DNA from: Candidatus Yanofskybacteria bacterium | Lineage (GTDB): Bacteria; Patescibacteriota; Minisyncoccia; 2-02-FULL-40-12; IGHO2-01-FULL-4-A | Reading direction: 5' to 3' | Length of the DNA stretch: 64,000 bases | Assembly: GCA_016181175.1 (NCBI GenBank) | Contig: JACOZV010000001.1 | Coordinates: forward strand, 75,778-139,777 | Shown: positions 1-64,000 of the stretch, one piece after another | How the letters are laid out: each line of letters begins with the position of its first letter | Position numbering within the stretch: position 1 is the stretch's first letter | Made by a program: the position numbers and the translations under genes | Notes under the pieces: generated by a model | The model's input: only the letters and a program-made list of their open reading frames with translations | What the model was told of the DNA's origin: nothing | Database searches by the model: none

Positions 1-40
1 CACAAAACCCTCGCGTTTGCGCGAGGGTTTTGTGTTTTAA
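1..40. terminator. GC-rich hairpin plus T-run, a possible intrinsic terminator
   Basis: Palindrome CACAAAACCCTCGCG-TTTG-CGCGAGGGTTTTGTG followed by TTTT. Confidence 0.4.
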
Positions 41-127
41 CCCCTTAGATTTTTCTTGTTATTCAGATTGCTAAAGTCAGAAAAAATAGGTAAAATAATT
101 ACAAGCTTATCTTGAATAACAAGCGGT

Positions 128-211
128 GCCGCTGTGGCGAAATTGGCAGACGCGCTAGGTTTAGGACCTAGTGGAAGCAATTCCGTGTCGGTTCAAATCC
201 GACCAGCGGCA
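128..211 (+). tRNA. tRNA-Leu(TAG), class II with long variable arm; no encoded CCA
   Basis: Acceptor GCCGCTG/CAGCGGC, anticodon loop TTTAGGA, variable-arm hairpin GGAAGCAATTCC, T-loop TTCAAAT. Confidence 0.8.
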
Positions 212-217
212 CATTTT

Positions 218-1375
218 TTATTCCAACGGATTTCTAACTACCGGAAAGGAGCCGGGTGCTTTGTAAGACGATTCAAAGACGTCTTTTTTTTCGCTTCCAT
301 CGGGGTAGAGAACGGTTCTGGTCAAAGTTGTCTTAAGCGAACCGTTAGATTTTATGTCATATTGGTTGGGGCCGTCAATTGTTGTTTTGCGTCCGTCGTT
401 TGTCCCGTAAATTTCAAAATTCATTTGATCACCCACAACTTCTGCCTGGATTAAAATATAGCCAGGCGTGTCATTTTTAAACCTCAAGTCGGAAACCCCC
501 GGATAAATAGTGGCATCAAAACCCTGCGGGTTGTAGTAACGAACAGGCAGTGAATGCGGATGGCGTTCCAATATTGACAGTCCCGCCAGTGTTGCGGCGC
601 GGAACAATGTCGTTGAAACCTGACAAAGACCGCCTCCGTATTCCGGGATCAAAGCGCCTTTTTTAATAACCAATTCCGGCAGATAACCGCTTGAAGCATC
701 CACTGAACCCAGCAATTTGTTAAATGAAAATTCTTCGCCGGATTTAACTACAATGCCCGTGAATTTTTTTGAACCTACGGTAATATTATGAACCCTGGAT
801 TTAGGCGAACCGGCGAAATTTGATTCTCCGCGAGCAAGCAATGTGTTGATACCGAGATTGTTTAACTTGTCTAGCGTAACATCCGGCTGTTTTTCATCAA
901 TTACCAATTCTATGCTTAAAATTTCTTCGGAGTTGCTGTTTTTGTTGTTGCCATGTGCCAAAGCGGTGGTAATTTTGTTGGCAGTAGCGGGAATATCAAG
1001 CATCCTGCCGGATTGGGGCGGTTCAAATTCAGTAACCCCGTCATCGTTGATAACTAATTTAGCGTTTTGGGGCTGAATGTTTATTTCCTGTGAAATTTTT
1101 TCCAGATAAGCTAATATTTTATTTGTATTAATCCGCAATTCTTTTTTGCCGGTATAGTTGCGAATATAACTTTCTATCCAGGTTTTAGACTCATTTGAAT
1201 TAACCGACACCTCATTATCTTGGTATCTAAATATGAATTTTTGTTGCGAGGTGTTAGTTAAACTTGCAGTCAGTTTGCTGGTGGTCGCAAGCGGAGTATC
1301 GCGAATTGTGGCATTTACCATTTTGTTATAGTAAAAAATTTGGCCAAAAATAAAAACCGATATCAAAACTACCAT
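218..1375 (-). CDS. VanW-family protein with N-terminal TM anchor
   Basis: 385-aa ORF; conserved VanW-like core YGGGLCQVSTTLFRAA; N-terminal hydrophobic helix. Confidence 0.75.
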   Translation of the reverse strand: MVVLISVFIFGQIFYYNKMVNATIRDTPLATTSKLTASLTNTSQQKFIFRYQDNEVSVNSNESKTWIESYIRNYTGKKELRINTNKILAYLEKISQEINIQPQNAKLVINDDGVTEFEPPQSGRMLDIPATANKITTALAHGNNKNSNSEEILSIELVIDEKQPDVTLDKLNNLGINTLLARGESNFAGSPKSRVHNITVGSKKFTGIVVKSGEEFSFNKLLGSVDASSGYLPELVIKKGALIPEYGGGLCQVSTTLFRAATLAGLSILERHPHSLPVRYYNPQGFDATIYPGVSDLRFKNDTPGYILIQAEVVGDQMNFEIYGTNDGRKTTIDGPNQYDIKSNGSLKTTLTRTVLYPDGSEKKDVFESSYKAPGSFPVVRNPLE

Positions 1376-1462
1376 GAATAGTAATAAAAATACGATTTTT
1401 TTATAATCTTGTTCTATGGCTTAATTATAGCACGGAGTTTAATTTTCTTCTGTCCAAAACAA

Positions 1463-1513
1463 AACAACCACCCGACGGCCGACTAATAAGCCGGCCGACG
1501 GGTGGTTGTTTTT
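1463..1513. terminator. Rho-independent terminator, bidirectional hairpin
   Basis: AACAACCACCCGACGGCCG ... CGGCCGACGGGTGGTTGTT followed by TTT; lies just downstream of the hsp20 stop. Confidence 0.7.
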
Positions 1514-1523
1514 CCCGAGCACT

Positions 1524-2003
1524 CTAAGACGCGATTCTGACCCTTTTTACTCTGTTTTTTGCCAGTTTCGGCAAGCGCAATGTTAAAATGCCGTTTTTCA
1601 TTGTCGCCTTTGCCTTATCGGCGTCTATTTCTTCCGGTAAAATTATAGAACGAGAGAAAGCTCCCCAATATAGCTCCTGATAGTAGTAATCAGATTCTTT
1701 TACTTTTTCCTCTGAACTGCGGTTGCCTTTGATGGTAACCATATCATTAGTAATAGAGACATCAATATCGTCTGCTGTTACGCCGGCAATGGTGGATTTT
1801 ATGATAATGTCGTTTTCAGTTTGATAAACGTCAACTGTTAACTGACCCTCCTCGGATCGGTTTGTTTTGATTGAGTTTTTGGATGCGATTAAACCAGCCT
1901 CGCCAGATTCTGCCACATTTGCTTCAGTTCCGAATTGTTCCGTGAAAAAATCGTTAGTCATCCCGTTAGAGGTAATCCCGCCAAGGTCTTTTGGGCTCGC
2001 CAA
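1524..2003 (-). CDS. Hsp20/alpha-crystallin small heat-shock protein
   Basis: 159 aa; C-terminal alpha-crystallin-type domain (…VTIKGN…GILTLRLPK…). Confidence 0.85.
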   Translation of the reverse strand: MASPKDLGGITSNGMTNDFFTEQFGTEANVAESGEAGLIASKNSIKTNRSEEGQLTVDVYQTENDIIIKSTIAGVTADDIDVSITNDMVTIKGNRSSEEKVKESDYYYQELYWGAFSRSIILPEEIDADKAKATMKNGILTLRLPKLAKNRVKRVRIAS

Positions 2004-2101
2004 GTCAGACTTGGCGAGCGGGACCTCTAATGGGACACGTCCTTTTAATTATAACACCTATTTTATTGATACAAATCCAGTCAAGTTGATAATTTGATAT
2101 T

Positions 2102-2836
2102 TTATCTGGAAGGATTTGATGTTTTTGCGGCAAGTTGCAACGCGTTTTTAAATTTGGTAAAAAATGCCGAAATTATTACAGCTATAAATATCAAAAATAT
2201 TGTTGAATAAATAAGACCTTCTGGTTTTCCGCCTGCACTTAGAATAATCATGTTAAAAATTAGATGTAAAAGTGTGGCCAGTGCAATGCCAAGGGTTATT
2301 AGCTTTTTGCAATGATGGCTGTAAAACCATGCCAGAGCCAAAAAGTAACCCACCATTGCAGAGGCGACAGCATGGAGCAGTGTGGCGCCGGCAAAGCGCA
2401 GGAGCCAGATTTGGAGAGCGGCATTTGTCCCATTGGGTATCGCCTGAAAAAGCACCAGAATATTTTCAATTGCCGCAAAACCAAGCGCTGCTGAAATCAT
2501 GTAGATCATCGCGTCGGTTGGTTCATCAAATTCAGGATCGTGAAGAACTACGAACTTTACAACAAGGAATTTTACGATTTCCTCAATCGCCGCTGCCCAC
2601 AAAAAAAACCAAACCGAAACTTGAATCAAATATCCCGGCTGGAAGTGAAGGACGGCTTCGCGGAATCCCCATTGTGCCGCTATGGCAAGCGGCGCCATAA
2701 CGATACCCAGTAAAAAAGTTTTTGAGACTAGATATTTGGGCTCGGGGTACGGATCTTTTTTAAGATAAAATAAAAGCCAGCTTAAACTGGGCACAAATCC
2801 CAAAACTACCAGCAAAATAATAGTGGAAGTAGCCAC
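2102..2836 (-). CDS. PrsW-like intramembrane metalloprotease
   Basis: Polytopic membrane protein with EEIVK (EExxK), FAAIE (FxxxE) and HLIFN (HxxxN) motifs. Confidence 0.7.
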   Translation of the reverse strand: MATSTIILLVVLGFVPSLSWLLFYLKKDPYPEPKYLVSKTFLLGIVMAPLAIAAQWGFREAVLHFQPGYLIQVSVWFFLWAAAIEEIVKFLVVKFVVLHDPEFDEPTDAMIYMISAALGFAAIENILVLFQAIPNGTNAALQIWLLRFAGATLLHAVASAMVGYFLALAWFYSHHCKKLITLGIALATLLHLIFNMIILSAGGKPEGLIYSTIFLIFIAVIISAFFTKFKNALQLAAKTSNPSR

Positions 2837-2854
2837 ACACTAATTTTAACACAA

Positions 2855-5074
2855 CTATACTGGCCAATCTTCCACAAGCAGAAGTTTTTTGTTGGAAACC
2901 GGCAGTTTAGACCAGATTTCTTCAGTAACGAAGGGCATAAAAGGGTGTAGAAGCTTGAGCGAATTGATAAGGATATAGGCAAGTGTATTTTTGGTTTCTT
3001 GATCTTCGTGGTCCTTGCTTTCTTCGATGTATTTATCGGCAAATTCATGCCAGATGAATTTGTACAAACTGTCGGCAGCTTCGGCAAAATCGTACTTTTC
3101 AATTTGTTGAGTGACGTAAATAGCGACAGCATCCATCTTTACGGTTATTTCGTTTTTGATATCTTGCGGCGATTTTAATATTTTCCATTCATAATCACTG
3201 CCCAGCTTCATTGTTGTATACCTGGCGATGTTCCAAACCTTATTTGCGAATTTTTTGCCCATAACCATCAAGTTTTCGCCGAATTTTAAGTCCTGCAATC
3301 TGGTTGCTTGTGATGCCAAGCCAAAACGCAAAGCATCTGTGCCGTATTTTTCAATCAACTCAAGCGGATTAATGCCGGTACCCAACGACTTAGACATCCT
3401 TTTACCGTCTTTAGTCAAAATCGTAGCGTGGATATAGACGTCCTTAAACGGCGCTTTACCGGTAAATTCCAAACCTGAAAAAATCATTCTTGCTTGCCAC
3501 AAAAATAAAATGCCGCGATCGGAAGTTATGAAATCCGTCGAATAATATTCATTGAAGTCTTCGGATTTTTTGTCGGGCCAGCCCAGTGTGGCAAACGGCC
3601 AAAGCGCCGAAGAAAACCAGGTGTCCAGAACGTCCTCCGACTGTTCATATTTGGCATCGCAGTATTCACAAAGCGGTTTTTCGGCGGAAATTTTAATTTC
3701 CTCGCATTTGTCTATGTCTTTTTCGTGGCCGGGTCGTGGAATGCATTTGGATTCGTGATGCCAGACGGGTAACTGGTGTCCCCACCAAAGTTGTCTGGAA
3801 ATGTTCCAGTCGCGAATATTTGAAGAATCCAGCCAGTTTTCAAGCGCTACTTGCCATCGGTTTGGGTGCAGGTTTACTTTGTTGCCGCGTATTGCTTCCG
3901 AGGCTCTCTCGGCTAGTTCTTTCATTTTTAAAAACCATTGCTTGCTTGGTAATGGTTCAATGACCGAGTTGCATCTGTCACAGCGCGCTATATTGTGGTC
4001 ATAGTCTTCAATTTTTTCCATTAGGCCGATAGCCTCCAAGTCTTTGACTATTTGTTCACGAGCTTCGGTGGTTTTCATACCTTGGTAGCGAATGCCAGCA
4101 TTTTCGTTCATGCGCCCATGCTTATCAATTATTGTAAGTGACGGTAAATTTTGGCGTTGGGCGATTTCAAAGTCAGTTAAATCGTGCGCCGGTGTAACCT
4201 TTATGATACCAGTGCCGAACCCCATGTCTACTGCCTGATCGGCAACTACTTTTATTGTCATTTTTTTGGTTTTTGCAGGTTCACTGGCCGGCACGCCGTT
4301 GTCTATAGATTCTATTTCTAAATTTTTTCCGACATAATCTTTGTAACGCGCGTCTTTGGGGTGTACGGCCAAAGCGGTGTCGCCAAGCTTGGTTTCCGGT
4401 CTGACGGTCGCTAAAGTAAAAGCCCCATATTTTATAAAGTAAAGTTTTGCTTTTTCGGGTAGATAGTTGACCTCCAGATCAGATATTGACGTTCCGCACC
4501 TGACGCACCAGTTTATTACTCTTTCGCCGCGATAAATCCATCCCTTTTTATGATAGTGGATGAATGCTTCTTGCACCGCTTTTTGGTAATCGGGGTCCAT
4601 GGTGAATCTTAACCTGGACCAGTCAGCCGACACCCCTAACTTTTTAAGCTGTTTCAAAATCGTGTTGCCATATTGATCACGCCATTTCCACATGCGTTCA
4701 AGAAACATCTCTCGGCCCAATTTGTGGCGACTTGTTCCTTCCTTGGCCAGTTGTTTTTCAACCGCATTTTGAGCGGCAATGCCGGCATGATCTGTCCCCG
4801 GTAACCACAAAGTCTTATATCCCTGCATTCTCTTGGTTCTTACTACGATGTCTTGCAATGTGTATTCAAGTGCGTGTCCCATGTGTAATTCGCCGGTAAT
4901 ATTTGGTGGAGCGATACAAGTTACAAAGGGCTTAGTTTCTTCGTGCTTGCCCTCCTTCGCCAAGGCTACGGAGGGTAGCCCTTCCGGGCTAAAAAATCCT
5001 GACTCCAGCCAGAGTTTGTAAGTTCTATCTTCAGTTGACTTAGGGTCGTAAGTTTTTGAAAACTCATCAGACAT
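2855..5074 (-). CDS. valS: Valyl-tRNA synthetase, short form lacking C-terminal coiled coil
   Basis: HMGH-type motif (TGELHMGHALEY) and KMSKS (KMSKSLGTG); class I editing aminoacyl-tRNA synthetase architecture. Confidence 0.9.
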   Translation of the reverse strand: MSDEFSKTYDPKSTEDRTYKLWLESGFFSPEGLPSVALAKEGKHEETKPFVTCIAPPNITGELHMGHALEYTLQDIVVRTKRMQGYKTLWLPGTDHAGIAAQNAVEKQLAKEGTSRHKLGREMFLERMWKWRDQYGNTILKQLKKLGVSADWSRLRFTMDPDYQKAVQEAFIHYHKKGWIYRGERVINWCVRCGTSISDLEVNYLPEKAKLYFIKYGAFTLATVRPETKLGDTALAVHPKDARYKDYVGKNLEIESIDNGVPASEPAKTKKMTIKVVADQAVDMGFGTGIIKVTPAHDLTDFEIAQRQNLPSLTIIDKHGRMNENAGIRYQGMKTTEAREQIVKDLEAIGLMEKIEDYDHNIARCDRCNSVIEPLPSKQWFLKMKELAERASEAIRGNKVNLHPNRWQVALENWLDSSNIRDWNISRQLWWGHQLPVWHHESKCIPRPGHEKDIDKCEEIKISAEKPLCEYCDAKYEQSEDVLDTWFSSALWPFATLGWPDKKSEDFNEYYSTDFITSDRGILFLWQARMIFSGLEFTGKAPFKDVYIHATILTKDGKRMSKSLGTGINPLELIEKYGTDALRFGLASQATRLQDLKFGENLMVMGKKFANKVWNIARYTTMKLGSDYEWKILKSPQDIKNEITVKMDAVAIYVTQQIEKYDFAEAADSLYKFIWHEFADKYIEESKDHEDQETKNTLAYILINSLKLLHPFMPFVTEEIWSKLPVSNKKLLLVEDWPV

Positions 5075-5086
5075 GCTTATCTAAAT

Positions 5087-6181
5087 TTAACCCAGTTTTA
5101 GGTTAGCGTCCACCTTGATTGATTTTTCGGTTACCTTTTTGTTTTTTTGATAATTTAAAAAACCGGCCAAGGCGATCATGGCCGCGTTGTCAGTGGTGTA
5201 TTCCAGTTCCGGCCGGTAAAATTTAAGACCTGTTTTTTCAGCGGCAGTTTTAAGTTCTTGGCGGAGCAGTTTGTTGGCCGAGACACCGCCAGATAGCATT
5301 ATTGATTTGGTTTTGTACTCGCGTGCCGCATTAACAGTTTTTGTGACAAGCACATCAACGATAGCTTGTTGAGCTTCTTGTGCGACCGCAGTTCTTATTT
5401 TTGACAAGGCATAGGTTTTGGTTAAATCGCGGACGAGATACAAAACAGCGGTTTTAAGTCCGGCAAAAGAGAAATCCAGATTTTTTGTTTTTAACATGGG
5501 CCTGGGTAATTTGATTTTGAGTCGTAACTTTTTATTTAGAACTTTGGCAGCTTCTTTTTCAATGGCCGGCCCGCCTGGGTAACCAAGTCCGAGTATGCGG
5601 GCAATCTTATCAAATGCTTCGCCGGCGGCATCATCCAGAGTTTGGCCGATTACCTTATACTTGCCAATGTCATTTATCAGTATCAATTCAGTATGCCCGC
5701 CGGAGACAATTAGACAGAGGGCGGGAAGTAGTGAGTAGTGAGTAGTGAGTAGTGAGTAGTTTTTTTGACTTTTTAAATTTTGAATTTTGAGTTTTAAGTT
5801 TTGAGATGGAAGCCAGTTGCTAGCAATATGGCCTTCAAGATGGTTGACTCCGATAATCGGTTTTTTATATTTCCAAGCCAATGCTTGAGCAAATGTTGTG
5901 CCAACCAATAAAGAAGAAACTAATCCTGGTCCGCGAGTTACGGCAACCAGATCAACATTTTCCAATTTATAGTTTCCTATTTTCAGAGCGAGTTTGAGTA
6001 CTTTGGGAAGATTTTTGACATGTTCACGGGCGGCTAGCGAAGGAACCACGCCCCCATAGGGAGCGTGGAGTTTAACTTGAGAAGATATGACGTTTGAAAG
6101 AATCTTGATTTTGTTGTTTTTCACCTCAAGCAACGAAGCCGCCGTCTCATCGCAAGATGTTTCAATACCAAGGATCTTCAT
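5087..6181 (-). CDS. tsaD: tRNA N6-adenosine threonylcarbamoyltransferase TsaD (Kae1/Gcp), with an in-frame low-complexity insertion
   Basis: MKILGIETSCDETAASLL…, HLEGH and VSGGHTELI motifs; about 25 extra residues between the two metal-binding motifs. Confidence 0.9.
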   Translation of the reverse strand: MKILGIETSCDETAASLLEVKNNKIKILSNVISSQVKLHAPYGGVVPSLAAREHVKNLPKVLKLALKIGNYKLENVDLVAVTRGPGLVSSLLVGTTFAQALAWKYKKPIIGVNHLEGHIASNWLPSQNLKLKIQNLKSQKNYSLLTTHYSLLPALCLIVSGGHTELILINDIGKYKVIGQTLDDAAGEAFDKIARILGLGYPGGPAIEKEAAKVLNKKLRLKIKLPRPMLKTKNLDFSFAGLKTAVLYLVRDLTKTYALSKIRTAVAQEAQQAIVDVLVTKTVNAAREYKTKSIMLSGGVSANKLLRQELKTAAEKTGLKFYRPELEYTTDNAAMIALAGFLNYQKNKKVTEKSIKVDANLKLG

Positions 6182-6275
6182 GGTTTAAAATTTTAACACA
6201 CCGGGTATATTTATCAACACACTCTTGCTTGAACTAGCGATACAGGATATGCTACAATAAACCCGTAGTACTAAT

Positions 6276-6350
6276 GGCCCTATCGTCTAATGGTTAGGAC
6301 GGCTTTCTTTCAAGAAGCAAATAGGAGTTCGATTCTCCTTGGGGCTGCCA
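6276..6350 (+). tRNA. tRNA-Glu(TTC) with encoded CCA
   Basis: D-arm TCGTCTAATGGTTAGGAC typical of tRNA-Glu; anticodon loop CTTTCAA; T-loop TTCGATT; ends GCCA. Confidence 0.75.
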
Positions 6351-7036
6351 TGGAATCAAGAAGAGATTATCAAGCAGCACTCGCTCTTAGACTTGAAGGA
6401 AAAACCTACGGAGAAATTAGGAAAAGTTTTCAAATACCAAAATCCACCCTTAGCACATGGTTTTCGAGTTTAAAGATAGATAGTGAGGCTAAAAAAGTTT
6501 TAGAATCTAAGAAAAAAAATGGTTATTACAAACTAGTTGAGTTTAATAAGATAAGGACCCTAAATATAAAGAAGGAAAACGAAAATATTAGAGGGGAGTA
6601 TGAATCTAAGATCGGTAGATTAAATAATCGTGAGTTGATGGTTCTGGGAGCTGCTCTTTACTGGGGAGAGGGCTACAAAAACTTCGGTCTTAAAAATGGC
6701 GGGTATCCATATATGTGTTTGGGTAATTCAGATCCCTCAATGATCAAAGTTTTCGTTATATTTTTGTATAAGTTTTTGAAAATTACCAAGGACAGGATCA
6801 AATGTCAGATAATGATCTATCCTAGCATAAACCCTCAAAAGGCAATTCAATATTGGCAAAATATTACGCAAATTCCAAGTAAAAACTTTCGTACTCAGCT
6901 AGCAGTGAGTCGTGCTAGTCAAGGTAAAAGGCCCAGCAATTTATTACCCTACGGAACACTTCAATTACGGGTTAATAACCGACAGGAGTTTTTCAAAATT
7001 AAAGGATTAATTGATGGTATCACTCAAACTATTTAA
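6351..7036 (+). CDS. HTH-domain plus LAGLIDADG-like endonuclease-like protein (paralog A); its ATG follows the tRNA-Glu CCA directly
   Basis: N-terminal HTH-like LRLEGKTYGEIRKSFQIPKSTLSTWF; LGAALYWGEG resembles the LAGLIDADG motif; paralogous to 8478..9110. Confidence 0.5.
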
Positions 7037-7124
7037 TCTATGCTAATTTTGCTGGGCATTACAAATTAGTCGAGCGATGGTGAGGCAAGAAGTGAAGCCG
7101 ACTCTCCGTGTTGCTAATTTAGTA

Positions 7125-7160
7125 AAATAAACGGCTCATCTGGATGAGCCGTTTATTTTA
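7125..7160. terminator. Bidirectional rho-independent terminator
   Basis: AAATAAACGGCTCATC-TGG-ATGAGCCGTTTATTTT, between convergent genes. Confidence 0.75.
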
Positions 7161-7509
7161 TTGCATTTTGTGATATTTCAACTATTTTTTTAAAAATTCC
7201 AGGTTCGTGTTGGGCTAGGTCGGATAGAATCTTACGGTCTAGCTCTATGTTGGATTTTTTGAGTCCGTTGATAAATTTGTTGTAGGGGAGACCATCAAGC
7301 CGCGTGGCGGCTCCAATCTGAATTTGCCATAATCGGCGGGCGTAACCTTTCTTTTTGCGGCGGTCGTTGAACTGAAATGTCCAGGCATGCAAAAGACGCT
7401 CTTTGGCCTGACGATATTTGGTACTCCCGCCCCACATAAAACCCTTTGCATGTTTCAGCAAATTTTTACGTCGTTTGTTTGCAGTTGTTCCTCGTTTTAC
7501 TCTGGGCAT
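7153..7509 (-). CDS. rplT: 50S ribosomal protein L20
   Basis: MPRVKRGTTANKRRKNLLKHAKGF… canonical L20. Confidence 0.95.
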   Translation of the reverse strand: MPRVKRGTTANKRRKNLLKHAKGFMWGGSTKYRQAKERLLHAWTFQFNDRRKKKGYARRLWQIQIGAATRLDGLPYNKFINGLKKSNIELDRKILSDLAQHEPGIFKKIVEISQNAIK

Positions 7510-7515
7510 GTTTTA

Positions 7516-7719
7516 TTAAACGTAAGGCATCAAATTCCTAATATCTTTTTTATTAGGCTTGGCAAGCACATCCTGACCCCTGTTATTCCTTCTTGCGCTT
7601 CCATCTTGTCTAGCGTTGAAGTGATTAATGCGTGAATGGCGATGCTGTTTCTTGCCGCTAGACGAAATCTTAAAACGTTTTAAGGCAGACTTAGAACTTT
7701 TTAACTTTAGTTTTGGCAT
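7516..7719 (-). CDS. rpmI: 50S ribosomal protein L35
   Basis: MPKLKLKSSKSALKRFKISSSGK… canonical L35. Confidence 0.9.
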   Translation of the reverse strand: MPKLKLKSSKSALKRFKISSSGKKQHRHSRINHFNARQDGSARRNNRGQDVLAKPNKKDIRNLMPYV

Positions 7720-7736
7720 ATTAGAAATATTTACTT

Positions 7737-8267
7737 TTATTTTTTATGTTCCGGTCTTATTAACACGCCGAAACCTACTGGTGATCTTTTGGCTGGTTCT
7801 TCCAGTACGAACGGTTCGGAAACCATTTTGATAAGTGATTCAAGCTTGCTTCGGCCAATGTCGGCCATGCTTTTTTCGCGTCCCCGCAGAGTCAGCTCCA
7901 GTCTAACGCGGTGTCCTTTTTGCAAAAATTTATCTGCTTGTCCGGCTCTAACCATTAAGTCGTGAGTCCCGGTTCTAAAACCGATTCTTACGGTTTTAAT
8001 TTCTTGGCTGGGGACTTTGGTTGTTTTTCCGCCCTTTTCTCGTTTTTCCTTCTGGTACATATATTTACCATAATCCATGATTTTAGCAATAGGCGGATTG
8101 GCCATCGGTCCCACTTCTACCAAATCAAGACCGCGTTCATTGGCCAATCTCAAAGCTTCATGTGTGGGTATGGTGCCAAGCTGTTTGCCGTCGGCGTCAA
8201 TGACCTGAATTTGCGATTCCCTGATTTGGTTATTTAACCGCACTCTTTTATTGAAGTTTTTTTGCAT
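7737..8267 (-). CDS. infC: Translation initiation factor IF-3
   Basis: IF-3 N- and C-domains (…IDADGKQLGTIPTHEALRLANERGLDLVEV…); infC-rpmI-rplT operon order. Confidence 0.9.
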   Translation of the reverse strand: MQKNFNKRVRLNNQIRESQIQVIDADGKQLGTIPTHEALRLANERGLDLVEVGPMANPPIAKIMDYGKYMYQKEKREKGGKTTKVPSQEIKTVRIGFRTGTHDLMVRAGQADKFLQKGHRVRLELTLRGREKSMADIGRSKLESLIKMVSEPFVLEEPAKRSPVGFGVLIRPEHKK

Positions 8268-8337
8268 ATATTTATTTATATAAGTTTAACACGCAGTCTT
8301 TGTTTTTTACCATGTTGGGTGTTTGCAAAGTATCTTA

Positions 8338-8411
8338 TGGTGGACCCACGGGGAGTCGAACCCCGGACTCGATCATGCCATGATCGCGTGTTACCGCTAT
8401 ACTATGGGCCC
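8338..8411 (-). tRNA. tRNA-Ala(GGC) with G3:U70 and encoded CCA
   Basis: Reverse complement gives GGGCCCA…TGGGTCCACCA; anticodon loop ATGGCAT; G3:U70 alanine identity pair; one D-stem mismatch. Confidence 0.7.
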
Positions 8412-8477
8412 CCTTAGACAGGATACTTATAAACTAGTGCTATGTTATAAGTTCGGGTACTATGTTATAATTGTAGC

Positions 8478-9110
8478 ATGCATATTCATAGCGATCAAAT
8501 CATAAATAACCTCAAATTATTGCGCAAAAAGGGGTACAGCATACATGAGTTAATGGACAAATTTTCTTTACCGAAAACAACAATATGGCACCATGTTCAT
8601 AAAATAAAATTACCGCCAGAAATTATATTACGACTTAGGACTGCTGGAGGTAGAACTAGTAGTGCTCGTAAAAAACTGGCTTTAGAAAAAGCAGAAAAAG
8701 AAGCATCAGAAATCATTAATAGCAATCTAAAGTATCATGTGAGTATTTTGGCAATGCTCTATTGGGCAGAAGGTGATAACAAAAATAATTTTTCCTTCGT
8801 CAATACCAATGCTGGCATGATTAAACTCGTAATACACATACTGGATAAATGTTTGGGTGTGAAAAGAAATCAATTATTAATAACGGTTCGATACTTTACA
8901 GGCATGGATCAAAATAAGTGTCTGGAGCATTGGTCAAAAGTTACAGGAGTTTCCAAAAATCGTATTAGAATGTATTATAACGATGGTTATCACAGGGGAA
9001 GAACAGAATTTGGAATGTGTCGGATTGGAGTAAAAAAAAGTAGCTATCTTTTTAAATTGGTCCGATCATTAATTAACGGCTTAGTTAACGAAATAATTTT
9101 GCCCCGGTAG
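8478..9110 (+). CDS. HTH-domain plus LAGLIDADG-like endonuclease-like protein (paralog B); its stop codon overlaps the tRNA-Arg 5' end
   Basis: HTH-like NNLKLLRKKGYSIHELMDKFSLPKTTIWHH; LAMLYWAEGD matches LAGLIDADG at 6 of 9 positions; shares motif blocks with 6351..7036. Confidence 0.5.
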   Translation: MHIHSDQIINNLKLLRKKGYSIHELMDKFSLPKTTIWHHVHKIKLPPEIILRLRTAGGRTSSARKKLALEKAEKEASEIINSNLKYHVSILAMLYWAEGDNKNNFSFVNTNAGMIKLVIHILDKCLGVKRNQLLITVRYFTGMDQNKCLEHWSKVTGVSKNRIRMYYNDGYHRGRTEFGMCRIGVKKSSYLFKLVRSLINGLVNEIILPR

Positions 9111-9173
9111 CTCAATTGGAAGAGCGGTCCCGTCCTAAGGGAAAGGTTGTGGGTTCAAATCCTGCCCGGGGTA
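9101..9173 (+). tRNA. tRNA-Arg(CCT); no encoded CCA
   Basis: GCCCCGG acceptor, D-arm GCTCAATTGGAAGAGC, anticodon loop GTCCTAA, T-loop TTCAAAT; one anticodon-stem mismatch. Confidence 0.7.
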
Positions 9174-9180
9174 CTTATTA

Positions 9181-10659
9181 GTGCAAAAATCAAAAAGTAA
9201 AAATCAAAGTTACGAAATTCCTAAAGAAGTTAGGGAGGTTTTGAATAAACTTGAGAGCACGGACTACGAAGCCCATATTGTCGGCGGGAGCGTGAGACAC
9301 TTGATAATGGGCGAACAGCCGAATGACTGGGATATAACCACCAACGCTAAACCCGAAGAAATACAACAACTTTTTCCCGATAGTTTTTACGAAAACAAAT
9401 TCGGAACTGTTGGTATTAAAACCCGTAGCGACGATTCGGTTTTGCAAGTAGTGGAGGTTACGACTTATCGCATTGAGTCTAAATATACCGACAAAAGGCA
9501 TCCCGATGAAATTAAGTATGCCGATAAAATTGAAGACGACCTGAAAAGGAGGGATTTTACAATTAATGCCCTCGCAATGAACAGCAGCGGAGAAATTATT
9601 GACTTATTTGGCGGTCGTGAGGATATAAAAAATAAGATTATTCGCGCAGTCGGTAATCCCGGTGAAAGATTCAGCGAAGACGCTTTGCGTATGATGCGAG
9701 CGGTTAGGTTTGTGGCCCAGCTTGGTTTTGAAATTGAACACGACACCCTTGAAGCAGCCAGGGAAAATAACGGACTTATGGCGGCTGTATCCAAGGAGCG
9801 CATTCGCGATGAGTTTGTTGGAGTAATCAACTCACAGGATGCTTACAAAGGCGTAGACATGCTTCGCGAAACAGGATTGCTGAAATTTGTTTTGCCGGAA
9901 CTGTTGGAAGGTGTAGGCGTCGGTCAAAACAAACACCACATTTATAATGTTTGGGAGCACAATCTGCTAGCTCTCAAATATGCTTGTGACAAAAACTATT
10001 CGTTTGAAGTTCGTATGGCCTCATTGCTTCATGACGTCGGTAAACCCAGGAGTAAAAGAGGGGAGGGACCAGATTCTACTTTTTATGGTCATGAGGTAAT
10101 CGGTGCGTTCATGGCCGCACAGATTATGGATCGTCTTAAATTTTCCAAGGAGCAAGCCGATAAAATTATTAAATTGGTGCGTTATCATCTTTTTTACTAC
10201 AATGTTGGCGAGGTTACGGAATCGTCGGTCAGGCGTCTTGTCGCGAATATTGGCAAAGAAAATGTTGAAGATTTGATAAAAGTGCGTGAAGCCGATAGAA
10301 TCGGTTCGGGTGTGCCTAAGGCTAAGCCATACAAGTTGCGCCATCTGCAGTTTATGATAGACAAGGTGGCGCGGGATCCTATTTCTCCCAAGATGCTCAA
10401 GATAAATGGAAATGACATAATGGAATTGCTGGGCATTAAGCCGGGTGTAAAGGTTGGCATGATTGTACATGCACTTATGAATGAAGTGCTGGACAAACCA
10501 AGTAAAAATACCAGAGAATCTCTTGAAGCAAGAGCCAGAGAATTAAATCAACTTTCAGAAACTGAACTTGCTGAATTCGGCAAAAAAGGTAAACAAAAAG
10601 CTTTAACCGAAGAAGAAAAAGAAATAGAAAAAATTAAAGCGAAATATTATGTGGAATAA
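9181..10659 (+). CDS. cca: CCA-adding enzyme (tRNA nucleotidyltransferase, PolyA-polymerase head plus HD domain), GTG start
   Basis: GGSVRHLIMG…DWDI…RRDFTINALA nucleotidyltransferase motifs, then an HD domain (LLHDVGK). Confidence 0.85.
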   Translation: MQKSKSKNQSYEIPKEVREVLNKLESTDYEAHIVGGSVRHLIMGEQPNDWDITTNAKPEEIQQLFPDSFYENKFGTVGIKTRSDDSVLQVVEVTTYRIESKYTDKRHPDEIKYADKIEDDLKRRDFTINALAMNSSGEIIDLFGGREDIKNKIIRAVGNPGERFSEDALRMMRAVRFVAQLGFEIEHDTLEAARENNGLMAAVSKERIRDEFVGVINSQDAYKGVDMLRETGLLKFVLPELLEGVGVGQNKHHIYNVWEHNLLALKYACDKNYSFEVRMASLLHDVGKPRSKRGEGPDSTFYGHEVIGAFMAAQIMDRLKFSKEQADKIIKLVRYHLFYYNVGEVTESSVRRLVANIGKENVEDLIKVREADRIGSGVPKAKPYKLRHLQFMIDKVARDPISPKMLKINGNDIMELLGIKPGVKVGMIVHALMNEVLDKPSKNTRESLEARARELNQLSETELAEFGKKGKQKALTEEEKEIEKIKAKYYVE

Positions 10660-10666
10660 TCTTACT

Positions 10667-10738
10667 CGGGGATTAGTGTAGCGGCAACACGCATCGTTCG
10701 GGACGATGAGATGGTGGGTTCGACTCCCACATCCCCGA
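10667..10738 (+). tRNA. tRNA-Pro(CGG); no encoded CCA
   Basis: Perfect acceptor CGGGGAT/ATCCCCG, anticodon stem CATCG/CGATG, loop TTCGGGA, T-arm GTGGGTTCGACTCCCAC. Confidence 0.85.
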
Positions 10739-10768
10739 CAATAGATTTAATTTATTTCGTCATTAGTT

Positions 10769-11452
10769 ATGCTTTTATCAAGAGACCAAATTTTAAAACA
10801 CCTGCGTCGTGGCACGATTGTAATCGAGCCGTTTAATCAGCGCCAGTTAAAAACGACCAGTTATGATGTAACGCTTGGCGAGTGGTTTTGGCGCGAGGGT
10901 CATCCGTCTGGAAGGGCGACCATACACAATGTTTACGATGCCAACTCAACAAGCAATGTTTGGCAGGGGCCGTTTCGCGCCGAGTCGGCCGGTGCCATAC
11001 GCAAATGTCTTTCCGCAGAATTTAAAAATATTTCCGAAAAAGCGCGATTAATTCTTCTTGCTCCCGGCGAGACCATTTTGGCGCACACGCAGGAATTTAT
11101 AGGCGGACGCGAAATTTGCGTGGCCAAGATGTATGCCCGTTCTTCTTTGGGCCGTAATTTTGTTGAAGTATGCAAAGACGCCGGTTGGGGCGATGTCGGG
11201 TACTTTAACCGTTGGACAATGGAAGTAACAAATAATTCCAAACACTATACAATTCCTCTTGTGGTTGGTCGGCGCATAGCCCAAATGGTATTCTATGAAG
11301 TTGCTCCGTTAGCAACGAAAAAAATTGATTATGTTGGTGAGGGTGGGAAATACCAACTCTCGCAAGATATTAAAAAGCTGAAGAAAATGTGGCAGCCCGA
11401 AGTAATGCTTCCCAAGATGCATTTGGATTATGAGGTAAGAAAGCTGAAATAG
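10769..11452 (+). CDS. dcd: dCTP deaminase / dUTPase-fold family protein
   Basis: Blocks align to dCTP deaminase (…TIVIEPF…SYDVTLG…LAPGETILAHT…ARSSLGRNF…GWGDVG…). Confidence 0.7.
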   Translation: MLLSRDQILKHLRRGTIVIEPFNQRQLKTTSYDVTLGEWFWREGHPSGRATIHNVYDANSTSNVWQGPFRAESAGAIRKCLSAEFKNISEKARLILLAPGETILAHTQEFIGGREICVAKMYARSSLGRNFVEVCKDAGWGDVGYFNRWTMEVTNNSKHYTIPLVVGRRIAQMVFYEVAPLATKKIDYVGEGGKYQLSQDIKKLKKMWQPEVMLPKMHLDYEVRKLK

Positions 11453-11494
11453 CGGAACCTTAAAAATTAAAGTAACAAATGAAAGGAGGAAAAA

Positions 11495-12190
11495 ATGAGG
11501 CTAATAATATTGGCATTTTTTTTATGTTTAATAGCAACAAACGCAAACGGACAGCGTCGTCCGGCCGAACTTCGCGGTTCCAGAGAACAACGAATTGAGC
11601 AAAACACTAAAGCTATAGGTTTGGGTTTTGAACAAATAACTACCGATCAAGAGTTGCTTAAAATGGTAACCAATAATTTGCTGGTAGAGCTAAAGGATGC
11701 AGAGTATTATTTTGTTGATAGGGGAGTTACACCGCTCAAAAAAAAGCGCAACGGCAAAAAAATAATTACTTGTCCGCCAAAAGAGAATAAAGTTTTCGTT
11801 CTTGATTTTACGGCCGCCTATGTTGAATTGCTGGCTCGTGATTTTTTTCTGGAGTTTGGCAAGAAATTAAAAGTAACATCAGGCGCGCGAAGTCTTGAAG
11901 AACAACTTCTCATGAGAACCGAGGGATCGTGTTATTACACCTCTTATGCCGCTGAAGTAAAAAATTATCTTGAGGAGTCACTTCACGTGAGAGGCAACAC
12001 GATTGATATTTCGCGCAAGGTGATCACGATTGTCCGCGGCCGGCGTAAAGAGATATCCATGTCGTCCAGAGAAGTTAAGTGGATGCGGGATCGTTTAATC
12101 GCCGATAAGCTAAAAGGAATTGAGTTTGAAACCGAACCGATAGAAGAAAACATTTGTTACCACGTAGTAGTGTTCCCGAAAATAAATTAA
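11495..12190 (+). CDS. Secreted peptidase M15 / LAS-family-like protein
   Basis: Signal peptide MRLIILAFFLCLIATNANG; TSGARSLEEQ and SLHVRGNTIDIS (SxHxxGxAxD-like zinc site). Confidence 0.5.
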   Translation: MRLIILAFFLCLIATNANGQRRPAELRGSREQRIEQNTKAIGLGFEQITTDQELLKMVTNNLLVELKDAEYYFVDRGVTPLKKKRNGKKIITCPPKENKVFVLDFTAAYVELLARDFFLEFGKKLKVTSGARSLEEQLLMRTEGSCYYTSYAAEVKNYLEESLHVRGNTIDISRKVITIVRGRRKEISMSSREVKWMRDRLIADKLKGIEFETEPIEENICYHVVVFPKIN

Positions 12191-12214
12191 TCCGCTCAAA
12201 ACGCGGATTTTTAG
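12189..12214 (+). terminator. Intrinsic terminator
   Basis: AATCCGC-TCAAAAC-GCGGATT followed by TTTTAG. Confidence 0.6.
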
Positions 12215-12216
12215 TT

Positions 12217-12245
12217 TTGCCATTTCAAGGCTAAAAATGTAGAAT
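12217..12245 (+). promoter_or_regulatory. Sigma70-like promoter for tRNA-Ala(CGC)
   Basis: TTGCCA-17 nt-TAGAAT, about 20 nt upstream of the tRNA 5' end. Confidence 0.5.
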
Positions 12246-12264
12246 AGCAAAGATGTGTGTCAAT

Positions 12265-12335
12265 GGGCCCGTCGTAAAATGGTATTATACGGCATTCGCA
12301 TTGCCGGGTCGGGAGTTCGATTCTCCCCGGGTCCA
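12265..12335 (+). tRNA. tRNA-Ala(CGC) with G3:U70; no encoded CCA
   Basis: Acceptor GGGCCCG/CGGGTCC with G3:T70 wobble, perfect anticodon stem CGGCA/TGCCG, loop TTCGCAT, T-loop TTCGATT. Confidence 0.85.
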
Positions 12336-12719
12336 CAGTTAATTTGAAAAAATAGGGATATGTTTGATGTACATGAAATATCGTGGCAATAGAATGTTTT
12401 TAATTATTTATGGAAGTTTAGTAAGCTTTTAATTTTGGTTATCGTGATATCAATTTCAAAATATAAAATATTTTTAAACCTCTTTAAATTTAACCGTGTA
12501 TGTAAGCATATGCGGTATATATTAAATTCATAGAAGACTTTTGTTAATCTCTAACAGCAACAAACTGTTTTAAAATTACAGTGAGAAATTGGGCATGAAG
12601 ACCATTCCGGGTAAGTTTTTCTTTGCCGTTTAGCGTATTTATCAGTAAAGTAAAAAATACCCTTATTCTACTTAATTTTTAAGGATTTGTTTGGATACCG
12701 TGATTTTGTTTGCTGTGGA

Positions 12720-12755
12720 TAAGTTTTTTCTTGATTTTAAAATGCGTGGTATAAT
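12720..12755 (+). promoter_or_regulatory. Candidate promoter with extended -10 (TGgTATAAT) for the giant surface-protein locus
   Basis: TTCTTG-16 nt-TGGTATAAT about 70 nt upstream of the GTG at 12824, within a 480-bp AT-rich intergenic region. Confidence 0.35.
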
Positions 12756-12823
12756 TAAAAATATCAAACATAACTTTTAATTTACGAGTATGTTTGATAA
12801 GGCGAAATTAGTGAGTACTCTCT

Positions 12824-15800
12824 GTGTCTTTTATTACTTTGTTTGAGACGCAGGAACAATTAGAAAAATCATTGGAATCAATCGATTATTCGTCGGTTAA
12901 TTTTTTTGTTAAAGACGGAAAAAGATTTATTGAGGCGTCTTTTCTCGCCAAAGAGTTTGGCTACGAACCGGGTCATGTTGCAAGATTGGCTAGACAAAAT
13001 AAGATTGATTCTTTTTACGACCAGCCATCAAGGCGCTGGTACGTTACTAAGGAATCTTTGGCAAAATATCAGGAGCAGGCGCACTTGAATAAAAAACTCG
13101 CCGGTTTAAAAAGCGCCAATTTAGTCAAACCAATTATTCAGCAAACCACAATTGCCCCCCAGGAAAAAGCAATTTCTGTTGAAACAGATTTGGAAGCGGG
13201 TCAGTTGCGGCTTGCCGAAACAGGCCGTACAGTTCTTTCAGAGGAATCTGCTGACATCTCAATTGATAACGATGCAGTTTCTTCACCAGTTCTTTCTGAA
13301 TCAGTTCTTTCTAATTTTCATACTCACAGTCAGTATTCAGCTAGTTCTCGCCTTAAGGCCGCTGTTACGGCAATGTTTGCAACAGCGGCCTTTATATTTT
13401 TGTTAATTTTTGGAATGACAGTTTTGCCTAAGGATTTAAGTTTGGTTAAGGATCTTACAAGCAAACTTTCGGCTGTCCCGACATTTTTTCTGGAGAATCA
13501 TGGGACTGTTTCCAGACCTGCGTTTTTGCCGGTAAAACCAACCGGTCAGTATCTTAATCTTGCCGTCGTTTTTTACCAGGATTTTATTGAAGAACCAATT
13601 GAAAAATTTTTTGATTTTTATGAAAACGGACCGGTTCTGTCGCCGTTGGTAGCTCCCAAAGATTTTTACCTGACAGTGGTTCCGCAACCCAAGCCGAAAA
13701 TTAATTTTTCATTTTTATACAATTTTAAAAATTTATTTTTTGCTCCAGTCGAAAAACTCGCTGATTCCAGTGTTGGTTTTACCGAACAAATTTTAATCAT
13801 TTGGGGCAAAATGAGCCAAATAGAGATACTGCCGGCAGAGACAAAATCAGTACCTCTTTTTTCACAAGTAAAAATAACTAGTCCGAATTTTGCTTCTATC
13901 GCAGATTCTATTGCAGATCAAAGTTTTATTAAAAATTTTAAGCAAGTTTTAAATAACGAAAAGTTGGCGCTGCCGTCGCTTAATCTCATTTCAACTCAAG
14001 GTTTGGCAGGTGGTTTGAACAAAGGTTTTGCGGACTTGTCCCAAGCCGCAGACACTTTTTCGTTCTTGCCGAAATTGCCTGACAGAGTAACTGGTTTTTT
14101 CTCGGATCTTAAAGAAATTATCCTGTCTCCGCTCAAAGATATTGCCAACTACGGTGACAATTTAACAGAGCAGTCACCAACCTTTCCTGATCAAATAAGT
14201 CAGCCAGAATCATCGCCAGCAGGAGTCAAGCCGCCGACTACTTTTTCTCCGGCAAAGTCATCCGGTCCAGTATATGTTGCCACCCCGATTGATCAGAGTT
14301 TCATCAAAAAATTGGTAAAGCAATTTTTTGATGAAGAAAAATCTGCGCTTACCCCTCTAAATCTTATTTCAGTCCAAGGTTCCGTTGATGACTTAAATCA
14401 AAAACTTGCTGATCTGGTTTCGCGTGTCAATCAAATTCCGCCTCCACTCCAATACATAGGTGGTGGCGGTGGTGGTAGTACAACCACGGTTGGTGGGGGC
14501 GACGCCCAAGTTGCCGGTTCTAAATTAACGGTTGGCGTCACAGTGGTTAATAGCGGTTCAATTGGTACGACATCCGGTAATTTTTCTATTGATTCCGGCG
14601 GTGGCACAACGACTATTTCAGACAACCTAACCGTAACGGGCTTACTCTCTGCTTCCACCGCATCGTCACACTCTTTTATTGGTGATTTATCAATTAGTGA
14701 CGATATTGAGTTAACCGGTGATGCTTCCGCTTCCGCTTTTTTCGGTGCCGGGCTTAACGCCATGACCGGCACAACTGGTTGTTCTGGTGCTTCTGCTGAC
14801 AAACTTCTATACAATGCCACCACTGGCAAGTTTTCCTGCGGTTCTGATCAAAATAGTGGCGGTGGTGGCGGCGCTCCATTAGGCATTGAGATAGTAAATT
14901 CCGGAGCTGCCTTTGGCACCCATTACGGTTCAATATCTTTTGACGCCAGCCATTTTACAGTATCTCTTGCCGACCTAAGCGCCTCTTCTTCATATGTCCG
15001 TCTTGACTGGGGAGCCGGCGGTCCCGCTTCCTTATCACAGGATGAGACTGTAGCCGGCAAATGGCTCTTCAACTCTGCCTCCACCCAATTCAATAACCTA
15101 CTAGAATTAAACGGCACCGCTTCAGTATCCGTAGCCAACACCAATTTCAACATCAATCTAAATGGAACAGGTGACTTTGTTATCCAAGATGCCGGTTCAA
15201 CAGTATTCACAGTTACTGATACAGATACCATAACCCTAAACAACGGATCTGCTGACCTAGTTAGTATTACTGGCAATGCATCAATCTCCTCCAATCTAGA
15301 ACTCACCGGTACCGGCTTCGCCTCCGCCTCCTACTTCTATGCCCAACCAGGGACAGCTGCTTTACCTGCTTTCGCTTTCGGTAATGATACAGATACAGGA
15401 ATATTCAGGTCAGCCGCAAATCAATTGGGTCTTGCCACCAATGGTGTAGAAAGATTGACCATTGATCCTTCTGGTTATGTTGGTATTGGTACAACCAGTC
15501 CAACTACAAAATTTGAAGTCCAAGGTACTGCTTCAGCATCTAATTTCTTAACCGTTGGTGCGATTCAAGTTGCCGGCGGAGTCTCAAAGACATTTTCCAG
15601 ATTCGGACTGGATGACACCGGCCACAATTTAATAGCCGCCTCTGATTTGCTTGTAAGCGGAATGTTGGAAATTAATAGCAACACCTTCTTTGATGCCAGT
15701 GCAAGTGTTGCAGTTAATTTTGATGTAGGAAGCGGAGCAAACGTAATTAAGATTAGGCCTAACGCTGGCAACAATTCTGGTTTTCGCTTGGAAGGTAATG

Positions 15801-16276
15801 CGAGAAATATTAAAAGATTTACAATGTGGCCTGAATTTGCCGGAGCAGTAATGACTGGCAATACGACAAATAGTGTTGGAACTATGACTTCTGATAATGA
15901 GTCTTCGTCTTCATTCAGGAGTTATTACCAATGGACTGCGACATCAGCTACAACACAGGAATACAAAATATTTGTGAAGGTTCCAGTACCCAACGATTTC
16001 AGTGCATTTAATACTGGAGTAAAGGTCGGTGCCTATAAGAGTAATGCTAATGAGAGGATTTTGTTTAGCATAAGGGATACGGCTAACGCCATTTCTAATA
16101 TTGCCAGTGTTAGCGTGGCGACCTCGGCTGAAAACTGGACACTAACCACATCTTCAACACCAACAGGTACTTATGCTTCGGGCAGCGATATGATTTTCAT
16201 ATTTGAAATGCTTTCTAGCTCTAGCCAGAGGGTACGGCTAGGTTCAATAAGTTTTGATTATTACAGTAAGTTTTAA
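12824..16276 (+). CDS. Giant membrane-anchored surface protein 1 (1150 aa): cytoplasmic N-terminal domain, one TM helix, Gly/Ser/Thr-rich extracellular region
   Basis: TM segment AAVTAMFATAAFIFLLIFGMTVL near residue 185; poly-G runs; Thr/Ser/Asn/Gly-rich beta-rich C-terminal two-thirds; GTG start. Confidence 0.7.
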   Translation: MSFITLFETQEQLEKSLESIDYSSVNFFVKDGKRFIEASFLAKEFGYEPGHVARLARQNKIDSFYDQPSRRWYVTKESLAKYQEQAHLNKKLAGLKSANLVKPIIQQTTIAPQEKAISVETDLEAGQLRLAETGRTVLSEESADISIDNDAVSSPVLSESVLSNFHTHSQYSASSRLKAAVTAMFATAAFIFLLIFGMTVLPKDLSLVKDLTSKLSAVPTFFLENHGTVSRPAFLPVKPTGQYLNLAVVFYQDFIEEPIEKFFDFYENGPVLSPLVAPKDFYLTVVPQPKPKINFSFLYNFKNLFFAPVEKLADSSVGFTEQILIIWGKMSQIEILPAETKSVPLFSQVKITSPNFASIADSIADQSFIKNFKQVLNNEKLALPSLNLISTQGLAGGLNKGFADLSQAADTFSFLPKLPDRVTGFFSDLKEIILSPLKDIANYGDNLTEQSPTFPDQISQPESSPAGVKPPTTFSPAKSSGPVYVATPIDQSFIKKLVKQFFDEEKSALTPLNLISVQGSVDDLNQKLADLVSRVNQIPPPLQYIGGGGGGSTTTVGGGDAQVAGSKLTVGVTVVNSGSIGTTSGNFSIDSGGGTTTISDNLTVTGLLSASTASSHSFIGDLSISDDIELTGDASASAFFGAGLNAMTGTTGCSGASADKLLYNATTGKFSCGSDQNSGGGGGAPLGIEIVNSGAAFGTHYGSISFDASHFTVSLADLSASSSYVRLDWGAGGPASLSQDETVAGKWLFNSASTQFNNLLELNGTASVSVANTNFNINLNGTGDFVIQDAGSTVFTVTDTDTITLNNGSADLVSITGNASISSNLELTGTGFASASYFYAQPGTAALPAFAFGNDTDTGIFRSAANQLGLATNGVERLTIDPSGYVGIGTTSPTTKFEVQGTASASNFLTVGAIQVAGGVSKTFSRFGLDDTGHNLIAASDLLVSGMLEINSNTFFDASASVAVNFDVGSGANVIKIRPNAGNNSGFRLEGNARNIKRFTMWPEFAGAVMTGNTTNSVGTMTSDNESSSSFRSYYQWTATSATTQEYKIFVKVPVPNDFSAFNTGVKVGAYKSNANERILFSIRDTANAISNIASVSVATSAENWTLTTSSTPTGTYASGSDMIFIFEMLSSSSQRVRLGSISFDYYSKF

Positions 16277-16293
16277 AAAATAATTTTTTAACT

Positions 16294-19200
16294 GTGTCCA
16301 AACATCTAAAAATCATAATATTCTCACTTTTCTTGGTCGCTGGCTTTACTATGAAGTCAGATTTTGCTTCTGCTGCATCCCGTTATTGGGTAGGCGGGGG
16401 ATCATCAACAAACTGGAATGCTACCGGCCCCACTAATTGGTCAGCCACATCAGGAGGAACTAATAATGACACAGTTCCCAATTCTACTGATGATGTTTTT
16501 TTCAATTCCAGTTCCGGTACCGGTAATTCCGTAATTTCTGCATCTATTACCATCAACTCTTTTGATGCTACTGGATATACTGGAACCCTGACCCACAATG
16601 CCAGTGTTACCCTGACGATTTCTGGGAGCGGGGTAGTTTTCAAACTAGCATCGGGGATGACATATACAAAAGGAGGTAATACGAGTTCTGCCCTTTCCTT
16701 TACCGGCACATCGGGTACTACGATGATAACAACAGCAGGGAAGACTATCGGTAAGATAACTTTTAATGGCGTGGGAGGATCATGGCAATTACAGGATGCC
16801 TTAAATGCTGCAGGTACCGCTTCGCAAATTATTTTAACTAGTGGTAACTTTGATTCCAATAATTTTAATGTGACAATGGGATCTTTTGTTTCCAGTAATT
16901 CCAATACTCGTACGCTGACAATGGGATCTAGTACTTGGAAGCTTCAAGATGGCGGAACTATCGTTTGGAATCTCGCAACCGTCACGGGTCTTAGTTTGAA
17001 TGCGGGTACCTCTACGATTGTGATTTCTAGTACGAACGGTAGCGGAAAAACATTCGCTGGTGGGGGACAAACATATTATAATGTTGTTTTTTCGGGGGAC
17101 AATATCAACATTTCGGATTCCAATACTTTTAATAATTTTGCTATTAATAATGCTGGCCTGACAAATGGGTTAGCCTTGGGGGTAGGGAAGACACAGACTA
17201 TTATGGGATCATTTACGACTAATGGATCTGCGGGAAGTTTAGCGATTCTTAAAACTACTACATCGGGTAGTACTGCAACTTTGTCAAAAGCGTCGGGAAC
17301 AGTTTGCGTTGACTACATGAGTATTAAAGACTCAACCGTTAGCGGTGGCGCCTCTTGGTATGCCGGAGCCAACTCCACGAATGTGTCAGGCAATACAGGT
17401 TGGACATTCTCTGCTTGCCCCGGTGGAGACACCACCCCTCCCACAGTTTCAATATCTTCCCCAACAGCAGGATTAACAGTTTCAGGCAATACCACGGTTT
17501 CAGCCACCGCCTCTGATAATGTAGGAGTATCTGGCGTCCAATTCAAATTAGATGGAGTAAATCTTGGAGTAGAAGATATTGACTCCCCATATTCAATAAC
17601 CTGGGATACAACCGCTACTACCGATGGCTCTCATGATCTTACCGCTACCGCTCGTGATGCATCAGGCAATCAAACTACTTCATCTGCCGTGACGGTTACA
17701 GTAAGCAATCCCACCCCTACCCCCACCCCCACCCCCACCCCCACCCCTACCCCCACCCCTACACCTTTGCCGGCAACTGGTATTCCCGTTATTTTCTTTA
17801 CCGATCTTGAGTCGGGTCCCAACACAGGCGGAGAGAACAACAATGGCGCCTTTGTCACAATTTACGGCAAAAACCTTTCCGGCAGTACTGTTACAGTGGG
17901 AGGAGGATCAGCAATTATTAAACTAACCTCAACCCCATATCTCTGGTATGAAAAAATGGCAATTCAATTAGGAGCGAGTACTAATTCTGGCAATATCATA
18001 GTTACTAATGCATATGGCTCATCCAATAACTTACCATTTACTGTGAGAGCGGGTAATGTTTATTGCGTTTCAATGACTGGTGCAGACTCCAATAATGGAA
18101 AATTTACTACCGAAACACCGCCATCAGCTGGCGTACAAGGATGTTGGCTAAATGTATACAAGGCAAAAAATACAATTGCCGCAGGTGACATCGCCTATAT
18201 CCTGGATGGTGCGAACCAGACAACCCCTGAACCAGGAACGGGAGTAGCACTTCAAATTTCTAACGGTGGAAATTTGGGGAATCCGAAGGCTTTGATTGTC
18301 TACCCAGGTGGCACTTCTGTTTTAGGTGCCATAGGTAGCGGCGACTGGGTGGGTTCTGTGGGCGGTATTAAGGTACTGGGGAGTGCCAGCAATGCAGACT
18401 ATATTACCATCGCCGGGTTTACATTCAAAACTTTTAGTAGTGCGCTCTCAATTTCTGGTAACACATATCCCAGCGCACAACACTGGAGATTTATCGGCAA
18501 TTATCTGACCTGTCCCGGGGGTGATGGGCAGTCCGCTTGTGCCTCCCCGGGTTCCATGGAATACCTGGAGTTTTTAGGAAACGAGATTACGGATGCTGGC
18601 TGCAAAGAAGGGGGAACGCAGAATTGTAAACTCATTAGCCCCGCAAACACAATCACGACAGTTGGCACAACACTGACGCTGAGTGGTTTTACTTCTGGCG
18701 TGAATCTCGGTGCTAGAATCTGCGTAACGACCTGCGCATCAGGGCAAGTTCGTCATATCGTAGCGGCTGGACCAAATAACCTAAACTGGATACTCGATAG
18801 CGCATTCACGTCTGATGTTACGGATTCGACATTTCAGTTTCGTTACGGATTAACATCGAAGCAGTACCACTCTGTTTATGTGGATAACAGTGATCACATC
18901 GAAATTGGGTGGAGCTACATCCACAACAATAACTCCTGTCGTGGGATTTTGACCAACTCGACCGGTACAACCGGTGGGCACCAACAGCACGATCTCTCTT
19001 ACCACGACAACATCATTCATCATCAAACCTGTGCCGGAATCGACCTCAACACCGTGGACCCCAATACTGGGCCAGTCGAGGTCTACAACAATTTGATCTA
19101 CCATGTCGGGACAGGGCCAACTCCACATGATGGCATCGGTAATCTTGCGTGCATTTATTCTGGTGATAATAATCGAAGCTCTCCAGGGGCTGGAACAATT

Positions 19201-22200
19201 GAAGTCTACAATAACACACTCTACGATTGCGGTTCCTATAACCCAACTTCAGGCGACAGCGGGGCGATCAATAAGTCTGGTCAAAATGAGAATATTATAA
19301 TAAACCTCCGCAACAATATTATTTTGCAAAATTCAGGAGAGGTTTATATTAAGTCTTCTGGTAACAACAATATCAACGCCCAAGTTACGGGTAGTAAAAA
19401 CCTATTTGCTATGGTTTCTGGTTCGGCTCAAGATTTATCGGGATTTACTGGTCTAACCCCCTACCTCACCCTCGACCCCCTCTTCATCAGCACAACTACC
19501 CCGGATTTCCACCTCCAATCCACCTCTCCCGCCAAAGATGCCGGTGTATTCACCACCGCCCTCTTTGACATTGATGGTATCTCTCGTCCACAAGGAGCAT
19601 CTTTTGATATTGGCGCCTATGAGTATCCATCAGGCGCAGTAGCAGACACAACCTCTCCCACAGTTTCAATAACTTCTCCAACCGACGGCTCAACCCTTTC
19701 CGGCGCTGCCAATACAATAACTGCCAATGCCTCAGATAATATCGGGGTAGTCGGCGTCCAATTCAAAATAGACGGAATCAATCTAGGTTCCGAAGATACA
19801 TCATCCCCATACTCTATTAACTGGGACACCACCACATATACCAACGGCTCTCATACCATAACCGCCGTAGCCAGAGATCCATCCAGCAATACAACAACTT
19901 CTTCAGGAGTCAGCGTAAACGTAAATAATGAAGTGGCTCCAACTCCTCCGGTCATATCTAATGTAACTGCCTCATCTATCACTACTACCGGCGCTACCAT
20001 CACCTGGACTACTGATAAATCATCAGATTCACAGGTGGAATACGGCTTAACCACCAGCTACGGTTCATCTACAACTCTTGATTCAACATTGGTTACCAAC
20101 CACTCAGTTCTATTATCAGGCCTAACATCACAAACAACCTATCATTACAGGGTTAAATCACAGGATACCCCGGGCAACCTAGCCACCTCAGGAGATTTTA
20201 CCTTTACCACCGCCACACCCCCTCCGGTAATCTCAAACGTCCAAGCTACCAATATCACCGCTACCTCTGTAACTATTACCTGGGCTACTGATCGAGCCAC
20301 GACCAGCAAGGTTAACTATGGTTTGACTTCCAGCTATACCAATTCCACGGTTAAAGACACGACTCTGGTAACCAGCCACTCCGTATCCATAGGCGGCCTG
20401 TCTGCTTCTACTCTCTACCACTACCAGGTTGAATCATCGGATTCAGGCAATTTAACTTCCGTTTCTTCCGATGCCACCTTTACCACGGCCGCCTCGGCTT
20501 TACCCGTCATCTCCAATATCCAAGCCACCAACATTACTACAAGCGGAGTCACCATAACCTGGACGACTGACATATCCTCTGATTCGCAGGTAGAATATGG
20601 TACCACCACGGCTTATGGCTCATCCACAACTCTTGACTCCACTCTTGTTACCAGTCACAGCGTTGCCCTAACCGGCCTTTCCGCCGGCACTATATATAAT
20701 TACCGGGTCAAATCCAGCGGAGCGGTTTCAACCAACAAAACCTTTTCAACAACATCGGCTTCCGATACCACCGCCCCCGCCGCGGTTACCAATCTGGCCA
20801 GCACCGGCACAACCAGAACATCCGTTGACTTATCCTGGACTGCTCCAGGCGATGACGGTAATACCGGCACCGCTACTTCCTATGATATGCGCTGGCTGAC
20901 CGTCCCTATAACTGACTCCAACTGGAGTTCCGCCAATATTCTTACCGGTTTGCCTGCGCCAAAAACGGCCGGCACAACCCAGACATATACGGCCATTGGC
21001 TTAACGGCTAACATCACTTACTACTTTGCTTTAAAAACAAAAGATGAAAGCAATAATGTTTCAGCGTTATCAAATGTGATAAGCGCTAAGACCAAAACCG
21101 ATACCGCCACTGGCGGCGGAGGCGGCGGAGCTTCTTCTTTTGACGCCTCGCCCGGGCCGGTTAAGATTTCCAGAATTGGCGAAGCCGACAGTCAGATTCT
21201 GTTAGAATGGCGTAATCCAACCGATGAGGACTTTGTCCGCGTACAAATTGTTGTTAACGAAAACCGCCAACCGTTAAATCAGGATGACGGCAGGATAATA
21301 CTGGAAGAAAACACTACCAAATTCCTCCATGTCAATCTGCGAAACGGCAAAACCTACTATTTTAATATCTACGCCTTGGACTTGGCCAAAAACTTTTCCG
21401 AACCGGTTAAGCTCAAAGCTGTCCCCCAAGAAGGAGTATTATCTTTCGCCGAAAACATAGAGCCGCTTGATGTCGCCCAAACAACCCAATACATTGCCCC
21501 GAAGATAATAACCGAAGAAGACTTCTCCGTTTTCAGGCCAAGGATATTCCCCAAAGCTGTTTTAATCAGATACGCCTTTGATAAGAACGTCTATTACATA
21601 GAAAACGGCAAGAGAAGACTGGTACCCAATTATGCCACCCTCCTTAAACTGACCAATAACAATCCAAACAAGGTTTTAACGGTATTGGATAAAGAACTGA
21701 TAGACGGTTATTCATCTGCCGCTCCTCTTGAAGAAAAAGACATCACCTCTTTATCAAAAGAAATTACCGCCCAATCAGCTTTGGTTAAAACCAAAGACAA
21801 ACCGACTGTCTACCTGGTAAATACAATAGACAAGACCAAACAAACCATTCCCACGCTTGCGGTATTCTATTCCTACGGCTTTTCATTCAAAAACGTATCT
21901 GAAACCAAACAGGAAGACGTGGATGCCCTAACTGAAGCAGGAGAATTAACTCTTAAAACATTTCCAAATGGTTTTCTCATGAAATCTCCCGACAGTTACA
22001 AGGTTTACATAATCCAAGATGGCCAAAAGAGATGGATCAAAACCCTCAAGCTCTTCCTGGGCTTCAAATACATTGATAAAGACGTAACTACCCTGCCTAA
22101 AGAATTAATAGAAGCCTACCCAACAGGATCAGATATTGAAAAGCAGGATGAAACATTACCCAGCAAATTACAAATCAAAGTTCCGGCTACCATCCATGCT

Positions 22201-22437
22201 GACGGCACCCTGGTTAAATTAAAAGATAACTACAAGGTTTACCTTGTAGACAAAACCCAGCTTAAATGGATTGAAACCCAGGAAGAGTTTAAGACCAAGA
22301 AATATAAATTAAAAGACGTGATTGCTATTACCAAGGACGAGTTTGAGTTGTATGGGATGGGGGAGGAAGAACCCATCGAAGAGATAACCACGGGGATAGA
22401 GATGGGAATAATCCCCTCGTCAAGTGAGGGGCAGTAA
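16294..22437 (+). CDS. Giant secreted multidomain surface protein 2 (2047 aa): Ig-like domains, (PT)n linker, parallel beta-helix region, 3x FN3-like domains, 4x C-terminal repeats of about 55 aa
   Basis: Signal peptide MSKHLKIIIFSLFLVAGFTMKSDFASAAS; Ig-like GVSGVQFKLDGVNLG…; PTPTPTPTPTPTPTPTP; three VISN…ITWTTD…YHYRVKS FN3 repeats; C-terminal YKVY…GYxxxxVxx…EL repeats. Confidence 0.75.
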   Translation: MSKHLKIIIFSLFLVAGFTMKSDFASAASRYWVGGGSSTNWNATGPTNWSATSGGTNNDTVPNSTDDVFFNSSSGTGNSVISASITINSFDATGYTGTLTHNASVTLTISGSGVVFKLASGMTYTKGGNTSSALSFTGTSGTTMITTAGKTIGKITFNGVGGSWQLQDALNAAGTASQIILTSGNFDSNNFNVTMGSFVSSNSNTRTLTMGSSTWKLQDGGTIVWNLATVTGLSLNAGTSTIVISSTNGSGKTFAGGGQTYYNVVFSGDNINISDSNTFNNFAINNAGLTNGLALGVGKTQTIMGSFTTNGSAGSLAILKTTTSGSTATLSKASGTVCVDYMSIKDSTVSGGASWYAGANSTNVSGNTGWTFSACPGGDTTPPTVSISSPTAGLTVSGNTTVSATASDNVGVSGVQFKLDGVNLGVEDIDSPYSITWDTTATTDGSHDLTATARDASGNQTTSSAVTVTVSNPTPTPTPTPTPTPTPTPTPLPATGIPVIFFTDLESGPNTGGENNNGAFVTIYGKNLSGSTVTVGGGSAIIKLTSTPYLWYEKMAIQLGASTNSGNIIVTNAYGSSNNLPFTVRAGNVYCVSMTGADSNNGKFTTETPPSAGVQGCWLNVYKAKNTIAAGDIAYILDGANQTTPEPGTGVALQISNGGNLGNPKALIVYPGGTSVLGAIGSGDWVGSVGGIKVLGSASNADYITIAGFTFKTFSSALSISGNTYPSAQHWRFIGNYLTCPGGDGQSACASPGSMEYLEFLGNEITDAGCKEGGTQNCKLISPANTITTVGTTLTLSGFTSGVNLGARICVTTCASGQVRHIVAAGPNNLNWILDSAFTSDVTDSTFQFRYGLTSKQYHSVYVDNSDHIEIGWSYIHNNNSCRGILTNSTGTTGGHQQHDLSYHDNIIHHQTCAGIDLNTVDPNTGPVEVYNNLIYHVGTGPTPHDGIGNLACIYSGDNNRSSPGAGTIEVYNNTLYDCGSYNPTSGDSGAINKSGQNENIIINLRNNIILQNSGEVYIKSSGNNNINAQVTGSKNLFAMVSGSAQDLSGFTGLTPYLTLDPLFISTTTPDFHLQSTSPAKDAGVFTTALFDIDGISRPQGASFDIGAYEYPSGAVADTTSPTVSITSPTDGSTLSGAANTITANASDNIGVVGVQFKIDGINLGSEDTSSPYSINWDTTTYTNGSHTITAVARDPSSNTTTSSGVSVNVNNEVAPTPPVISNVTASSITTTGATITWTTDKSSDSQVEYGLTTSYGSSTTLDSTLVTNHSVLLSGLTSQTTYHYRVKSQDTPGNLATSGDFTFTTATPPPVISNVQATNITATSVTITWATDRATTSKVNYGLTSSYTNSTVKDTTLVTSHSVSIGGLSASTLYHYQVESSDSGNLTSVSSDATFTTAASALPVISNIQATNITTSGVTITWTTDISSDSQVEYGTTTAYGSSTTLDSTLVTSHSVALTGLSAGTIYNYRVKSSGAVSTNKTFSTTSASDTTAPAAVTNLASTGTTRTSVDLSWTAPGDDGNTGTATSYDMRWLTVPITDSNWSSANILTGLPAPKTAGTTQTYTAIGLTANITYYFALKTKDESNNVSALSNVISAKTKTDTATGGGGGGASSFDASPGPVKISRIGEADSQILLEWRNPTDEDFVRVQIVVNENRQPLNQDDGRIILEENTTKFLHVNLRNGKTYYFNIYALDLAKNFSEPVKLKAVPQEGVLSFAENIEPLDVAQTTQYIAPKIITEEDFSVFRPRIFPKAVLIRYAFDKNVYYIENGKRRLVPNYATLLKLTNNNPNKVLTVLDKELIDGYSSAAPLEEKDITSLSKEITAQSALVKTKDKPTVYLVNTIDKTKQTIPTLAVFYSYGFSFKNVSETKQEDVDALTEAGELTLKTFPNGFLMKSPDSYKVYIIQDGQKRWIKTLKLFLGFKYIDKDVTTLPKELIEAYPTGSDIEKQDETLPSKLQIKVPATIHADGTLVKLKDNYKVYLVDKTQLKWIETQEEFKTKKYKLKDVIAITKDEFELYGMGEEEPIEEITTGIEMGIIPSSSEGQ

Positions 22438-22445
22438 GATGACAA

Positions 22446-25400
22446 ATGTTAAATCTAATTTTCCAAAAACTGCTCAAAAAGAAAACGATTGACCGCTTGA
22501 TTCTAGCGGTCAAAAAGTTTATAGCCGGCACGACGATTTTAATGTCGGTGTTTTACGGCACTCTTTATTATGCCCTAGTCACATTAGCTAGCGAAAACGA
22601 ACAAGTTCCCAAACCACTTGTCAGTCAGACAGGAGATCCGACCAGTAATCCCGGCAGATATTATTTAGAGTCTCTTAAAAACAGAGCTGATGAAATTGTC
22701 GGTCTTACCTTTACAAGCCACGATAATTACCAAGAATTTGTTTTCGCTGGCAATAAAATTATTGAGCCAGCATCAATTACTATAAACGACAAACCATACG
22801 TGCCATTCAGATTGCTTTTGTCTTCAAGCAGTAAGGACTACGAAGTTGAACTCAAATCCAAGAAAGGGACGCAAATAATTTCTTTAGCCGGAGATCGTTT
22901 CGAGTATTCTATTTTTGAAAAACAACAAAAAGGTTTTTTGAAATTGGCTTCCGTTAATCCGAAATTTCAAATAAAAAATTGGGGGACCGTGGAAGAACCT
23001 CAGTCAACACCCAGCTGGCAAGATATTATTTTTACAAATCCAGTATCAACCAGTTGGTCAGTATATGACAATTACATAGAAATCAAACAAAATAGCAATT
23101 TTATTACAGGAGAAAAAAATTACAACGCTTGGTTAAAGGTAAAACTTGGTTTTGATAGTTCAGATTATATTAACTCCTGGAATTTCGGCGTATCAGGCCA
23201 GGAAAATATTACACCCGCAGATGAATTTAGAATTAGACTGCAGACTGTGCTTGCGGGTAAAATCAAACATCAGACAAATGATAGCGGTAACTTGGAAGTT
23301 GGTATAGAGAATCCAAAAAGTAATACAGCTGAGGATGTCATAGATTTGGACAATTTATTTCTAAATCCAACGGCTTCGGTATCTCAAACGCCGAGTATAT
23401 TACCAGAAGCTACGGTCGGTTCGATACCAGTGGAACCAGAAGTAACTCAATTACCAAGCGCCACCACAGAACCTTCGCTGATTTCGACACCCGAGCCGTC
23501 TCTTACTCCGGCTGCATCTGTGTCAGAATCGGGCAATGAAGCAAGCCCTTTGTCTGAAGAACAAGAGACGATCCCGACTCCGCATTTTGAGATTACTTCA
23601 ACCCCATCCAGCGAGAGTCCAGCCCTAGAATCAATACCGGAGCAGACGCCGGAGCCGATTACTACGTCCCTGCCGGAAACTACTGGCAATCAAGACGAAA
23701 CCACGCCTGAACCAAGCCCCACCTCGCTATTAAATAAATTCTTTGGAATCAATATTGTAAATGCAGAAGAAGTGACAGAGCAACCAGTAGAAGCAAGCAT
23801 AGACCCGGTCATTATACCAGAAAATACAACTAATCCAGTCTCCGAAATACAAGAGCCTACTTTGTCGGAAACTGATACCGATGAAACTGCGAATTCTATT
23901 ATAGCGGAACCGATACTCCAACCACTGATTGAGGGTGCTTCAAGTATTATTAATCAAGTTACCGATAGTTTAACTAATTTTGCAGAAAGTCCGAGTATAT
24001 CATTGCCGACTTTGGAACCGGAGACAGTTTCTAACAGCGAGCCGGTAACTATTTTTGAAGAACCTATTGTTGCAAGCTCAGATCTTTCGGAGCCCCCCCA
24101 AAAGCCGCAATCAATTCCAGCCCAAATTGCAAACGTATTAAATAGTTTGAATCTTTTTTCTGTTACTCAAACCACCATTTCTGAATTAAATTTTGGTTTA
24201 GGAGACGAGGGTGGGAGCAATCTCCAGATAGATGAGAATAATAACATCCTAACAACAGAGGTAAGTTTGAATTCCAGCAACAACGGGGTTTCAGTTATAC
24301 TTTCAGATATCGGTGTGGCCGTTTATAACACCGGTATCTGGATAGCTTCGGGCGATGGCAGTAAATCAACAGATTTCAAACTTCACTTCAATTCCAGCTA
24401 CGGCGGCGCGATTGATGAGTTGTATCTTGGCACCGACTTTCATACCAACAAAGTGGCGACTCCGCAGGCAGGATCGGGGGGGCTGACATTGATTGAGCAG
24501 GATCATTTTTCCCAAGCGGAAACCAGAAGTTCAACCCTGGAAGTGATTGAGCAATCCAAGGTCAGGATAGTCATAGACAACACCTTTAGACTTGGCCCGG
24601 AGGCTGGCATAGCCGAAAAGTGGTCAATTTATGCCACCGGCCGGATAATAAAACAAACGATTTTTGATAAATATAAAACTGGCGAGGAAAGGTGGTATCT
24701 CAATGCTGCCAAAACCGGTTTTGATTTATCAGCGGGTTATAACTACAATCAGCTGATTTTAAACACCAAACTGGAACCCAATTCCAAAGACCTGATGTTG
24801 GTTTGGCAAAATCCAAGTTTGTTGACCTCTTCTTCTTTTGAGGCAGGCGAAACGGATAGTTCATATACAACCGTTGCGAAATTAAACCGTCAGCCGTGGA
24901 CCTATACTGAATACCAAATGATTGATTTGATGCAAGAGGATTTGAGCATGATTGATAAAACCTCAATAGATGAAAGAGCGAATGATTATCGCAATCCCGA
25001 CAATCCAGAATTCACGGTCGGCAGTTTCAGAAAGGTCAATCAGCAATATTTTTCTTATGAAATGGATTCGGCCGGCAGTAAAAATCATGTAGTATTCAAA
25101 ATGGACGGTTCACAAATCGCAAGATTCCATCCGGTATTTGAAATTCACGAATGGAACAACCCAGACCTTAGCGCAATCAGATCATACATGAACCAGAAAA
25201 ATATGGTTGAGAATCGTGACTATATTGTTGATTTCAGGAATAGTGATCCCGGCACTGGTATTTTGATATTCCACTTTCTTGGCACAGTACGCACCAATTC
25301 AGAATTAAGCGCTGACGGGTTTGTAACTTTTGATATTGATCCGGAGGTTACTCCGGGTTCGGGGATACTGGCTTATGGAGGAGGGAATATGCAGACAAGT

Positions 25401-27908
25401 TTTGTGACTACCGATGCTACAGGAAATAACTTGGGAGCTTTTGCCAGCGTTTCAGCGAGCACATTTAATCCGTTTTGGGTGGTTAATCGTGCCAGTCCGG
25501 TTGGCGGTAGTCAGGCCTCCGGTTCGGACAATGAACACTTGGTAGGCGACCTTAACGGCACTGGCAATCTTGAGATGCTGCGCTGGAACGGTACCGCTTG
25601 GGCGTTGGATTGGACGGAAAACAATGTTGGTTCACAATCGCTTGATGTAAGAGCGTATGATATTGCTTATGAAAATAGCGGTGAAGCGGTGGCGGCTTGG
25701 TCCCAAACTAACGATACAACTGGTCTTATTGAATACAGAGTTTGGAATGGGATTAGTTGGGGAGCGTCAACAAGCTTCACCGTGCCGACCACAAACAAGA
25801 TTGCTTGGATTGAAATGGCATCACACCCAGCCAGCGGTTCAAATCAAAATGATATTGGACTCTGCTATGTTACCGGCGGATTGAACGAAACCGGTTGTGC
25901 AGTCTGGAATGGGACTACAAATACCTGGGGCAATGCGGTGCTTAGAGAAAGCGATTCATTAAATAATAGAAAATCCGTTTCAGTATTTTACGAGCAAAGC
26001 TCTGGAGATCTTATAGAAATTTCGGGTATAGAACATACCACAAATGGTGGTGGTGTGGTTTTGACCTATTCAAGTTGGGATGGCTCAAGTTGGACGGCAA
26101 CATCCTCTTTCAGTAGCGGCAGCGGAACGGGGGATAGTGCCAATGATCTTAGTTGCGCTCCAGCTCCTTTTTCGCTCAACGGCACGACTACGAAGAATAA
26201 GGCGGTATGCCTTGCTTATGATGGTTTTGCAGATGACGTGTGGTCGTTTATATGGGACGGTTCGGCGCCTAACAACGAGAATTCAAATACTACAACAAGT
26301 ACTGTTGCCGCCGGTTTACTTATTTCTGGCGGAGTCAATTGGATTATTGATACGAGAGCTATGGGGCTAATTATTATCAATGTTAGTGCGGGCAGCAACC
26401 AAGTTGATTATGAGTACTGGGATGATACTGCTGGCGCTTGGACGCTAAATCAGACATTTACGCATACCACTGGTACTAAAAGAAGTTTTCAGGTTGAACC
26501 AAATCCAAACCAGAAAAACACGGCAACAGTTCTTATAAGTGACAATAATACCAATCTCTTTGCTTATGAAGCCAGTGTCAGCGAAACCACAGTTACTTTT
26601 AATAACTTGAATAATGGTAATGCAATAACTCAAGATTTAACGAATGTTGGCAAAAACCAAGCATTTATGATGGCCTACGACCTATTCCCCAACCCTACCC
26701 AGACGCATTTCCAATGGTTGAATGACGATGCGGGGTTGAACTCTGGGACTGCGGCTGCCGCCCAGGATGCGACATTAACGGGATTAACAAACGGTTCAGT
26801 TAAGAGATTGAGGGTTGAGATTTCAAACGAAGGCGCAGGGAGCAAAAGCAGTAATTTCCAGCTGGAGTTTGCCAAAAAAGGTTCTGGTTGCACTCAAGCT
26901 ACGCTTTCCGCCGGTTGGAATTACAGGGAGATACATACTGATTCGGTAACTGCTTCAGACGCTTTTGATATACAAGATTCAACCAACTTCAGCAATGGGG
27001 CGGCGACAACAGCATCATTGAGTGCCAGCGACCCTACCTTTGTAGCGGGTCAAGGCATAGATTCCGCATCATCCACCAGCGCCATTGCTTTGAATGGCAA
27101 TAACTATACCGAGATTGAATATGCTTTGCAGGCGAATACCAACGCCCAGTCCACGACTACCTATTGTTTCCGCTTGACTGATGGCGGGGCGAGTACTTCG
27201 TTCACTTATCAGAGATATGCGGAGGTTCAGACGGGGACGATTGGAGTTTCCGTTCCAACCTATACCGAAGATTTCTTCAGGTTCTATATAAATGTTGACA
27301 ATATTTCTCCAACCGATCCTTGGCCAACTAGCTCTAATGATTTAGCCGAAAACGCCACAATGTCAGCGCATTTTGCAAGCATTGCCAGCGGCAGTATTAT
27401 GCGTTTGCGAACCAACATGTTAGTGGGAACGGCTACTCTAAATGCCGCCTCGCAAACATTCCAACTGCAATATGCGGAAGGATTCAACTGCGGAGCATTA
27501 TCCGGTGGCAGTTGGGCTTCAGTAGGGGCGTCTACAAGTAATACAATCTGGCGATTTGGATCTAATGGAAGCGTAACTGACGGCACGGCCCTATCAAGCG
27601 GCGGCACCCTTTTATCCAATTCTGATAATGGCGCGCGAGCTACCTACGAAGAGGGCAATCCATCAGCAGTCAATCCCAATGCCGTAACCAGCGGCCAGCG
27701 CATGGAACACGACTGGTCTGTTCAAAATAATGGTGCCGTATCCGGCGCGGCATATTGTTTTCGTATTATCCGTAATTCCGGTACAACCCTCGAAACCTAT
27801 AACAGGTATCCTCAAGTAATACTAGGCCCGTCAACCGACCAGATTTTACGCCACGGTGCTTTCTTCAGCGAAGGAGTTGAGCAAGGGTATTACTGGTCAG
27901 GAATTTAG
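22446..27908 (+). CDS. Giant membrane-anchored surface protein 3 (1820 aa): mucin-like S/T/P/E-rich stalk and C-terminal repeated jelly-roll-like modules
   Basis: N-terminal TM helix FIAGTTILMSVFYGTLYYALVTL; about 150-aa low-complexity TEPS region; repeated C-terminal modules ending …YCFRL…YQRY / …YCFRII…YNRY. Confidence 0.7.
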   Translation: MLNLIFQKLLKKKTIDRLILAVKKFIAGTTILMSVFYGTLYYALVTLASENEQVPKPLVSQTGDPTSNPGRYYLESLKNRADEIVGLTFTSHDNYQEFVFAGNKIIEPASITINDKPYVPFRLLLSSSSKDYEVELKSKKGTQIISLAGDRFEYSIFEKQQKGFLKLASVNPKFQIKNWGTVEEPQSTPSWQDIIFTNPVSTSWSVYDNYIEIKQNSNFITGEKNYNAWLKVKLGFDSSDYINSWNFGVSGQENITPADEFRIRLQTVLAGKIKHQTNDSGNLEVGIENPKSNTAEDVIDLDNLFLNPTASVSQTPSILPEATVGSIPVEPEVTQLPSATTEPSLISTPEPSLTPAASVSESGNEASPLSEEQETIPTPHFEITSTPSSESPALESIPEQTPEPITTSLPETTGNQDETTPEPSPTSLLNKFFGINIVNAEEVTEQPVEASIDPVIIPENTTNPVSEIQEPTLSETDTDETANSIIAEPILQPLIEGASSIINQVTDSLTNFAESPSISLPTLEPETVSNSEPVTIFEEPIVASSDLSEPPQKPQSIPAQIANVLNSLNLFSVTQTTISELNFGLGDEGGSNLQIDENNNILTTEVSLNSSNNGVSVILSDIGVAVYNTGIWIASGDGSKSTDFKLHFNSSYGGAIDELYLGTDFHTNKVATPQAGSGGLTLIEQDHFSQAETRSSTLEVIEQSKVRIVIDNTFRLGPEAGIAEKWSIYATGRIIKQTIFDKYKTGEERWYLNAAKTGFDLSAGYNYNQLILNTKLEPNSKDLMLVWQNPSLLTSSSFEAGETDSSYTTVAKLNRQPWTYTEYQMIDLMQEDLSMIDKTSIDERANDYRNPDNPEFTVGSFRKVNQQYFSYEMDSAGSKNHVVFKMDGSQIARFHPVFEIHEWNNPDLSAIRSYMNQKNMVENRDYIVDFRNSDPGTGILIFHFLGTVRTNSELSADGFVTFDIDPEVTPGSGILAYGGGNMQTSFVTTDATGNNLGAFASVSASTFNPFWVVNRASPVGGSQASGSDNEHLVGDLNGTGNLEMLRWNGTAWALDWTENNVGSQSLDVRAYDIAYENSGEAVAAWSQTNDTTGLIEYRVWNGISWGASTSFTVPTTNKIAWIEMASHPASGSNQNDIGLCYVTGGLNETGCAVWNGTTNTWGNAVLRESDSLNNRKSVSVFYEQSSGDLIEISGIEHTTNGGGVVLTYSSWDGSSWTATSSFSSGSGTGDSANDLSCAPAPFSLNGTTTKNKAVCLAYDGFADDVWSFIWDGSAPNNENSNTTTSTVAAGLLISGGVNWIIDTRAMGLIIINVSAGSNQVDYEYWDDTAGAWTLNQTFTHTTGTKRSFQVEPNPNQKNTATVLISDNNTNLFAYEASVSETTVTFNNLNNGNAITQDLTNVGKNQAFMMAYDLFPNPTQTHFQWLNDDAGLNSGTAAAAQDATLTGLTNGSVKRLRVEISNEGAGSKSSNFQLEFAKKGSGCTQATLSAGWNYREIHTDSVTASDAFDIQDSTNFSNGAATTASLSASDPTFVAGQGIDSASSTSAIALNGNNYTEIEYALQANTNAQSTTTYCFRLTDGGASTSFTYQRYAEVQTGTIGVSVPTYTEDFFRFYINVDNISPTDPWPTSSNDLAENATMSAHFASIASGSIMRLRTNMLVGTATLNAASQTFQLQYAEGFNCGALSGGSWASVGASTSNTIWRFGSNGSVTDGTALSSGGTLLSNSDNGARATYEEGNPSAVNPNAVTSGQRMEHDWSVQNNGAVSGAAYCFRIIRNSGTTLETYNRYPQVILGPSTDQILRHGAFFSEGVEQGYYWSGI

Positions 27909-27930
27909 AAAAAATTAATTTTTTATAAAA

Positions 27931-28653
27931 CTAAATTTTAATTTCTGCCAGTAATTTTTGATTTATCTGGTCCAACTCTTTTAGCACCTGCTCATATAAA
28001 GGCCGGAGATCGGATTGCAGTTGTTTGATGTTTTGAATGTATTTAAGGCGGAGTTGATTACTGGTTCTAAACTGGTCTCTGTTGGTTGCCTCAACCAGCT
28101 TATCTACTAAATCAATAATGGGTTGGAAATGGGCAGTTATTTTTTTTGTGTAGTTGGCTAGTTCTGGAGTGTCGTCATATTTTTTAAGCCGGATCGTTAT
28201 TTGTTTGAGGGCATATTGAGTGAGGGAAAGGCGGTACATGAAGTCGCCCTTATTTTCTGATACCGAACGGCTGTTCAAGTCATTTTCAGGATTATATTCT
28301 AAAATTTTAGGTAGCAAGTCGCCAAACTCCTGGCGGTAGTTATAATATTGACTCAACGATTCCAAAGCAAGATAACTTTTTTCGTATGACAAAACATCTA
28401 ACGATAGACGCCGAGAGTTTTTGGTAATATCGGCTAATATTTTTTTAGTTTCAGAAATTTTCTTGATTTTTGCCGTCCCTTCGGTGCTGAGCTTCTGTAA
28501 GTTATAAATTTGCGCCCGTAAATTTTGTGCCAACTCTTTTTGGCGGATACGATAGTATATTGGCCCTAGCAACTGAAAAGCACCAAAAAATACAAGTCCA
28601 GCAATAGCCGAATAAATTAAACGCCTATATTTGAATAATTTGTCGTACCACAT
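27931..28653 (-). CDS. Hypothetical membrane-anchored coiled-coil protein
   Basis: 240 aa; N-terminal TM helix, then a helical/coiled-coil-rich region; no recognisable motif. Confidence 0.5.
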   Translation of the reverse strand: MWYDKLFKYRRLIYSAIAGLVFFGAFQLLGPIYYRIRQKELAQNLRAQIYNLQKLSTEGTAKIKKISETKKILADITKNSRRLSLDVLSYEKSYLALESLSQYYNYRQEFGDLLPKILEYNPENDLNSRSVSENKGDFMYRLSLTQYALKQITIRLKKYDDTPELANYTKKITAHFQPIIDLVDKLVEATNRDQFRTSNQLRLKYIQNIKQLQSDLRPLYEQVLKELDQINQKLLAEIKI

Positions 28654-28702
28654 TGTTTTTATTTTATCATTCTCCGCTCTGGGTTGAAAGCCAAGAGTTT
28701 TT

Positions 28703-29254
28703 TTGCTAAGTTTATACTCTATGCAGGAAATAAAAGAAAAAGCAGGTAATTCCTATCAGCAGGAATTTTTTATAAGTCCCTCGCGCGGTCAACGCGAATT
28801 TTTGGATATAATAAGCGATATAACCGATTTTGTTAATGAAGATCCGTTGAGCAAATACGTTGTTGTCGTTGGCACCGACTCTGAGGAAACGATAACGCCC
28901 AACGGGCATGCCGGCCTTGCCAATTTTGTCAGCGTGATTACTGTTCATCGCGTGGGCAGGCACGGCAGATATTTTTGGAAAAAAATCTCTGATGTTAAAA
29001 CATTTGATAGGCACGATAGGATGCTGAAGGAGGCGTATTATTCATTGGAACTTGCGCAAAGAGTTGTTGCTCATTTGCGCGAAAAACTAAATGATCGATT
29101 GTACGATTTTGAAATCCATCTTGATATCGGCAATAACGGCCCGACCAAAACTATGATTCAGGAAATAGTCGGCATGATTACAGGTAATGGCTTCACGGCT
29201 CGTATCAAACCCGATTCATATGCGGCGAATAAGGTTGCGGACCGGCATGTGTAG
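28703..29254 (+). CDS. Hypothetical protein, possibly a DUF458 / YkuK-like RNase H-fold protein
   Basis: 183 aa; blocks VVVGTDSEE and GLANFVSVITVHRVG; assignment by memory only. Confidence 0.35.
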   Translation: MLSLYSMQEIKEKAGNSYQQEFFISPSRGQREFLDIISDITDFVNEDPLSKYVVVVGTDSEETITPNGHAGLANFVSVITVHRVGRHGRYFWKKISDVKTFDRHDRMLKEAYYSLELAQRVVAHLREKLNDRLYDFEIHLDIGNNGPTKTMIQEIVGMITGNGFTARIKPDSYAANKVADRHV

Positions 29255-29308
29255 TAATTTTTAATTTTTAATTTTTTAATTTTATAAATAAACTCTAAAT
29301 CTAAAACA
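29254..29308. repeat. Left arm of the AT-rich palindromic hairpin repeat (family A), interrupted by the 4HB gene
   Basis: AATTTTTAATTTTTAATTTTTTAATTTTATAAATAA matches the 5' arm of copies at 37306, 55441 (inverted) and 62394. Confidence 0.7.
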
Positions 29309-29644
29309 ATGAAATATGATCTTGAAGAAAGGTGTGCGAAATTTGGTGAAAATATAATTTTATTTTTGAGTGGTTTAAAAAAAGATGAAATTAATCGGCC
29401 GCTTGTTGGCCAACTGATCAGATCGGCTACAAGTATCGGTGCCAATTACATGGAAGCAAATCAGGCTGCATCCAAAAAAGATTTTATTAATAAAACAAGA
29501 AATAGCCAAAAAGAAGCTAATGAGAGCAAGCATTGGCTAAGAATGATTGCTGTTGCTTCGCCGAATCACAAAGAAAGTTGTAGAAAACATTGGCAAGAGG
29601 CCCATGAGTTGACGTTAATTTTTGCCAAAATTAGCAAGAGTTAG
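29309..29644 (+). CDS. Four-helix-bundle protein of the 23S rRNA intervening-sequence protein family (TIGR02436-like; Avd-like fold)
   Basis: 111 aa; DLEERCAKFGENIILF…VGQLIRSATSIGANYMEANQAASKKDFINK…ESKHWLRM matches the S23p/4HB family consensus. Confidence 0.8.
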   Translation: MKYDLEERCAKFGENIILFLSGLKKDEINRPLVGQLIRSATSIGANYMEANQAASKKDFINKTRNSQKEANESKHWLRMIAVASPNHKESCRKHWQEAHELTLIFAKISKS

Positions 29645-29654
29645 TTTTTGAACC

Positions 29655-29707
29655 CTTTTAAACATTAAGATTTATTTAAAAATTATAAAATTACAAAATT
29701 AAAAATT
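29655..29707. repeat. Right arm of the AT-rich palindromic hairpin repeat (family A)
   Basis: AAACATTAAGATTTATTTAAAAATTATAAAATTACAAAATTAAAAATT matches the 3' half of the 37306..37410 copy. Confidence 0.7.
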
Positions 29708-30754
29708 ATGGTCAACGCAATTTATATTTTTGCTAGTTTAATCGTTGGCGCCCTATTTGTTCTAGTCGTTTTTAAGTCGAGTAAGCATTCAAAGGATGAT
29801 CAAGGTTTACAGACGATCAATCAGCGTTTAGACACTCTTAGTGTTTCAATGAATCAAGCTTTACGGGACACGGTGAAAATGGTGGCCGATCAGCTCAAAG
29901 ATAGCCGCGAGTCGGTGGAGAGGTCATCGCTGGCAGTCAATCAACAGGTGCAGGGGTTTACTACGGGTCTGACGCAGTTGAGTGAAAATCTTAAAAGCGT
30001 GCACGAGAGCGTGAAAAACGTTTCCTCTTTTCAAGATATTTTCAAAGCGCCCAAACTTCGCGGTATTTGGGGTGAAGCATCGCTTGAAGCATCGCTGGCG
30101 CAGTATTTTCCCAAGGATCGCTATGAAATTCAGCATTACTTCAAATCGGGTGAAGCCGTGGATGCTGTTTTGAGACTGCCTAACGATTTAATTTTGCCGA
30201 TTGACTCCAAATTCAACTGGGAAAATTTTGAGAAGATGGTAAATTCCGATAATGATATCGCGCGCGAACAATACAAAAAAACATTTTTGTCTGATGTGAA
30301 GAAAAAAATTGACGAGATCGCATCCAAGTATCTTTTGCCGTCAGAGGGCACGACTGATTTTGCCTTGATGTATGTGCCGGCAGAAACGGTTTATTATGAG
30401 GTTGTAAATAATATCAAAGATGTTGATTTGCCGGCTTATGCTTTGAGCAAAAAAGTTTTTTTGGTTTCACCTAATACGTTTATGTTGTCGGTTTCGGCGA
30501 TCGGGCACTGGCTCAAAGATGTCCAGCTCAATAAGCAGACCAAAGATATAATGAAGCGGTTGGAGCGCATAGCTCTTGATGGTCGCAAGTTGGGTGATGA
30601 CTTCAAACGGCTGGGAAAACACTTATCTGACGCTCGCGGATCTTATGATGATTCGGAAAAGCGGCTTACACTCATGGTAGATCGCGTGCAGAATGTGGTT
30701 GAGCTTGAGGATGGCAAGGGGGATGGCAAAAATGAGGGGAATCTGTTAAATTAA
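29708..30754 (+). CDS. rmuC: DNA recombination protein RmuC
   Basis: N-terminal TM, coiled coil, conserved RmuC C-terminal block (…FALMYVPAETVYYEV…VSPNTFM…). Confidence 0.8.
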   Translation: MVNAIYIFASLIVGALFVLVVFKSSKHSKDDQGLQTINQRLDTLSVSMNQALRDTVKMVADQLKDSRESVERSSLAVNQQVQGFTTGLTQLSENLKSVHESVKNVSSFQDIFKAPKLRGIWGEASLEASLAQYFPKDRYEIQHYFKSGEAVDAVLRLPNDLILPIDSKFNWENFEKMVNSDNDIAREQYKKTFLSDVKKKIDEIASKYLLPSEGTTDFALMYVPAETVYYEVVNNIKDVDLPAYALSKKVFLVSPNTFMLSVSAIGHWLKDVQLNKQTKDIMKRLERIALDGRKLGDDFKRLGKHLSDARGSYDDSEKRLTLMVDRVQNVVELEDGKGDGKNEGNLLN

Positions 30755-30769
30755 TTTTTTAATAAAAAT

Positions 30770-32818
30770 ATGATTACTGTAATTTTTGCGATAAGTATTT
30801 TGGGGATAGGGGTGGCTTTTTGGTTGGCGCGACATGTTTTGAGTCAGGATACTGGAACGGATAAAATGCGCGAGGTTGCCAGAGCTATTCAGGAAGGAGC
30901 ACAGGCGTTTTTGAAGCGGCAGTATACGACTATTGCTATTTTATCGGCAGTTTTGACTGTTGTTATTTTTGTTCTATATTTGCTAGCCGGTAAAACCGAT
31001 TTGGGTTTGAAAACCGCCCTGGCATTCGCGCTTGGTGCAGTTGCTTCTGGTGCGGCTGGATTTATTGGGATGTATATTTCGGTGAGAGTTAATCTTCGCG
31101 TTGCTGCAGCCGCTGGTGCAAGTTTAAACAAAGCACTGAGGACCGCCATCCGCGGTGGAGCCGTATCCGGTATTTTAGTGGTATCGCTTTCGCTTTTGGG
31201 TGTTGCCGGACTTTTTGTTTTATTCGGCGGCCTTAAGAACCCACTTCTTGTTCCTCTTGAGATCGTAGGTTTTGGTTTTGGTGCTAGTTTTGTGGCTCTT
31301 TTTGCGCAACTTGGCGGAGGCATTTATACAAAAGCAGCAGATGTAGGAGCTGATTTAGTGGGCAAGGTGGAGGCTGGTATACCCGAAGATGACCCGCGCA
31401 ACCCGGCGGTTATCGCCGATTTGGTTGGCGATAATGTTGGTGACTGTGCCGGGCGCGGTGCTGATCTGTTTGAGTCCACTGCGGCTGAAAATATCGGTGC
31501 TATGATTTTGGGTATCATCTTGTTTCCAGTTTTCGGCGTAAGCGGTATTATTTTCCCTTTGGTTGCCAGAGCATTTGGGCTCATCGCATCAATGATCGGC
31601 ATTATTTCCGTCAAATCAAAAGAAAACGAAGATCCGATGCACGCCTTGAATCGCGGTTATTATCTGACAACCGCGCTTGCCGCTGTCGGTTTGTTTGTCG
31701 CGACGTATTATCTTTTGCACGAACATTGGTTATGGTTATTTTTGGCCGGTATAGTCGGGATTGTTACCAGCCAGATTTTTGTTCATCTGACGCAATATTA
31801 TACAGAATATAAATATAGGCCTGTAAAAGAAATCGCTGAAGCATCGCAAACCGGTCCGGCGACTAACATTATCACTGGTTTTGCCGTAGGCCTTGAGTCG
31901 GCCGCCTTGCCTGTGGTTGTAATTTCCGCGGCACTTGCCGGCTCTTATTTTCTGGGATTAAAGACTGGCGTTGCGGGCGGAGGACTGTATGGGACCGCTG
32001 TGGCGACGATGGGAATGCTGGCAACTGCCGCGTATATTCTTGCAATGGATACATTTGGTCCGATCACGGACAATGCCGGAGGCATAGTTGAGATGTCGCA
32101 AGCGCCGGAAGAAGTCCGCCGCAAGACTGACAGATTGGATGCAGTTGGCAACACAACCAAGGCTCTGACTAAAGGATATGCCGTTGGTTCCGCGGCGCTG
32201 GCGGCGTTTCTCCTATTTTCGGCTTATTTGCAGGACGCCCATCTTTCTGCGGTTGACTTGGCCAAGCCGCTGGTGTTTATCGGAGGACTAATTGGAGCCA
32301 TGTTGGTATTTTTATTCTCGGCTCTTGCAATACGCGCAGTAGGCAAAGCGGCTTACTACATTATTAATGATGTTAGGGCGCAATTCCGTGAAAATCCAGG
32401 AATTATGCAGGGAACTTCAAAGCCTGACTATGCACGTTCGGTTGATATTGCCACCCGCGGCGCGCTTAAAGAAATGGTCGCGCCTGGTCTTGTTGCGGTA
32501 TTGGTACCAACTAGTGTTGGATTCATACTTGGTCCGGAAGCGGTTGGCGCAACTTTAATGGTTGGTACGATTGCGGGTGTGATTTTGGCGCTGGTGCTTA
32601 ATACTGGGGGCGGAGCATGGGATAATGCAAAAAAATGGATTGAAACTGGCGAGTTTGGCGGCAAAGGTTCCGATGCGCACAAAGCGGCAGTAGTTGGCGA
32701 TACGGTTGGCGATCCGTTCAAAGATACCGCCGGTCCCTCGCTTCACGTTTTAATTAAATTACTCTCAACCCTGACTCTTGTTCTCGCGCCGATGTTTTTG
32801 GCTCGGCATTTGTTCTAA
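30770..32818 (+). CDS. hppA: Membrane-bound proton/sodium-translocating pyrophosphatase
   Basis: 682 aa polytopic; signature GGIYTKAADVGADLVGKVE and DNVGDCAGRGADLFES. Confidence 0.9.
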   Translation: MITVIFAISILGIGVAFWLARHVLSQDTGTDKMREVARAIQEGAQAFLKRQYTTIAILSAVLTVVIFVLYLLAGKTDLGLKTALAFALGAVASGAAGFIGMYISVRVNLRVAAAAGASLNKALRTAIRGGAVSGILVVSLSLLGVAGLFVLFGGLKNPLLVPLEIVGFGFGASFVALFAQLGGGIYTKAADVGADLVGKVEAGIPEDDPRNPAVIADLVGDNVGDCAGRGADLFESTAAENIGAMILGIILFPVFGVSGIIFPLVARAFGLIASMIGIISVKSKENEDPMHALNRGYYLTTALAAVGLFVATYYLLHEHWLWLFLAGIVGIVTSQIFVHLTQYYTEYKYRPVKEIAEASQTGPATNIITGFAVGLESAALPVVVISAALAGSYFLGLKTGVAGGGLYGTAVATMGMLATAAYILAMDTFGPITDNAGGIVEMSQAPEEVRRKTDRLDAVGNTTKALTKGYAVGSAALAAFLLFSAYLQDAHLSAVDLAKPLVFIGGLIGAMLVFLFSALAIRAVGKAAYYIINDVRAQFRENPGIMQGTSKPDYARSVDIATRGALKEMVAPGLVAVLVPTSVGFILGPEAVGATLMVGTIAGVILALVLNTGGGAWDNAKKWIETGEFGGKGSDAHKAAVVGDTVGDPFKDTAGPSLHVLIKLLSTLTLVLAPMFLARHLF

Positions 32819-32904
32819 AAGCAAAAGTAATTTTACCGTTGCGCAACAGTTATTTTTTTGTTAAGTTTAGTTTGTGTTTTTTTTAAAATTATGGAGCATG
32901 AGAA

Positions 32905-33141
32905 GTGTCCAAACAGCAATCAGAAAAACTTTTAAAAAAGGAAACAGAAGAAAGATCCGGCAGAAAATGTCATTGCGGCGGCGATGTCATAAGAATAAAA
33001 TTTTGGAGAGTATATATTCCGCCAAGCTTGCGTGATTTTGTAATGGGAGTTATAGAAGAAACACAATACGTGGAAGATTTTACACCGTTTCATTGCAAAA
33101 AATGCGGTATCCAGTATTTTAAACTGCCAGAGAAAAGGTAA
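32905..33141 (+). CDS. Small zinc-ribbon protein (CxCGG … CKKCG)
   Basis: 78 aa with CHCGG and CKKCG cysteine pairs. Confidence 0.4.
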   Translation: MSKQQSEKLLKKETEERSGRKCHCGGDVIRIKFWRVYIPPSLRDFVMGVIEETQYVEDFTPFHCKKCGIQYFKLPEKR

Positions 33142-33311
33142 ACAGGGCTTGACTTCATATTTCGGATTTGCTATACTCGTAATCATAAACCTGGGGTTAA
33201 TTTTACGAATCAAACCTCAACCAATTGGTCGTCCTCGGACGGCCTTTTTTTGCAAATAATCAGTCTACTCAAATTTTTGGATTAGAAATAAAAAGAACAT
33301 CTCTCGATGTT

Positions 33312-33584
33312 CTAAACACGATTTTTGAGATTCGTGGGGTGTGACGTGAAGTAGATATAAATGCACAATGTAAATAGTCCAAAAATTATCGATCCAACAG
33401 GACTGAAATGCAACACATGGAATGCTATCAAGATAGTTAGAGGAATAATTACAATACCACCCCAACTTTTTATAACCTCTCGAAGCGTTGTTTTTTTATT
33501 TCGTATTTCACGAATATCAACAACAATCTTAAATAACAATATAATAAAAACCAAGAACCAAATCAGCCACTGCATGGTTATCAC
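33312..33584 (-). CDS. Small hypothetical membrane protein (2-3 TM helices)
   Basis: 90 aa, hydrophobic helices; no homology recognised. Confidence 0.4.
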   Translation of the reverse strand: MITMQWLIWFLVFIILLFKIVVDIREIRNKKTTLREVIKSWGGIVIIPLTILIAFHVLHFSPVGSIIFGLFTLCIYIYFTSHPTNLKNRV

Positions 33585-33799
33585 TCCATTTTAAAGAACA
33601 AGCCGCACGAAAAGCATAAACCCTGTATGCCAGTTTGTCAATAGTCAAAAAACTTGAGTATAATATTGGAGCGAGGTTTGTGGATAACTAACTTATCTTG
33701 TTTCTTAATAAAATGTTAAAATTTACCTGTATTACTTAATTTTTTATTAAGCCCCTCCTTTGCTAAAGCTTCGGAGGGCGAAGGAAGGGAGGTGTTTGT

Positions 33800-34483
33800 A
33801 TGTTAGAAGTTACAGCAGCATCAGATGTGGTGAGGGCGTCCTTGTTGACCCTTTGGGGCAACGTCGCGGGATTTTTACCGCGCTTGGTTGCCGCCATTGT
33901 GGTCTTTTTAGTTGGTTGGCTCGTGGCGATTCTTATCGCCAAACTGGTTTGGCACATTGTTAGATTGATAAGATTGGATCGCGCGCTTGAAGGTGTCGGT
34001 TTCAGAAGAGTCTGGGAGCGAAGCGGTTACAAATTGAACAGCCCGCTTTTCTTTTATGAACTCGTAAAGTGGTTTTTCATAGTTGTATTTTTGATGGCCG
34101 CAACCGATATTCTTGGTTTGGGTCAGGTAGCAGGATTTTTGCGCAGTGTTGTGAATTATTTGCCAAACGTTTTCGTCGCGGCATTTGTCCTGTTAATCGG
34201 TGTTTTGGTCGCAAAGTTTTTGGAGGGAGTGGTTAGAGGTTCAGTCAAGGCAGCGCAATTGGCATCGGCTAATTTTCTCGGTTCATTGGCCAAGTGGGCA
34301 GTGATTATCTTTTCATTGCTAGTAGCTTTGAGCCAATTAATGGTGGCCGAAGAGATTATCAGGATTGTTGTTATGGGAGTAGTTGCCGGTGGCGCGTTAG
34401 CTTTCGGTTTGGCTTTTGGTTTGGGCGGACGAGCGCATGCCGATGAATGGATAGGAAAAATGAGAAGGCATATTGGAGAATAA
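33800..34483 (+). CDS. Membrane protein with three tandem 'conserved TM helix' repeats (MscS N-terminal-like)
   Basis: Three repeats of about 55 aa (…NVAGFLPRLVAAIVVFLVGWLVA… / …VAGFLRSVVNYLPNVFVAAFVLLIGVLVA… / …ANFLGSLAKWAVIIFSLLVA…); SD-like GGGAGG upstream. Confidence 0.55.
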   Translation: MLEVTAASDVVRASLLTLWGNVAGFLPRLVAAIVVFLVGWLVAILIAKLVWHIVRLIRLDRALEGVGFRRVWERSGYKLNSPLFFYELVKWFFIVVFLMAATDILGLGQVAGFLRSVVNYLPNVFVAAFVLLIGVLVAKFLEGVVRGSVKAAQLASANFLGSLAKWAVIIFSLLVALSQLMVAEEIIRIVVMGVVAGGALAFGLAFGLGGRAHADEWIGKMRRHIGE

Positions 34484-34525
34484 AAGAAACCAGAGTTAAG
34501 TGACTATAGACTATAGCCATTTGAA

Positions 34526-34560
34526 AACAACACCCGCTAAAGCGGGTGTTGTGATTTTTA
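34526..34560 (+). terminator. Rho-independent terminator
   Basis: AACAACACCCGC-TAAA-GCGGGTGTTGT followed by GATTTTTAT. Confidence 0.75.
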
Positions 34561-34583
34561 TCAACAAGCTATCCCATGACTAG

Positions 34584-34612
34584 TTGACGCTGTTTTTTTG
34601 TTTTGCTACAAT
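34584..34612 (+). promoter_or_regulatory. rRNA operon promoter (sigma70 consensus-like)
   Basis: TTGACG-17 nt-TACAAT; downstream leader contains several hairpins and the 5' half of the 23S processing stem. Confidence 0.65.
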
Positions 34613-35151
34613 GGCCATAATCAAATATATGAATAAATTCCACAATAATTTCATAACAAAAAGCGGCTGAAGCCAAGTTCTTAATTTGCGTTTACAAGCA
34701 GCCGCGTAAATCGCGGATTTTTTATCAAAATTGAATATATTAGAGCCATTATTGGCTGTCGTCGGGCATCTCCTTACGGAGGTGCCCGACGGAAGCTAAC
34801 ACTAAACCGATTGAATAGATTGCAATTTAAAAAATAAATAGTTAGCGGGTATCCCGGTTAGAGCTTGCGATTGCCACAAGTGGCAATCCACCTCTAACGG
34901 GATTAAAAAATTGCATTTCTGCATTTAGAAATGAGTTCCAAAATGCAGAATAAGTAGATTGAATTCGATCTATCAATAGAGATCGAGGATTTAATCTTGT
35001 AAGGAATTATTAAGGGCGTATGGAGGATGCCTTGACACCAAAAGGCGACGAAGGACGTGGCGTGACGACGATATGCTTCGGGGAGCCGTCTAGCGGGCTT
35101 TGATCCGGAACATCTCAGTAGCCAGAGGAAAATAAAACAAACCCCGCACCT

Positions 35152-35273
35152 TTTGAGCACAAGATTTTATTTGGCATCCGCATTGTGATGCGTGGCTGAC
35201 GGATATTAATTATTTGTTGTTTGCGCACTACATTTCGGAATCTAATTGACACTAGTGCTTAAAAGGTGCGGGG
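35152..35273 (+). repeat. Hairpin insertion in the 23S 5' domain, flanked by 13-bp inverted repeat CCCCGCACCTTTT / AAAAGGTGCGGGG (family B)
   Basis: Inserted between GAGGAAAATAAAACAAA and AACATTTCCTAAGTAGCGGCGAGCGAA; same IR termini as 57160..57227 and 42283..42458. Confidence 0.65.
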
Positions 35274-35652
35274 AACATTTCCTAAGTAGCGGCGAGCGAA
35301 AGGGAAACAGTCTAAACTCTTGTTTATTAAGTTTACTTAGTGAGTGGGAGTGTTGTAGGAAGGATTTTTTTCTAAACACTGGACATCTGCATATACTCTT
35401 GTGCGGATATCCAGGAAATTAGGATTGAGTTACAAAGTTAGATGTTAGCTGAACGGTCCTGGAAAGGCCGACCAAAGAGGGTGATAGTCCCGTAAACCAA
35501 AACCTCTAATCTCAATCAACCGAGCACATAACTTTTAGGAGTTATGAGCTCGGTTGGAAAATCCTCTCCTGAGTACCCATGGAGCAGACTATCCGTGGCG
35601 AAGCCGGGCCTACTACGGTCCAAGACTAAATACTTTTGGTGATCGATAGTGA

Positions 35653-35686
<34 letters not shown>

Positions 35687-35799
35687 GGTTAGGGGAGTGA
35701 AATAGAACTGAAACCATATGCCTACAAAGAGCCGAAGCCCTTCCCGTCGCAAGACGGTCAGGGTGACGGTGTGCCTATTGAAGAATGATCCAACGAGTT

Positions 35800-36128
35800 T
35801 TTACAAGTGGTTTATCCAGCTTCACTTTTGGTTTATGATGACTTTATGTGGATAGTTTATATTATTCAGAACAATCTAACTGAAAAAATATATATTGGCT
35901 GTACAAATGATCTCAAGAAACGAGTCGAAAAGCATAACAGCCAAACAAATAAAGGTTATACAAGACGACTTATCGGTCAATGGATTTTGATATACGCGGA
36001 AGCTTATAGAAGCAAAGAAGATGCTTTTCGACGGGAGTCAAAACTCAAAGACCACGGTAGTTCTAAACATGAATTGAAGAAGAGAATCAGCAATTCATTG
36101 TTAAAACCAAAAGTGAGGCTGGATTAAG
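35800..36128 (+). mobile_element. Stem-bounded intervening sequence in the 23S helix-25 region carrying a GIY-YIG ORF
   Basis: 19-bp stem CCAGCTTCACTTTTGGTTT (35816-35834) / AAACCAAAAGTGAGGCTGG (36104-36122) enclosing the ORF; inserted between …GAATGATCCAACGAG and GGATAAGCCCGTATAGGG…GGAAACCGAGTG. Confidence 0.65.
35846..36127 (+). CDS. GIY-YIG nuclease-family protein (YhbQ/UPF0213-like) encoded inside the 23S IVS
   Basis: WIVYIIQNNLTEKIYIGCTNDLKKRVEKHN…YTRR…WILIYAEAYRSKEDAFRRESKLK is a GIY-YIG motif set; an alternative GTG start lies at 35807. Confidence 0.7.
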   Translation: MWIVYIIQNNLTEKIYIGCTNDLKKRVEKHNSQTNKGYTRRLIGQWILIYAEAYRSKEDAFRRESKLKDHGSSKHELKKRISNSLLKPKVRLD

Positions 36129-36582
36129 GATAAGCCCGTATAGGGTGCATCCGTAGGGAAACCGAGTGTTAAAAGCGCGACTTAATCGCTTGTAAAAGAC
36201 CCGAAGCCAGGTGAGCTACCCATGGCCAGGATGAAGTTTGTCGAAAGACAAATGGAGGTCCGAACTAGTTGATAGCGCAATATCATTGGATGAGCTGTGG
36301 GTCGGAGTGAAAAGCTTATCGAACCTGGTAATAGCTGGTTCTCCCCGAAATGCCTTTAGGGGCAGCGCCGGTGAGTAGTCGCGGGGGTAGAGCTCTGAAT
36401 GGTTTGCCGTGCCAGCAATGGTAGGCTTACCAAACAAACTACGAATACCGCGGTGTAATCGCCGGTAGTGAGACTGTGAGGGCAAAGCTTCATAGTCGCG
36501 ACGGGATTAGCCGTTTGACCACCGCTTAAGGTCCCTAAATCTATGCTAAGTGTTAAAGGAAGTCATTTTCCTTAGACAGGTA

Positions 36583-36624
<42 letters not shown>

Positions 36625-37305
36625 CAGCTTACTGCTCGAATTCTAATTTCGGTTAGACGAGGAAAGTGGCGCCGAAGATTCAACGGGGCTAAGCATAGTA
36701 CCGAATGCGTGGACCGTCCCGATTTATCGGGATGAGTGGTAGGGGAGCACTTCAAGCCGCTGCGAAGGTGTGTCGTGAGGCATGCTGGAGCGCTTGGAGG
36801 AGAGAATGTTGGAATGAGTAACCACAAGCGAGGTGAGAACCCTCGCCGCCGTAAGCCTAAGGTTTCCTCCGCAATGTCAATCACCGGAGGGTTAGGCGAC
36901 GCTAAGGATAACCGTGCCTACGGGCATGGGAAGCCGATGCTAAGCCGGTTAATATTCCGGCCCTTCCATATGTATTGATGGAGCGACGGAGGATATAAGC
37001 TGGAGCAGATTATTGGATTTCTGTTTTTGGATTCCAGGATTGTCGTTTGGAAAATCCGGCGACTGACTTTAATGTCAAAATACGAATTTGAAGAAATCAC
37101 GGGTAACCGTGGGATTCCAGTGAAGAGCCTTCCAAGAAAAACTTCTAAAATTATGCATATGGGAAACGTACTTAAAACCGACACAGGTGGGCTAGTGTAA
37201 GTGCACTAAGGCGAACGGGTGATTATTGGCTAAGGAACTCGGCAAAAAAGTGGCCGTACCTTCGGTATAAGGCCTACCTGACCGTGCCTCACTGCGTTCG
37301 GCACG

Positions 37306-37410
37306 AATTTTTAAATTTTTAATTTTATAATTTTAATAAATAATTTCTAATGTTTAAAAATTAAAAACATTAAGATTTATTTAAAAATTAAAAATTGGAA
37401 ATTAAAAATT
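37306..37410. repeat. AT-rich palindromic hairpin repeat (family A), full ORF-less copy inserted in a variable 23S helix near the helix-63 region
   Basis: AATTTTTAAATTTTTAATTTTATAATTTTAATAAATAATTTCTAATGTTTAAAAATTAAAAACATTAAGATTTATTTAAAAATTAAAAATTGGAAATTAAAAATT; arms are mutual reverse complements; central mini-hairpin TAATGTTT/AAACATTA; flanked by 23S exon sequence. Confidence 0.75.
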
Positions 37411-37632
37411 CTAACAAGCCGAGCATAGCGAGGCGCGGTTGGGTCGCAGCTAACGAACCCCTGGCGACTGTTTATCTAAAACACAACTCTGTGCTAAGCC
37501 GAAAGGCGCTGTATACAGGGTGACGCTTGTCCAGTGCTGGAACGTTAACGGTGGAGGTGGTATGCAGCAATGTGTATTGCCAACGCCCGAAGCGCCAGTG
37601 AACGACGGCGATAACTATAATCGTCCAAAGGT

Positions 37633-38949
37633 TTTGAGAATTTGTCAGATGGCAAGTTCTCAAAAGGACTTGGCCGATTGTAGTGAATTTATATTGATAA
37701 ACAAAAGTAGCTGCCTATCGCGTGACGAAAGTTTTACGCGATGTCTTAAAATATATTCGATCATATGCTGGAAAGTCTGAGTATCCACAACTACTATGGT
37801 ATGATGTTACCTTTGGTGATAAAATATATCTATGCCAAGTAAAAATGTTAGTGGTGCAGACGATCAGCAGGAAAGTCTGAAAATGATGGGTTGGATAACA
37901 GGTTTTGTTGATGGGGAAGGATGTTTTACTGTCAGTATATTCAAGAATTACAAAGCTCAACGCAAGCTCGGATGGCAAGTATTCCCTGAGTTTGTAGTTT
38001 CCCAAGGAGAGAAGAGCTTGAGCGTTCTCGAACTGATCAAGAACTACTTCAACTGTGGTTATATAATAAAAAATAAAAGGAACGATAACCACCACGAAGA
38101 TATGTTCAAATACTGTGTGAGATCTTTGTCGGATCTAGAAACCAAAATTGTGCCATTCTTTACCCAAAACAAACTCCTAACCGCAAAGCGAAGAGATTTT
38201 ATAATCTTTAAGGAAATCCTAAAAATGATGGGTCGCAAGGACCACCTTAACCTTAAAGGACTTAGAAAAATTGCCTCTCTAGCTTTGCAGATGAATCGTA
38301 AAAAAAGACCCAAGTTTTCAGAAATCCTCAGAGACTAAACGTCGAACCCGCTCAAATTTTTGGACTTAAATAAAAAAAACCTCAACTGAGGTTTCGATGA
38401 ATTTGCTATTAATAATCAATTATAGGAGCTTGTTCGTGCCGCTTATCTATACCTTTAAATCTACTGTCGGTACGGATTTTCCTAATGGTATTTCGTGGTA
38501 ATTCACATTGAATCAGCATAATATCATTGTTTCTGAGTTTAACATTAAATTCTACTATGCCATATTCTATAAAATATATAATAAGAGATGCTACCCAGCG
38601 TACATGAACACGAAGAGTTAATTTTTCCATGAATTTTCCACCTTTCTTTTGTGATTTAAAATGAACTTTGAAATGCAACACCAATAAACTAAATGTTTAC
38701 TGGTTTGCCCTACTCGCCCTGATTTGTAAAAGGATGAGGAAAATAAGGATAACCCTTTACTTTACTCGTCTTTTAGCTGATTTTTATTGTAAAATAAGGA
38801 CAAATCAGATGTTGCACTTCGGGGGTAAATGCGAGCGAAGAAACCCAGTGGTAAGTATAAATCAATTAAAATTTAGTGTCAATAGTCCAAAAATTTGAGC
38901 GGGAAGATATAGTCCGAACTGCATGGCGACATGCAGAGTAACATACTTA
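37633..38949 (+). mobile_element. Intron in 23S at the E. coli ~1917 site (CCAAAGGT | AGCGAAATTCC) carrying a LAGLIDADG homing-endonuclease gene
   Basis: Exon junction reconstitutes AAGGTAGCGAAATTCC; 1317-nt insert; internal 19-bp long-range pairing CCCGCTCAAATTTTTGGAC / GTCCAAAAATTTGAGCGGG; 3' motif GAACTGCATGGCGACATGCAGAG shared with the insert at 39499. Confidence 0.7.
37832..38338 (+). CDS. LAGLIDADG homing endonuclease (single-motif, I-CreI-like), intron-encoded
   Basis: 168 aa; MMGWITGFVDGEGCF LAGLIDADG motif. Confidence 0.8.
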   Translation: MPSKNVSGADDQQESLKMMGWITGFVDGEGCFTVSIFKNYKAQRKLGWQVFPEFVVSQGEKSLSVLELIKNYFNCGYIIKNKRNDNHHEDMFKYCVRSLSDLETKIVPFFTQNKLLTAKRRDFIIFKEILKMMGRKDHLNLKGLRKIASLALQMNRKKRPKFSEILRD

Positions 38950-39169
38950 AGCGAAATTCCTTGTGGGGTAAGTTCCCACGCGCATGAATAGCGGAACGAC
39001 TGGGGGACTGTCTCAGCCAATAGCCCGGTGAAAATGCAATGTCAGTAAACGAGTTTTTATGCGTAGTGTAGTGGCGAGCCTTTGAAGTCATGTTCTTGGA
39101 TGTGATGGAGGCGACAATGAAACAGCCATCTTAAAGACTTGTAATTCTAACTGGTGTAACCCTAGGAGG

Positions 39170-39441
39170 TAAAATATGTTTTCTGATAAAAAACCAATAG
39201 AATATTGGATGCAAGAACTAATGAATCTAAAACATGAATGTGATCTGATGACAGAAAGGATAAGGAGTACCAGAGCGAACATTGAATATCTAATAGATTC
39301 AATCAAAGACAGAAGTCCAAAAGGAGTTGACCCAGAAAAATGGAAAAAGTTTTTAGCAGAATGGAATTCGTTTCAAATTGAATATAGTAACTTCCAATTT
39401 TAGTTTAAGTCGCCCTATTTTTAGGCAAGTTTTATTTGCCT
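39170..39441 (+). mobile_element. Stem-bounded IVS in the 23S domain V (helix-79-equivalent) region with a 75-aa ORF preceded by a perfect SD
   Basis: 14-bp stem GTAACCCTAGGAGG / CTTCCTAGGGTTAC encloses the insert; AGGAGGTAAAATATG gives SD spacing of 6 nt. Confidence 0.6.
39176..39403 (+). CDS. Small helical hypothetical protein encoded in the 23S IVS
   Basis: 75 aa (MFSDKKPIEYWMQELMNLKHECDLMTERIRS…); strong SD; no recognised family. Confidence 0.45.
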   Translation: MFSDKKPIEYWMQELMNLKHECDLMTERIRSTRANIEYLIDSIKDRSPKGVDPEKWKKFLAEWNSFQIEYSNFQF

Positions 39442-39498
39442 CTTCCTAGGGTTACATCAAGACAGTGCCTGGTGGGTAGTTTAACTGGGGCTGTTGCC

Positions 39499-39995
39499 TT
39501 AACGCGGTATTCGTTACACCGCATGGGGCCTACTGAAAGTAATTTCAGTATGCAAATTCGACTATATGCTGGAACCCCCGCGCATATCTGAATACTCTAC
39601 TTAGTAGCTGAGCTACTAAGTAAGTGAAAATTTTGGATCGATGCGGACAATCAGCAGGGAAGTTCTTCAATTAAATTCAGGACCCCTCAACGACTGTACG
39701 TCGAGTGCCGCGAAGCGGCAATGATACAGTCTGAACTGCATGGCGACATGCAGAGCTGGGCAGAAATGACCCGGCCGCCTATAAAATTTGGTTTTTTAAG
39801 GCCATGTTTTATGGGAAGGGTTTAGCGAATAATGCCTTATAGCACCGTTGAAGCTGTGCGATTGCACGGTTTGCGAGCAGTATAATTTTTCACTGCGAGT
39901 AAAATCCACAGATTCAACGGAGCGTAGCAACCTCGCTGGGGTTGCAAGCGGTGATAGAAGGTATTATTCGCTAAACCTGCAAAGTAACACAATTG
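39499..39995 (+). other. ORF-less structured insertion (intron or IVS) in 23S between GGGGCTGTTGCC and CCTAAAGAGTAACGGAGG
   Basis: About 497 nt with no ORF of 60 aa or more; contains GTCTGAACTGCATGGCGACATGCAGAG, near-identical to the 3' motif of the 37633..38949 intron, and a 20-bp internal stem GGTTTAGCGAATAATGCCTT / AAGGTATTATTCGCTAAACC. Confidence 0.5.
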
Positions 39996-40250
39996 CCTAA
40001 AGAGTAACGGAGGCGTTCATTAAGGTCGGCTAGCTGCGGATGGAAATCGCAGCGATAGTGTAAAGGCAAAAGCCGGCTTAACTGCGAGACGGATGTGTCG
40101 AGCAGGTGCGAAAGCAGGACTTAGTGAACCGACCGTTGGTCGTAGGACCGCGGAAGATCATCAGACAAAAGCTACTCCGGGGATAACAGGCTGGTACTGC
40201 CCGAGCGTCCCTAGCGACGGCAGTGTTCGGCACCTCGATGTCGGCTCGGC

Positions 40251-40769
40251 TTTTAATCGACTTTTTAACTGTTTGAGCCCGAGGAAAAGACATCAAAATA
40301 TAAATCACGGCGCAATAATATAGGAATATATTATTGACTGCTAACTTATATCGGTAAAACCCATTCGGTAAACTCGGGGTAATACCGAGAGAAGTTATTT
40401 GTTCAAATTTTTGGAAAAATAAAAAAGACCCTATTGGGTCATGTAAAATATGGCAAATGGTAAGGTAATGGCTAAAACAAATTGAAAGCGACAGAGACCA
40501 TCAGTATAGATTTTTTTGAAAGATCCAAGGGCTATAAGAGAGTTAAAAATCCAGAAAATAAGCATTAAAACCAGAGATATTAGCAGTTGTTGGGAGTTCA
40601 TTATTGCCTCCTAAATTAAATATAATTGATTATTAAATTATTGTCAATACCCAATTAATTTGACTCCAAAAATTTGAACAAATAACACTCGTAGAGACTA
40701 AATGTTAGCCATCCAATCTGCCAATCAGTGGAGGATGAAGTTATGGTCCAATGCACATAGTAATATGTG
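40251..40769 (+). other. ORF-less insertion in 23S after CACCTCGATGTCGGCTCGGC (E. coli ~2510 region); boundaries unresolved
   Basis: About 500 nt without an ORF; internal long-range pairing TTGTTCAAATTTTTGGAAAAAT / GACTCCAAAAATTTGAACAA resembles the module in the 37633..38949 intron; exon resumes near GAAACATGCGTGAGACAGGTTGGTCC. Confidence 0.4.
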
Positions 40770-40840
40770 GAAACATGCGTGAGACAGGTTGGTCCTTATC
40801 TGGTGCGGGCGTTGAAGTTTGAGGGGGGTTGTCCCTAGTA

Positions 40841-41614
40841 AGAAATTGCTACTTCACGCAGTAATGCGTGATGACAACTCGGCTAATAACGGTGAAATCT
40901 TATTATTTTTGTGTTCGTTGATAACTACAATTGTCGCGGTCCGACAATTATAGTACAATTTACTTGAGGACCAGAAATAATTAAGACGATACCGTGGGAA
41001 GTCAATCTAAAATTGATTTAGCATATATTGCAGGTTTTCTTGATGGTGACGGAAGCTTGATGTTACAAATCAAGAGACGCAAAGATGGAACCAAAAAGTT
41101 TCGCTTTATGTCTACAATTTGTTTTTATCAGGATAGTAACCACGAAGAATTTCTGCATTGGATAAAAAATATTCTTGGAATTGGTTATTTGACTCAAAGA
41201 GATGATGGCATGAGTGAACTAAGAATTAATGGATTTAAACAAGTTAAAGATATAATAAAAAACTTATTGCCATTTATTAAATTCAAGAAAAATCAAGCCA
41301 ATGCTATTTATGAAGCAACTAGCATGATGAGCAGTAAGATTCTAAGCCGTTTAACCAAGCAGGAATTGTTAAAAATCGTAGATTTAATGCTTATAATTCA
41401 AAAGCATAATTATAAATCTAGAAGCAAGAAAACCAAAAAAGAACTCATTCAATTATTAGATTTGACCCCGTAACGACTTGTCGAGTTTAGCTCGACGGAT
41501 GATTAGCGATGAGATTGCATCAATGGTTAATCATAACATGCCGATTCCCTGAATCCGCTTTTTGCGGGAGGGAAAAGATATAGTCTACACTTATAGTGAT
41601 ATAAGATTTTGTGA
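40841..41614 (+). mobile_element. Intron in the 23S sarcin-ricin loop (CCCTAGTA | CGAGAGGACCGG) carrying a LAGLIDADG homing-endonuclease gene
   Basis: Flanking exons reconstitute CCTAGTACGAGAGGACCGG exactly; 774-nt insert. Confidence 0.7.
40994..41473 (+). CDS. LAGLIDADG homing endonuclease, intron-encoded
   Basis: 159 aa; LAYIAGFLDGDGSL LAGLIDADG motif. Confidence 0.8.
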   Translation: MGSQSKIDLAYIAGFLDGDGSLMLQIKRRKDGTKKFRFMSTICFYQDSNHEEFLHWIKNILGIGYLTQRDDGMSELRINGFKQVKDIIKNLLPFIKFKKNQANAIYEATSMMSSKILSRLTKQELLKIVDLMLIIQKHNYKSRSKKTKKELIQLLDLTP

Positions 41615-42282
41615 CGAGAGGACCGGGATGAACGAACCTCTGGTCTACCAATTGTTTTGCCAAAAGCAGCGTTGGGTAGCTATGTTCGGTTCCGATAAGC
41701 GCTGAAAGAGATTTGAGGCGAGGCGAAGCAAAAACAACGAGGCATGGCTTGTGCCATGTCAAGGAGTTTTTGTGAAGCCGCAGCTCAAATATATAAATTG
41801 CAGCAGAAATGATTATTAAGTCGGAGGCACAAAGATTCGTGAGAGATTATCACGTTGATAGGGCGCAGGTGTAAGCGCGGTAACGCGTTCAGCCGAGCGC
41901 TACTAATAAATCATCAATTCCTTACAAGATTAAGTCCTTATGACCTTCGCGCTTAAACTGCGGAGCCCCCAAAATCTAAGGGGCTGGCCGCAGTTAAGCC
42001 GCAAGGATTTGCCCAATTTCTTCGTTAAGCACTCCGGTGCTCCCTCGCCATACCTCTAGTATGGCTCGGTTCACTCCTCGTGCTTGCCTCGAACTTGGCC
42101 AAACGCGAAGGTCAAAAATGCAAAAACACCCCTTTAACTATAAAAACTAAAAACCATTTGCTTGGTGGTTATACCGGAAGTGTCCCACCCGATCCTCCCG
42201 CCCATGTACACATAGGCGGGATTGCGATTTGCAGTTGTGCTCGTTACACTGTGCGCAAGCAAATCGGTAACATTCAGACTTG

Positions 42283-42458
42283 CCCCGCACCAAAATTAAA
42301 AATTAAAGCCAGCAAGTTGGTGACTATACTGTGAGTGCTCCACCTGTTCCCATTCCGAACACAGAAGTGAAATCTCGCAAGGCCCATGATAGTACAGTGC
42401 TTAGCATTGTGCGAAAGTAGGTAGTCGCCAGCTTGCTGGTTTTAATTTTGGTGCGGGG
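42283..42458. repeat. Family-B inverted repeat (CCCCGCACCAAAATTAAAA … TTTTAATTTTGGTGCGGGG) enclosing the 5S gene as an extended processing-stem/hairpin
   Basis: Left arm 42283-42307, right arm 42440-42458, 19 bp perfectly complementary. Confidence 0.6.
42308..42439 (+). rRNA. rrf: 5S rRNA with a 16-bp extended terminal helix
   Basis: GGTGACTATACTGTGAGTGCTCCACCTGTTCCCATTCCGAACACAGAAGTGAAATCTCGCAAGGCCCATGATAGTACAGTGCTTAGCATTGTGCGAAAGTAGGTAGTCGCCAGC; ends GCCAGCAAGTTGG / CCAGCTTGCTGG pair. Confidence 0.8.
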
Positions 42459-42587
42459 ACTCGGTAGTGAAATCTTCCAGGGCCTATGATAGTATCGTGC
42501 TTAGCATGATACGAAAGTGGGTCACCGCCAGACAAATGGTTTTTAGTTTACTTTTATTTTAGTAGTGATCCAGCTATAATTAATCTA

Positions 42588-43367
42588 ATGAACGACTCTC
42601 AACGACTGCAAAAACAGATAATGGTTGCTATAATTTTCTTTTTGGTTGTGGGTGGTATTGGTTTCGGAATTTATCGTGGCGTTGCGCCAGTTTCTCCAAC
42701 CCCCACACCTAATCCGACAATTAACTTGGCACCGATTCGGGTTCTGGATTCTAAATTTTTGAATATTGAAAATAATGACTATGATTTTTTAGCTAAAGTG
42801 AACAATAGCAACACGGAATACGGTTCACCTAATGTTGAATATGAAATTAAATTTTATAATTATGCTGGACAACAGATTTCAAATAAAATCGGACGATTTT
42901 ACATTCTACCAGGGCAGACGAAATACATTATTGAGCCTTTGCTTAAATTTCAAACACCGATCAGTCGAGCTGATATTAAAATCACAAGCGTAGATTGGCA
43001 GAAACTTCAAACTCTAGCTACCGCGGGCGCTACTTTGCTAGTTAAAAATGTTTCGTATCTGCAGAATTCACAGGCTGGTGTTTTTGCAAAAGTAGGTGGG
43101 GAGATTTTAAATAATTCCGACTTAGATCTTAATACGATTGATGTTGTTGTTGTTGTTTTAGATGCAAGCCAAGAGCCGATTGCCATTAATAGAACAAACA
43201 TATTTACGTTCCTTGCCCGTACTACTAGAGGATTTGAAGTCCAATGGTTTACGCCGTTTATCGGGCAAATGAATCGCGTAGATGCCGAGGCTAATGCGAA
43301 TGTTTTTGAGAACTCAAACTTCTTGCGTACCTATGGCGGACAGGAAAGATTTAAGCAATTCTATTGA
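42588..43367 (+). CDS. Hypothetical membrane-anchored extracytoplasmic protein
   Basis: 259 aa; N-terminal TM helix VAIIFFLVVGGIGFGIY, PTPTPNPT linker, beta-rich remainder. Confidence 0.5.
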   Translation: MNDSQRLQKQIMVAIIFFLVVGGIGFGIYRGVAPVSPTPTPNPTINLAPIRVLDSKFLNIENNDYDFLAKVNNSNTEYGSPNVEYEIKFYNYAGQQISNKIGRFYILPGQTKYIIEPLLKFQTPISRADIKITSVDWQKLQTLATAGATLLVKNVSYLQNSQAGVFAKVGGEILNNSDLDLNTIDVVVVVLDASQEPIAINRTNIFTFLARTTRGFEVQWFTPFIGQMNRVDAEANANVFENSNFLRTYGGQERFKQFY

Positions 43368-43392
43368 ACTATCAGAAAACAAAAAATAGGAA

Positions 43393-44478
43393 CTAGTTTC
43401 TGGTACTGATACGGATATTCTGTATTATCCCCAGTCCGATCATGAGCGTAACCAGATGACTGCCGCCGTAACTCAAAAAAGAAAAAGGAATACCAGTAAT
43501 AGGCAGTAGACCTAGATTAAAACCGGCGTTGATGGAAACGTGGGCAAAAATTAAAGTTAAAAACCCTAAAGAGAAAAGCTTGGCAAAATTATTATCAGTC
43601 CTGGATGCGATAGAGCCAATGCGGAACATTAAAGATAAGAAAAATATAACTAGTACAATTATTCCTGCAAAACCGAATTTTCTGGCATAATTTGCAAAAG
43701 CAAAGTCATTATATGGTTCTGGAACAAGCGCCCGCTGGGTCGCTTTTTTGTCAAAAGCTGTGCCAAACCATTGCCCCGATCCTAAGGTTGTTTTGGCCTG
43801 TAAAATATTGTAGCCGCTTCCTTGCGGGTCAAGGTAAGGATTGATAAAAGAAGCGAGCCGATCTTTTTGGTATGGTTTAAGAATTGCGAACCAACCTATG
43901 GTTGCGATTATTACTCCAATCATCAAAATTGTTAAAAGATGATTTCTTTTTATTCCAGAAAAAAGGAGCATGGCCAACCAAATAAGGGCCAGTACTATTA
44001 CCGAACCTAAATCTGGCTGGCTGAACATAAGAGCGGCTGGAATAAATGCATATACGGCCGAAGCCAGTATGTGGCGTGCATGATAAATTTCCACATGTTT
44101 TTGTGAAAAATATTTAGCCAGCAATACCACAAGAGAAAGTTTGGCCAGTTCGGACGGCTCAAAAGTGAAATTTTTAAAAATAATCCAGGAACTAACGCCT
44201 CGTATTTCCCGGGAAGTCAGGGCAATAAGTAAAAGGACGATTGCGACCAGATAAAGCACGATTGATGCCGAGGACATATTTTTGAAAATCCGATAATCAA
44301 AAAAAGATACCGCTAACATGATGGCCATGCCGATTATCAAAAATACAGCTTGCCTTTTTATAAAATCAGGAGATCTTGGTCCGATATTATAAAAACTGGC
44401 GATACCAAGCCCTACAGTCAGTACGACAATTACAACTAACCACAAATCCATTTTCCTTATATGAGATAGGAAAGACAT
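43393..44478 (-). CDS. SEDS-family peptidoglycan glycosyltransferase (FtsW/RodA), immediately downstream of rpoC on the same strand
   Basis: 361 aa polytopic; conserved PEPYNDFAFA and GSGYNILQAKTTLGSGQWFGTG blocks. Confidence 0.8.
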   Translation of the reverse strand: MSFLSHIRKMDLWLVVIVVLTVGLGIASFYNIGPRSPDFIKRQAVFLIIGMAIMLAVSFFDYRIFKNMSSASIVLYLVAIVLLLIALTSREIRGVSSWIIFKNFTFEPSELAKLSLVVLLAKYFSQKHVEIYHARHILASAVYAFIPAALMFSQPDLGSVIVLALIWLAMLLFSGIKRNHLLTILMIGVIIATIGWFAILKPYQKDRLASFINPYLDPQGSGYNILQAKTTLGSGQWFGTAFDKKATQRALVPEPYNDFAFANYARKFGFAGIIVLVIFFLSLMFRIGSIASRTDNNFAKLFSLGFLTLIFAHVSINAGFNLGLLPITGIPFSFLSYGGSHLVTLMIGLGIIQNIRISTRN

Positions 44479-44493
44479 GTACTCTTTTTTCTT

Positions 44494-47400
44494 TTACTCT
44501 TCTTCGGGTGCTGGCTTAGCCACATATTGGTAACCGGTACCGGCTGGTATGAGACGGCCGATGATGACGTTTTCTTTTAGCCCGCGCAAAGTATCTTCTT
44601 TGCCGGCAACAGCTGCATCAATCAATATACGTGCTGTTTCTTGGAATGATGCTGCCGATAAGAAGCTTTCGGTTGAAAGCGAAACCTTTGTAATACCCAA
44701 TAGCAATTGTTCAAAAGTAGCTGGTTTGCCATTGTGATTTTGCACGTCTTCATTTGCTTCCAAAACTGTACGTTTTTCCACAACATCGCCTGGCAATAAC
44801 TCTGTATCACCCTGATCAAGAATCTTGACCCTAGAGAACATTTGTCTGACTACCAACTCAACGTGTTTATCATTAATGCCTTCACCAGTGGCAAAATAGA
44901 TACTTTGTACTTCGCGGATTACATAACGAGCAACATCTTGAACATTTCCTGTTGTGTGTAAAAGTTCTCTCAAGTCAATGTGACCATCTGAAAGTTGTTG
45001 GCCGGCCGTTACCAAGTCGCCAGCTCTAACCGATGATGTCACTCCCGGCATTGTTAGGTATTCACGCTCCTCGCCCTTATCAGACATTATTTTAATAAAT
45101 GTTTGATTGCCTTTTTCTTCAACGCTTATTACTTTGCCGTCAATTTCAGATATCAGTGCTTTTCCAGATGGTGGCCTGACCTCAAAAATTTCTTGGACAC
45201 GCGGCAGACCCATGGTAATGTCACCAACACTGGCGACACCTCCAGTATGAAAAGTTCTCATTGTAAGCTGAGTGCCCGGTTCTCCGATTGCTTGTGCGGT
45301 AACTATACCCACCGCTTCGCCTATTGCTACTAATTTATTTTTAGATAAGTCGTAACCATAGCAAACACGGCAAATGCCATCTTTGGCTTTGCAGGTTATA
45401 AGTGATCTGATTTTCACTTTTTCTGGTTTAGCTTGGTCAATTTTAACGGATGTTTCCTTGTCTATCAATTGGTTTTTTTTAGCAATAATATTGCCCTCAG
45501 TGTCTTTTATTTCTTCCATAACAGCGCGACCCAGCAAACGTTTTCCTATGCTATCTCCACCTATCGATTTGCCATCAGACGTATGTAGGGTATAACCCTC
45601 CTTGTCCTTACAATCTTCTTGTTGTACAACAACGTCTTGCGCCACATCAACCAAGCGTCGTGTCAGATAACCAGCCGTGGCAGTACGTAGGGCGGTGTCA
45701 ACCAGTCCCTTTCTTGCGCCATGGGTAGAAATAAAGTATTCCAAAACATTTAATCCTTGCTTGAATGAGCTTTTTACTGGCAACTCAATTAATTCTCCGT
45801 CTGGTTTGACCATTAAGCCACGCATACCAGCGAGCTGGTTGACAGTACCCCAGTTACCTCTGGCTTTTGAGTCAACCATCATGAAAACGGCATCATCTTC
45901 TTTAAATTGATTGCTGACCATTTTTTCTAGTTTTGACTTGGTGACTGTCCAGATTTCAATAGCTTTTGATTTGCGTTCATATTCGGTCAGTAACCCCTGT
46001 GCATAAAGAGACTGATTTTCTTCTATAGTATTTTCTGCTTCGGTCATTATTTCTGTTTTTTCCTTGGGTACTCTAAGGTCGTCCATGCCCCAAGAGACAC
46101 CGGAAACTGTTGCATAGTGAAAACCATATTCTCGCACTGCGTCCATAAACTCAACAACTATGTCTTCTCCATAATCATGCAGAATTTCGGCTTCAAGATT
46201 GCGAAGGTCGGTTTGGTTGAATGTTTTATTCACAAAGGCATGATCTTTTGGTAATGCATGGTGGAATATTATTCGGCCAATTGAGGTTTCAATCAACTTT
46301 GGCGAAGAATCTAAAACATCTTTTGGCAAGTAGACTTTTATTTTACTTCTTAGATCTATTATCCCGTGCTCAAGAGCTAACATTGCCTCTGACTCTGACG
46401 AAAAAATCTTTCCCTCGCCGATTAAACTAGTGCCAATGCTTGTGAGGTAGTAACAGCCAAAAGTGATATCTCTGGTTGCAATCGCGACCGGTTCACCCGT
46501 TGCTGGTTTTAATATTCCGTGTGTTGAGAGCATCAAGTCGCGCGCTTCTTTTTGAGCCTCTGCTGTTAAGGGTAAATGAACGGCCATTTGGTCACCATCA
46601 AAGTCAGCATTGAAAGCACGCGTTGGTAGGGCGGGAATTTTTATTGCCTTACCCTCAATTAATACTGGTTTAAAAGCCTGCACTGACAATCTGTGCAGAG
46701 TGGGGGCGCGGTTTAACAAAACCAGCCTGTCTTTAATGGCAAATTCCAATGCTTCCCAAACTTCAGGAACCTCTTGTTCTATAAGATGACTCGCAGAGCG
46801 AATATTGTGAGCCAACCCTTTGGTTTTAAGATAATTTATTATAAATGGCTTAAATAATTCTAGAGCCATAAATTTAGGTAAACCGCACTCGCTGATCTTT
46901 AAATTTGGGCCGATAACAATTACGCTTCTGCCGGAATAATCTACGCGTTTGCCGAGTAGGTTTTGCCTGAATCTACCCTGCTTTCCCTTAAGCATATCCG
47001 CAAGAGACTTGAGGGCTCTTTTTTGGCCAGTGGAAGCTGAAACAAGCGTTTGCCCCCGCCTCATAGAATTATCTATAAGTGCATCAACGGCTTCCTGGAG
47101 CATCCTTTTTTCATTTTTTGTGATAACCTCTGGTGCTTTAAGCTCAACCAAATGTTTCAAGCGGTTATTTCTATTTATGACGCGTCGGTAAAGATCATTT
47201 AGATCCGATGTGGCATAACGGCCGCCGTCTAATTGAACCATTGGGCGAAGTAGCGGTGGAATAATTGGCAGGACTTCAAGAATCATCCACTCCGGGCGTA
47301 TATTATTTCTTAGCATTTTCTTGAGTATTTTAAGGCGGCGCATCCACTTTTTTTGTATAGTTGGATTATCAATTTCTTTTAAACCATTTTCTGCTTTCGT

Positions 47401-48075
47401 TATTTCTTCTTGCAGATCCATCTCTTCCATAAGTTTTCTTATTGCTTCAGCGCCTATGCTTGCTTCAAAAACTTCACCATATTTGAGTGATAAATCTCTG
47501 AATTCGAGTTCCGAGAGTATCTGGTATTTTTTTAAGCTTTTGAGATTACCTTTTTCTTCTTCACGCCGTTCTTTAATTCTTTCCTGTTCGCTTTTCTGCG
47601 GAGCGTTTTTAATAAGAGATCGGAAACCGGTTTCCATTTTTTTCATGGCCTCGGTTTTTAGGTCTTCGTTTACCCTCGTTACAATGTAAGCCGCAAAATA
47701 TATTACCCTTTCAAGGTCTGGCAATGAAACATCCAATACTGTGGCAATGCGCGAAGGCATTCCGCGTAAAAACCAAATATGCGCAACAGGGCTAGCTAAC
47801 TTAATGTGACCCATACGTTCGCGCCTGACGATAGATCTTGTCACCTCAACGCCGCAACGATCGCAGATAATTCCTTTGTAGCGTATCCTTCTATATTTTC
47901 CACAATAACATTCCCAGTCTTTTGTCGGTCCGAAAATAGACTCTGAAAATAGACCTTCTTTTTCAGGTTTTTGTGTGCGGTAATTTATCGTTTCCGGTTT
48001 AGTTACTTCGCCATAAGACCACTGAAGTATTTCTTCAGGCGAAGCGACTCGGAGTTTTAAGGCAGAAAAGTCCAT
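44494..48075 (-). CDS. rpoC: DNA-directed RNA polymerase subunit beta' (1193 aa)
   Basis: NADFDGDQMAVHLP catalytic motif, zinc finger CxxC…CxxC at N-terminus. Confidence 0.95.
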   Translation of the reverse strand: MDFSALKLRVASPEEILQWSYGEVTKPETINYRTQKPEKEGLFSESIFGPTKDWECYCGKYRRIRYKGIICDRCGVEVTRSIVRRERMGHIKLASPVAHIWFLRGMPSRIATVLDVSLPDLERVIYFAAYIVTRVNEDLKTEAMKKMETGFRSLIKNAPQKSEQERIKERREEEKGNLKSLKKYQILSELEFRDLSLKYGEVFEASIGAEAIRKLMEEMDLQEEITKAENGLKEIDNPTIQKKWMRRLKILKKMLRNNIRPEWMILEVLPIIPPLLRPMVQLDGGRYATSDLNDLYRRVINRNNRLKHLVELKAPEVITKNEKRMLQEAVDALIDNSMRRGQTLVSASTGQKRALKSLADMLKGKQGRFRQNLLGKRVDYSGRSVIVIGPNLKISECGLPKFMALELFKPFIINYLKTKGLAHNIRSASHLIEQEVPEVWEALEFAIKDRLVLLNRAPTLHRLSVQAFKPVLIEGKAIKIPALPTRAFNADFDGDQMAVHLPLTAEAQKEARDLMLSTHGILKPATGEPVAIATRDITFGCYYLTSIGTSLIGEGKIFSSESEAMLALEHGIIDLRSKIKVYLPKDVLDSSPKLIETSIGRIIFHHALPKDHAFVNKTFNQTDLRNLEAEILHDYGEDIVVEFMDAVREYGFHYATVSGVSWGMDDLRVPKEKTEIMTEAENTIEENQSLYAQGLLTEYERKSKAIEIWTVTKSKLEKMVSNQFKEDDAVFMMVDSKARGNWGTVNQLAGMRGLMVKPDGELIELPVKSSFKQGLNVLEYFISTHGARKGLVDTALRTATAGYLTRRLVDVAQDVVVQQEDCKDKEGYTLHTSDGKSIGGDSIGKRLLGRAVMEEIKDTEGNIIAKKNQLIDKETSVKIDQAKPEKVKIRSLITCKAKDGICRVCYGYDLSKNKLVAIGEAVGIVTAQAIGEPGTQLTMRTFHTGGVASVGDITMGLPRVQEIFEVRPPSGKALISEIDGKVISVEEKGNQTFIKIMSDKGEEREYLTMPGVTSSVRAGDLVTAGQQLSDGHIDLRELLHTTGNVQDVARYVIREVQSIYFATGEGINDKHVELVVRQMFSRVKILDQGDTELLPGDVVEKRTVLEANEDVQNHNGKPATFEQLLLGITKVSLSTESFLSAASFQETARILIDAAVAGKEDTLRGLKENVIIGRLIPAGTGYQYVAKPAPEEE

Positions 48076-48078
48076 ATT

Positions 48079-51000
48079 TTAAATCTCTTTTAACTCTATA
48101 TTCAACCCCAATCCTTTTATTTCTGACAGCAGCACCTTAAATGATTCTGGTAGGTGCGGAGCCCTGATTTCTTCTCCCTCAACTATTGCTTCGTATGTTT
48201 TTGCACGTCCTTGAACATCATCGGATTTGATGGTTAGCATTTCTTGCAATGTGTGAGCTGCTCCATAACCTTCAAGTGCCCAGACCTCCATTTCTCCAAA
48301 TCTTTGACCGCCAAATTGAGCTTTGCCGCCCAATGGCTGCTGTGTGATCAATGAATACGGGCCGATAGAACGCATGTGCATCTTGTCTTCTACCATGTGC
48401 ATCAGTTTCATGAAGTAGATAACCCCGACAGTGGTTTTCTGGTGGAATTTTTCTCCAGTGCGGCCATCATAAACGTATATTTTGCCATCTTCGGGCAATC
48501 CGGCTAATCTTAGCTCTTCCTTTATCATGCTTTCTGTTGCACCGCCCATCGCTGGAACCGCGGCTTTGTAGTCTAATTTAGATGCCGCCCAACCAAGATG
48601 GGTTTCTAAAACTTGGCCGATATTCATACGCGAGATTATACCAAGGGGGGATAAGATCATATCGACTGGATGTCCATCTGGTAGATAAGGCATGTCCTCT
48701 TCTGGTAGTATGGTGGATATAACGCCTTTATTTCCATGTCTTCCGGCCAACTTATCTCCGACTTGGACTTTTCTCATTTGTGCGACTGAAACCTGGACAG
48801 TTTTAATAACTCCCGCCTGAAGTTTGTCGCCCTGGTCTCTGGAAAATATTCTTACTCCAACGACGCGCCCAACCTTTCCATAATCTAGAGTTAAAGAGGT
48901 GTCTTTTACGTCTTGTGATTTTTCTCCGAATATTGCTCGCAGCAGTCTTTCTTCGGCGGTCAAATCGCTTTCACCTTTTGGTGAAATTTTACCGACTAAA
49001 ATATCTTGAGAACGTACTTCGGCTCCGATGCGCACAACACCATCCGGATCAAGGTTTTTAAGTTTTTCTTCAGAACGGTTAGGAATATCATAGGTAGTAA
49101 CTTCTGGTCCCAGCTTGGTTTCTCGTACATCTATGGAGTAATCTTCAATGTGGATAGAAGTGAACATGTCCTCCTTGACCAGCTTTTCCGAAAGTACTAC
49201 AGCGTCTTCAAAGTTGGATCCTTCAAATGACATGAAAGCAACGACTAAATTGCGTCCCAAAGCTAATTCCCCATTTCTAGTTGCTGGGCCATCTGCTAAA
49301 ACATCCCCCTTTTTTACCTTCTGGCCTGGTTTTACAATCGGGCGCTGGTTAATTGCAGTGAAGCTGTTTGATTTATTAAATTTCAATAAATTATAATTTA
49401 ATTCCCCTCCTTTATTGGTGCGCAATATAATTTTGGAGCTATCTATTTTTTCAATAGTGCCCGCGTCATCTGCGATTATCATCATGCCCGAATCTCTGGC
49501 AACTCTTTCTTCAAGTCCAGTACCAACGATCGGTTCTTCAGGAGATACAATTGGTACTGCTTGTCGTTGCATGTTGGAACCCATTAGGGCGCGGTTAGCA
49601 TCATCGTTCTCGAGAAACGGAATAAGAGACGTGGCAACAGAAAATGGCTGTTTGGTTGAAACATCGATGTAATCAATTCTGTCGGGTGTAACCAAGTCAG
49701 GTTCACCTTTAACCCTTGACGGTATTTTGGCTTCTGTAAATTTGCCGTTAGAGTCTAATTTGGCGCCAGCATGAGCAATGATAAACCGTTCTTCTTCGGT
49801 AGCATCAAAGTAATCAATTTGTTCTGTAACTTTGCCCTTAGACACCTTGCGATATGGCGAGAGTATGAAACCCAGTGGTGATACTTTGGCATGTAATGAT
49901 AGATGACCAACCAATCCGATGTTCGGACCTTCTGGAGTTTGAATTGGGCAAATTCTTCCATAATGTGAAGGGTGAACGTCGCGTACTTCAAAACTTGCTC
50001 TTTCACGAGTGAGTCCGCCGGGACCGAGTGCCGACAACCTACGTTTGTGTTCCAGCTCTGCAAGCGGGTTAACCTGGTCCATGAATTGAGAGAGCTGACC
50101 AGATGAAAAAAATTCTTTGACTGCAGCAACAAATGGTCGCGAATTTATAAGTTGGCCCGGAACAATAGTCGCTATATCCAAAGTGCTCATGCGGTCTTTT
50201 ATGATTCTTTCCATTCTGGCAAAGGACAGCCTTAATTTATCTTGTAATAATTCCCCGAGAGTTTTTACTCGACGGTTGCCAAGGTGGTCAATGTTATCAG
50301 GTTGGGCAGTGGGATCATTGTTCAAGTGTATCAGCTCCCTCATTATATCTATGATATCTTCCACCTTTAGCACCCTATTCTTCTCGTCTAGTGGATAGTT
50401 CTTTTGAAAACGTTGGTTCATTCGGTAACGTCCCACACGCGAAAGGTCATATCTGGAAAAGTTGAAAAACATGTTGTTGATCATCTGCCTGGCGTTGTCA
50501 ACGGTTGCAGGATCACCCGGCCGAATACGCTTATACATTTCTATTAAACCCTCATCCTGATTTGAGGCGGCGTCGGCAACTATAGTAGAAACGATGTATT
50601 TCATTTCTGGATCGGTATCTACATCTTCAAAAAGTTTTTTAATTTCTTCATCTTTACCTATACCAAAAGCTCTCAAAATAGAAGTTGCCGGAATTTTTCT
50701 TTTGCGGTCGATACGTACAGATATTACACCGCTTGATTCTGTTTCAAATTCAAGCCAGGCTCCCCGAGAGGGTATGATTTTTGCACTAAAAAACCGTTTG
50801 AAACGGCTTAGGCGTGATAACGAAAAGAATGCGCCAGGGCTTCGAATAAGCTGTGAAATCACAACTCTTTCAACCCCGTTAATTACAAAAGTGCCGCGCG
50901 GAGTCATGATTGGAAAATCAGCCAAATAAATTTCCTGCTCATCCAACTTGCCGGTTTTTTTGTTTTTTAGAGATATTTTTACTCGCAGAGGGGCTTCATA

Positions 51001-51231
51001 GGTGATATTTTTTTCTCTGGCAACTTGTTCGCTGAATTTCGGTTCTTCCAATTTAAAATCCAAAAATCTTAGTTCTAAATCTTTGTTGGTCCAGTCTTCA
51101 ATAGGAGAAATATCATTGAGAAGTTCTTTTAAGCCAACATTTAAAAACCATTGATAAGAATCAAGTTGAACCTGAACCAGGTTCGGTGGCTCAAAAGTAT
51201 CCGGGGCGTATTTTGATAGTATTTTGCGCAT
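48079..51231 (-). CDS. rpoB: DNA-directed RNA polymerase subunit beta (1050 aa, compact)
   Basis: Canonical rpoB blocks (…GPNIGLVGHLS…, …RHGNKGVIS…, …GQRFGEMEVWALE…). Confidence 0.95.
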   Translation of the reverse strand: MRKILSKYAPDTFEPPNLVQVQLDSYQWFLNVGLKELLNDISPIEDWTNKDLELRFLDFKLEEPKFSEQVAREKNITYEAPLRVKISLKNKKTGKLDEQEIYLADFPIMTPRGTFVINGVERVVISQLIRSPGAFFSLSRLSRFKRFFSAKIIPSRGAWLEFETESSGVISVRIDRKRKIPATSILRAFGIGKDEEIKKLFEDVDTDPEMKYIVSTIVADAASNQDEGLIEMYKRIRPGDPATVDNARQMINNMFFNFSRYDLSRVGRYRMNQRFQKNYPLDEKNRVLKVEDIIDIMRELIHLNNDPTAQPDNIDHLGNRRVKTLGELLQDKLRLSFARMERIIKDRMSTLDIATIVPGQLINSRPFVAAVKEFFSSGQLSQFMDQVNPLAELEHKRRLSALGPGGLTRERASFEVRDVHPSHYGRICPIQTPEGPNIGLVGHLSLHAKVSPLGFILSPYRKVSKGKVTEQIDYFDATEEERFIIAHAGAKLDSNGKFTEAKIPSRVKGEPDLVTPDRIDYIDVSTKQPFSVATSLIPFLENDDANRALMGSNMQRQAVPIVSPEEPIVGTGLEERVARDSGMMIIADDAGTIEKIDSSKIILRTNKGGELNYNLLKFNKSNSFTAINQRPIVKPGQKVKKGDVLADGPATRNGELALGRNLVVAFMSFEGSNFEDAVVLSEKLVKEDMFTSIHIEDYSIDVRETKLGPEVTTYDIPNRSEEKLKNLDPDGVVRIGAEVRSQDILVGKISPKGESDLTAEERLLRAIFGEKSQDVKDTSLTLDYGKVGRVVGVRIFSRDQGDKLQAGVIKTVQVSVAQMRKVQVGDKLAGRHGNKGVISTILPEEDMPYLPDGHPVDMILSPLGIISRMNIGQVLETHLGWAASKLDYKAAVPAMGGATESMIKEELRLAGLPEDGKIYVYDGRTGEKFHQKTTVGVIYFMKLMHMVEDKMHMRSIGPYSLITQQPLGGKAQFGGQRFGEMEVWALEGYGAAHTLQEMLTIKSDDVQGRAKTYEAIVEGEEIRAPHLPESFKVLLSEIKGLGLNIELKEI

Positions 51232-51351
51232 CCCGTACGAGACAGGAAATGCTTAAGCATTTCCGTTGATTATAATTTATCCCTTAGAAACAGCTTTGAT
51301 TTTATTTATCCGCCAGGTTATCCAAAAAAGTTCTTGCTGTCTCGTTCGGGA
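51232..51351 (-). promoter_or_regulatory. rpoB 5' leader element: CCTGTCTCGTACGGG-ATG start module plus GGAAATGCTTAAGCATTTCC hairpin, with an inverted partner (CTGTCTCGTTCGGGA) about 100 nt upstream
   Basis: Minus-strand mRNA reads GGAAATGCTTAAGCATTTCCTGTCTCGTACGGGATGCGCAAA…; the same module recurs at ssb, rplD and 56825. Confidence 0.55.
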
Positions 51352-51485
51352 CGCATAAGAACACAAAAACACCTCAACCCCGCTTAGCGGGGACGAATTA
51401 AAAACCTGCTCTCTTTAATTTTGCGAGATATCAGTTTCCACCCTTAGATATACAAATCTGGTAACTAGCAATTAGCAACTGGCGA

Positions 51486-51746
51486 CTAGATTTGTATACC
51501 CGCAACGAAAGCGGCGATTATTTTGTAAGAAGTGCTGTCTTGGCCGAGATCGCTATGTATTTTATAGCTTTTTAATGACTTGACGTCAATGTTATTCCTT
51601 TTCAGAAGCTTGTCAAGATTAGTTATCAACACATCACTAAGATCATGATAATACTTTGCAGTTTGTAAGTCAAGCATGCGACCGTCTTGCTGAAGTTCTA
51701 ATCTAAAATCCTCGGCACGTAAAACTATGATTAGGTCTAATTTCAT
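51486..51746 (-). CDS. Hypothetical small protein, possibly a TsaB/YeaZ-like N-terminal fragment
   Basis: 86 aa; weak resemblance only (…YKIHSDLGQDSTSYKIIAAFVAGI). Confidence 0.3.
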   Translation of the reverse strand: MKLDLIIVLRAEDFRLELQQDGRMLDLQTAKYYHDLSDVLITNLDKLLKRNNIDVKSLKSYKIHSDLGQDSTSYKIIAAFVAGIQI

Positions 51747-51821
51747 TGGTAAGACTTTATCAAAAAATTCCCGTGTTTACAAGATTTTGCTTTTTATTTT
51801 TAGTTTTTATACAATTAGATT

Positions 51822-54098
51822 GTGAAGCGCAAACTCAAAAGCCCGAAAAGAGTTTTAAAAAAGTCGGTAGAAGCCCAGGAGGTTTTGGGGTTGTCGCAGG
51901 AGACCAAGAATGGCATCTGGGGCGTGGCATCTTTGGGGCTGGCCATAGTTAGCACTTTGGCCTTTTTTCATAAGGCAGGCAGTGCGGGTGAACTTTTTGC
52001 GTCAGCCGCCAAGTCGTTGTTTGGTTGGGGCATATTTTTGGTGCCGCTTGGTCTGGCCATGCTTGGCGTGGCATTTCTTAAATCAATTTCGCGCAAGATA
52101 TATTCAAGCGCTATTATTGGCACAGTGCTTTTTGTCTTGGGGTTTTTGGCAGTCTTTCATGTTTTAGGCAATGGAGATTTGGCGGTTCGCATGCATCAAG
52201 GCGGATATCTTGGTTTAATTATCGGTTTTCCCATATTAAAAGCAGTCGGCTTTACTTCTTCATTCGTGGTATTGCTGATTTTGCTTTTTGTTTCGGTTTT
52301 AATAGCACTCAACATTCCCGTCCATAAACTAATATTGCGCAAGAACGAGGGCACAGAAGAAAACGAAGAGGAACAAGTTTTGAAAGATAATGTGGTAATA
52401 AAAAGAGGAACTCAAATTGTAGATATAAAAGCGGAAGAAGCGGCCGCAGTCGCAAAGGCCAAGGCTCAAGCATCTGCCCCCAAGGCGCAAACAGTAGCCA
52501 AGCACGACGAGGAAGAAAGGGAATTTATCATCAAAACATCGCGATCAGGCAAGTGGATCCTACCGCCTATTGAAATTTTGAATTCGGACAAAGACCAGCC
52601 GCGTTCCGGTGACATAAACGCCAACGTTTCCATTATTAAACGCACTCTTGCCAACTTCGGTATTGATGTTGAGATGGGCGAAGTTTCTATCGGTCCGGCG
52701 GTGACCCAGTTTACCTTGCGTCCGGCAGTTGGTGTTAAACTTGCCAAGATTACCACCTTGAGAAATGACCTCGAGCTTGCTTTAGCGGCGCATCCGATTC
52801 GTATTGAAGCGCCGATTCCGGGCAAGGCGTTAGTCGGGGTTGAGGTGCCGAATAAAAAATCGGCAATAGTGGGGCTGCGCGACATGTTTGAGTCGGAAGA
52901 ATTCAAGAAAAGCAAATATTTTTTACCGATTGCGGTTGGGCGTGATGTTGCCGGTTTTCCTGTTTTTGCGGGACTCGAGAAGATGCCACACCTGTTGATT
53001 GCGGGAGCCACGGGTACCGGCAAGTCCGTTTCCATTAACACCCTTTTGCTCTCGCTTTTATACAAACATTCGCCGGACACTTTGAAATTCATAATGGTTG
53101 ACCCTAAACGCGTTGAACTCTCCCTTTATAATGGTATTCCTCATCTTATTACACCCGTTATTGTCGATTCTAAAAAAGTTGTAAACGCTTTACGCTGGGC
53201 TGTCAGAGAAATGGAAAAGCGCTATGAGCGGCTGTCCATGTCTGGTTCGCGCGATATATTTTCTTTCAACATAAGACAAGCCGCGGCTAAAGAAGATCTA
53301 ATGCCGGTTATTGTTATAGTCATTGATGAATTGGCTGATTTGATGGCGGCTCATGGTCGCGATGTTGAAGCGGCGATTGTCCGACTTGCCCAAATGGCTC
53401 GTGCTGTTGGCATACATTTGATCGTCTCAACTCAACGGCCTTCGGTTGAGGTAATAACCGGTTTAATCAAGGCCAATATTACGTCCCGCATCGGTTTGCA
53501 AGTTGCTTCACAAGTAGACTCACGTACTATTTTGGACATGTCTGGCGCGGAAAAATTGTTGGGTAACGGCGATATGCTATATCTTGCCGGCGACGTGTCA
53601 AAACCGCGTCGAATTCAGGGTTCATTTGTGAGCGAGAAAGAAGTAAAGGACGTGGTTAAGTTTATCAAGCAACAAGCGGAACAACTTGACGAGGAAATCG
53701 GGGAAGAAAAAGAGGAAGAACTGAAACTTGATCCCGATGAGGTCGTGACAAGCACGGCTGGCGTTGATGGCGGCAATATGGGCGATGATCTGTTTAATGA
53801 CGCCAAAGAAGTGGTGGCTCAAGCCGGTAAGGCCTCGGCATCTTTACTCCAGCGTCGGCTTCGCGTAGGGTACGCACGAGCGGCCCGACTTTTGGATCTG
53901 CTTGAAGAAAAAGGAATTATTGGTCCGGGCGAAGGCGCCAAACCAAGGGAAGTATATATTGGCCCTTCGGTGGGCTCAGGACTAGGAAAGGGCGGCGGCG
54001 TGCCTCCGACACAAGACAACTTTGTAGATGATGGTTCGGTGGCCGAAGTCGTATCGTCTGATTCAAAGCTAGACGATAAAATTGCGGTTGAAGAATAG
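51822..54098 (+). CDS. ftsK: DNA translocase FtsK/SpoIIIE
   Basis: N-terminal TM helices; Walker A GATGTGKS; FtsK motor blocks; C-terminal gamma (winged-helix) region. Confidence 0.9.
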   Translation: MKRKLKSPKRVLKKSVEAQEVLGLSQETKNGIWGVASLGLAIVSTLAFFHKAGSAGELFASAAKSLFGWGIFLVPLGLAMLGVAFLKSISRKIYSSAIIGTVLFVLGFLAVFHVLGNGDLAVRMHQGGYLGLIIGFPILKAVGFTSSFVVLLILLFVSVLIALNIPVHKLILRKNEGTEENEEEQVLKDNVVIKRGTQIVDIKAEEAAAVAKAKAQASAPKAQTVAKHDEEEREFIIKTSRSGKWILPPIEILNSDKDQPRSGDINANVSIIKRTLANFGIDVEMGEVSIGPAVTQFTLRPAVGVKLAKITTLRNDLELALAAHPIRIEAPIPGKALVGVEVPNKKSAIVGLRDMFESEEFKKSKYFLPIAVGRDVAGFPVFAGLEKMPHLLIAGATGTGKSVSINTLLLSLLYKHSPDTLKFIMVDPKRVELSLYNGIPHLITPVIVDSKKVVNALRWAVREMEKRYERLSMSGSRDIFSFNIRQAAAKEDLMPVIVIVIDELADLMAAHGRDVEAAIVRLAQMARAVGIHLIVSTQRPSVEVITGLIKANITSRIGLQVASQVDSRTILDMSGAEKLLGNGDMLYLAGDVSKPRRIQGSFVSEKEVKDVVKFIKQQAEQLDEEIGEEKEEELKLDPDEVVTSTAGVDGGNMGDDLFNDAKEVVAQAGKASASLLQRRLRVGYARAARLLDLLEEKGIIGPGEGAKPREVYIGPSVGSGLGKGGGVPPTQDNFVDDGSVAEVVSSDSKLDDKIAVEE

Positions 54099-54141
54099 CG
54101 TTAAATAAATACATCGTTGGGAGGCGATAGTATTTGTAGTT

Positions 54142-55176
54142 ATGGTAAAAGAAAAAGGTAAAAAGGAGGAAAAAACAGCAAGGACAGATGTTGCGAATCG
54201 CGGTGTTGATTTAGCCATTAAAGAGATACAGGAAAAATACGGCGATGGCTCAATTATGAAGTTGGGTGATGCACGCAAGGTTGATGTGGATGTGATACCT
54301 ACAGGTTCGATTTCGCTTGATCTTGCGCTTGGTGTCGGTGGTATACCGCGAGGCCGCGTTACTGAGGTCTACGGGCCCGAATCAAGCGGAAAAACTACAC
54401 TGGCCCTACATCTTGTTTCTGAAGTTCAGAAAATGGGTGGTGTGGCCGCTTATGTTGATGCCGAGCACGCGCTGGACCCGGACTATGCCAAAAAAATTGG
54501 TGTTAGGGTTAATGATCTTTTGATTTCCCAGCCCGATACCGGTGAACAGGCTCTTGAAATAGTCGAAACATTGGTGCGTTCGGGTGGTATACAGCTTGTC
54601 GTGGTGGATTCAGTCGCAGCGCTTACGCCGCGGGCCGAGATTGAAGGCGAAATGGACCAACAGCATATGGGTTTGCAGGCGCGGTTGATGTCTCACGCTT
54701 TGCGTAAACTGACGGGCATAGTATCTAAAACCAATACGGCGGTTTTATTTATAAATCAAATCAGACAAAAGATCGGAATTATGTTTGGCAATCCCGAGAC
54801 AACGCCAGGTGGTTTGGCGTTGAAATTCTATTCTTCTGTAAGAGTTGAAATCCGCCGCGCGGCGCAAATACAGTCAGCCGAGAAAATTATTGGCAATCGC
54901 GTTAAGGTTAAAATTGTAAAAAACAAAGTTGCCGCGCCGTTCAGGGTTGCCGAGTTCGACATACTTTATAATGAAGGTATCTCCCGCCATGCGGATCTGG
55001 TAAATACCGGCGTAGTGCTTGGCGTGGTTGCAAAAAGTGGTGCGTGGTACAACTTCGGCGAACAACGTCTTGGCCAGGGCATTGATGGCGCCCGACTGTT
55101 CCTGAAGGAAAACCCCAAAGTAGAAAAGGAAATTCTCGGAGCCGTTAAAAAGGCCGCGGCGGTCAAAGAAGCGTAG
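54142..55176 (+). CDS. recA: Recombinase RecA
   Basis: GPESSGKTT Walker A, canonical RecA blocks throughout. Confidence 0.95.
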
Positions 55177-55191
55177 TTCCATCAACAAAAT

Positions 55192-55226
55192 AAAATCTCC
55201 ACCGATCGGTGGAGATTTTATTTTTT
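55192..55226. terminator. Bidirectional rho-independent terminator between recA (+) and rpsR (-)
   Basis: AAAATCTCCACCGATCGGTGGAGATTTT followed by ATTTTTT. Confidence 0.8.
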
Positions 55227-55430
55227 AAGAGTTTGTAATTTTGTATATGGCATGAGTCCCATATATCTGGCATTTTTAACTGCGTTGGCTACCATGCGCT
55301 GGTGCTTCTGGCACAAGCCGGTGCGGACCGAAGAAGAAATCTTAAACTGGCCCGAAACAAATTTGCGGAGTATATCCGTGTTTTTATAATCAACATAATT
55401 AATTTTTTCCTGACAAGCGGAACAAACCAT
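55218..55430 (-). CDS. rpsR: 30S ribosomal protein S18
   Basis: 70 aa; …YKNTDILRKFVSGQFKI…RMVANAVKNARYMGLMPY. Confidence 0.9.
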   Translation of the reverse strand: MVCSACQEKINYVDYKNTDILRKFVSGQFKISSSVRTGLCQKHQRMVANAVKNARYMGLMPYTKLQTLKK

Positions 55431-55440
55431 GCTTGGGTGA

Positions 55441-55540
55441 ATTTTTAATTTCCAATTTTTAATTTTTAAATAAATCTTAATGTTTTAATTTTTAAACATT
55501 AGAAATTATTTATAAAATTATAAAATTAAAAATTATAAAA
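55441..55540. repeat. AT-rich palindromic hairpin repeat (family A), inverted copy between ssb and rpsR
   Basis: Reverse complement is about 95 percent identical to 37306..37410. Confidence 0.75.
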
Positions 55541-56060
55541 TCTCTTTTTCTTCAATATCGCTATCAGAAATTATCGGGTCACTGGTAATGGGTGCATCCT
55601 CATTTATAACAGGTATGTCTTCTTCTTTCACTCCATTAGAAATTGCGCCCGCGCTTTGCGCGCCCGAAGGGCCTTTGGGCGGGCTATTTCTAACGGGGTT
55701 CACCTCATTGTTATATGAGCCCGTTCCCATTGCCTTGGGTCCCAACTGCATGCCATCAGCAACAATCTCCGTTCGATATCTTTTTACTCCATCTTGGCCT
55801 TGCCAAGTTCTTGTTTGGAGACGCCCCTCAAAAAGCGCCAACTGTCCCTTGCGCAAGTATTTTGAAATTACGTCGGCAAGTCCACCCCAAGCTGTTACGG
55901 TGTGAAATTCAACCTGTTCTTGTTTTTCACCTGTTGCGCGGTTGTTCCAGACACGATTTGTAGCCAATCTAACAGTGACAACCATTTGTCCCGATTGTGT
56001 TGTCCTTGATTCCGGGTCAGCCGCTAACCTGCCGATTAAAAATACTTTGTTCAGATTCAT
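55533..56060 (-). CDS. ssb: Single-stranded DNA-binding protein; true start MNLNKV…, since the upstream in-frame extension is encoded by the repeat module
   Basis: OB-fold MNLNKVFLIGRLAADPESRTTQSGQMVVTVRLATNRVWNN…, Gly/Pro-rich linker, acidic C-terminal tail DSDIEEKEIL. Confidence 0.9.
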   Translation of the reverse strand: MNLNKVFLIGRLAADPESRTTQSGQMVVTVRLATNRVWNNRATGEKQEQVEFHTVTAWGGLADVISKYLRKGQLALFEGRLQTRTWQGQDGVKRYRTEIVADGMQLGPKAMGTGSYNNEVNPVRNSPPKGPSGAQSAGAISNGVKEEDIPVINEDAPITSDPIISDSDIEEKEIL

Positions 56061-56106
56061 CCCGTACGAGACAGGAAATGATTTATCTGAGTAAATCATT
56101 TCCGTG
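56061..56106 (-). promoter_or_regulatory. ssb translation-initiation module: GGAAATGATTTA-loop-TAAATCATTTCC hairpin plus CCTGTCTCGTACGGG-ATG
   Basis: Minus-strand RNA reads CACGGAAATGATTTACTCAGATAAATCATTTCCTGTCTCGTACGGGATGAATCTG. Confidence 0.55.
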
Positions 56107-56134
56107 CCCATTTAATCTACTTTATTAATCCCGC

Positions 56135-56638
56135 CTAGATAACCATCGTAACCATTTCTTGTTCAAGTTGCTGTTTTTCCGCTTCGGTTTTTTCTTTGGC
56201 TGGTTTTTTGGCTATTTCCGCTGTGGCCGGTTCATGTGTTTTTATTCTTGGCCTGGATCGGTATTGTCCCAAAATTCTTAATTCCTTACCCTCGTCCGGC
56301 TTTTTAAGAAGCAGATATCTCAATATGCCGCCCTGCAATTTTATTTGAGAATTTATTTTTTCTATTGTTTCAGTCGGTGCTGAAAAATCCAATATGCCAA
56401 AGTTGGCATATTGTTTGTTTTTTATCATATATGACAGATGCACGCGTTGGGGAACTTTAGAAGTTAAAATTGAACCGCCGGCCTGTGTTACTAAGGCAGA
56501 AAGTTCCTGTGTTTGCGCCTTAATATCAATCTCTTCGAGATCAGGACCTAAGTGATAAGCAAGCTCATAGGTTTTCGGTTGTATATCAGCTTCCGTCATC
56601 TTGGGAAAAAGGTTAGCAGAATTTATCGTTAGAGTCAA
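56135..56638 (-). CDS. rpsF: 30S ribosomal protein S6 (rpsF-ssb-rpsR operon)
   Basis: …KTYELAYHLGPDLEE…QRVHLSYMIKNKQYANFGILDF… S6 fold; operon context; start codon uncertain (M1 or M14). Confidence 0.75.
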   Translation of the reverse strand: MTLTINSANLFPKMTEADIQPKTYELAYHLGPDLEEIDIKAQTQELSALVTQAGGSILTSKVPQRVHLSYMIKNKQYANFGILDFSAPTETIEKINSQIKLQGGILRYLLLKKPDEGKELRILGQYRSRPRIKTHEPATAEIAKKPAKEKTEAEKQQLEQEMVTMVI

Positions 56639-56692
56639 ATTTTTGCGGGGGTTGAATTAGTTTTGCTGGTTTGATATAAATAAAAGTAATGA

Positions 56693-56824
56693 ATCCCGAA
56701 CGAGACAGCCCTTGTCAACGGCATGGAAAGGTTGCGGCGGCTATCTAATTGGTGATTTATAAAGTTAATTTAAATAGACACGGAAATGATTTACTCAGAT
56801 AAAACATTTCCTGTCTCGTACGGG
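56693..56824 (+). promoter_or_regulatory. Leader of gene 56825: inverted partner ATCCCGAACGAGACAGC (56693-56709), hairpin GGAAATGATTTACTCAGATAAAACATTTCC, then CCTGTCTCGTACGGG-ATG
   Basis: Same module architecture as at rpoB, ssb and rplD. Confidence 0.5.
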
Positions 56825-57181
56825 ATGAATTTTAATCGATTAAAAGAATTAGTTGGTAAATTGGGCGGGCTTTTGGTGTTGGACGGTGATAAGCCTGAGT
56901 TGGTGGTATTGACATACAAAAAATATCAAGAAATTGAAACCGGAGAGGAAGTGGCCATTTCTAATCCTAATCGGAATGGAGCAGACGAAGGAAGTATTTT
57001 GAGCGGCGAAGGCGGCGAAGATGGTAGTGACGACGACAGAAAAACTCTTGATCAGTTAAACCAAGAGATACTTGCATTAAAAGAAGAGATAAGACAAAAA
57101 GAGGAGGCTGAATTGATTGGAAATGGACAAGTGACGGAACCGATAGCCGAAATTGTTGACCCCGCACCTTTTTTGGACTAG
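56825..57181 (+). CDS. Hypothetical protein with a Phd/YefM-antitoxin-like N-terminal fold and an acidic coiled-coil C-terminus
   Basis: MNFNRLKELVGKLGGLLVLDGDKPELVVLTYKKYQEIE resembles Phd/YefM; start set at the module ATG rather than the upstream in-frame extension MIYSDKTFPVSYG. Confidence 0.45.
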   Translation: MNFNRLKELVGKLGGLLVLDGDKPELVVLTYKKYQEIETGEEVAISNPNRNGADEGSILSGEGGEDGSDDDRKTLDQLNQEILALKEEIRQKEEAELIGNGQVTEPIAEIVDPAPFLD

Positions 57182-57227
57182 CGCTCCGCGCCAAAATTTA
57201 AAAAAGTTGTCCACAAAAGGTGCGGGG
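57160..57227 (+). repeat. Family-B hairpin (CCCCGCACCTTTTTT … AAAAGGTGCGGGG) overlapping the stop of the upstream gene and abutting the tuf promoter -35
   Basis: 13-bp inverted-repeat termini identical to the 23S insert at 35152..35273; interior begins TTGGACTAGCGC (compare TTGACACTAGTGC in the 23S copy). Confidence 0.6.
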
Positions 57228-57256
57228 TTGACTTTGATTAGGCCTTGTTCTATAAT
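57228..57256 (+). promoter_or_regulatory. Consensus sigma70 promoter upstream of tuf
   Basis: TTGACT-17 nt-TATAAT (perfect -35 and -10 hexamers). Confidence 0.7.
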
Positions 57257-57369
57257 GGTTTTACTTGTCTTTTTTTAATAATAAGAAGGTTACAGGTAGC
57301 GGTTCCAGGTGTCAGTAAAGTTAATTGACTGAAAACTGCAAACTCTTCTCTGTAAACTAAAGAACGCAA

Positions 57370-58572
57370 ATGGCAGGAAAATTTGAGAGATCAAAGCCGC
57401 ACTTGAATGTCGGCACAATTGGTCACGTTGACCATGGTAAAACCACCTTGACGGCGGCTATTTTACACACGCTAGATCTTTTTAAAGATGAGGGCTATGG
57501 TGCTCGCGTTGAAAAAGTTGATCAGATTGATAATGCCCCTGAAGAAAAAGCTCGCGGTATTACTATCGCATTGCATCATTCAGAGTATGAAACACCGAAA
57601 CGTCACTATGCTCACGTTGATGCTCCTGGTCACCAGGATTATATCAAGAACATGATTACGGGCGCTGCCCAAATGGACGGTGCGGTTTTAGTTGTGGCTG
57701 CAACAGACGGTCCGATGCCGCAAACCCGTGAACACATTTTGCTTGCTAGACAAGTTGGCGTGCCTTACGTAATGGTCTTTTTAAATAAGGTAGATCAGGT
57801 TGACGATCCAGAAATGCTTGATCTGGTTGAAGCTGAAATACGTGAGCTTCTGAACAAATATCAATTTCCCGGAGATAAAACGCCCATAGTCAGGGGTTCG
57901 GCTCTGAAGGCTCTTGATGCCAAGAGCAAAGACGATCCGTCTCTCAAATCAATCAAGGAACTTATTGATACGCTTGATTCATATATTCCTGATCCAGTTA
58001 GAGAAATAGAAAAACCGTTCCTGATGCCTGTGGAAGACATCTTTTCTATAGAAGGTCGTGGCACTGTTGTTACTGGTCGTATTGAGCGTGGAAAAGTTAA
58101 GGTTAACGAAGAAATTGAAGTGGTTGGTATTACTCCTACTCAGAAAACCGTAGTAACTGGTATAGAAATGTTCAACAAACAGTTAGATGAAGGAATGGCA
58201 GGGGATAATGCTGGCATACTGTTAAGGGGTCTTAAAAAAGAAGATGTGTCCCGTGGCCAGGTACTCTCTAAACCAGGTTCAATAACCCCGCATACAGAAT
58301 TTGATGCGGAGGTTTATGTTTTGTCTAAAGAAGAAGGTGGCAGGCATACGCCGTTTTTCAAGGGTTACAAACCGCAATTTTACTTTAGAACAACCGATGT
58401 TACAGGGGATGTTACTTTGCCTGAGGGAACAGAAATGGTTATGCCTGGAGATACAGTTAACTTGAAAATTAAACTTATTGCCCCGATTGCTATGGAAGAA
58501 AAGCAACGCTTTGCTATTAGAGAAGGGGGAAAGACAGTAGGTGCAGGCGTTGTCACAAGAGTTATAGTATAA
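57370..58572 (+). CDS. tuf: Elongation factor Tu
   Basis: [23 protein letters not shown]-motifs; 400 aa. Confidence 0.97.
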
Positions 58573-58574
58573 AA

Positions 58575-58618
58575 ATAACCACGCCCTTGAGCTTATGGCT
58601 CAAGGGCGTGGTTATTTG
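58575..58618 (+). terminator. Hairpin terminator/attenuator between tuf and rpsJ
   Basis: ATAACCACGCCCTTGAGC-TTATG-GCTCAAGGGCGTGGTTAT followed by TTG. Confidence 0.65.
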
Positions 58619-58640
58619 AAGTTCTTTTTGTACCATTAAA

Positions 58641-58979
58641 ATGCCAAGCAAAAAAGACAAAACACCAGAAGTAGCCCAACAACGAATTAGAATCAAATTG
58701 AGGGCTTATGATAATAAGATTATTGATAAGTCTGCCAAGCAGATCGTTGAAACGATTGAAAGAAACGGTGGCAAGGTTATTGGCCCAGTGCCATTACCGA
58801 CAGAGATCCGCAAGTATACAGTCAATCGCTCCGCTTTTATAGATAAAAATTCCCGTGAACAATTTGAAATGCGTGTTCACAAAAGATTAATAGATATTTT
58901 CGGTCCCAATTCCAAAATTATAGATTCCCTAATGAATCTTAACCTACCAGCCGGTGTAGATATTGAATTGAAAATGTAA
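58641..58979 (+). CDS. rpsJ: 30S ribosomal protein S10
   Basis: …[27 protein letters not shown]…[10 protein letters not shown]…. Confidence 0.95.
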
Positions 58980-59147
58980 TTTTCAATTCAATATCTACAC
59001 CGCAACGAAGGGGTCGGGAAACAATGATGGTTTCCCGATGAGGAAGTTGGAAACCGCTTGGTTTCCAAGAGTGGGAGCGGTGCCCTAGCGAGCGAAGCGA
59101 GCGGTGGAGGGGCCCACGATGGAATAGATATTGAACTTAAGATGTAG
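58953..59147 (+). other. Perfect 22-bp hairpin spanning the rpsJ stop codon, plus an inserted structured segment of about 140 nt ending in a duplicate of the last 27 nt of rpsJ
   Basis: GGTGTAGATATTGAATTGAAAA-TGTAA-TTTTCAATTCAATATCTACACC (58953-59001); duplicate GGAATAGATATTGAACTTAAGATGTAG (59121-59147) encodes GIDIELKM*, matching the rpsJ C-terminus GVDIELKM*. Confidence 0.55.
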
Positions 59148-59326
59148 TTAAGACATAATCGGATTCAATGGTGCCAGATGTCGTTATCGTTTATCGATGC
59201 CGACATTTGTTACTTTCTGTGAAGTAACAATATAACTTAATGGTTTTAATTTTTAATAAAACCTAATTCGCACAAACTGATTTAGCTTTTGGTTATTTTG
59301 CCCAGCTAGATCTGGGTTTTTGTTTT

Positions 59327-59926
59327 ATGTCATTTATCCTTGGTAAAAAAATTGGAATGACCCAAATTTTTCAGGAAGATGGAACCGTAACTCCCGTAAC
59401 TTTGGTTGAAGCCGGTCCAGTTACTGTTACGCAGGTAAGGGTTAAAGACAAAGATGGCTACGAAGCGGTGCAGGTCGGTTACGGTAATGACAAAAAACTT
59501 AATAAACCCAAGGGCGGACACTTAAAAGATCTCAAACCGCTCAAAGTATTAAGGGAAACAAAAGTACTGAATGATAAAAAAAGAGGTGACGAAATAGATG
59601 TTTCCGCATTTGGTATTGGTGACAAAGTAAAGGTAAGCGGTTTCTCTAAGGCCAGAGGATTTCAGGGTGTGGTCAAGAGACACGGTTTCCATGGAATGCC
59701 TGCCAGTCATGGCCATCATCACGTTTTACGCCATGGCGGTTCCATCGGCCAACGTTTTCCCCAGCATACTCTCAAGGGTATGCGCATGGCCGGACGCATG
59801 GGCGGCAAGAGAATAACAACGAGAGGATTAAAAATTTTAAATATTGATAAAGAAAATAATCTTTTGGCAATAAAGGGAGCAATTCCCGGCCGCCGAGGAA
59901 CATTATTAGAAATAACAAAAATATGA
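59327..59926 (+). CDS. rplC: 50S ribosomal protein L3
   Basis: 199 aa; canonical L3 blocks. Confidence 0.95.
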   Translation: MSFILGKKIGMTQIFQEDGTVTPVTLVEAGPVTVTQVRVKDKDGYEAVQVGYGNDKKLNKPKGGHLKDLKPLKVLRETKVLNDKKRGDEIDVSAFGIGDKVKVSGFSKARGFQGVVKRHGFHGMPASHGHHHVLRHGGSIGQRFPQHTLKGMRMAGRMGGKRITTRGLKILNIDKENNLLAIKGAIPGRRGTLLEITKI

Positions 59927-60050
59927 ATCCCGTACGAGACAGCTAGGTCTAAAGTTAAAGGTAAAAATAATAAAATTAGCACTAACTGTTTTGGCGGGAT
60001 AACTTAAAAGATATGGATTAGGTTTATAACCTAATCCTGTCTCGTACGGG
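59927..60050 (+). promoter_or_regulatory. rplC-rplD intercistronic element: ATCCCGTACGAGACAGC … hairpin GGATTAGGTTTATAACCTAATCC plus CCTGTCTCGTACGGG-ATG(rplD)
   Basis: 17-bp inverted termini (59927-59943 / 60036-60050) flank a 92-nt spacer; the module abuts the rplD start. Confidence 0.55.
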
Positions 60051-60716
60051 ATGAAAATAGAATTATACAATCAAGCTGGTGAAGTTGTTGGTACGGTTGA
60101 TCTGTCCGATAAGGTTTTTGGTTTAACTATGAATGGGGAGTTGGTAAAGCAAGTTGTTGATGCGCAGGTAGCCAATTCAAGACAAGTGATTGCTCATACA
60201 AAAGACCGCAGTGAAGTGCGAGGTGGCGGTCGCAAGCCGTGGCGGCAAAAGGGAACAGGCCGAGCCAGGCATGCTTCTATCAGATCGCCGATTTGGAAGG
60301 GCGGGGGTGTTGCGTTCGGTCCCACCAAAGAAAGGAATTTCGAGAAAAAAATAAATAAAAAAATGAAACGCAGGGCATTGTTTATGGCTTTATCAAGCAA
60401 GGCCAAAGACAAAGCATTATTATTATTAGATGACCTTAAATTAGAAACTCCAAAAACCAAACTAGGAGCCAATGTAATCAAAACCTTATCTTCCAAGATG
60501 GAAGGATATCGGGCATCCAAGCAAAAGATGGATTCGATTTTATTGATAACTTCTGATCAAAATCAAACCATTGTCCGCACTTTTAATAATTTACCGTTTG
60601 TTGGCATATTACCAGCCAAAAGTTTGAACGTTAGAGATGTCTTGAGTAAGAAGTATCTGATTTTGTTACAAAATGCGGTGCCGGTAATTGAGAAAACATT
60701 CAGAATTTCTAATTAA
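60051..60716 (+). CDS. rplD: 50S ribosomal protein L4
   Basis: 221 aa; …RGGGRKPWRQKGTGRARHASIRSPIWKGGGVAFGP…. Confidence 0.95.
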   Translation: MKIELYNQAGEVVGTVDLSDKVFGLTMNGELVKQVVDAQVANSRQVIAHTKDRSEVRGGGRKPWRQKGTGRARHASIRSPIWKGGGVAFGPTKERNFEKKINKKMKRRALFMALSSKAKDKALLLLDDLKLETPKTKLGANVIKTLSSKMEGYRASKQKMDSILLITSDQNQTIVRTFNNLPFVGILPAKSLNVRDVLSKKYLILLQNAVPVIEKTFRISN

Positions 60717-60817
60717 CCCAATTACTAATTGATCTAAACAAATCGCAATACCCAAAATCTAATTAGTCATTTGTTGTTATTTAGTAATTAGAGCAATTAA
60801 TAATTAGAAATATATTT

Positions 60818-61210
60818 ATGGCATTATTTAGTAAAAATAAAAAAGAAAAAAAAGAAAGCCGCAAAGAAGAAGGTCAAAAAAATGTTGAGCAAGTCTTGCC
60901 TGTTAGCCCGTCTTTGCCTAAGGGTGAAAATGCCCATTCTTACAGCGTCATACTATATCCGCACATAACCGAGAAGGGAGCATTATTGGGCCAGGACAAT
61001 AAATATTTGTTTAAGGTTGCTGTTGGTGCCGACAAAACGGAAATAAAAAAGGCAATTGAAAGTTTGTACAAAGTTGCAGTTCAAAAAATTAATGTTCTTT
61101 ATGCGCATTCTAAGCTCAGGCGAGTTGGAAGACACGAAGGACATAAACCAGGATTTAAAAAGGCAATAGTAACATTAAAAGAAGGGAGCAAAATAGATAT
61201 AGCGGCATAA
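60818..61210 (+). CDS. rplW: 50S ribosomal protein L23 with a Lys/Glu-rich N-terminal extension
   Basis: …ILYPHITEKGALL…YLFKVAVGADKTEIKKAIESLYKV…. Confidence 0.9.
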   Translation: MALFSKNKKEKKESRKEEGQKNVEQVLPVSPSLPKGENAHSYSVILYPHITEKGALLGQDNKYLFKVAVGADKTEIKKAIESLYKVAVQKINVLYAHSKLRRVGRHEGHKPGFKKAIVTLKEGSKIDIAA

Positions 61211-61219
61211 ATTTCTAAA

Positions 61220-62047
61220 ATGTCTAAAAAATACAAACCCACAACCCCGGGACGGCGACAAATGCTGGGATATGATTTCTCAAATTTGTCGCGCGTAGAA
61301 TCACTCAAGCCGTTGACGGCTGGTTTTAGGCGTGCGGTCGGCAGGAATAACCAGGGAAGAGTAACATCGCGTCACCGTGGAGCAGGGGTCAAGCGGTTAT
61401 ATCGAGTTATAGATTTTAAGCAGAATAAATTAAACGTACCGGCGAAAGTTTTTTCAATAGAATATGACCCCAATCGTACGGTAAGAATAGCGCGATTACA
61501 CTATATTGACGGAGAAAAACGTTATATATTAGCTCCGGGTGGTTTAGCTGCTGGCAAGCAAGTTGTTACTGCCGAAAAGACTGCACTTGAACCGGGAAAC
61601 AGAATGAAACTCAAAAATATTCCGCAGGGCACGATGATCCATAATATAGAATTACATCCAGGCAAGGGAGGTCAATTAATACGTTCAGCTGGATCTGGCG
61701 CGACTGTATTGGCCCACGAAGGTGAATATGTGCAAGTGGTTTTACCATCATCTGAAGTGCGAAGATTTCATGGTGAGGTTATGGCATCAATCGGCCAGTT
61801 ATCCAATTCCGAGCATAGCTCTATAGTGATTGGCAAGGCAGGCAGGTCAAGATATCTCGGAAGGCGGCCAAAGGTGCGGGGTACGGCAATGAATCCAGTG
61901 GATCATCCGCATGGTGGCGGAGAGGGCAGACAACCTATTGGTATGCCGCATCCCAAGACTCCGTGGGGCAAACCAGCACTGGGTGTTAAAACAAGGAACA
62001 AAAAAAAGAAATCAAGTAAATTTATAGTTAGACGTAGAAAGAAATAA
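61220..62047 (+). CDS. rplB: 50S ribosomal protein L2
   Basis: 275 aa; …[10 protein letters not shown]…. Confidence 0.97.
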
Positions 62048-62051
62048 ATTT

Positions 62052-62393
62052 ATGAGTCGAAGTATCAAAAAAGGCGTATATGTGGATGAGAAACTGATGA
62101 AAAAGGTCAGCAAACTTAGAGTTGGTGATAAAACAGTAATCAAGACGTGGGCAAGGGCTTCAACGATTGTGCCTGAAATGGTGGGTTTTACTTTCGGCGT
62201 GCATAATGGCAAGACACATTTACCGGTTTTGGTTACAGAAGATATGGTTGGACACAAACTTGGCGAGTTTTCACCGACGCGCAAGTTTAGCCGTCACGGT
62301 GGCAGAATGCAGCGTGAGATAGAAGCTGCGGCCAGACAAAAAGAAATAGAAGCGGCGCAGGCGGCAAAGGTGGAACCCGAAGCCAAGAAGTAA
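62052..62393 (+). CDS. rpsS: 30S ribosomal protein S19 with a C-terminal extension
   Basis: …[18 protein letters not shown]…. Confidence 0.95.
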
Positions 62394-62481
62394 TTTTTTA
62401 ATTTTATAATTTTATAAATAATTTCTTAATTTTTAAACATTAATATTTATTTAAAAATTAAAAATTGGAAATTAAAAATTT
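62394..62481. repeat. AT-rich palindromic hairpin repeat (family A) splitting rpsS and rplV inside the S10 operon
   Basis: TAATTTTTTAATTTTATAATTTTATAAATAATTTCTTAATTTTTAAACATTAATATTTATTTAAAAATTAAAAATTGGAAATTAAAAATT, similar to 37306..37410. Confidence 0.75.
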
Positions 62482-62487
62482 AAGGAT

Positions 62488-63027
62488 ATGGAAGTAATCG
62501 CAAAACTTAATAATTTACGAATTTCGCCTAGAAAAGTAAGACTTGTTGCCAAGGCGATTAAGGGGATGGATGCAATGTCGGCGAAGCATCACCTCGATTA
62601 TATTATAAAAAAATCAAGCAATCCGATTTCAAAATTGCTTAGTTCGGCAATGGCTAACGGACACAATGGTCTCGGTCTTGTTAAAGAAAATCTTTTTATT
62701 AAAGATATTGTGGTTAACGAAGGACCAAAATTAAAAAGAATTATACCAAAGGGATTTGGTATGGCTTCACCAATCGAAAAGAAAACTTCGCATATAAAAA
62801 TAATATTGGAAGAAAAAGTTCCCGGGTTAAAAAGAGAAGAGACAGTGGTTAAAAAACAAGAGTTAAAAGTTGCGGAGCAGGAAATCCAAGCTGAGTCGGG
62901 TGGAACGAAAGAAGGAAAAATGCAGATCAAATTAAAGCCGGATATTAAAAAAGAAATTGGCAAAAAGGGCGGGATATTCGGACAGTCCGGTAAAATTAAA
63001 AAGTTTTTCAGAAGAAAAACGATATAG
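62488..63027 (+). CDS. rplV: 50S ribosomal protein L22 with a long Lys-rich C-terminal extension
   Basis: …NLRISPRKVRLVAKAIKGMDAMSAKHHLDYI…. Confidence 0.9.
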   Translation: MEVIAKLNNLRISPRKVRLVAKAIKGMDAMSAKHHLDYIIKKSSNPISKLLSSAMANGHNGLGLVKENLFIKDIVVNEGPKLKRIIPKGFGMASPIEKKTSHIKIILEEKVPGLKREETVVKKQELKVAEQEIQAESGGTKEGKMQIKLKPDIKKEIGKKGGIFGQSGKIKKFFRRKTI

Positions 63028-63101
63028 ATAACAGCGATTCCAATGCAATGATGACGTCCCACTTCGTGGGTCCCCGCCATCACATTGGAACCTTCGATGA
63101 C

Positions 63102-63734
63102 GTGGGACAGAAAATTTCTCCAACATCAATGAGAATTTCGGTAAATAAGGATTGGCTATCCCGCTGGTTTAATGTTAAAAAATATCCTGAATTTTTAAAG
63201 GAAGATGTTGCTATCAGAGAATTTTTATCAAAAAAGTTAAAAAATATGAGCGTTGATAGGGTGGGGATTGAACGTAGCCCAGATGTTTTAGCGATTACCG
63301 TGCATACTGCACGTCCAGGATTAATCATTGGTCGTGGCGGAACGGGTATCGAGGATTTGAAGCGTGAACTTGTAAAAATAGTTAAGCGCAAGACGGCAAT
63401 TCGTTTGGATATCCAAGAATTTAAAAATCCGGAAACTTCAGCCAAAATTGTTGCTGAACAGATGGCTGAACAAATAGAAAAAAGAATCCCGTATAGGCGC
63501 GTGCTCAAACAATCGCTTGCCAGAATTTTGTCTAATCGTGATGTAAAAGGTGCCAAAGTTGCTCTCGGTGGACGTTTGGACGGTAACGATATAGCCAGAA
63601 CAGAACATCTTGAGCAGGGAAGTTTGCCATTGCAGACACTAAGAGCAGATATTGATTTTGCTAAATTTACGGCCCACACGACTTATGGGACTGTGGGTAT
63701 CAAGGTTTGGATTTATAAAGGACTAAAATTTTAA
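63102..63734 (+). CDS. rpsC: 30S ribosomal protein S3, probable GTG start
   Basis: VGQKISPTSMRISVNKDWLSRWF… KH and S3-C domains; the upstream part of the 63048 ORF looks non-coding. Confidence 0.85.
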   Translation: MGQKISPTSMRISVNKDWLSRWFNVKKYPEFLKEDVAIREFLSKKLKNMSVDRVGIERSPDVLAITVHTARPGLIIGRGGTGIEDLKRELVKIVKRKTAIRLDIQEFKNPETSAKIVAEQMAEQIEKRIPYRRVLKQSLARILSNRDVKGAKVALGGRLDGNDIARTEHLEQGSLPLQTLRADIDFAKFTAHTTYGTVGIKVWIYKGLKF

Positions 63735-63737
63735 TTT

Positions 63738-64000
63738 ATGTTACAACCAAAACGCATAAAGCACCGCAAGGTTCATAAGGGAAAATTGAAAAAAGTCGCA
63801 ACGCGCGGTCATTATTTAAGTTTTGGTAGTTTTGGATTGAAAGCCATGGAGTCAAGTTGGCTGAAGGCTAATCAACTAGAGTCGGCAAGGCGTGCAATCG
63901 CTCATTTCATCCAACGTGGTGGCAAAATTTGGATAAGAGTATTTCCAGACAAACCACGAACTCAAAAGGGCGCTGAAGTGGGAATGGGTGGTGGCGCAGG
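63738..64000 (+). CDS. rplP: 50S ribosomal protein L16, truncated at the window end
   Basis: [24 protein letters not shown]…. Confidence 0.9.

Follow-up and report, generated by a model that had tools for sequence, protein, structure and literature searches.

The window analysed here, the whole 64,000-nt stretch, belongs to the metagenome-assembled genome (MAG) of an uncultured CPR bacterium, Candidatus Yanofskybacteria, and carries a 23S rRNA gene at 35000 to about 41930 (Rfam RF02541) on the plus strand, like the introns, the H79 insertion and the 5S gene described below. The gene matches the LSU covariance model across the whole model, with 1108.9 bits for its 5' part and 187.6, 71 and 43.7 bits across domains IV-VI. 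At least four group I introns, along with several other insertions, split the gene, and an intact 5S rRNA gene lies downstream (42316-42433; RF00001, 82 bits). The gene order MS-channel, 23S, 5S, 259-aa gene, RodA, RpoC, RpoB is common to its relatives; this is the orthologous 23S locus, presumably the only one in the genome, and Rfam found no second LSU match within the 64-kb window.

The exons of the gene were mapped against E. coli and against the intron-less relative L008. Among the retained exons, the domain V segment at 39996-40252 (E. coli 2263-2517) is 96.5% identical to L008 and contains G2447, A2450, A2451 (window position 40186), C2452 and U2504-U2506, with exact matches to GGGATAACAGGCT and CACCTCGATGTCGGCTC; G2251/G2252 and A2602 are kept as well. 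The exon map places one group I intron at site L1931 (37633-38949; Rfam Intron_gpI, 26 bits at 38760-38936), which encodes a LAGLIDADG protein (ORF 37832-38338; Pfam PF00961, E=1.2e-24), has a homologue in relative L007 and bears an insertion of about 500 nt within a peripheral hairpin. We considered whether its 560 extra nt might be a misplaced block of domain I and rejected this reading: the arms are the intron's own hairpin adjoining the conserved AAGATATAGTCC, which we take to be P8 next to P7, and introns of L002 and L007 carry a hairpin at the equivalent place. A second intron lies at L2262, directly 3' of the P-loop (39500-39995; Intron_gpI, 67.6 bits), with U as the last base of the 5' exon and G as the last base of the intron. 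A third, at L2656 in the sarcin-ricin loop (40840-41613), contains an intact LAGLIDADG ORF (40994-41473; PF00961) and shares 84% DNA identity with the L031 intron at the same site.

Other insertions are also present. The loop of H79 holds about 284 nt (39163-39446) with a 75-aa ORF (39176-39403) preceded by a GGAGG Shine-Dalgarno sequence. Relatives have H79-loop insertions of comparable size; the ORF shows no homology to the one found there in L031, and its one Pfam match, to LntA_helical, is below the cut-off (E=0.0045, 17.6 bits versus 26). A GIY-YIG ORF is located in a 5' insertion of the gene. An apparent gap at L008 positions 901-1028 proved not to be an anomaly, since the window, like E. 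coli, has a proper short hairpin at this point and it is the relatives that are expanded.

Three exon segments are absent from the 23S gene

At 39049/39050, 66 nt equivalent to E. coli 2032-2098 are missing (deletion D1), which takes out the 3' strand of H72, the 5' strands of H73, H74 and H75 and, in the central loop, G2057-C2063, including A2058, A2059, G2061 and A2062. The gap is clean, its flanks directly abutting without any insert and with 1 nt of microhomology, and the Infernal LSU alignment leaves model positions ~2049-2120 gapped at window positions 39046-39052. The same segment is identical or nearly so in L002, L007, L008, L031 and L032.

A second stretch is missing at 40252/40253 (D2), where 76 nt of exon (E. 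coli 2518-2593) are gone, comprising the 3' part of H90, H91, the H92 A-loop and the 5' strand of H93, with U2552, G2553, U2555, G2583, U2584 and U2585. D2 extends about 11 nt into the 5' end of the adjacent intron, splice site included, for a total of about 87 nt, and the Infernal alignment lacks about 100 model positions downstream of CACCUCGAUGU. Relatives L031, L036, L037 and L038 read ...GGCTCGGCTT ATCCTGG...AACCGT|TAAGAAGTTGATTTATTCGAC... across this site; the window reads GGCTCGGCTTTTAATCGAC. The first-pass annotation had reported that the equivalents of 2058-2090 and of most of 2515-2580 could not be seen near 39046-39061 and near an insert at 40251-40769; both absences are real, and these coordinates were right to within a few bases, the insert running from 40253 to 40777.

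This insert is a 5'-truncated group I intron without an ORF at the L2593 (I-CreI) site. Both of its ends are homologous to the LAGLIDADG-bearing L2593 intron of L031 (9049-9784), a known intron can be aligned along its whole length, and its core-like segments align with introns of L031 and L002. Rfam RF00028 (Intron_gpI) matches at 40589-40770 with 39.6 bits (E=1.9e-07), where the gathering score is 50. The intron keeps its 3' splice site (...AACATG|CGTGAGACAGG, at 40777/40778), with a terminal G followed by CGTGAGACAG (...GAAACATG|CGTGAGACAGG), as such an intron requires. At the other end, where relatives have AACCGT|TAAGAAG... and where an exon ending in U would be expected to pair with an internal guide, both the splice site and the exon strand are gone. 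A guide-like stretch in the intron, ACTGTTTGAG, is complementary at 9/10 positions to the missing exon end TTCAAACCGT, suggesting a guide pairing that would fit the missing exon and not the new upstream sequence. No LAGLIDADG remnant was detected in the intron by tblastn, and a protein search with its only ORF gave no matches.

A third deletion of a similar size class (D3), beyond what had been observed in the first pass, lies at 41708/41709, where about 76 nt are missing, including E. coli 2752-2788. It takes out the 3' strand of H97 and a conserved GAAAC...CCCCAAGAU core, together with about 39 nt forming the 5' strand of a lineage-specific expansion hairpin common to L002, of which the 3' strand alone is left at ~41810-41832.

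The peptidyl transferase centre (PTC) ring of the deposited gene is thus incomplete, with A2451 and U2504-U2506 present and G2057-C2063, G2553 and G2583-U2585 absent. H73, H74, H90, H93 and H97 retain one strand each, and Infernal marks the remaining partners as unpaired. A covariance alignment of this kind had been named beforehand as the test that could overturn the first observation, and it does not place all PTC nucleotides in exons.

Could the segments be elsewhere? We searched the whole 64-kb window on both strands with E. coli versions, with the clade versions of the relatives and with degenerate patterns, using blastn-short, IUPAC patterns allowing 3 mismatches and fuzzy regular expressions allowing 2-4. 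Positive controls were recovered as exact matches, and the missing segments returned only chance 9-16-mers, the best of which, a 16-mer at 9305-9320 on the minus strand, was rejected as it lies inside a CDS and has no extended similarity. The suggestion that intron boundaries or embedded exon pieces had gone unrecognised fails here, since the segments are nowhere in the window and the first site has no insert at all; nor does sequence divergence account for the gaps, as relatives with 92-94% identical exons show the canonical GACGGAAAGACCCCG, GGCTGTTCGCC and GAGCTGGGTTCAAACCGT at the gap sites. The three segments are absent, neither hidden in introns nor diverged past recognition.

The rest of the gene and its relatives

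We compared the gene with seven related 23S genes, from six Yanofskybacteria/Paceibacterota assemblies and one unbinned metagenome contig (L002, L007, L008, L031/L032, L036, L037 and L038), which derive from three or more projects and assemblers. Every relative is intact wherever it covers a gap site (D2 in 7/7, D1 in 5/7 and D3 in 4/7), so that the gaps are private to one assembly, as expected of local assembly error. The exons that the window retains are 92-100% identical to those of the relatives and carry 20 private substitutions in 924 columns, compared with 9-24 in relatives; 15 of the 20 are at positions where E. coli has the majority base (3-13 in relatives). Neither a raised substitution rate nor a loss of conserved positions, the signs of an rRNA pseudogene, was found outside the deletions. 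Where one strand of H73, H74, H75, H90, H93 or H97 has been removed, its partner is kept and conserved, and no damage is seen in the introns' homing-endonuclease ORFs or in the window's protein-coding genes. All three deletions fall within 2.7 kb of rRNA, amid 57 kb of flanking coding sequence with long uninterrupted ORFs, and they are of near-equal size (66, ~87 and ~76 nt), each shorter than a read.

Structural errors of a comparable kind occur in sister assemblies. The nearest sister MAG, L002, contains a perfect twofold tandem duplication of 42 nt that lies 24 nt upstream of D1, in 23S sequence of universal conservation, and L007, from a different project, has a gap of 100 Ns in H89/H90; the window itself contains neither N runs nor 42-nt duplications. 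No repeats bound D1-D3, and we rejected repeat collapse as a source of the gaps, as the introns that share a ...GAACTGCATGGCGACATGCAGAG 3' motif (38916-38940 and 39732-39756) flank no deletion.

Evidence from other assemblies was sought in several collections. A scan of JGI metagenomes for the D1 junction gave 0 matches, and a metagenome scan for the 5' region of the L2593 intron found 3 JGI contigs, all with the upstream exon intact. Logan contigs from four SRR1211xxxx runs hold RodA and the 259-aa protein but do not reach as far as 23S, ending in RodA, in the gene of the 259-aa protein or in 5S. Among Logan, ENA and JGI contigs none was found that crosses the D1-D3 junctions, and some stop at conserved sequence. 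Exact-protein look-ups for independent assemblies of the locus, with two flanking proteins, one intron ORF, the H79-insert ORF and the deposited LAGLIDADG protein P0121, returned no records, as did those with two spurious ORFs near D2, one spanning the junction and one inside the intron.

Discussion

Are the gaps a property of the organism or of its assembly? If real they would be lethal, as the core loses strands together with A2058-C2063, G2553 and U2585. Exon identity, the kept partner strands, the intact coding genes and the orthologous position of a gene that is normally single in CPR bacteria all argue against an evolved or long-standing state, and we see no evidence of relaxed selection in the conservation of the exons, the intact intron homing-endonuclease ORFs or a guide that apparently still fits its missing exon. 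Because all relatives carry the segments, the gaps are most likely assembly errors and not a real biological feature. We therefore consider it probable that all three arose as local assembly or scaffolding errors, blind joins of contigs in a short-read MAG, and that the real 23S gene is intact. The first-pass annotation had raised the possibility of a partly degenerate rRNA copy; this holds for the sequence as deposited, from which no working PTC could be made, but an assembly defect is favoured over degeneration of the gene in the cell.

How might such errors arise? Because co-occurring Yanofskybacteria share long identical stretches of 23S, the assembly graph would break there. Contigs flanking a short unresolved stretch could then be joined with a wrong distance estimate, losing 66-87 nt without leaving a run of Ns, whereas a join of overlapping contigs would duplicate a piece instead. 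It counts against this reading that a pure de Bruijn assembler needs supporting k-mers and that the junctions have only 1-2 nt of microhomology; an artefact would have to arise during joining or gap handling, a step that this contig would need to have gone through. The lack of N runs and of 42-nt duplications in the window also counts against it. The groundwater project that produced L002 and L005 (NC_groundwater) built contigs with MEGAHIT and joined them with the IDBA-UD scaffolder (PMC7906910). The window MAG appears to belong to the same project, judging from its accession series (MBI206...), the SRR1211xxxx runs that contain its RodA and its nearest neighbours, although an attempt to connect the SRA runs with the He et al. 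project found no match. The 42 nt duplicated in L002 equal 141 - 99, the mismatch between the contig overlaps assumed by MEGAHIT (k=141) and by the IDBA-UD scaffolder (k=100) at default settings, and the duplication may be tied to that mismatch.

Local assembly errors without any read support are common in MAGs, with 13 in one 1.13-Mb CPR genome (PMC7111523). The gaps resemble the errors described there in being short, local and implausible changes in a good scaffold, and in being concentrated where related populations share sequence; the 42-nt duplication and the N gap of the sister MAGs lie in the same region of the gene. Such errors are defined by the lack of perfect read support (PMC7111523), and the gaps in the window are candidates for this class.

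The main competing explanation is that the deletions are real, and that a 23S copy, in all or part of the population, was recently inactivated by three small deletions, one of which deprived the L2593 intron of its 5' splice site, with translation sustained by a second intact 23S elsewhere in the genome or by other genome copies in the cell. The junctions are, after all, in the deposited sequence, and a graph-based assembler normally requires reads in which they occur; slippage or end-joining would be compatible with the 1-2 nt of microhomology seen at D1 and D2, and D2 adjoins a region targeted by homing endonucleases, in which the DNA might conceivably be cut through both strands and wrongly repaired. 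However, CPR genomes have basically a single rRNA copy (PMC9297842) and the locus is the conserved orthologue. Three independent lethal events without other decay would need a very recent burst. Near-equal sizes, with three deletions in 2.7 kb and none in 57 kb of neighbouring sequence, are unlike a mutational spectrum, the D1 junction is on no other metagenome contig, and 3/3 JGI contigs with the intron pattern are intact upstream of the L2593 intron. We regard real deletions as unlikely. Natural reductions of CPR rRNA also leave 23S segments absent relative to E. coli, but these are whole surface helices (H9, H63, H78, H98) whose absence is common to lineages (PMC9297842), whereas in the window it is catalytic nucleotides and one strand or the other of core helices that are missing, in one assembly only.

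A discontinuous 23S rRNA, in which pieces of 66-87 nt are encoded elsewhere and complete the PTC in trans by base-pairing or trans-splicing, is very improbable. In its favour, partner strands of the missing helices are kept and conserved, and the guide of the truncated L2593 intron could in principle trans-splice an H90-H93 piece onto the 3' exon, its guide-like sequence complementing the missing exon end formally as a 5'-truncated ribozyme would bind a 5' exon in trans. Precedents for rRNA core pieces absent from the main coding block exist in fragmented and scrambled organellar rRNAs and in trans-spliced group I introns, the latter reported for an algal mitochondrial LSU rRNA gene (PMC3873408). 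Unlike those systems, the window has no separate pieces in 64 kb and no half-introns at its breaks, D1 being without intron remnant on either side, and close relatives with 92-94% exon identity are all contiguous, so that any rearrangement would be extremely recent. Moreover, the stretch lost at D3 includes one half of an expansion hairpin that is not conserved, senseless for a relocated functional module, and after trans-splicing the 5' 2.5 kb of the rRNA would remain joined to the intron. Least probable of all, to the point of being negligible, is that the segments are present as strongly diverged sequence or small exons within inserts: the gene has many inserts and one Rfam pass aligns only parts of it, but exhaustive E. 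coli and clade-specific searches came back empty with exact controls, the D1 flanks abut and the insert at 40253-40777 can be aligned with a known intron from one end to the other.

Real gaps would mean that the window holds either a dead copy of a normally single 23S gene or a catalytic centre built from separate pieces; the latter would be remarkable if true, and nothing here supports it. If they are assembly errors, as we favour, the 23S gene of a public Yanofskybacteria MAG contains three silent deletions, each of 66-87 nt, that no run of Ns marks. Phylogenies built on rRNA, probe design, comparisons of CPR ribosome structure and surveys of rRNA "reduction" can all be misled by defects of this kind, which suggest checking scaffolds in which MEGAHIT contigs were joined by the scaffolder of another program.

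Intron-rich 23S rRNA genes of CPR (Patescibacteria) were reportedly described by Brown et al. in 2015, and in its introns the window gene conforms to this pattern. The L2593 intron shares with its family the insertion between U2593 and C2594 (ACCGT|CGTGAGACAG), the 3' end ...ATG|CGTGAGACAG and homology at both ends to the LAGLIDADG-bearing introns of L031 and L036-L038; it is unlike them in having neither the first ~11 nt, nor the upstream exon, nor a homing-endonuclease ORF, and in its Rfam score of 39.6 bits. Published CPR 23S genes keep all exon sequence, whereas the window gene is without three exon stretches and one 5' splice site. As in other intron-rich CPR 23S genes (Tsurumaki et al. 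2024, PMC11270868), its introns are of group I, several encode LAGLIDADG_1 proteins and they cluster near the PTC in the gene's 3' part. Versions with and without an ORF are found at one site here, as they are in those genes, and the CPR hot spots at 1931, 2593 and 2657 (PMC11270868) adjoin the window introns at L1931, L2593 and L2656.

Three segments are missing from the 23S rRNA gene as deposited

The first-pass annotation could not locate two blocks of the peptidyl-transferase centre, and offered hidden exons, divergence or a partly degenerate copy as possible reasons. Both absences are real, as established by an Infernal alignment and by comparison with relatives. In the covariance alignment (38940-42300) the model columns for ...GAAGAUGCcggcUACcCgCggcagGACgGAAAGACCCCGUGgAcCUUUACUguAgcc... 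are gapped, about 100 model positions are missing past CACCUCGAUGU, and the surviving partner strands are flagged as unpaired. The exact limits of the gaps were taken from the comparison with relatives. The first (D1, window 39049/39050) removes 66 nt corresponding to E. coli 2032-2098, and with them G2057, A2058, A2059, G2061, A2062 and C2063; the second (D2, 40252/40253) takes out 76 nt of exon (E. coli 2518-2593), with U2552, G2553, U2555, G2583, U2584 and U2585. A third (D3, 41708/41709), absent from the first-pass list, removes ~76 nt, made up of E. coli 2752-2788 and of one strand (5') of an expansion hairpin common only to the window and its closest sister MAG (L002, NC_groundwater_572); the orphan 3' strand, ATTATTAAGTCGGAGGCACAAAG, is still present in the 41708-41832 region. 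This loss includes the 3' strand of H97 and the conserved GAAAC...CCCCAAGAU core, both carried by the related genes L002, L007, L008 and L031. Kept in the window are G2251/G2252, G2447, A2450, A2451 (window 40186), C2452, U2504-U2506 and A2602.

The sequence missing at D1 and D2 was not recovered from either strand of the 64 kb with E. coli versions, clade versions or degenerate patterns with mismatches as queries, and control patterns from neighbouring exons matched exactly in the same searches. Hidden exons behind unrecognised intron boundaries and diverged sequence are both excluded. A 16-nt match at 9305-9320 falls within a protein-coding gene, with no similarity beyond it. The deposited sequence does fit the remaining suggestion, a partly degenerate copy; the organism itself probably does not.

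The second gap extends into an L2593 intron

The insert following D2 (40253-40777) aligns as a copy of an L2593 intron, with homology at its two ends to the 736-nt L031 intron (9049-9784), which carries a LAGLIDADG ORF and occupies the classical I-CreI site, after U2593 and before C2594 (upstream exon ...GGGTTCAAACCGT, intron TAAGAAGTTGATTTATTCGACTTTTTAAC...ATATG, downstream exon CGTGAGACAGG). The same upstream exon is intact in three more metagenome contigs with an L2593 intron (L036-L038). In the window the exon ends at GGCTCGGCTT and runs straight into TTAATCGACTTTTTAAC, so D2 took the exon from 2518 on together with the first ~11 intron nt, 5' splice site included, and spared the 3' splice site. 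The window copy contains no endonuclease ORF or remnant, and its Rfam score of 39.6 bits is below the gathering score. Within it, the 10-nt stretch ACTGTTTGAG (ACCGTTTGAA in L031) can pair at 9 of its 10 positions with the canonical 5' exon end TTCAAACCGT, and by this pairing may be an internal guide; the window lacks that exon end, and what now lies upstream has no such complementarity to the stretch.

One of the three contigs, L037 (ERZ1292629, Hainich groundwater), has a second intron ~110 nt upstream of its L2593 intron, ending ...GATAATTGTG before GTCGGCTCGG at ~E. coli 2503/2504, which raises the intron density around the peptidyl-transferase centre in the clade.

Origin of the gaps

As deposited, the gene could not yield a working ribosome. 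Each deletion takes one strand of core helices (H73, H74, H75, H90, H93, H97), with the partner strands kept and conserved. In domains IV-VI the retained exons share 92-100% identity with those of relatives, and their 20 private substitutions (924 comparable columns) fall inside the range of 9-24 seen for four relatives. Natural rRNA reductions in CPR bacteria remove whole surface helices, H9, H63, H78 and H98 (PMC9297842), whereas the gaps here take strands of the catalytic core. Judged from these comparisons, the gaps would not be an evolved state.

We consider an assembly or scaffolding artefact the probable origin of all three. The deletions are nearly equal in size (66, ~87 and ~76 nt), all below sequencing-read length, and are confined to 2.7 kb of rRNA; the remaining 57 kb has dense, long and unbroken ORFs (RpoB and RpoC are 1050 and 1193 aa, against 1050 and 1191 aa called in the relative L034, a difference of at most two residues). 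L002 contains a perfect 42-nt x2 tandem duplication (17218-17302) in universally conserved 23S sequence of the H71/H72 region; the duplication stops 24 nt 5' of the D1 site. The 23S of L007 has a 100-N gap in H89/H90 (10280-10379, between GGCACCT and CGATGTCGG), another sign of poor assembly of this region in CPR MAGs. Local assembly errors without read support are common in MAGs (PMC7111523). The NC_groundwater project, from which L002 and presumably also the window's MAG derive, used MEGAHIT to assemble its samples one by one and the IDBA-UD scaffolder to link the resulting contigs, and its supplementary tables place several Yanofskybacteria MAGs in a single sample (PMC7906910). Conserved 23S stretches would therefore be shared graph nodes. 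The final k of MEGAHIT is 141 and the default maximum k of IDBA-UD is 100, so that a contig overlap of 99 would be assumed. Blindly joining MEGAHIT contigs with that overlap would leave 141-99 = 42 duplicated bases, the size seen in L002, and if the distance between contigs were misjudged, a blind join would lose tens of bases and leave no N. We propose that such joining may have caused both the gaps and the L002 duplication.

Against an artefact count the junctions themselves, whose microhomology of only 1-2 nt rules out a plain de Bruijn step as their source, the lack of N runs or 42-nt duplications in the window itself, and the failure to find an independent assembly spanning the junctions among Logan, ENA or JGI contigs. 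Should the deletions instead be real, recent and inactivating, which we think unlikely, either the genome would need another 23S copy or the population would have to be heterogeneous. That the rRNA is naturally discontinuous, with pieces supplied in trans, is very improbable.

Locus and intron architecture

Rfam places the start of the bacterial LSU rRNA at 35000, with several group I intron matches within the gene, and 5S rRNA at 42316-42433; it finds no 16S in the 64-kb window. The order MS-channel protein, 23S, 5S, 259-aa protein, RodA, RpoC, RpoB is repeated in relatives (GTDB genomes and ENA assemblies), which identifies the locus as the clade's orthologous 23S. The RodA ORF is 100% identical to MBI2062731.1 over 98% of its length, and a LAGLIDADG protein is fully identical to MBI2062729.1; the two records share one 374,535-nt contig of a MAG of Candidatus Yanofskybacteria, which belongs to the CPR/Patescibacteria.

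Exons were mapped by aligning the window with E. coli 23S (L001:2583-5487) and with the 23S of L008, a relative without introns in this gene; the E. coli numbering used is canonical +1 in domain V, verified at positions 2057 and 2447. Domain I/II is interrupted by a ~313-nt insertion (35812-36124) bearing a GIY-YIG ORF (region 35807-36127, Pfam E=1.1e-17) and present in none of the seven related 23S genes examined. A ~167-nt AT-rich insertion in domain IV (37279-37445) forms a long hairpin, draws only spurious plant-miRNA matches from Rfam (both strands, far under gathering scores), and is probably an intervening-sequence-like expansion. Group I introns with LAGLIDADG ORFs occupy L1931 (37633-38949) and L2656 (40840-41613), both placed by alignment, and another group I intron lies at L2262 (39500-39995; Rfam 67.6 bits); Pfam confirms the endonuclease domains of the inserts. 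This architecture is that reported for CPR 23S genes, in which LAGLIDADG-encoding group I introns cluster at 1917, 1931, 1952, 2593, 2604 and 2657 around the peptidyl-transferase centre, with ORF-bearing and ORF-less versions at the same sites (PMC11270868).

In the H79 loop the alignment shows an insert of ~284 nt (39163-39446); L031 and L002 carry inserts of comparable length there. The 75-aa ORF of the window insert (39176-39403, GGAGG immediately upstream) has a single Pfam match, under the curated cut-off, and is not homologous to the 81-aa ORF of the L031 insertion, and may thus be spurious.

Several elements recur between inserts. Within the L1931 intron, hairpin arms CCCGCTCAAATTTTTGGACT / AGTCCAAAAATTTGAGCGGG (38346-38377 and 38885-38904), adjoining a AAGATATAGTCC motif, enclose ~500 nt; in domain I of the L008, L031 and L002 23S, near-identical arms form a hairpin, which encloses a 519-nt insert in L002, and these arms are missing at the corresponding window site (36179/36184). 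They may constitute a hairpin module that is mobile or derives from an intron. At its 3' tail (39817-39969) the L2262 intron matches the interior of that 519-nt insert at 83% on the opposite strand, and insert sequences seem to have been exchanged between sites and orientations. An almost identical 3'-end-proximal hairpin, GAACTGCATGGCGACATGCAGAG, occurs in the L1931 (38916-38940) and L2262 (39732-39756) introns, the last hairpin of the model in the Rfam alignment of the latter; it is present too in the L1931 intron of L007, suggesting related introns at different sites.

Follow-up and report, generated by a model that had tools for sequence, protein, structure and literature searches.

A complete 5S rRNA gene inside a clamped hairpin in loop C of a second, split 5S rRNA gene of a Candidatus Yanofskybacteria genome

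How does a bacterium come to carry one complete 5S rRNA gene within the interrupted sequence of another, and which of the two copies would it use? The question is raised by a locus in the window, the whole 64,000-nucleotide stretch of a Candidatus Yanofskybacteria metagenome-assembled genome (MAG) analysed here, in which a complete 5S lies inside a clamped hairpin that itself sits in loop C of a second, split 5S. DNA of this organism is present in the aquifer sequencing runs SRR12113383, SRR12113384 and SRR12113424. A first-pass annotation, made from the letters alone, had described an intact 5S flanked by partial 5S-like pieces and had offered two explanations, either a newer 5S brought in by a hairpin element that broke up an older 5S gene, or a decayed tandem duplication. 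RF00001 scans and inverted repeats confirmed that all three pieces are present, although their ends had been placed a few bases off (inner gene 42316-42433, outer pieces 42161-42195 and 42459-42535). In particular, the outer 5' piece does not reach 42210 but ends at 42195, and 42196-42270 is a separate double-hairpin insertion. The order at the locus is outer 5' part, complete inner gene, outer 3' part, made up of the following elements (evidence in brackets; L004 is a sister MAG):

42144..42160, + strand: 5' arm of the processing-type stem flanking the outer gene (repeat I2; paired in the MFE and centroid folds)
42161..42195, + strand: 5' part of the outer 5S, covering the 5' strands of helices I, II and III and loops A and B (RF00001 positions 1-36; profile columns 3-35; identical to the start of the L004 gene at 35/35 positions)
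42196..42270, + strand: insertion 1, a 75-nt double hairpin in outer loop C (without counterpart in L004; both hairpins in the MFE fold)
42271..42278, + strand: 8-nt remnant of outer loop C, CATTCAGA, between both insertions (profile columns 36-43)
42279..42315, + strand: left side of insertion 2, with a CTTG linker, the GC clamp CCCCGCACC and the long stem's 5' arm (inverted repeats)
42316..42433, + strand: inner copy of the 5S rRNA gene, complete, canonical and presumably the one in use (RF00001 positions 1-120)
42434..42458, + strand: right side of insertion 2, with the 3' arm of the stem and the GC clamp GGTGCGGGG (inverted repeats, fold, junction in three other assemblies)
42459..42535, + strand: 3' part of the outer 5S, from the helix III to the helix I 3' strands (RF00001 positions 44-120; L004 match)
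42536..42549, + strand: 3' arm of the outer flanking stem, then a T-rich tail (repeat I2; MFE fold)

The inner gene matched RF00001 over its full length with 82 bits (gathering score 38, E = 6e-18). It is enclosed by an inverted repeat, as had been noticed at first reading; the repeat is perfect over 19 bp (42283-42301 / 42440-42458), and the stem continues via a further repeat (42299-42326 / 42422-42449). The flanks of the gene form a 25-bp duplex (z = -8.7) that extends helix I as a precursor stem. The whole locus (42140-42555) adopts a single nested fold of -186 kcal/mol (z = -12.2), with 0 of 100 shuffles as good; both copies lie within this fold on the rRNA strand, and only the inner one is a contiguous canonical 5S. 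The earlier suggestion that the outer pieces pair like helix I held as well: helix I of the outer copy is paired at 7/7 positions, and the outer ends together with their flanks are complementary over 26 nt (42144-42169 / 42524-42549, 88%). Outer helices II, III and V are paired at 6/7, 7/8 and 8/8 positions, respectively. Insertion 1 comprises hp1 (42196-42221), the arms of which (42196-42207 / 42210-42221) are 92% complementary, and hp2 (about 42224-42266). A promoter and terminator scan of 41800-42800 gave counts no better than shuffles.

The first-pass annotation had proposed scoring each segment with RF00001, and the outcome differed with the way of scanning. A contiguous Rfam scan of 42050-42650 at E <= 10 returned the inner gene (82 bits) and no second RF00001 match; the other matches reported, MIR1862, sR44 and wcaG, were all chance. 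In scans begun at the junctions, in turn, both outer halves were recovered, with 42161-42196 matching RF00001 positions 1-36 (12.5 bits, E = 2, 3'-truncated) and 42459-42533 matching positions 44-120 (22.7 bits, E = 0.005, 5'-truncated). The null of the contiguous scan is therefore no refutation of an outer gene, and a plain cmsearch would falsely appear to refute the nesting because it reports the inner gene only. The same held in every nested relative tested, where the contiguous covariance-model scan likewise found the inner copy alone.

What the outer copy used to be is indicated by L004, the neighbouring protein of which is 93% identical and which carries the outer gene unbroken (RF00001, 79.7 bits). 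Once the insertions are removed, the outer halves of the window agree with the L004 gene at 115/120 positions, and the 3' part agrees at 94.7% over 75 nt. The two loci differ by exactly two clean insertions, of 75 and 180 nt, and by five substitutions. One of these affects the loop C motif CCGAAC, which reads CAGAAC in the window (CATTCAGA versus the canonical CATTCCGA of L004). This C-to-A change falls in column 41, a position invariant in inner copies, and outer loop C, split by both insertions, is not intact. Inner and outer copies of the window are 76% identical and differ in their helix I and helix II sequences. These comparisons support the view that the outer copy represents a formerly intact resident gene and, with the insertion bounded by clamps, they favour the first of the two initial explanations, an old 5S interrupted by a hairpin element with a newer one.

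The second explanation, a decayed tandem duplication of the 5S gene, has become improbable in the extreme. It could account for two 5S-like 3' regions that are 75% identical at an offset of exactly 100 nt, less than one 5S gene (42459-42549 versus inner 42359-42449), and for those relatives in which a full 5S is followed by a 3' fragment. A duplication, however, would not yield a 5' part, a full gene and a 3' part in this order, nor the clean boundaries at which removal of both insertions nearly exactly restores the L004 gene. The identity of only 76% between inner and outer copies speaks against it too, as does the fact that the outer parts are complementary to each other and not to the inner gene (helix II pairs at 6/7 positions between the outer parts, but at 3/7 and 5/7 in the cross pairings).

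We consider it highly improbable, too, that the arrangement arose as a chimera during metagenome assembly or reflects a 5S gene with a self-splicing intron. Contigs of related organisms do often break within the 5S gene, which the nested repeats help to explain, and the 23S gene of the window is full of introns. Yet the junction running from the inner 5S through the clamp to the outer 3' part recurs unchanged in three Logan contigs assembled independently from other runs (L040, L041, L042) and is thus common to four assemblies; since these contigs carry the same sequence, the locus is not an assembly artefact, and k-mer collapse cannot produce complementary clamps and stems around an inner gene. 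As to an intron, no group I or group II match was obtained at E <= 10 in 42050-42650 (an Intron_gpI match lies at 39472-39753, in the 23S gene), and the insert contains neither an ORF nor an intron core. Our reading of the locus is that the inner gene is probably the working 5S and the outer one a former resident, disrupted and by now reduced to spacer in the precursor.

Judging from sequence, the nested design recurs across many bacteria of the CPR, or Patescibacteria. A metagenome pattern scan returned 50 loci, 40 of them of CPR type; the scan required the clamp and the inner GAAGTGAAA motif, so that part of the sample is pattern-selected. The ten matches dropped were ordinary non-CPR 5S genes with GC-rich terminators (L053, L059, L062, L065, L067, L078, L083, L087, L091, L092). 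Both outer halves surround a clamped inner 5S in about 20 distinct lineages, with the inner gene at one of two main positions, after CCGAA (loop C) or after AGAAG (3' side of loop B), and with insertion sites after profile columns 35, 43/44 and 52. Three GTDB loci are nested (L014, L026, L034), and four possess a trailing 3' relic only (L007, L010, L020, L027). An unbiased family sample of 32 loci comprised 24 single genes, 4 nested loci and 4 with a trailing relic only. The 5S interruption of L029 consists of Ns, a scaffold gap, and is no insertion.

The stem around the inner gene is maintained across loci: it is present in 36 of them, with a median length of 29 bp and z = -8.5, at a sequence identity between loci of only 58%. 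Single-copy 5S genes of relatives have stems comparable to those of the inner gene. Insertion 1 is homologous to hairpins at the same outer 5S site in L046/L056. No donor of the window's cassette was found among the 5S genes compared, the nearest inner-like ones being 86-89% identical (L001, L010, L097, L007).

Slow evolution, in turn, is a property of the inner copies only. Across five independent close pairs, the outer core diverged by 8.4% (39/462), three times faster than the inner copies (2.6%, 14/542; Fisher's test, p = 5e-5) and much like the filler (6.1%, 59/971; p = 0.12 for outer versus filler). Helix II is paired in 66% of outer cells versus 83% of inner ones, and its 3' strand is missing from the outer copies of L055 and L086. 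Further losses comprise the outer 5' half in L063/L076 and everything except the clamp in L045 and L080; apparent 5' parts of L063/L076 and of L043 proved to be chance chains of short matches and were counted as missing. Hairpins that disrupt loops, as many as seven in one outer copy, are confined to copies with an intact 5S beside them and were seen in 0/24 single-copy genes. Moreover, helix IV/V is identical between both copies of one genome in at least six loci, and the 3' strand of outer helix II finds a better pairing partner in the inner 5' strand than in the outer one in L048, L068, L058 and L054. Constraint is apparently relaxed on the outer copy, and gene conversion apparently runs from inner to outer.

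Two further comparisons were left out of this argument. As the scoring profile was built from inner copies, its scores favour them, and inner copies scoring above outer ones were not taken as evidence. At the 53 columns invariant in inner copies, outers showed a mean of 2.3 deviations versus 1.6 in independent single-copy genes (p = 0.08), and because they are not significantly worse than single-copy genes, this test was not used as evidence of decay either.

By their sequences, the outer copies are not obviously junk. Helix I is paired in 91% of outer cells, most invariant nucleotides are kept, and a strong helix I plus flank duplex is retained in 17/25 outers. Among related outers, nine double changes are compensatory, of which the comparison of L060 with L088 yields four, and all-pairs distances are equal for outer and inner copies (0.219 and 0.224). 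Together with the intact outer helices of the window, these features speak for an alternative in which both copies work. The outer halves, paired via helices I-III, would then constitute a split or expanded 5S, or a 5S-like RNA binding uL5/uL18; the clamped stem would be excised like a 23S intervening sequence or kept as an expansion segment, and one locus would give two 5S species. A hairpin with the same clamp does reside inside a presumably functional 23S gene. In addition, expanded 5S rRNAs are known from other phyla, for which loop C 34-37 and the 52-53 bulge were judged the least obstructed sites in the ribosome (PMC7812874), and since the insertion sites lie close to these, an expanded or split outer 5S is sterically conceivable.

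We nevertheless regard two working copies as unlikely. The outer copies of close pairs diverge no more slowly than filler, many have helix II degraded or deleted, and the 5' half or the entire outer copy is gone in several lineages. Outer loop C of the window bears the C-to-A change in CCGAAC plus an insert of 255 nt, none of the 24 single-copy 5S genes of relatives tolerates such loop insertions, and the sister genome manages with a plain gene. Helix I, the conserved columns, the compensatory changes and the equal distances can all be explained by recurrent invasion of functional genes combined with gene conversion; equally, the retained features would follow from weak selection for the outer fold.

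The GC-rich inverted repeat that bounds insertion 2 (CCCCGCACC...GGTGCGGGG) also bounds cargo-less hairpins elsewhere in the window:

35142..35273, + strand: related hairpin of 132 nt that shares the clamp (CCCCGCACCTTTT...AAAAGGTGCGGGG) and is inserted within the 23S 5' domain (from sequence)
57160..57227, + strand: related hairpin of 68 nt that shares the clamp and lies where an ORF ends, TTGA on both flanks (from sequence)

The clamp is a terminal inverted repeat shared by several copies (at 35142, 42283 and 57160 in the window), and further cargo-less copies are located at L055:134, L057:9875 and L066:6955. Short flanking direct repeats were found in a few places (TTGA at 57160, ATGAA at 59929 and, separating the two tandem elements of L054, CTTG); the cassette of the window is flanked by none. 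One could hence picture the cassette as a target-specific, mobile, MITE-like hairpin with a captured 5S, which brings its own replacement for an essential single-copy gene and moves by active transposition or homing instead of passive recombination, so that 5S genes are replaced serially, in Russian-doll fashion. Close relatives differ in whether they have the cassette, and its boundaries are clean; diverse outer types have been entered, at three or more different sites; and some of the cargo-less hairpins with the same clamp, in this and other genomes, have 4-5 bp direct repeats. The outer copy of L090 keeps its own 5' clamp, which points to a former cassette that was invaded in turn, and in the outer copy of L054 the 5' part and the distal 3' end with flank share their type with the intact L007 gene.

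Mobility of this kind appears rather unlikely to us all the same. All of the roughly 30 cassettes occupy the 5S position of the rRNA operon and none lies elsewhere, for which reason allele exchange by homologous recombination fits better than transposition. A conserved mobile unit is not apparent, as inner genes and stems vary widely (58% flank identity), and no transposase or endonuclease appears to be linked to the cassette. Finally, the cassette pattern had 0 matches in viral contigs, and the direct repeats rest on very few cases.

If the inner copy is the working 5S and the outer copy precursor spacer, the following course of events may be envisaged. The outer gene would be the single-copy 5S resident in this lineage, the last gene of a 23S-5S operon, with its own flanking stem kept, and its loop C would have taken two clean insertions, the 75-nt double hairpin and the 180-nt cassette, the latter composed of a GC-clamped hairpin, a complete second 5S and a processing-type stem of its own of about 25-34 bp. 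The operon transcript would fold as a 5S inside a 5S, and an RNase III-type, double-strand-specific RNase would cut the long inner stem to release a pre-5S and, from it, the ribosomal 5S, a step modelled on the action of RNase III at bacterial pre-rRNA stems and 23S intervening sequences. Both outer halves and the hairpins would be thrown away as precursor spacer; with its halves discarded, the outer copy would be a recently disabled gene that has handed its function to the cargo copy. Recombination with a different 5S allele, for which the conserved 5S core would supply the homology arms, may have brought the block into the window lineage or removed it from that of the sister genome. The same process would have been repeated across Patescibacteria, with the invaded copy then decaying through more hairpins, 3'-domain gene conversion from the inner gene, loss of helix II and finally loss of the 5' half, until trailing 5S relics are left as the end point.

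Integrative elements in tRNA and tmRNA genes span kilobases, bring an integrase gene with them and renew their target in its 3' part only. As in these systems, insertion into an essential RNA gene would be tolerated here since the gene is restored, and an old fragment is left beside it; unlike them, the cassette has no apparent enzyme linked to it, supplies a whole gene and splits the old one around the newcomer. Nested RNA genes are represented by twintrons and by the box C/D sRNA in the archaeal pre-tRNA-Trp intron, in which the host RNA is re-spliced and two kinds of RNA arise. Here, too, a structured RNA would be released from the intervening sequence of another RNA, but host and guest belong to one and the same gene type, and there is no sign of a religation mechanism. 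Intervening sequences of bacterial 23S genes, known in 23S and 16S genes, are excised by RNase III without religation. With these, and with short ORF-less insertions of CPR 16S and 23S genes (PMC11270868), the locus has in common an extended hairpin in an rRNA loop, sporadic occurrence among close relatives, probable horizontal spread and small genomes with single rRNA copies, as well as the same-clamp hairpin in the window's 23S gene. Intervening sequences, however, carry no rRNA gene and leave a functional host rRNA, whereas the host 5S in the window is probably not functional.

Expansion segments and insertion-bearing pseudogenes of prokaryotic 5S rRNA have been described by Stepanov and Fox (RNA 2021; PMC7812874). 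The known insertions span 13-109 nt and stem from Clostridia, Halanaerobiales, Thermoanaerobacterales, Alteromonadales and Halobacteria, including one of 108-109 nt in Halococcus morrhuae; expanded copies coexist with normal ones, remnants share insertions, and spread by homologous recombination has been proposed (PMC7812874). Like these segments, the insertions here are self-folding and helical, lie in loop B, helix III or loop C and, in the predicted fold, leave the core foldable. Unlike them, the window insertion (180 + 75 nt) brings a canonical 5S and a processing stem in genomes with basically one rRNA copy, it is apparently the interrupted gene that loses out, and, in contrast to cases with an expanded 5S as the sole type, a canonical 5S is found within the insertion; none of the described segments was reported from CPR bacteria or contains a 5S gene (PMC7812874). 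What appears to be new is an insertion in a 5S gene that carries a complete 5S of its own. In a survey of 645 CPR 5S genes, Tsurumaki et al. reported no insertion of at least 100 bp (J Bacteriol 2024; PMC11270868), probably because contiguous covariance-model annotation sees the inner gene only.

Together, these findings indicate that the 5S loci of CPR bacteria are as dynamic as their intron-laden 16S and 23S genes. The layout would represent one route by which an essential RNA gene present as a single copy can be broken up and exchanged while its function is kept. The relics left behind, among them trailing 3' fragments and mosaic outers, are datable and could serve to trace recombination between uncultured lineages. 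The locus also raises the question of whether a bacterial 5S can work when split or greatly expanded at loop C. It is conceivable, if doubtful, that the cassette is a self-compensating invader driving serial 5S replacement across Patescibacteria, or that the locus makes two 5S species. In the former case, the spare 5S would let the cassette alone settle in loop C or loop B of a 5S; in the latter, a canonical and a split or expanded 5S would make for a heterogeneous ribosome population in organisms to which only one 5S has been ascribed.

The nested 5S locus lies at the end of a 23S-5S operon, next to a downstream protein gene (42588-43367) whose product is 100% identical to MBI2062730.1 from a Candidatus Yanofskybacteria MAG and has homologues from Yanofskybacteria, Paceibacterota and Patescibacteria MAGs. 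Rfam yielded a single contiguous 5S match in the locus, the inner gene (42316-42433, 82 bits), which is flanked by a perfect 19-bp inverted repeat (42283-42301 / 42440-42458) continuing into helix I. Scans begun at the junctions recovered truncated RF00001 matches to both halves of the surrounding, outer gene, namely model positions 1-36 at 42161-42196 (12.5 bits) and 44-120 at 42459-42533 (22.7 bits, E=0.005). The stretch 42459-42549 is 75% identical to inner positions 42359-42449 at an offset of exactly 100 nt, which falls short of a full gene length. The inner-clamp-outer junction, the clamp being the GC-rich inverted repeat at the ends of the hairpin stem, recurs in three independent assemblies built from further sequencing runs. 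Together, these results bear out the layout proposed in the first-pass annotation, a stem-enclosed intact 5S between a 5' and a 3' part of another. The proposed pairing of the outer ends was likewise found (42144-42169 / 42524-42549, flanks included), and the entire 42140-42555 region is predicted to fold with one 5S inside another (-186 kcal/mol, z = -12.2).

The sister MAG L004 (GCA_964585975.1), whose neighbouring protein is 93% identical to that of the window, carries an uninterrupted 5S in the same place (79.7 bits over the full model). Profile alignment of the outer gene set the boundaries of two inserted blocks:

42196-42270: first inserted block, a 75-nt double hairpin
42279-42458: second inserted block, 180 nt, comprising a CTTG linker, clamp, inner 5S and clamp

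Between them remain 8 nt of outer loop C (CATTCAGA; L004 counterpart, CATTCCGA). With both blocks removed, the outer gene matches the L004 5S at 115 of 120 positions, which, given the uninterrupted sister gene, argues that the outer copy would be the resident 5S of the lineage and the inner one would have arrived with the insertion. This comparison supports the earlier suggestion of an old 5S interrupted by a hairpin element carrying another, although its polarity can be read two ways, as a gain here or, alternatively, as clean loss of the insertion in the sister lineage. The competing suggestion, a decayed tandem duplication, is ruled out because inner and outer copies are identical at only 90 of 118 positions and differ in their helix I and helix II sequences.

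For a broader view, 35 species-representative family loci were fetched via the downstream protein, blind to 5S content, and more were added by protein look-up. The family sample contained 24 loci with a plain single 5S, four nested loci (the window, L014, L026 and L034) and four in which a full 5S is followed by a 5'-truncated relic (L007, L010, L020 and L027). Complementarily, metagenomes were searched for an inner 5S motif with a clamp on either side; of the 50 loci matched, ten were rejected as unrelated terminator matches. In about 20 distinct lineages, profile alignment tolerating long insertions placed both outer halves around an inner gene, with nested-locus scores of 85-149 versus noise of about 30-42. 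The inner gene mostly sits after CCGAA in loop C; in L057, L060, L069, L073, L088 and L090 it instead follows AGAAG on the loop B 3' side, and in L026 and L058 it lies earlier within loop C. Rfam called the inner copy alone in every nested locus tested.

Contigs of the family very often break off within the 5S locus or at its border (L004:1, L040:1, L041:1, L042:1, L025:1, L030:1), probably because of conserved or repeated 5S segments, so that draft MAGs under-represent nested loci. Directly downstream of some 5S loci (L034:660-720; L081, 3' of the outer 5S; L036:1-35) lies an inverted 5S 3' end, GGCGGATGCCTACTTTCGCC, the reverse complement of GGCGAAAGTAGGCATCCGCC, apparently a further kind of 5S relic. 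Separately, the sole intact 5S of L020 (1829-2035; Rfam 50.2 bits over part) has a ~105-nt insertion at the helix IV tip/loop D that looks like a true 5S expansion segment in a single-copy gene.

Earlier work describes 5S rRNAs expanded by insertions of 13-109 nt, and remnants of 5S genes bearing such insertions, in Firmicutes, Alteromonadales and Halobacteria (PMC7812874); none of these cases contains a 5S gene or comes from the ultra-small CPR bacteria (Patescibacteria), whereas the window insert carries a 5S. A comprehensive CPR survey states that its 5S genes are all free of insertions of 100 bp or longer (PMC11270868). Hairpins of the intervening-sequence (IVS) type are known in 23S genes and suspected in CPR 16S and 23S genes. 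A literature search turned up no description of one 5S gene lying inside another. The arrangement builds on known kinds of element, 5S insertions and rRNA intervening sequences. Both its presence here and its recurrence elsewhere are well supported, and its mechanism is only partly resolved.

The clamp, CCCCGCACC...GGTGCGGGG, is a repeat family that bounds hairpins beyond the 5S cassette, including three in the window:

35142-35273: clamp hairpin of 132 nt within the 23S 5' domain, CCCCGCACCTTTT...AAAAGGTGCGGGG, between AAAACAAA and AACATTTCCTAAGTAGCGGCGAGCG
57160-57227: clamp hairpin of 68 nt at the end of ORF 56786-57181, TTGA at each side
59929-60050: related clamp hairpin between ORFs 59327-59926 and 60051-60716, ATGAA at each side

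The first looks like an IVS-type insertion; the other two are possible MITE-like elements whose flanking repeats would be target-site duplications. Cargo-less clamp copies occur in other genomes, hairpins within outer genes have the same clamps, and the 75-nt double hairpin of the window is homologous to same-site hairpins in L046 and L056, whose outer and inner types differ. Two tandem clamp elements occupy outer loop C of L054 (520-660), each preceded by CTTG and only the second carrying an inner 5S, which suggests insertion of one hairpin element beside another with a 4-bp duplication. Another double hairpin, TCCCGAT...GGATCCTCGATTG...CAATCGGGA, present in the L014 outer 5S (675-745) and an L018 intergenic spacer (455-515), appears to be a second small palindromic repeat family of these genomes. 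Since every cassette found occupies the 5S position of an operon and the cassette pattern had no match in viral contigs, spread through homologous recombination between 5S alleles would be favoured over free transposition.

The neighbouring 23S gene starts near 35000 and, owing to several insertions, spans ~6.9 kb (35000-41925). It contains:

39472-39753: group I intron (Rfam 67.6 bits)
37832-38338 and 40994-41473: LAGLIDADG_1 endonuclease ORFs

The 64-kb window lacks a 16S gene, and the operon therefore appears to consist of 23S and 5S alone. A ~200-nt stretch of the 23S-5S spacer (41930-42130) contains several hairpins, matches no Rfam family and shares the motif GCCTCGAACTTGGCCAAACGCGAAGG with distant relatives (L006:386-620, L010:200-440, L021:1200-1420), which makes this stretch a candidate for a conserved processing element or small RNA.

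As to which copy works, sequence evidence favours the inner one. Across five independent pairs of related nested loci, 2.6% of core positions differed in inner and 8.4% in outer genes, with 6.1% in non-core filler (Fisher's test on close pairs: outer versus inner, p = 5e-5; outer versus filler, p = 0.12), and helix II was paired in 83% of inner versus 66% of outer cells. Some outers have lost the helix II 3' strand (L055, L086) or the 5' half (L063/L076), or are reduced to the clamp alone (L045, L080). In L026 and L070, hairpins have accumulated in outer loops A, B, C and E, as many as seven per copy; none of the 24 single-copy genes has an insertion of this kind. At least six loci have the same helix IV/V sequence in both copies, and the outer helix II 3' strand of L048, L068, L058 and L054 complements the inner 5' strand more closely than the outer one, making inner-to-outer gene conversion evident at the sequence level. 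The stem around the inner gene (median 29 bp, z = -8.5) persists despite 58% sequence identity between loci, as a processing stem would.

Counting against an inner-only reading, the outer copy does not appear to be plain junk. Its helix I was paired in 91% of cells, most outers keep the flanking stem, and related outers show nine compensatory double changes; deviations at conserved nucleotides averaged 2.3, versus 1.6 in independent single-copy genes (p = 0.08). Over all pairs, distances were also equal (outer, 0.219; inner, 0.224). Such facts may reflect weak selection for the fold of the outer gene, or an outer 5S that functions in split or expanded form, and the insertion sites lie close to where an expanded 5S rRNA is judged to meet the least obstruction (PMC7812874). 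A copy evolving three times faster could not have kept distances this similar through long vertical descent, and we therefore infer that nested loci would arise repeatedly out of functional resident genes, as the window/L004 and L054/L007 pairs suggest. Mosaic outers in L054 and L086 and an L090 outer retaining its own clamp are consistent with such turnover, in which nested loci may also be refreshed through recombination and gene conversion.

Follow-up and report, generated by a model that had tools for sequence, protein, structure and literature searches.

Start modules before rpoB, ssb and rplD in a Yanofskybacteria genome as probable right-hand ends of MITE-like insertions related to a GIY-YIG-encoding element

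Introduction

Why should four unrelated genes begin directly behind the same 15 nucleotides? In the stretch of Candidatus Yanofskybacteria DNA analysed here (64,000 nucleotides, hereafter the window), CCTGTCTCGTACGGG occurs exactly at 51232-51246 and 56061-56075 on the minus strand and at 56810-56824 and 60036-60050 on the plus strand, and an ATG directly follows all four copies. A first-pass annotation had noticed this sequence before rpoB, ssb, rplD and gene 56825, and had proposed either a lineage-specific control or leader element for highly expressed genes, or a MITE with terminal inverted repeats (TIRs) of about 17 bp that donates start sites. We favor the latter and assign a probability of roughly 0.8 to the following reading: all four start modules mark the right-hand end of a MITE-like, non-autonomous insertion from a GIY-YIG-encoding parent, with the ATG rebuilt and the host gene presumably translated by coupling.

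The start module and its genes

Inverted copies of CCTGTCTCGTACGGG, with one or two mismatches, are located at 51336-51350 (plus strand), 56695-56709 and 59929-59943 (both minus strand). Matches of both kinds thus number seven in the window, against 0.07 expected, and seven or more were found in none of 100 shuffles. Pfam matches identify three of the downstream genes as rpoB (48079-51231, minus strand), ssb (55533-56060, minus strand) and rplD (60051-60716, plus strand); gene 56825-57181 has no Pfam match. The local hairpin described ahead of every start module was located at all four loci. An inverted partner had been claimed for three loci only; these three are confirmed, with the mismatches given above, but ssb also has one, in a decayed left half (56135-56189). 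The absence of a classical Shine-Dalgarno (SD) motif at the four genes is real, yet nothing special, because the genome is almost SD-free (SD-like motif in 3 of 41 genes). Spurious in-frame N-terminal extensions are indeed listed by ORF calling, at 55533-56111 (minus strand) and 56786-57181 (plus strand).

Inverted repeats, target-site duplications and a rebuilt ATG

The elements begin with TCCCG and end with CGGGA. Their TIRs are 15 bp long, TCCCG(A/T)ACGAGACAG on the left and CTGTCTCGTACGGGA on the right, and are complementary at 14-15 of the 15 positions. Copies in the window measure 51-132 bp, the four that carry a start module 121-132 bp.

Copy 1 (51231-51351, minus strand; 121 bp) precedes rpoB. 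It comprises a left repeat, TCCCGAACGAGACAG (51337-51351), a subterminal hairpin (51245-51264) and a right repeat, CTGTCTCGTACGGGA (51231-51245), that ends in the A of the rpoB ATG; ATGCG is directly repeated at 51352-51356 and 51227-51231. Copy 2 (56060-56189, minus strand; about 130 bp) precedes ssb and retains an intact right repeat (56060-56074) and hairpin (56074-56103). Its left half is decayed, the left repeat being a relic, AACCGAAGCGGAAAAACAGC (56170-56189), and the rpsF ORF (S6; Pfam matches to S6 and SSB) now takes its C-terminal tail and its stop codon from positions 56135-56189. This copy aligns over its full length with type-A MITEs of three other contigs (L122, L028 and L064), and in L122 the start of the ssb orthologue has the element in intact form.

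Copy 3 (56694-56825, plus strand; 132 bp) precedes gene 56825-57181. Its left and right repeats occupy 56694-56708 and 56811-56825, its hairpin lies at 56782-56811, and ATGAA is directly repeated at 56689-56693 and 56825-56829; a relic short ORF, MNPERDSPCQRHGKVAAAI, begins at the old ATG (56689). Finally, copy 4 (59928-60051, plus strand; 124 bp) lies between rplC and rplD, where it splits an ancestral ATGA overlap of rplC stop and rplD start. Left repeat, hairpin and right repeat are at 59928-59942, 60015-60037 and 60037-60051, and ATGAA is duplicated at 59923-59927, which contains the rplC stop TGA (59924-59926), and at 60051-60055, which is the rplD start.

Two divergent copies in the window had escaped the first-pass annotation. 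One is a 75-bp copy of an SLTG-type subfamily, TCCCATTAGAGGT...ACCTCTAACGGGA (1961-2035, minus strand), which adjoins the ATG of an hsp20 gene (1524-1961, minus strand) without a clear duplication; the orthologous hsp20 start in L138 has a 121-bp SRTG-type copy. The other is a 51-bp mini-copy (34852-34902, plus strand), composed of TCCCGGTTAGAGC, a hairpin GATTGCCAC..GTGGCAATC and ACCTCTAACGGGA, about 100 nt upstream of the 23S rRNA and away from any start codon.

Identical ATGNN sequences stand on both sides of 19 of the 27 usable short copies, the duplications being imperfect or offset by 1 nt in the other 8. The NN varies with the host (CG/CG at rpoB, GA/GA at L068, AG/AG at L129 and at the full-length copy L149), and ATGCG, ATGGA, ATGAG and ATGAA are each duplicated, at different copies. 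In L128 and L136, the left flank reads GTG and the right one ATG, and empty orthologues of the L136 host begin with GTG. Two copies away from gene starts are flanked by TTAA/TTAA and TTGA/TTGA. As the flanking (A)TGNN covaries with the second codon of the host gene, it is a target-site duplication (TSD), about 4 bp long: TGNN following an A or a G, usually TGAA. Since the last base of the element is an A, insertion rebuilds an ATG directly before the host ORF, and the old start codon remains at the left end of the element, where in the window copies it starts only relic ORFs of 7-19 codons; no complete transposase gene is present in them. The suggestion of a start-donating MITE is thus supported, with TIRs of 15 bp: the copies are short (less than about 300 bp) and dispersed, with TIRs, differing TSDs and empty sites.

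A GIY-YIG-encoding element with the same ends

The same ends bound an element of about 280 bp that is widespread in Patescibacteria. Its sole gene encodes a GIY-YIG (UPF0213/Slx1-like) nuclease of 93-95 aa, not a known transposase; for example, L063 carries the GIY-YIG ORF between the same repeats at 1482-1766. The left repeat encodes the N-terminus MNPERD (M-N-P-E/V-R-D), and the right one the C-terminus and stop, F-L-S-R/L-T-G-TGA (FLSRTG-TGA), with the stop overlapping the host ATG. The nuclease ORF uses the start codon of the host gene. A duplication is present at each of the seven distinct full-length loci, together with an overlap of 4 nt with the gene that follows. What the MITEs share with this element is confined to about 25 nt at the left end and about 45 nt at the right; their interiors have no homology to the GIY-YIG ORF.

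The protein matches Pfam PF01541 (E=4e-12), and 1,926 protein clusters match it at E<=1e-5. MNP(E/V)RD...RFLS(R/L)TG termini predominate among the 120 matches listed, and the two termini covary by subfamily (ERD-SRT 26, VRD-SLT 29, VRA-ALT 6, LEL-TLT 3). The repeats exist in at least five nucleotide variants that keep their complementarity; this, together with the covariation of the protein termini, argues that they are functional. A dN/dS of 0.07-0.09 (about 0.08) indicates purifying selection on the ORF, which speaks for a functional protein and no more.

The best sequence and fold matches are UPF0213 (E. coli YhbQ, B. halodurans BH0048; PDB 1ZG2, E=1.4e-8) and Slx1 (7CQ3; rmsd 2.2 A over 73 columns). 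The AlphaFold model has a pLDDT of 85, with the repeat-encoded N-terminus disordered. Y14, Y24, G26, R34 and H38 are invariant and E70 is nearly so, as expected of the GIY-YIG core; their roles are assigned from the family. Domain match, fold and core residues place the protein in the GIY-YIG superfamily; NCBIfam has no family for it. Unlike this protein, Slx1 needs a partner, Slx4, and carries a RING domain. To our knowledge, mobility, terminal repeats or a start-codon context have never been described for UPF0213 proteins.

RNA structure and translation of the host gene

In the predicted RNA fold the two repeats pair, the AU of the AUG included (z-scores -3.4 to -5.4), so that the proposed pairing of start module and inverted copy, with the AUG buried, holds as a folding prediction. 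The subterminal hairpin is conserved just inside the right repeat, at one end only: its cells are paired in 98.6% of cases (68.5% in shuffles), and six of eight pairs show double changes. An unmelted repeat stem of 15-17 bp would bury the rebuilt AUG. Host genes would then be kept expressed by translational coupling, probably through termination-reinitiation at the ATGA overlap in full-length copies. In MITEs, the stem would be opened by ribosomes that had initiated at the old ATG or were completing rplC.

With the same mobile element, host expression might instead be rescued by RNA processing, RNase III cutting the repeat stem and leaving a downstream mRNA with a very short unstructured leader. 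RNase III processes the Correia repeats of Neisseria and rRNA intervening sequences (IVS). Cleavage of IVS is also mentioned in PMC11270868. The predicted perfect or near-perfect duplex of 15-17 bp with its coaxial hairpin would suit this enzyme, an SD-independent ribosome in an SD-less genome could use a short leader, and a second GIY-YIG cassette, within the 23S rRNA gene (35846-36109), is likewise closed by an inverted repeat, of 24 nt. On the other hand, the ATGA overlap is kept in full-length copies, and one MITE subfamily has an open frame of 43-44 codons whose terminal TGA overlaps the ATG, an arrangement more in keeping with ribosomes passing through the element than with its being cut. 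We consider RNase III rescue unlikely.

Which enzyme moves the element?

The GIY-YIG nuclease may mobilize both full-length and miniature copies, by structural recognition of the hairpin and the paired ends. We propose, tentatively and at somewhat less than even odds, that the unit of about 280 bp is an autonomous transposable element with its own 94-aa GIY-YIG nuclease as transposase. Its ends would be recognized as structure (paired 15-bp repeats plus hairpin) in an Slx1-like manner, insertion would favor start codons, and the nuclease ORF would hijack host initiation signals and return translation via the rebuilt ATG. If so, it would open a mechanistically new class among prokaryotic transposons and would probably be the smallest of them that is autonomous, and the four start modules of the window would be its miniature derivatives before essential genes. 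In the literature searched, we found neither a published description of the start-codon element nor a GIY-YIG-driven cut-and-paste element with TIRs and TSD.

Alternatively, these could be ordinary MITEs moved in trans by a conventional transposase (for example DDE, IS5- or IS1380-like), the GIY-YIG gene being a passenger or addiction-type cargo. TIRs together with a duplication of 4-5 bp are what DDE transposition classically leaves behind; we know of no GIY-YIG transposase, nor of any GIY-YIG cut-and-paste element with TIRs and TSD; and the DNA inspected comprises 64 kb of this genome plus about 325 kb of related DNA. Within those 325 kb, however, repeat pairs are about 50-135 or 275-280 bp apart, never 1-3 kb, with no larger repeat-bounded unit, and no transposase was found among the ten larger window ORFs scanned. 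Moreover, throughout the family the repeats form part of the coding sequence for the GIY-YIG protein and covary with its subfamily, and the strong purifying selection on the ORF is unexpected in a passive passenger. A conventional transposase acting in trans thus appears improbable. An insertion sequence in the ISfinder sense was rejected, as the only ORF is the GIY-YIG one, with no DDE, DEDD, HUH, serine or tyrosine transposase.

Distribution, empty sites and start-codon bias

Multiple copies per contig are common: six in the window and two to four on several contigs, with four each in L121 and L127. The host genes number more than 20 and are unrelated to one another. Start codons are adjoined by five of the six window copies, by every one of the seven full-length copies and, among the six found secondarily, by four; the 23 copies from a metagenome search are biased toward starts, as the search pattern ended in ATG. 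This contrasts with the 710 TGAA sites of the window, of which 51 are intergenic and 6 at gene starts. The start-codon bias may combine a TGAA preference with either real targeting or element-level selection, given that the element itself lacks a start codon.

Empty sites were identified at the rplC-rplD junction of L121 and in the L138 and window (2836, minus strand) orthologues of the L136 host, all comparisons being between moderately related genomes (65-68% protein identity). Presence/absence polymorphism was not seen at strain level, as the three contigs encoding an identical L4 protein all carry the insert.

These observations bear on the idea that hairpin and UGUCUCGUACGGG form a dedicated translation-initiation or control leader, which the inverted copy upstream would switch by pairing with it. 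Highly expressed hosts (rpoB, ssb, rplD, and ribosomal-protein genes in L121, L028 and L137, as read from translations), the predicted stem burying the AUG, the hairpin covariation and an SD-less genome in which another initiation signal is conceivable would all fit it. Yet conservation at orthologous leaders fails in L121, whose rplD leader has no insert; glycosyltransferase, sigma-70 factor, Sua5, SHMT, hsp20, HisKA_7TM and membrane-protein genes are also preceded by the element; some copies lie away from any start codon; and the elements have no Rfam match even at E<=1. The leader idea is left without support: the same ends enclose the protein-coding gene of a mobile cassette, and the empty orthologous site and the duplications covarying with host codon 2 largely refute it, making it very improbable. 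A curated cis-regulatory RNA leader was rejected on the Rfam and L121 results.

Comparison with known systems

The mobile element favored here resembles bacterial MITEs, above all the Correia elements (CREE) of Neisseria and the enterobacterial ERIC/IRU sequences, which are non-coding, about 100-150 bp long, with TIRs and a short target duplication, present in many gene-adjacent, co-transcribed copies per genome, and whose repeats can fold into a long RNA stem affecting expression. It differs from them in that the element sharing its ends codes for a GIY-YIG nuclease and not for a DDE transposase. Insertions lie at start codons in the great majority of cases and in a single orientation, the last base completes the ATG, and a covarying subterminal hairpin exists at one end only.

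Similarly, free-standing GIY-YIG homing genes (T4 seg, I-TevI-type) are small selfish genes with a GIY-YIG protein as sole product, wedged between host genes and dependent on host expression signals. However, they spread by double-strand-break repair to the cognate empty allele at a single locus, lack TIRs and target duplication, and have a separate DNA-binding domain, whereas our element encodes a bare catalytic domain of about 80 aa plus one helix. A homing endonuclease gene is ruled out by the TIRs, the duplications and the many unrelated host genes.

IS200/IS605 elements with their PATEs, and REP/RAYT systems, share a conserved covarying subterminal hairpin, tiny non-autonomous derivatives and an asymmetric, strand-specific architecture, but they use HUH/Y1 transposases, lack TIRs and target duplication, and insert 3' of a tetra- or pentanucleotide rather than at start codons.

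Finally, rRNA insertion sequences of candidate-phyla-radiation (CPR) bacteria contain GIY-YIG ORFs (Tsurumaki et al. 2024, PMC11270868). They are non-intron insertions from the same radiation with the same protein superfamily, and that study describes no inverted-repeat ends, duplications or MITE derivatives for them. The window's own cassette of this type, at 35846-36109, differs from the start-codon element in its rRNA host, its repeat sequence and its protein subfamily (36% identity).

A shared motif at four start codons

The 15-mer CCTGTCTCGTACGGG is present without mismatch at 51232-51246(-), 56061-56075(-), 56810-56824(+) and 60036-60050(+) of the window, and inverted copies with one or two mismatches lie at 51336-51350, 56695-56709 and 59929-59943. 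Direct and inverted matches together number seven, versus 0.07 expected in the window, and an ATG directly follows the 3' end of all four exact copies. Pfam confirms three of the genes that begin there as rpoB, ssb and rplD (the upstream neighbours of the latter two being rpsF and rplC, respectively), and the fourth, gene 56825-57181, matched no Pfam family. The start module described in the first-pass annotation is confirmed, together with its inverted partners at three sites, the local hairpins before the four starts and the N-terminal extensions that it creates in ORF callers. The same annotation had remarked that these genes lack an SD motif; this is true but not special to them, as an SD-like motif occurs within 18 nt of the ATG in only 3 of the 41 window ORFs of at least 110 aa, where leaders are A/T-rich. 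Two other window hairpins, a long perfect 20-bp one after tuf (58573-58617) and a GC-rich one 3' of gene 56825 (57160-57227), are ordinary terminator-like structures outside the element family.

When a genome collection was scanned for the 15-mer, the matches listed were mostly chance ones (about 1,000 are expected), and the relevant ones among them were Yanofskybacteria and Saccharibacteria loci (L028, L063, L064, and L068). The closest relatives of the elements that we found are in Yanofskybacteria MAGs. The window itself probably belongs to a candidate-phyla-radiation (CPR, Patescibacteria) genome, in keeping with its group I intron and the insertions in its 23S rRNA gene. Loci L057 and L139 look like chance matches. 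Three loci from Streptomyces and other Actinobacteria (L004, L026, and L032) were set aside, with the 15-mer in the opposite orientation upstream of SD and ATG; there it sits in a conserved 5' leader of a gene (CCCGTACGAGACAGGAG-N7-ATG), and this occurrence is probably unrelated to the elements. Rfam searches with the elements gave no match at either the gathering or the E-value threshold.

Duplicated target sites and empty sites

On the mRNA strand, every copy has the layout ...ATGNN / TCCCG(A/T)ACGAGACAG ... hairpin-CC TGTCTCGTACGGG / ATGNN..., in which the 5-nt sequence left of the element is identical to the start of the host ORF, with an NN that differs from host to host. The copy before rpoB (51231-51351(-)) is flanked by ATGCG on both sides, and those before rplD (59928-60051(+)) and gene 56825 (56694-56825(+)) by ATGAA. 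Between rplC and rplD, the left copy of this direct repeat retains the rplC stop (ATGA), which means that the 4-nt stop/start overlap of the two genes has been split by 124 bp.

A gapped-pattern search of metagenomes recovered 23 additional short copies on 20 contigs, which were considered together with four genome-scan loci. A perfect 5-nt direct repeat is found in 19 of the 27 usable copies, the others being off at one position or offset by 1 nt. The variable bases are not always AA (GA/GA in L068, AG/AG in L129), the left side reads GTG and the right side ATG in two hosts (L128 and L136), and the empty orthologues of the L136 host (in L138 and at window 2836-) begin with GTGAGTGTT. Flanks of TTAA/TTAA and TTGA/TTGA are seen at two copies that do not lie at gene starts. 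In the simplest interpretation, the element runs from TCCCG to CGGGA, the duplication is of about 4 bp (TGNN), and the terminal A of the element completes the ATG. An empty site is provided by the related contig L121 (L4 65% identical), where rplC and rplD are separated by an ordinary 18-nt spacer without element. Exact protein look-ups for a strain-level empty site gave none: the insert was present on all L4 contigs, and the SSB protein had no record.

The first-pass annotation had proposed either a translational-control leader or a MITE. We reject the leader reading, as the flanking repeats follow the host gene and the L121 spacer lacks the element. Site-specific recombination on a fixed core is ruled out because the NN of the flanking repeat changes with the host gene, and an extended inverted repeat including ATGAA because the flanks are direct, not inverted, repeats. 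The MITE proposal stands: the short copies show the small size, TIRs, variable TSD, multiple copies and empty sites by which MITEs are described.

Several loci show further arrangements. Locus L132 (1808-1960) holds a tandem pair of elements in which the second begins where the first rebuilt ATGAA, an arrangement that would follow if each element offered its own left junction as a target. The same hsp20 start carries a 75-bp copy of the SLTG subfamily in the window (1961-2035(-)) and a 121-bp copy of the SRTG subfamily in L138 (813-934), and the subfamily at gene 56825 likewise differs between the window and L121. Such cases point to recurrent insertion at these starts, or to replacement. Finally, the decayed left half (56135-56189(-)) of the ssb MITE (56060-56189(-)) forms the last ~18 codons and the stop of the S6 gene, whose 154-aa ORF has its S6 domain at residues 10-99; this coding tail is exapted mobile-element sequence.

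A probable parent element with a GIY-YIG ORF

In locus L063, the same two repeats stand 276 bp apart around a single ORF (MNPERDS...RFLSRTG*), which begins at the duplicated host ATG and whose TGA overlaps the rebuilt host ATG. Pfam identifies the product as a GIY-YIG domain protein (E=4e-12), and 1,926 protein clusters match at E<=1e-5, those with source names being from Patescibacteria. A typical cluster protein has 93-95 aa (85 aa if called from an internal Met), with N-terminus MNP(E/V)RD... and C-terminus ...RFLS(R/L)TG. We read seven full-length loci (L063, L141, L145, L146, L149, L156, and L157), among them copies before a sigma-70 gene (L145), before Sua5 (L146) and between two glycosyltransferase genes (L149). 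All seven have the duplication (ATGAA, ATGAG or ATGAT) and a 4-nt overlap with the next gene. Cluster P0078 was discounted as a case of many insertions, its 103 contigs being one locus sampled repeatedly.

The closest relatives of the protein are UPF0213 (1ZG2, E=1.4e-8) and Slx1. A confident structure model (pLDDT 85) predicts that the first six residues, encoded by the repeat, are disordered and that the protein ends in a long basic helix. Values of dN/dS are 0.07-0.09 with synonymous sites near saturation, from which it follows that selection maintains the protein and that the conservation of the repeats exceeds what coding requires. Across 325 kb of related DNA, the only spacings between paired repeats are ~50-135 bp and 275-280 bp, and IS-like distances are absent. 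Inspection of the larger ORFs in the window revealed no transposase, and the viral contigs searched with the GIY-YIG profile gave no match. We consider it about 80% probable that the start modules are the ends of mobile elements derived from a GIY-YIG cassette. That the predicted nuclease is itself the transposase is a more tentative proposal, and there is a substantial chance that the element represents a new transposon class.

Repeats, hairpin and subfamilies

The outer TCCCG/CGGGA is invariant across subfamilies, and the inner repeat varies in forms that remain complementary on both sides (...AACGAGACAG, ...TTAGAGAT, ...TTAGAGCYAG, ...TTACATCCAG, and ...TACAAAGTAGC). The N- and C-termini of the protein covary accordingly, as ERD-SRT (26), VRD-SLT (29), VRA-ALT (6), LEL-TLT (3) and VTS-DVT (1). 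Inside the right repeat lies a hairpin that is variable in sequence yet paired (GGAAATG, GGATTAGG, GGATTATG, GGAGATG, GGTAATGCCC, and others): 98.6% of its cells are paired, versus 68.5% in shuffles and 25-53% when slid, with double changes at six of eight pairs. Full-length genes have a hairpin at the equivalent place, within the codons for KRYLKNRLKRF. Judged from these comparisons, the repeats and the hairpin are functional parts of the element. As to whether the stem forms in RNA or DNA (G-U versus A-C asymmetry), the repeats have few mismatches, and the recurrent one is A-A at position 6.

Within most MITE subfamilies, the terminal motif recurs a third time, as an internal (G)CGGGAT(A/T)A at 35-45 nt from the right end (window 59993-60003 and 56120-56130(-); L028, L064, L122, L130, L131, L136, and L138). 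In type-A MITEs, the left repeat and this motif resemble a nested mini-element of ~62 nt (e.g., TCCCGTATGAGACAGC...GGCTGTCTAAGCGGGA in L064). The third motif may stem from a composite origin or serve as an additional site for protein binding. One subfamily of 123-126 nt (L121 7770-7903 and 8731-8864; L124, L134, L127, L126, and L133) has an open frame of 43-44 codons from the old host ATG to ...LSRTG-TGA over the rebuilt ATG, with a conserved peptide tail (F.KQINYK.RIMFLENIILSRTG); either translational coupling has kept this frame open, or its product is a micro-protein.

Insertion at start codons

The metagenome pattern ended in ATG, so its copies are start-biased and were excluded from the unbiased sets. 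In these sets, gene starts hold five of the six window copies (the exception, 34852-34902(+), lies ~100 nt upstream of the 23S rRNA), all seven full-length loci and four of six copies found secondarily in flanks. Of the 710 TGAA sites in the window, 51 are intergenic and only 6 coincide with gene starts; a TGAA preference combined with loss of intragenic insertions thus predicts ~10% of copies at starts. Possible causes of the bias are genuine targeting of initiation regions and selection at the level of the element, the latter because an element without its own start codon is expressed only when it lands behind one. MITE subfamilies with common interiors occupy different genes in different genomes, which favours some real targeting of starts.

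Expression of host genes

Folding predicts that the repeats pair in RNA as a stem of 15-17 bp onto which the hairpin stacks and which takes in the AU of the AUG (-46 to -56 kcal/mol; z-scores -3.4 to -5.4), in line with the earlier proposal that repeat pairing buries the start. Such a predicted stem is very unlike the open, A/U-rich leaders usual in this genome. A sigma-70 scan predicted no promoter inside any element, so that an element-borne promoter is not supported, and "terminator-like" matches on the elements proved to be the hairpins, which have no proper T-tract.

Host genes may, as a cautious suggestion, be kept expressed by translational coupling. In full-length copies, the nuclease ORF would be translated from the original signals of the host and stop on the ATGA overlap, a layout standard for termination-reinitiation. 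For MITEs, the rebuilt AUG would be exposed as ribosomes that initiated at the old ATG, or were finishing rplC, opened the stem; relic ORFs from the old ATG span 4-44 codons, and rplC ends one base before the left arm. The main alternative to coupling is cleavage of the repeat stem by RNase III.

Relation to known elements and a second GIY-YIG cassette

The parent element is not an insertion sequence, having no known transposase, nor a homing endonuclease gene, given its many loci, TIRs and TSD. Its size and RNA stem recall Correia/ERIC elements, its dependence on a hairpin recalls IS200/REP systems, and, as a bare GIY-YIG gene between host genes, it is similar to the T4 seg-type genes. We file the element and its partner as a MITE plus a selfish nuclease gene. 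We found no description of this combination of features in the literature searched, whose coverage is incomplete, and earlier publication is possible; the only nearby report found notes GIY-YIG ORFs in CPR rRNA insertions (PMC11270868).

If our reading holds, CPR genomes carry an abundant family of ultra-small elements, which occupy the starts of core genes (rpoB, ssb, ribosomal proteins, sigma-70) but do not inactivate them. CPR genomes are usually described as poor in mobile DNA. The elements would also explain the spurious N-terminal extensions and many misannotated "excinuclease ABC subunit C" or GIY-YIG mini-ORFs, and would offer a natural experiment on initiation behind a structured, GC-rich leader in an SD-less bacterium. 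A bare GIY-YIG domain with inverted repeats and TSD would add a nuclease family to the prokaryotic DNA movers and suggest a possible function for the uncharacterised UPF0213/YhbQ proteins. As a genetic tool, a self-contained 280-bp module that has defined ends and inserts at a 4-bp target might be attractive.

The 23S rRNA gene harbours a second GIY-YIG cassette (35811-36127(+)), unrelated to that of the elements. Its ORF of 88 aa (35846-36109; Pfam E=6e-18) is closed by a 24-nt inverted repeat (35811-35834 / 36104-36127, 92% complementary), which would form an extension helix in the rRNA, like an intervening sequence. This suggests that GIY-YIG cassettes closed by inverted repeats are a general CPR theme. 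No 16S rRNA gene was found in the window. The rRNA operon (35000-42433) is heavily interrupted, with an LSU model match over 35000-37750, a group I intron at 39472-39753 and the 5S at 42316-42433.

Follow-up and report, generated by a model that had tools for sequence, protein, structure and literature searches.

Introduction

Small, non-coding, hairpin-rich repeats that occur in many copies are known as MITEs, REP/BIME, Correia and RUP/BOX elements, and Rickettsia palindromic elements; repeats of the MITE type adjoin gene ends and differ in presence or absence between close relatives. Gene ends are also the targets of tRNA- and tmRNA-integrating islands and of phage 21 and e14 in icd, which insert in the 3' part of a tRNA gene or among the final codons of a protein-coding gene, duplicate the gene end, and leave behind a functional gene and a pseudo-end. 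In group I intron-type systems, which are patchily distributed, a folded RNA core lies beside a segment complementary to the upstream flank, and in R2 and L1Tc, site-specific non-LTR retroelements with target-primed insertion and with ribozymes made in part of target sequence, the RNA of the element base-pairs through its 5' end with the upstream target, giving duplications of variable length and non-autonomous derivatives. Finally, the IS110 bridge RNA, the omega RNA of IS200/605 TnpB/IscB, and CRISPR-associated transposons combine a structured RNA that has a target-matching segment with a preference for tRNA genes.

CPR/Patescibacteria have tiny genomes and, to our knowledge, few recognised mobile elements. 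Here we describe an insert between rpsJ and rplC in a 64,000-nt stretch of Candidatus Yanofskybacteria DNA (the window), which shares features with each of the systems above and differs from each of them. Unlike MITEs, the family to which this insert belongs has no terminal inverted repeats of its own, since its arms are copied from each target; it duplicates 15-80 nt of its target, a length both greater and less constant than in MITEs; we saw no autonomous IS related to it; and its core shows covariation of the RNA type, including a tertiary pair. It differs from integrating islands in having no integrase, in a length of ~150 nt, in an extra inverted copy of the target, and in the many unrelated targets that it occupies per lineage. 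Its hosts belong to a clade rich in group I introns, but the element is missed by the group I model, is several-fold smaller, lies outside an intact gene, and duplicates its target, and its tRNA-type copies would not restore a T-loop. R2 and L1Tc are eukaryotic, whereas the element here has no linked reverse transcriptase, HDV-like fold, poly-A or 3' UTR module. In contrast to guide-RNA transposition, it has no associated recombinase or nuclease gene, its guide would be an inverted copy of the adjacent flank, its direct repeat is long, and it has no match in Rfam.

We conclude, with a probability of about 75%, that a mobile element of CPR/Patescibacteria, dispersed, non-coding and non-autonomous, is represented by one copy at positions 58979-59147 of the window. 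A literature search that included the literal core sequence returned no description of the element in the searchable library, and accounts outside that library are possible. The nearest paper concerns group I introns in the tRNA anticodon loops of Patescibacteria, a different element (PMC13011429).

Results

The window carries, on the + strand, tuf (57370-58572), rpsJ (58641-58979), rplC (59327-59926) and then rplD. The rpsJ product is 100% identical to an S10-named protein of a Candidatus Yanofskybacteria MAG and belongs to Pfam PF00338. None of the S10 homologues listed has a C-terminal extension: they end in G[VL]D[IV]E[LIVM]K[MI] or close variants, and the longer proteins are N-terminal mis-calls. 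The features of the region are as follows, with the evidence for each.

58641 to 58979, + strand: rpsJ (ribosomal protein S10), from the ORF list; intact, 112 aa, C-terminus GVDIELKM*
58952 to 58975, + strand: A (also X), final 8 codons of rpsJ; forms the 5' arm of the stop-codon hairpin and the first copy of the direct repeat
58976 to 58978, + strand: hairpin loop GTA, overlapping the stop codon TAA
58979 to 59002, + strand: X-bar (A'), the rpsJ end in inverted copy; completes the hairpin as its 3' arm and opens the inserted element as its 5' arm
59003 to 59014, + strand: 5' junction CAACGAAGGGGT, from the core alignment; within the model match 59003-59071
59015 to 59037, + strand: Pa hairpin (CGGGAAAC / GTTTCCCG), from covariation
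59038 to 59046, + strand: purine-rich junction ATGAGGAAG; A59041 forms a covarying long-range pair with T59059
59047 to 59068, + strand: Pb hairpin (TTGGAAACC GCTT GGTTTCCAA), from covariation
59069 to 59120, + strand: junction GAG, variable hairpin Pc and 3' junction GAT, from the fold
59121 to 59147, + strand: A'', direct but degenerate duplicate of the final 27 nt of rpsJ (GIDIELKM, TAG), read as a displaced pseudo-end
59148 to 59326, + strand: native rpsJ-rplC spacer, outside the insertion; conserved hairpin-bearing leader, aligned with the empty-site locus L083 and others
59327 to 59926, + strand: rplC (ribosomal protein L3), from the ORF list and from tblastn with the window L3 in related loci

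A first-pass annotation had reported a perfect hairpin across the rpsJ stop codon, with 22 bp and a TGTAA loop. The hairpin is real, but in its maximal form it has 24 bp that are 100% complementary (58952-58975 with 58979-59002) and a 3-nt loop, GTA, such that the stop codon TAA at 58977-58979 overlaps the loop and the first base of the 3' arm. Directly after the hairpin comes GCAACGAAGG, with no T-run, so it is not an intrinsic terminator; a terminator scan flagged the tuf terminator (58573-58617) and a hairpin just before rplC (59300-59317), and not this one. The 3' arm, directly after the stop, belongs to the insertion and is an inverted copy of the target.

Downstream of the hairpin, a GC-rich segment of ~118 nt leads to A'', in which the final 27 nt of rpsJ recur in degenerate form, and the insert as a whole has a GC content of 54-58% compared to 32-43% in the surrounding DNA. 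The direct repeat (58957-58981 versus 59125-59149) is 84% identical with a start-to-start spacing of 168 nt, in agreement with the annotated copy that would encode GIDIELKM* where the true gene end encodes GVDIELKM*. Folding of 58945-59160 gave -81.1 kcal/mol compared to -52.0 +/- 3.7 kcal/mol for shuffled sequences (z = -7.9), and none of 200 shuffles folded as well. Because the element sequence is identical in two independent read-set assemblies (L001 and L002), it is no assembly artefact. Together with the fold, and with homologous elements found in more than 100 metagenome contigs as well as in unrelated MAGs, this makes it scarcely credible that the pattern is a chance similarity or an artefact of any kind.

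We compared the rpsJ-rplC region across 80 S10 loci from species-representative genomes and 4 more obtained by exact-protein look-up. In L083, the closest relative found (L3 92% identical in amino acids; third codon positions ~60% identical), rpsJ and its stop are followed directly by spacer that matches the window sequence after 59147, with no X-bar. This empty site shows that the window element is an insertion, bounded by a duplicated rpsJ 3' end, as the first-pass annotation had suspected. The A copy is closer than A'' to the gene end of L083, and A'' in the window may be either host-derived or brought in by the element. Two other loci carry the element at the same place: L003 (L3 77%; third positions 52%) has the same element, and L020 (Portnoybacteria, S10 68%) has a shorter homologue. 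Of the 14 closest S10 loci read, 12 lack the element. It is missing from L083-L086 and from L004-L015, and the covariance model R1, described below, found it only in L003 and L020 among the 84.

Core plus A'' show 87% identity between the window and L003, compared to only 52% at the third codon positions of rpsJ and rplC. The window A'' resembles that of L003 (85% identical), and synonymous sites are saturated between the two genomes (52%). Such similarity despite saturated neutral sites means that the element is strongly constrained or was recently transferred. The substitutions between window and L003, counted by eye, were not significantly enriched at third positions within the insert, and thus gave no coding signal.

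To collect further copies we used the pattern AAGGGGTCN{28,48}AAACCGCNNGGTTT, built from blocks common to the window, L003 and L020. It matched at least 120 stretches in metagenome contigs and none in viral contigs. An alignment was made of 101 distinct cores; collection by an exact pattern inflates the apparent invariance in this alignment, but the covarying columns were free to vary. For the same reason, the invariance of AAGGGGTC in the 5' junction is due in part to the pattern having demanded it. Model R1, built from this alignment, gave 113 matches in 0.69 Mb of metagenome loci (among the matches listed), with at least 13 contigs carrying two or more. On the window it gave exactly one match, 59003-59071, at 65.9 bits and E = 9e-19, and a mismatch search, blastn and the model with filters off found no second copy in the 64 kb.

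The shared core of ~70 nt consists of the junction AAGGGGUC, Pa, the purine-rich junction, Pb with a long-range Watson-Crick pair that closes it, and a junction of the AAGGAG type; the variable Pc and GAC/GAU follow. Elements measure about 130-250 nt (~150 nt). Pa and Pb, which the first-pass annotation had picked out as two internal hairpins at 59015-59037 and 59047-59068, are the two conserved helices of the family. In Pa, column pair 17-31 is AU in 79 and GC in 14 of the 101 cores, and pair 20-28 is AU in 89 and CG in 10. In Pb, pair 50-69 is UA in 74 and CG in 24, pair 52-67 is AU in 55 and GC in 44, and 99.9% of cells are paired. A long-range pair (columns 41-61) joins a base of the purine-rich junction to the fourth base of the Pb loop: UA 44, CG 42, AU 7, UG 1, unpaired 7 (n=101). 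Ten base pairs of the core have changed on both sides. All five measures of covariation beat 500/500 shuffles, and the signal collapsed when partners were slid by 1-3 columns. The wobble pairs of the core are G-U when read on the + strand. The core is thus RNA-like with strong covariation, so that the annotation's other suggestion, a small structured RNA, holds together with the insertion reading.

Pc differs from the core in that both its length and its sequence vary across the family. In the window its outer stem pairs GTGGG (59071-59075) with CCCAC (59113-59117), with a GCGAAGC motif in the middle of the hairpin, and in L003 the stem is altered on both sides, to GCGGG/CCCGC. The direct copy is preceded by GAC or GAT. 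Two further structures were considered for the core and are unsupported: a closing GUC:GAC helix, whose C13 belongs to Pa, and a G-quadruplex in the 5' junction, for which the window subfamily lacks two of the four G-runs.

Among the checks that the first-pass annotation had proposed, the comparison for an empty site succeeded in L083, as described above, and the Rfam search brought no family to the element. None of the 4227 models of Rfam 15, including the known small ribozymes, r-protein leaders and T-box, matches it. At E <= 10 the window scan gave only spurious miRNA-type hairpins for the element, with nothing at the gathering score; nine family loci scanned at E <= 0.1 gave nothing on the element; and the best match to the L089 element at E <= 10 was mascRNA, with 19.7 bits against a gathering score of 42.5. 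The same scans detected nearby tRNAs, RNase P RNA and true group I introns. In particular, RF00028 detected the intron at 39472-39753 of the window (67.6 bits) and another in L089, and did not detect the element.

For 84 copies that lay away from contig ends and had enough flank, we could test the layout. More than half of them, among the matches listed, follow a common order: gene body, X Y, X-bar, core, X Y'. Here X Y stands for the gene end of 15-80 nt, X-bar for an inverted copy (10-25 nt) of its start, and the second X Y for a displaced duplicate; in the window, X Y comprises the last 8 codons of rpsJ and the stop codon. Among the matches listed, an inverted arm (at least 12/14 nt against upstream sequence) was found in 46/84 copies (control 0), and a direct repeat (at least 14/16 nt across the element) in 56/84 (control 2). 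About one third of the copies have no clear arm or repeat. Because the gene end is present in full upstream of the element and the duplicate is the displaced one, the target gene stays intact.

Most targets are tRNA genes on the same strand, which end 5-80 nt before the core, often with a terminator hairpin between. In these copies A'' spans the T-loop to the tRNA 3' end, although many begin with GTGAGAT, which is not a T-loop, and the chimera of the 5' part and A'' is often not recognised as a tRNA. Both observations speak against the idea that the element is a tRNA intron. Protein-gene targets include S10 (window, L003, L020 and L197), S9, S7, a UvrC-like gene and a small membrane protein gene. 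The 5' end of fusA (first ~20 codons) is also a target, where the element is antisense to the operon, and about a dozen cores adjoin the 5' end of a whole tRNA with an arm of only ~5 bp.

Several copies point to movement. In L164, two cores that are 100% identical and share a private 8-nt insertion lie at different tRNA genes, one at tRNA-Tyr and the other at tRNA-Glu, which shows transposition within a genome. The two copies have in common a unit that begins with TTCGAAC-GGGA and ends with GTGAGATTCC, beyond which the sequence is specific to each target. The L182 core is 67/69 identical to the window core, but has a 3' junction and A'' of the tRNA type (GTGAGAT + TCTCGGCGCTCCGACA); the tRNA itself is lost at the contig edge. 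Nested and truncated copies were seen in L090 and L173.

The arms are close to perfect across the family. In 48 copies with arms of 10-25 nt, 698 of 718 positions are Watson-Crick pairs, 5 are G-U and 15 are mismatched. Three S10 copies with a 3-nt loop are each paired at 24/24 positions even though synonymous codon positions differ between them, and in L003 and L197 the A arm differs at synonymous sites only, with each change compensated in the opposite arm. Since the arms lack the wobble enrichment expected from selection at the RNA level, we read their perfection as a property of the DNA.

These data bear on whether the hairpin is a host regulatory RNA of the S10 operon. It might be a ribosome-sensing switch, in which X-bar, released when the end of rpsJ is translated, would pair with A'' and alter rplC expression, or it might serve as an autoregulatory r-protein leader. 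The locus offers three mutually exclusive pairing partners (A with X-bar perfectly, X-bar with A'' at 84% complementarity), the stop codon sits within the hairpin loop, and downstream of the element, ahead of rplC, come a conserved leader and a hairpin resembling a terminator. However, besides the lack of wobble enrichment, X-bar tracks A and not A'', the same core occurs at tRNA genes, S9, S7 and fusA, and the element is missing from the closest relative and from most of the nearest S10 loci, the model matching only 2 of 84. We regard a regulatory role as very unlikely. The stop-codon hairpin is the junction of rpsJ with the target-derived inverted arm of the element, and we found no evidence here for a role as an S10-operon signal.

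Where A and A'' differ, the change is usually synonymous (about 31 versus 8-9), which at first suggested that A'' might be translated. We rejected this because spacings from A to A'' across the family are not multiples of 3 (125, 128, 160, 164, 167, 173 and others), because the A'' of L143 and L167 have acquired nonsense changes, and because many tRNA-type A'' begin with GTGAGAT. Out-of-frame spacing, nonsense changes and a tRNA that cannot be rebuilt together make a displaced pseudo-end the best reading of A''. The bias towards synonymous differences would then reflect coding-constrained drift of the functional copy A, or an orthologous gene end carried over with the element.

The same spacings largely refute programmed bypass or read-through, in which the ribosome would take off in the stop-codon hairpin and land on the codons of A'', as in T4 gene 60 and mitochondrial byp. 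The stop codon does lie in the loop of a strong hairpin, and identical codons follow in frame, 168 nt downstream in the window and 132 nt downstream in L020. But translation to the first stop already gives a complete S10, the intervening sequence contains two in-frame stops, and most copies are at tRNA genes, which leaves this explanation with hardly any probability.

We also considered that the element might act like an intron or ribozyme, with X-bar as an internal guide, a core that is self-splicing or self-cleaving, removal of everything from X through the core, and A'' as the real gene end. A guide-like arm adjoining a conserved, covarying core with a tertiary pair would suit such a reading, as would the conserved GAC(G) ahead of A'', the synonymous bias just described, and a patchy distribution like that of homing elements in genomes that are rich in group I introns (PMC13011429), the window having one of its own (39472-39753). 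Yet the group I model and all other Rfam ribozyme models fail on the element while finding the true group I intron of the window, and a core of ~100 nt is far below the size of group I or group II introns. Splicing to A'' would often give a chimeric tRNA that is not recognised and, in L143 and L167, a gene end with nonsense changes. Furthermore, the fusA copies are antisense to their operon, many tRNA copies have a terminator between gene and arm, and rpsJ and the tRNAs are complete without splicing. Consequently, we think that this explanation is improbable. An automatic search for a P1 helix between X-bar and A'' was noisy; in the window the two are 84% complementary, and in older copies X-bar fits A, not A''.

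Clustering of ORFs within +/-6 kb of ~110 copies revealed no partner gene: no family was present in more than 8 loci, and none at a constant position. In 4 loci a large serine recombinase is encoded a few kb or less from the element, at positions that vary, and no reverse transcriptase ORF was found among the clusters near the elements. The pair A/A'' is also not the VR/TR pair of a DGR, since only 2 of the 6 differences fall at A'' adenines and none of the nearby clusters is a reverse transcriptase.

A further possibility is that the element is the degenerate remnant of an integrative element that an integrase had inserted: an attL/attR pair that has lost its interior, or a unit like a CIME that is mobilised in trans. 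Precedents are the tRNA-integrating islands, CIME, and phage 21 and e14 in icd; a duplicated gene end preserves the gene in the same way, and repeats from the T-loop to the tRNA 3' end are the classic footprint of an integrase. However, no recombinase is consistently linked within +/-6 kb of the copies, dozens of unrelated targets would require many site specificities, and the repeat length of 15-80 nt also speaks against it. Moreover, an inverted target copy is not a product of integrase chemistry, and the interior is a conserved, strand-specific, covarying structure rather than decaying DNA. This origin therefore seems quite unlikely to us, and a mobile element with a structured core of its own remains our preferred reading.

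Discussion

The finding raises the question of how a non-coding element of ~150 nt gains a target-matched arm and a target duplication without a transposase. We suggest that the core might act as a folded sense (+) single strand, most likely RNA, and that base-pairing or homology between the arm and the target would direct target choice and insertion, with T-loop-like termini serving for tRNA targets. The element could then be copied in by templated synthesis, performed either by enzymes of the host or by the RNA, giving a duplication of variable length as opposed to the fixed duplication of a transposase. We derived no single insertion pathway that fits all copies.

The arm itself would be copied from the target at insertion. 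Quasi-palindrome correction is a generally known process, and with the arm only 3 nt from the gene end, such correction at the DNA level may keep the two arms matched while rpsJ drifts synonymously. As a side effect, a transcript that reads through rpsJ would bear a 3' helix of 24 bp and ~170 nt of structured RNA before the native rplC leader. The host may benefit from the copy in the window.

A more specific proposal, which we offer tentatively and think is probably wrong in at least some part, is that the family represents a new class of mobile element: a protein-less folded RNA of ~100 nt that picks gene ends by pairing, writes a guide arm for each target, and copies itself in with variable duplication through its own catalysis or a recruited host enzyme. 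If true, the smallest bacterial genomes would harbour an insertion system that is guided by RNA, can be reprogrammed and has no protein of its own. Should the core prove to be catalytic or to guide a host enzyme, it would embody a new principle of RNA-guided insertion, of interest for engineering.

The repeat is abundant in metagenome contigs, where it lies beside the most conserved genes, namely those for tRNAs, S10, S9, S7 and EF-G. By producing additional 3' fragments of tRNA genes, pseudo gene ends and long spacers it can affect annotation, and it could be used as a marker of strain-level polymorphism.

The length of the rpsJ-rplC spacer in the window is ordinary for the clade. The first-pass annotation had called its ~350 nt atypical; the spacer measures 347 nt, and those of 74 related loci range from ~1 to 1232 nt and are commonly 120-350 nt. 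Its native part, downstream of the insertion, is a leader that is conserved among relatives, unlike the element, and ends in a terminator-like stem and T-run (59300-59317) immediately 5' of the rplC ATG.

The 3' end of the element at tRNA targets

The GTGAGAT motif belongs to the 3' end of the element. It replaces the T-loop sequence GTTCGAAT at the start of the downstream target copy across more than 15 distinct tRNA contexts (e.g., family loci L088, L090, L114, L130, L164 and L180). Set opposite ...ATCGAAC of the arm, the inverted target copy 5' of the folded core, it would leave tandem G.A mismatches.

The cluster Thr-Tyr-core-Thr-Trp was observed in many different contigs, with the core located between tRNA-Tyr and tRNA-Thr(GGU) (L109, L127, L140, L161, L164, L095). 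Most of them have the core directly adjoining tRNA-Thr at its 5' end, and the 3' end of the core thus falls at the RNase P cleavage site. Genes for RNase P RNA are found within ~0.5-2.3 kb of family copies in two loci (L139, 4074-4468 and 4948-5029; L179, 1-406), a proximity that may be coincidental.

The variable hairpin and the reading frame of the displaced copy

Among the family loci, the variable hairpin Pc very often carries GCGAAGC at its tip, and the motif also occurs in the window copy (59094-59100); GCGAAGC is a mini-hairpin sequence of unusual stability. In some family copies (L087, L165, L184, L201), the ...GGAG-hairpin-GAC module is present twice.

At the S10 copies, the spacing between the rpsJ end and A'', its displaced degenerate direct copy, is 168 nt in the window (58979-59147) and 132 nt in a Portnoybacteria relative (L020, 1028-1159). 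Both values are multiples of 3, and A'' is thus in frame with rpsJ. Such spacing was not found at other targets of the element family, and consequently the in-frame position at S10 is probably a coincidence.

Sequences flanking rpsJ

The region around rpsJ contains the following features:

58573-58617, perfect hairpin (20 bp) with a T-rich tail behind it, directly 3' of tuf
59148-59326, + strand, native rpsJ-rplC spacer, a leader conserved within the clade
59300-59317, + strand, terminator-like stem and T-run, ending ~9 nt 5' of the rplC ATG

The first hairpin is a strong candidate for an intrinsic terminator between tuf and rpsJ, and thus rpsJ may be transcribed from a promoter of its own or rely on read-through. 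The rpsJ-rplC leader contains a hairpin, GTTAC...GTAAC, as well as a second, invariant one, ATGGTTTTAA...TTAAAACC. This leader looks like an attenuator or an r-protein leader, and it matched no Rfam family.

The S10-L3 spacer appears to be a general insertion hot spot. Some relatives carry unrelated 0.8-0.9 kb insertions with small ORFs there (L085, 2430-3014; L010; L011); the 194-aa ORF of the L085 insertion had no Pfam match.

The rRNA region

Elsewhere in the window, the following features are present:

within 35000-37750, 23S rRNA, model matched end to end
39472-39753, group I intron, after the 23S match
42316-42433, 5S rRNA, after the group I intron

The gap of ~4.5 kb from the 23S match to the 5S rRNA (region 35000-42433) suggests large insertions or introns, either in or after the 23S gene.
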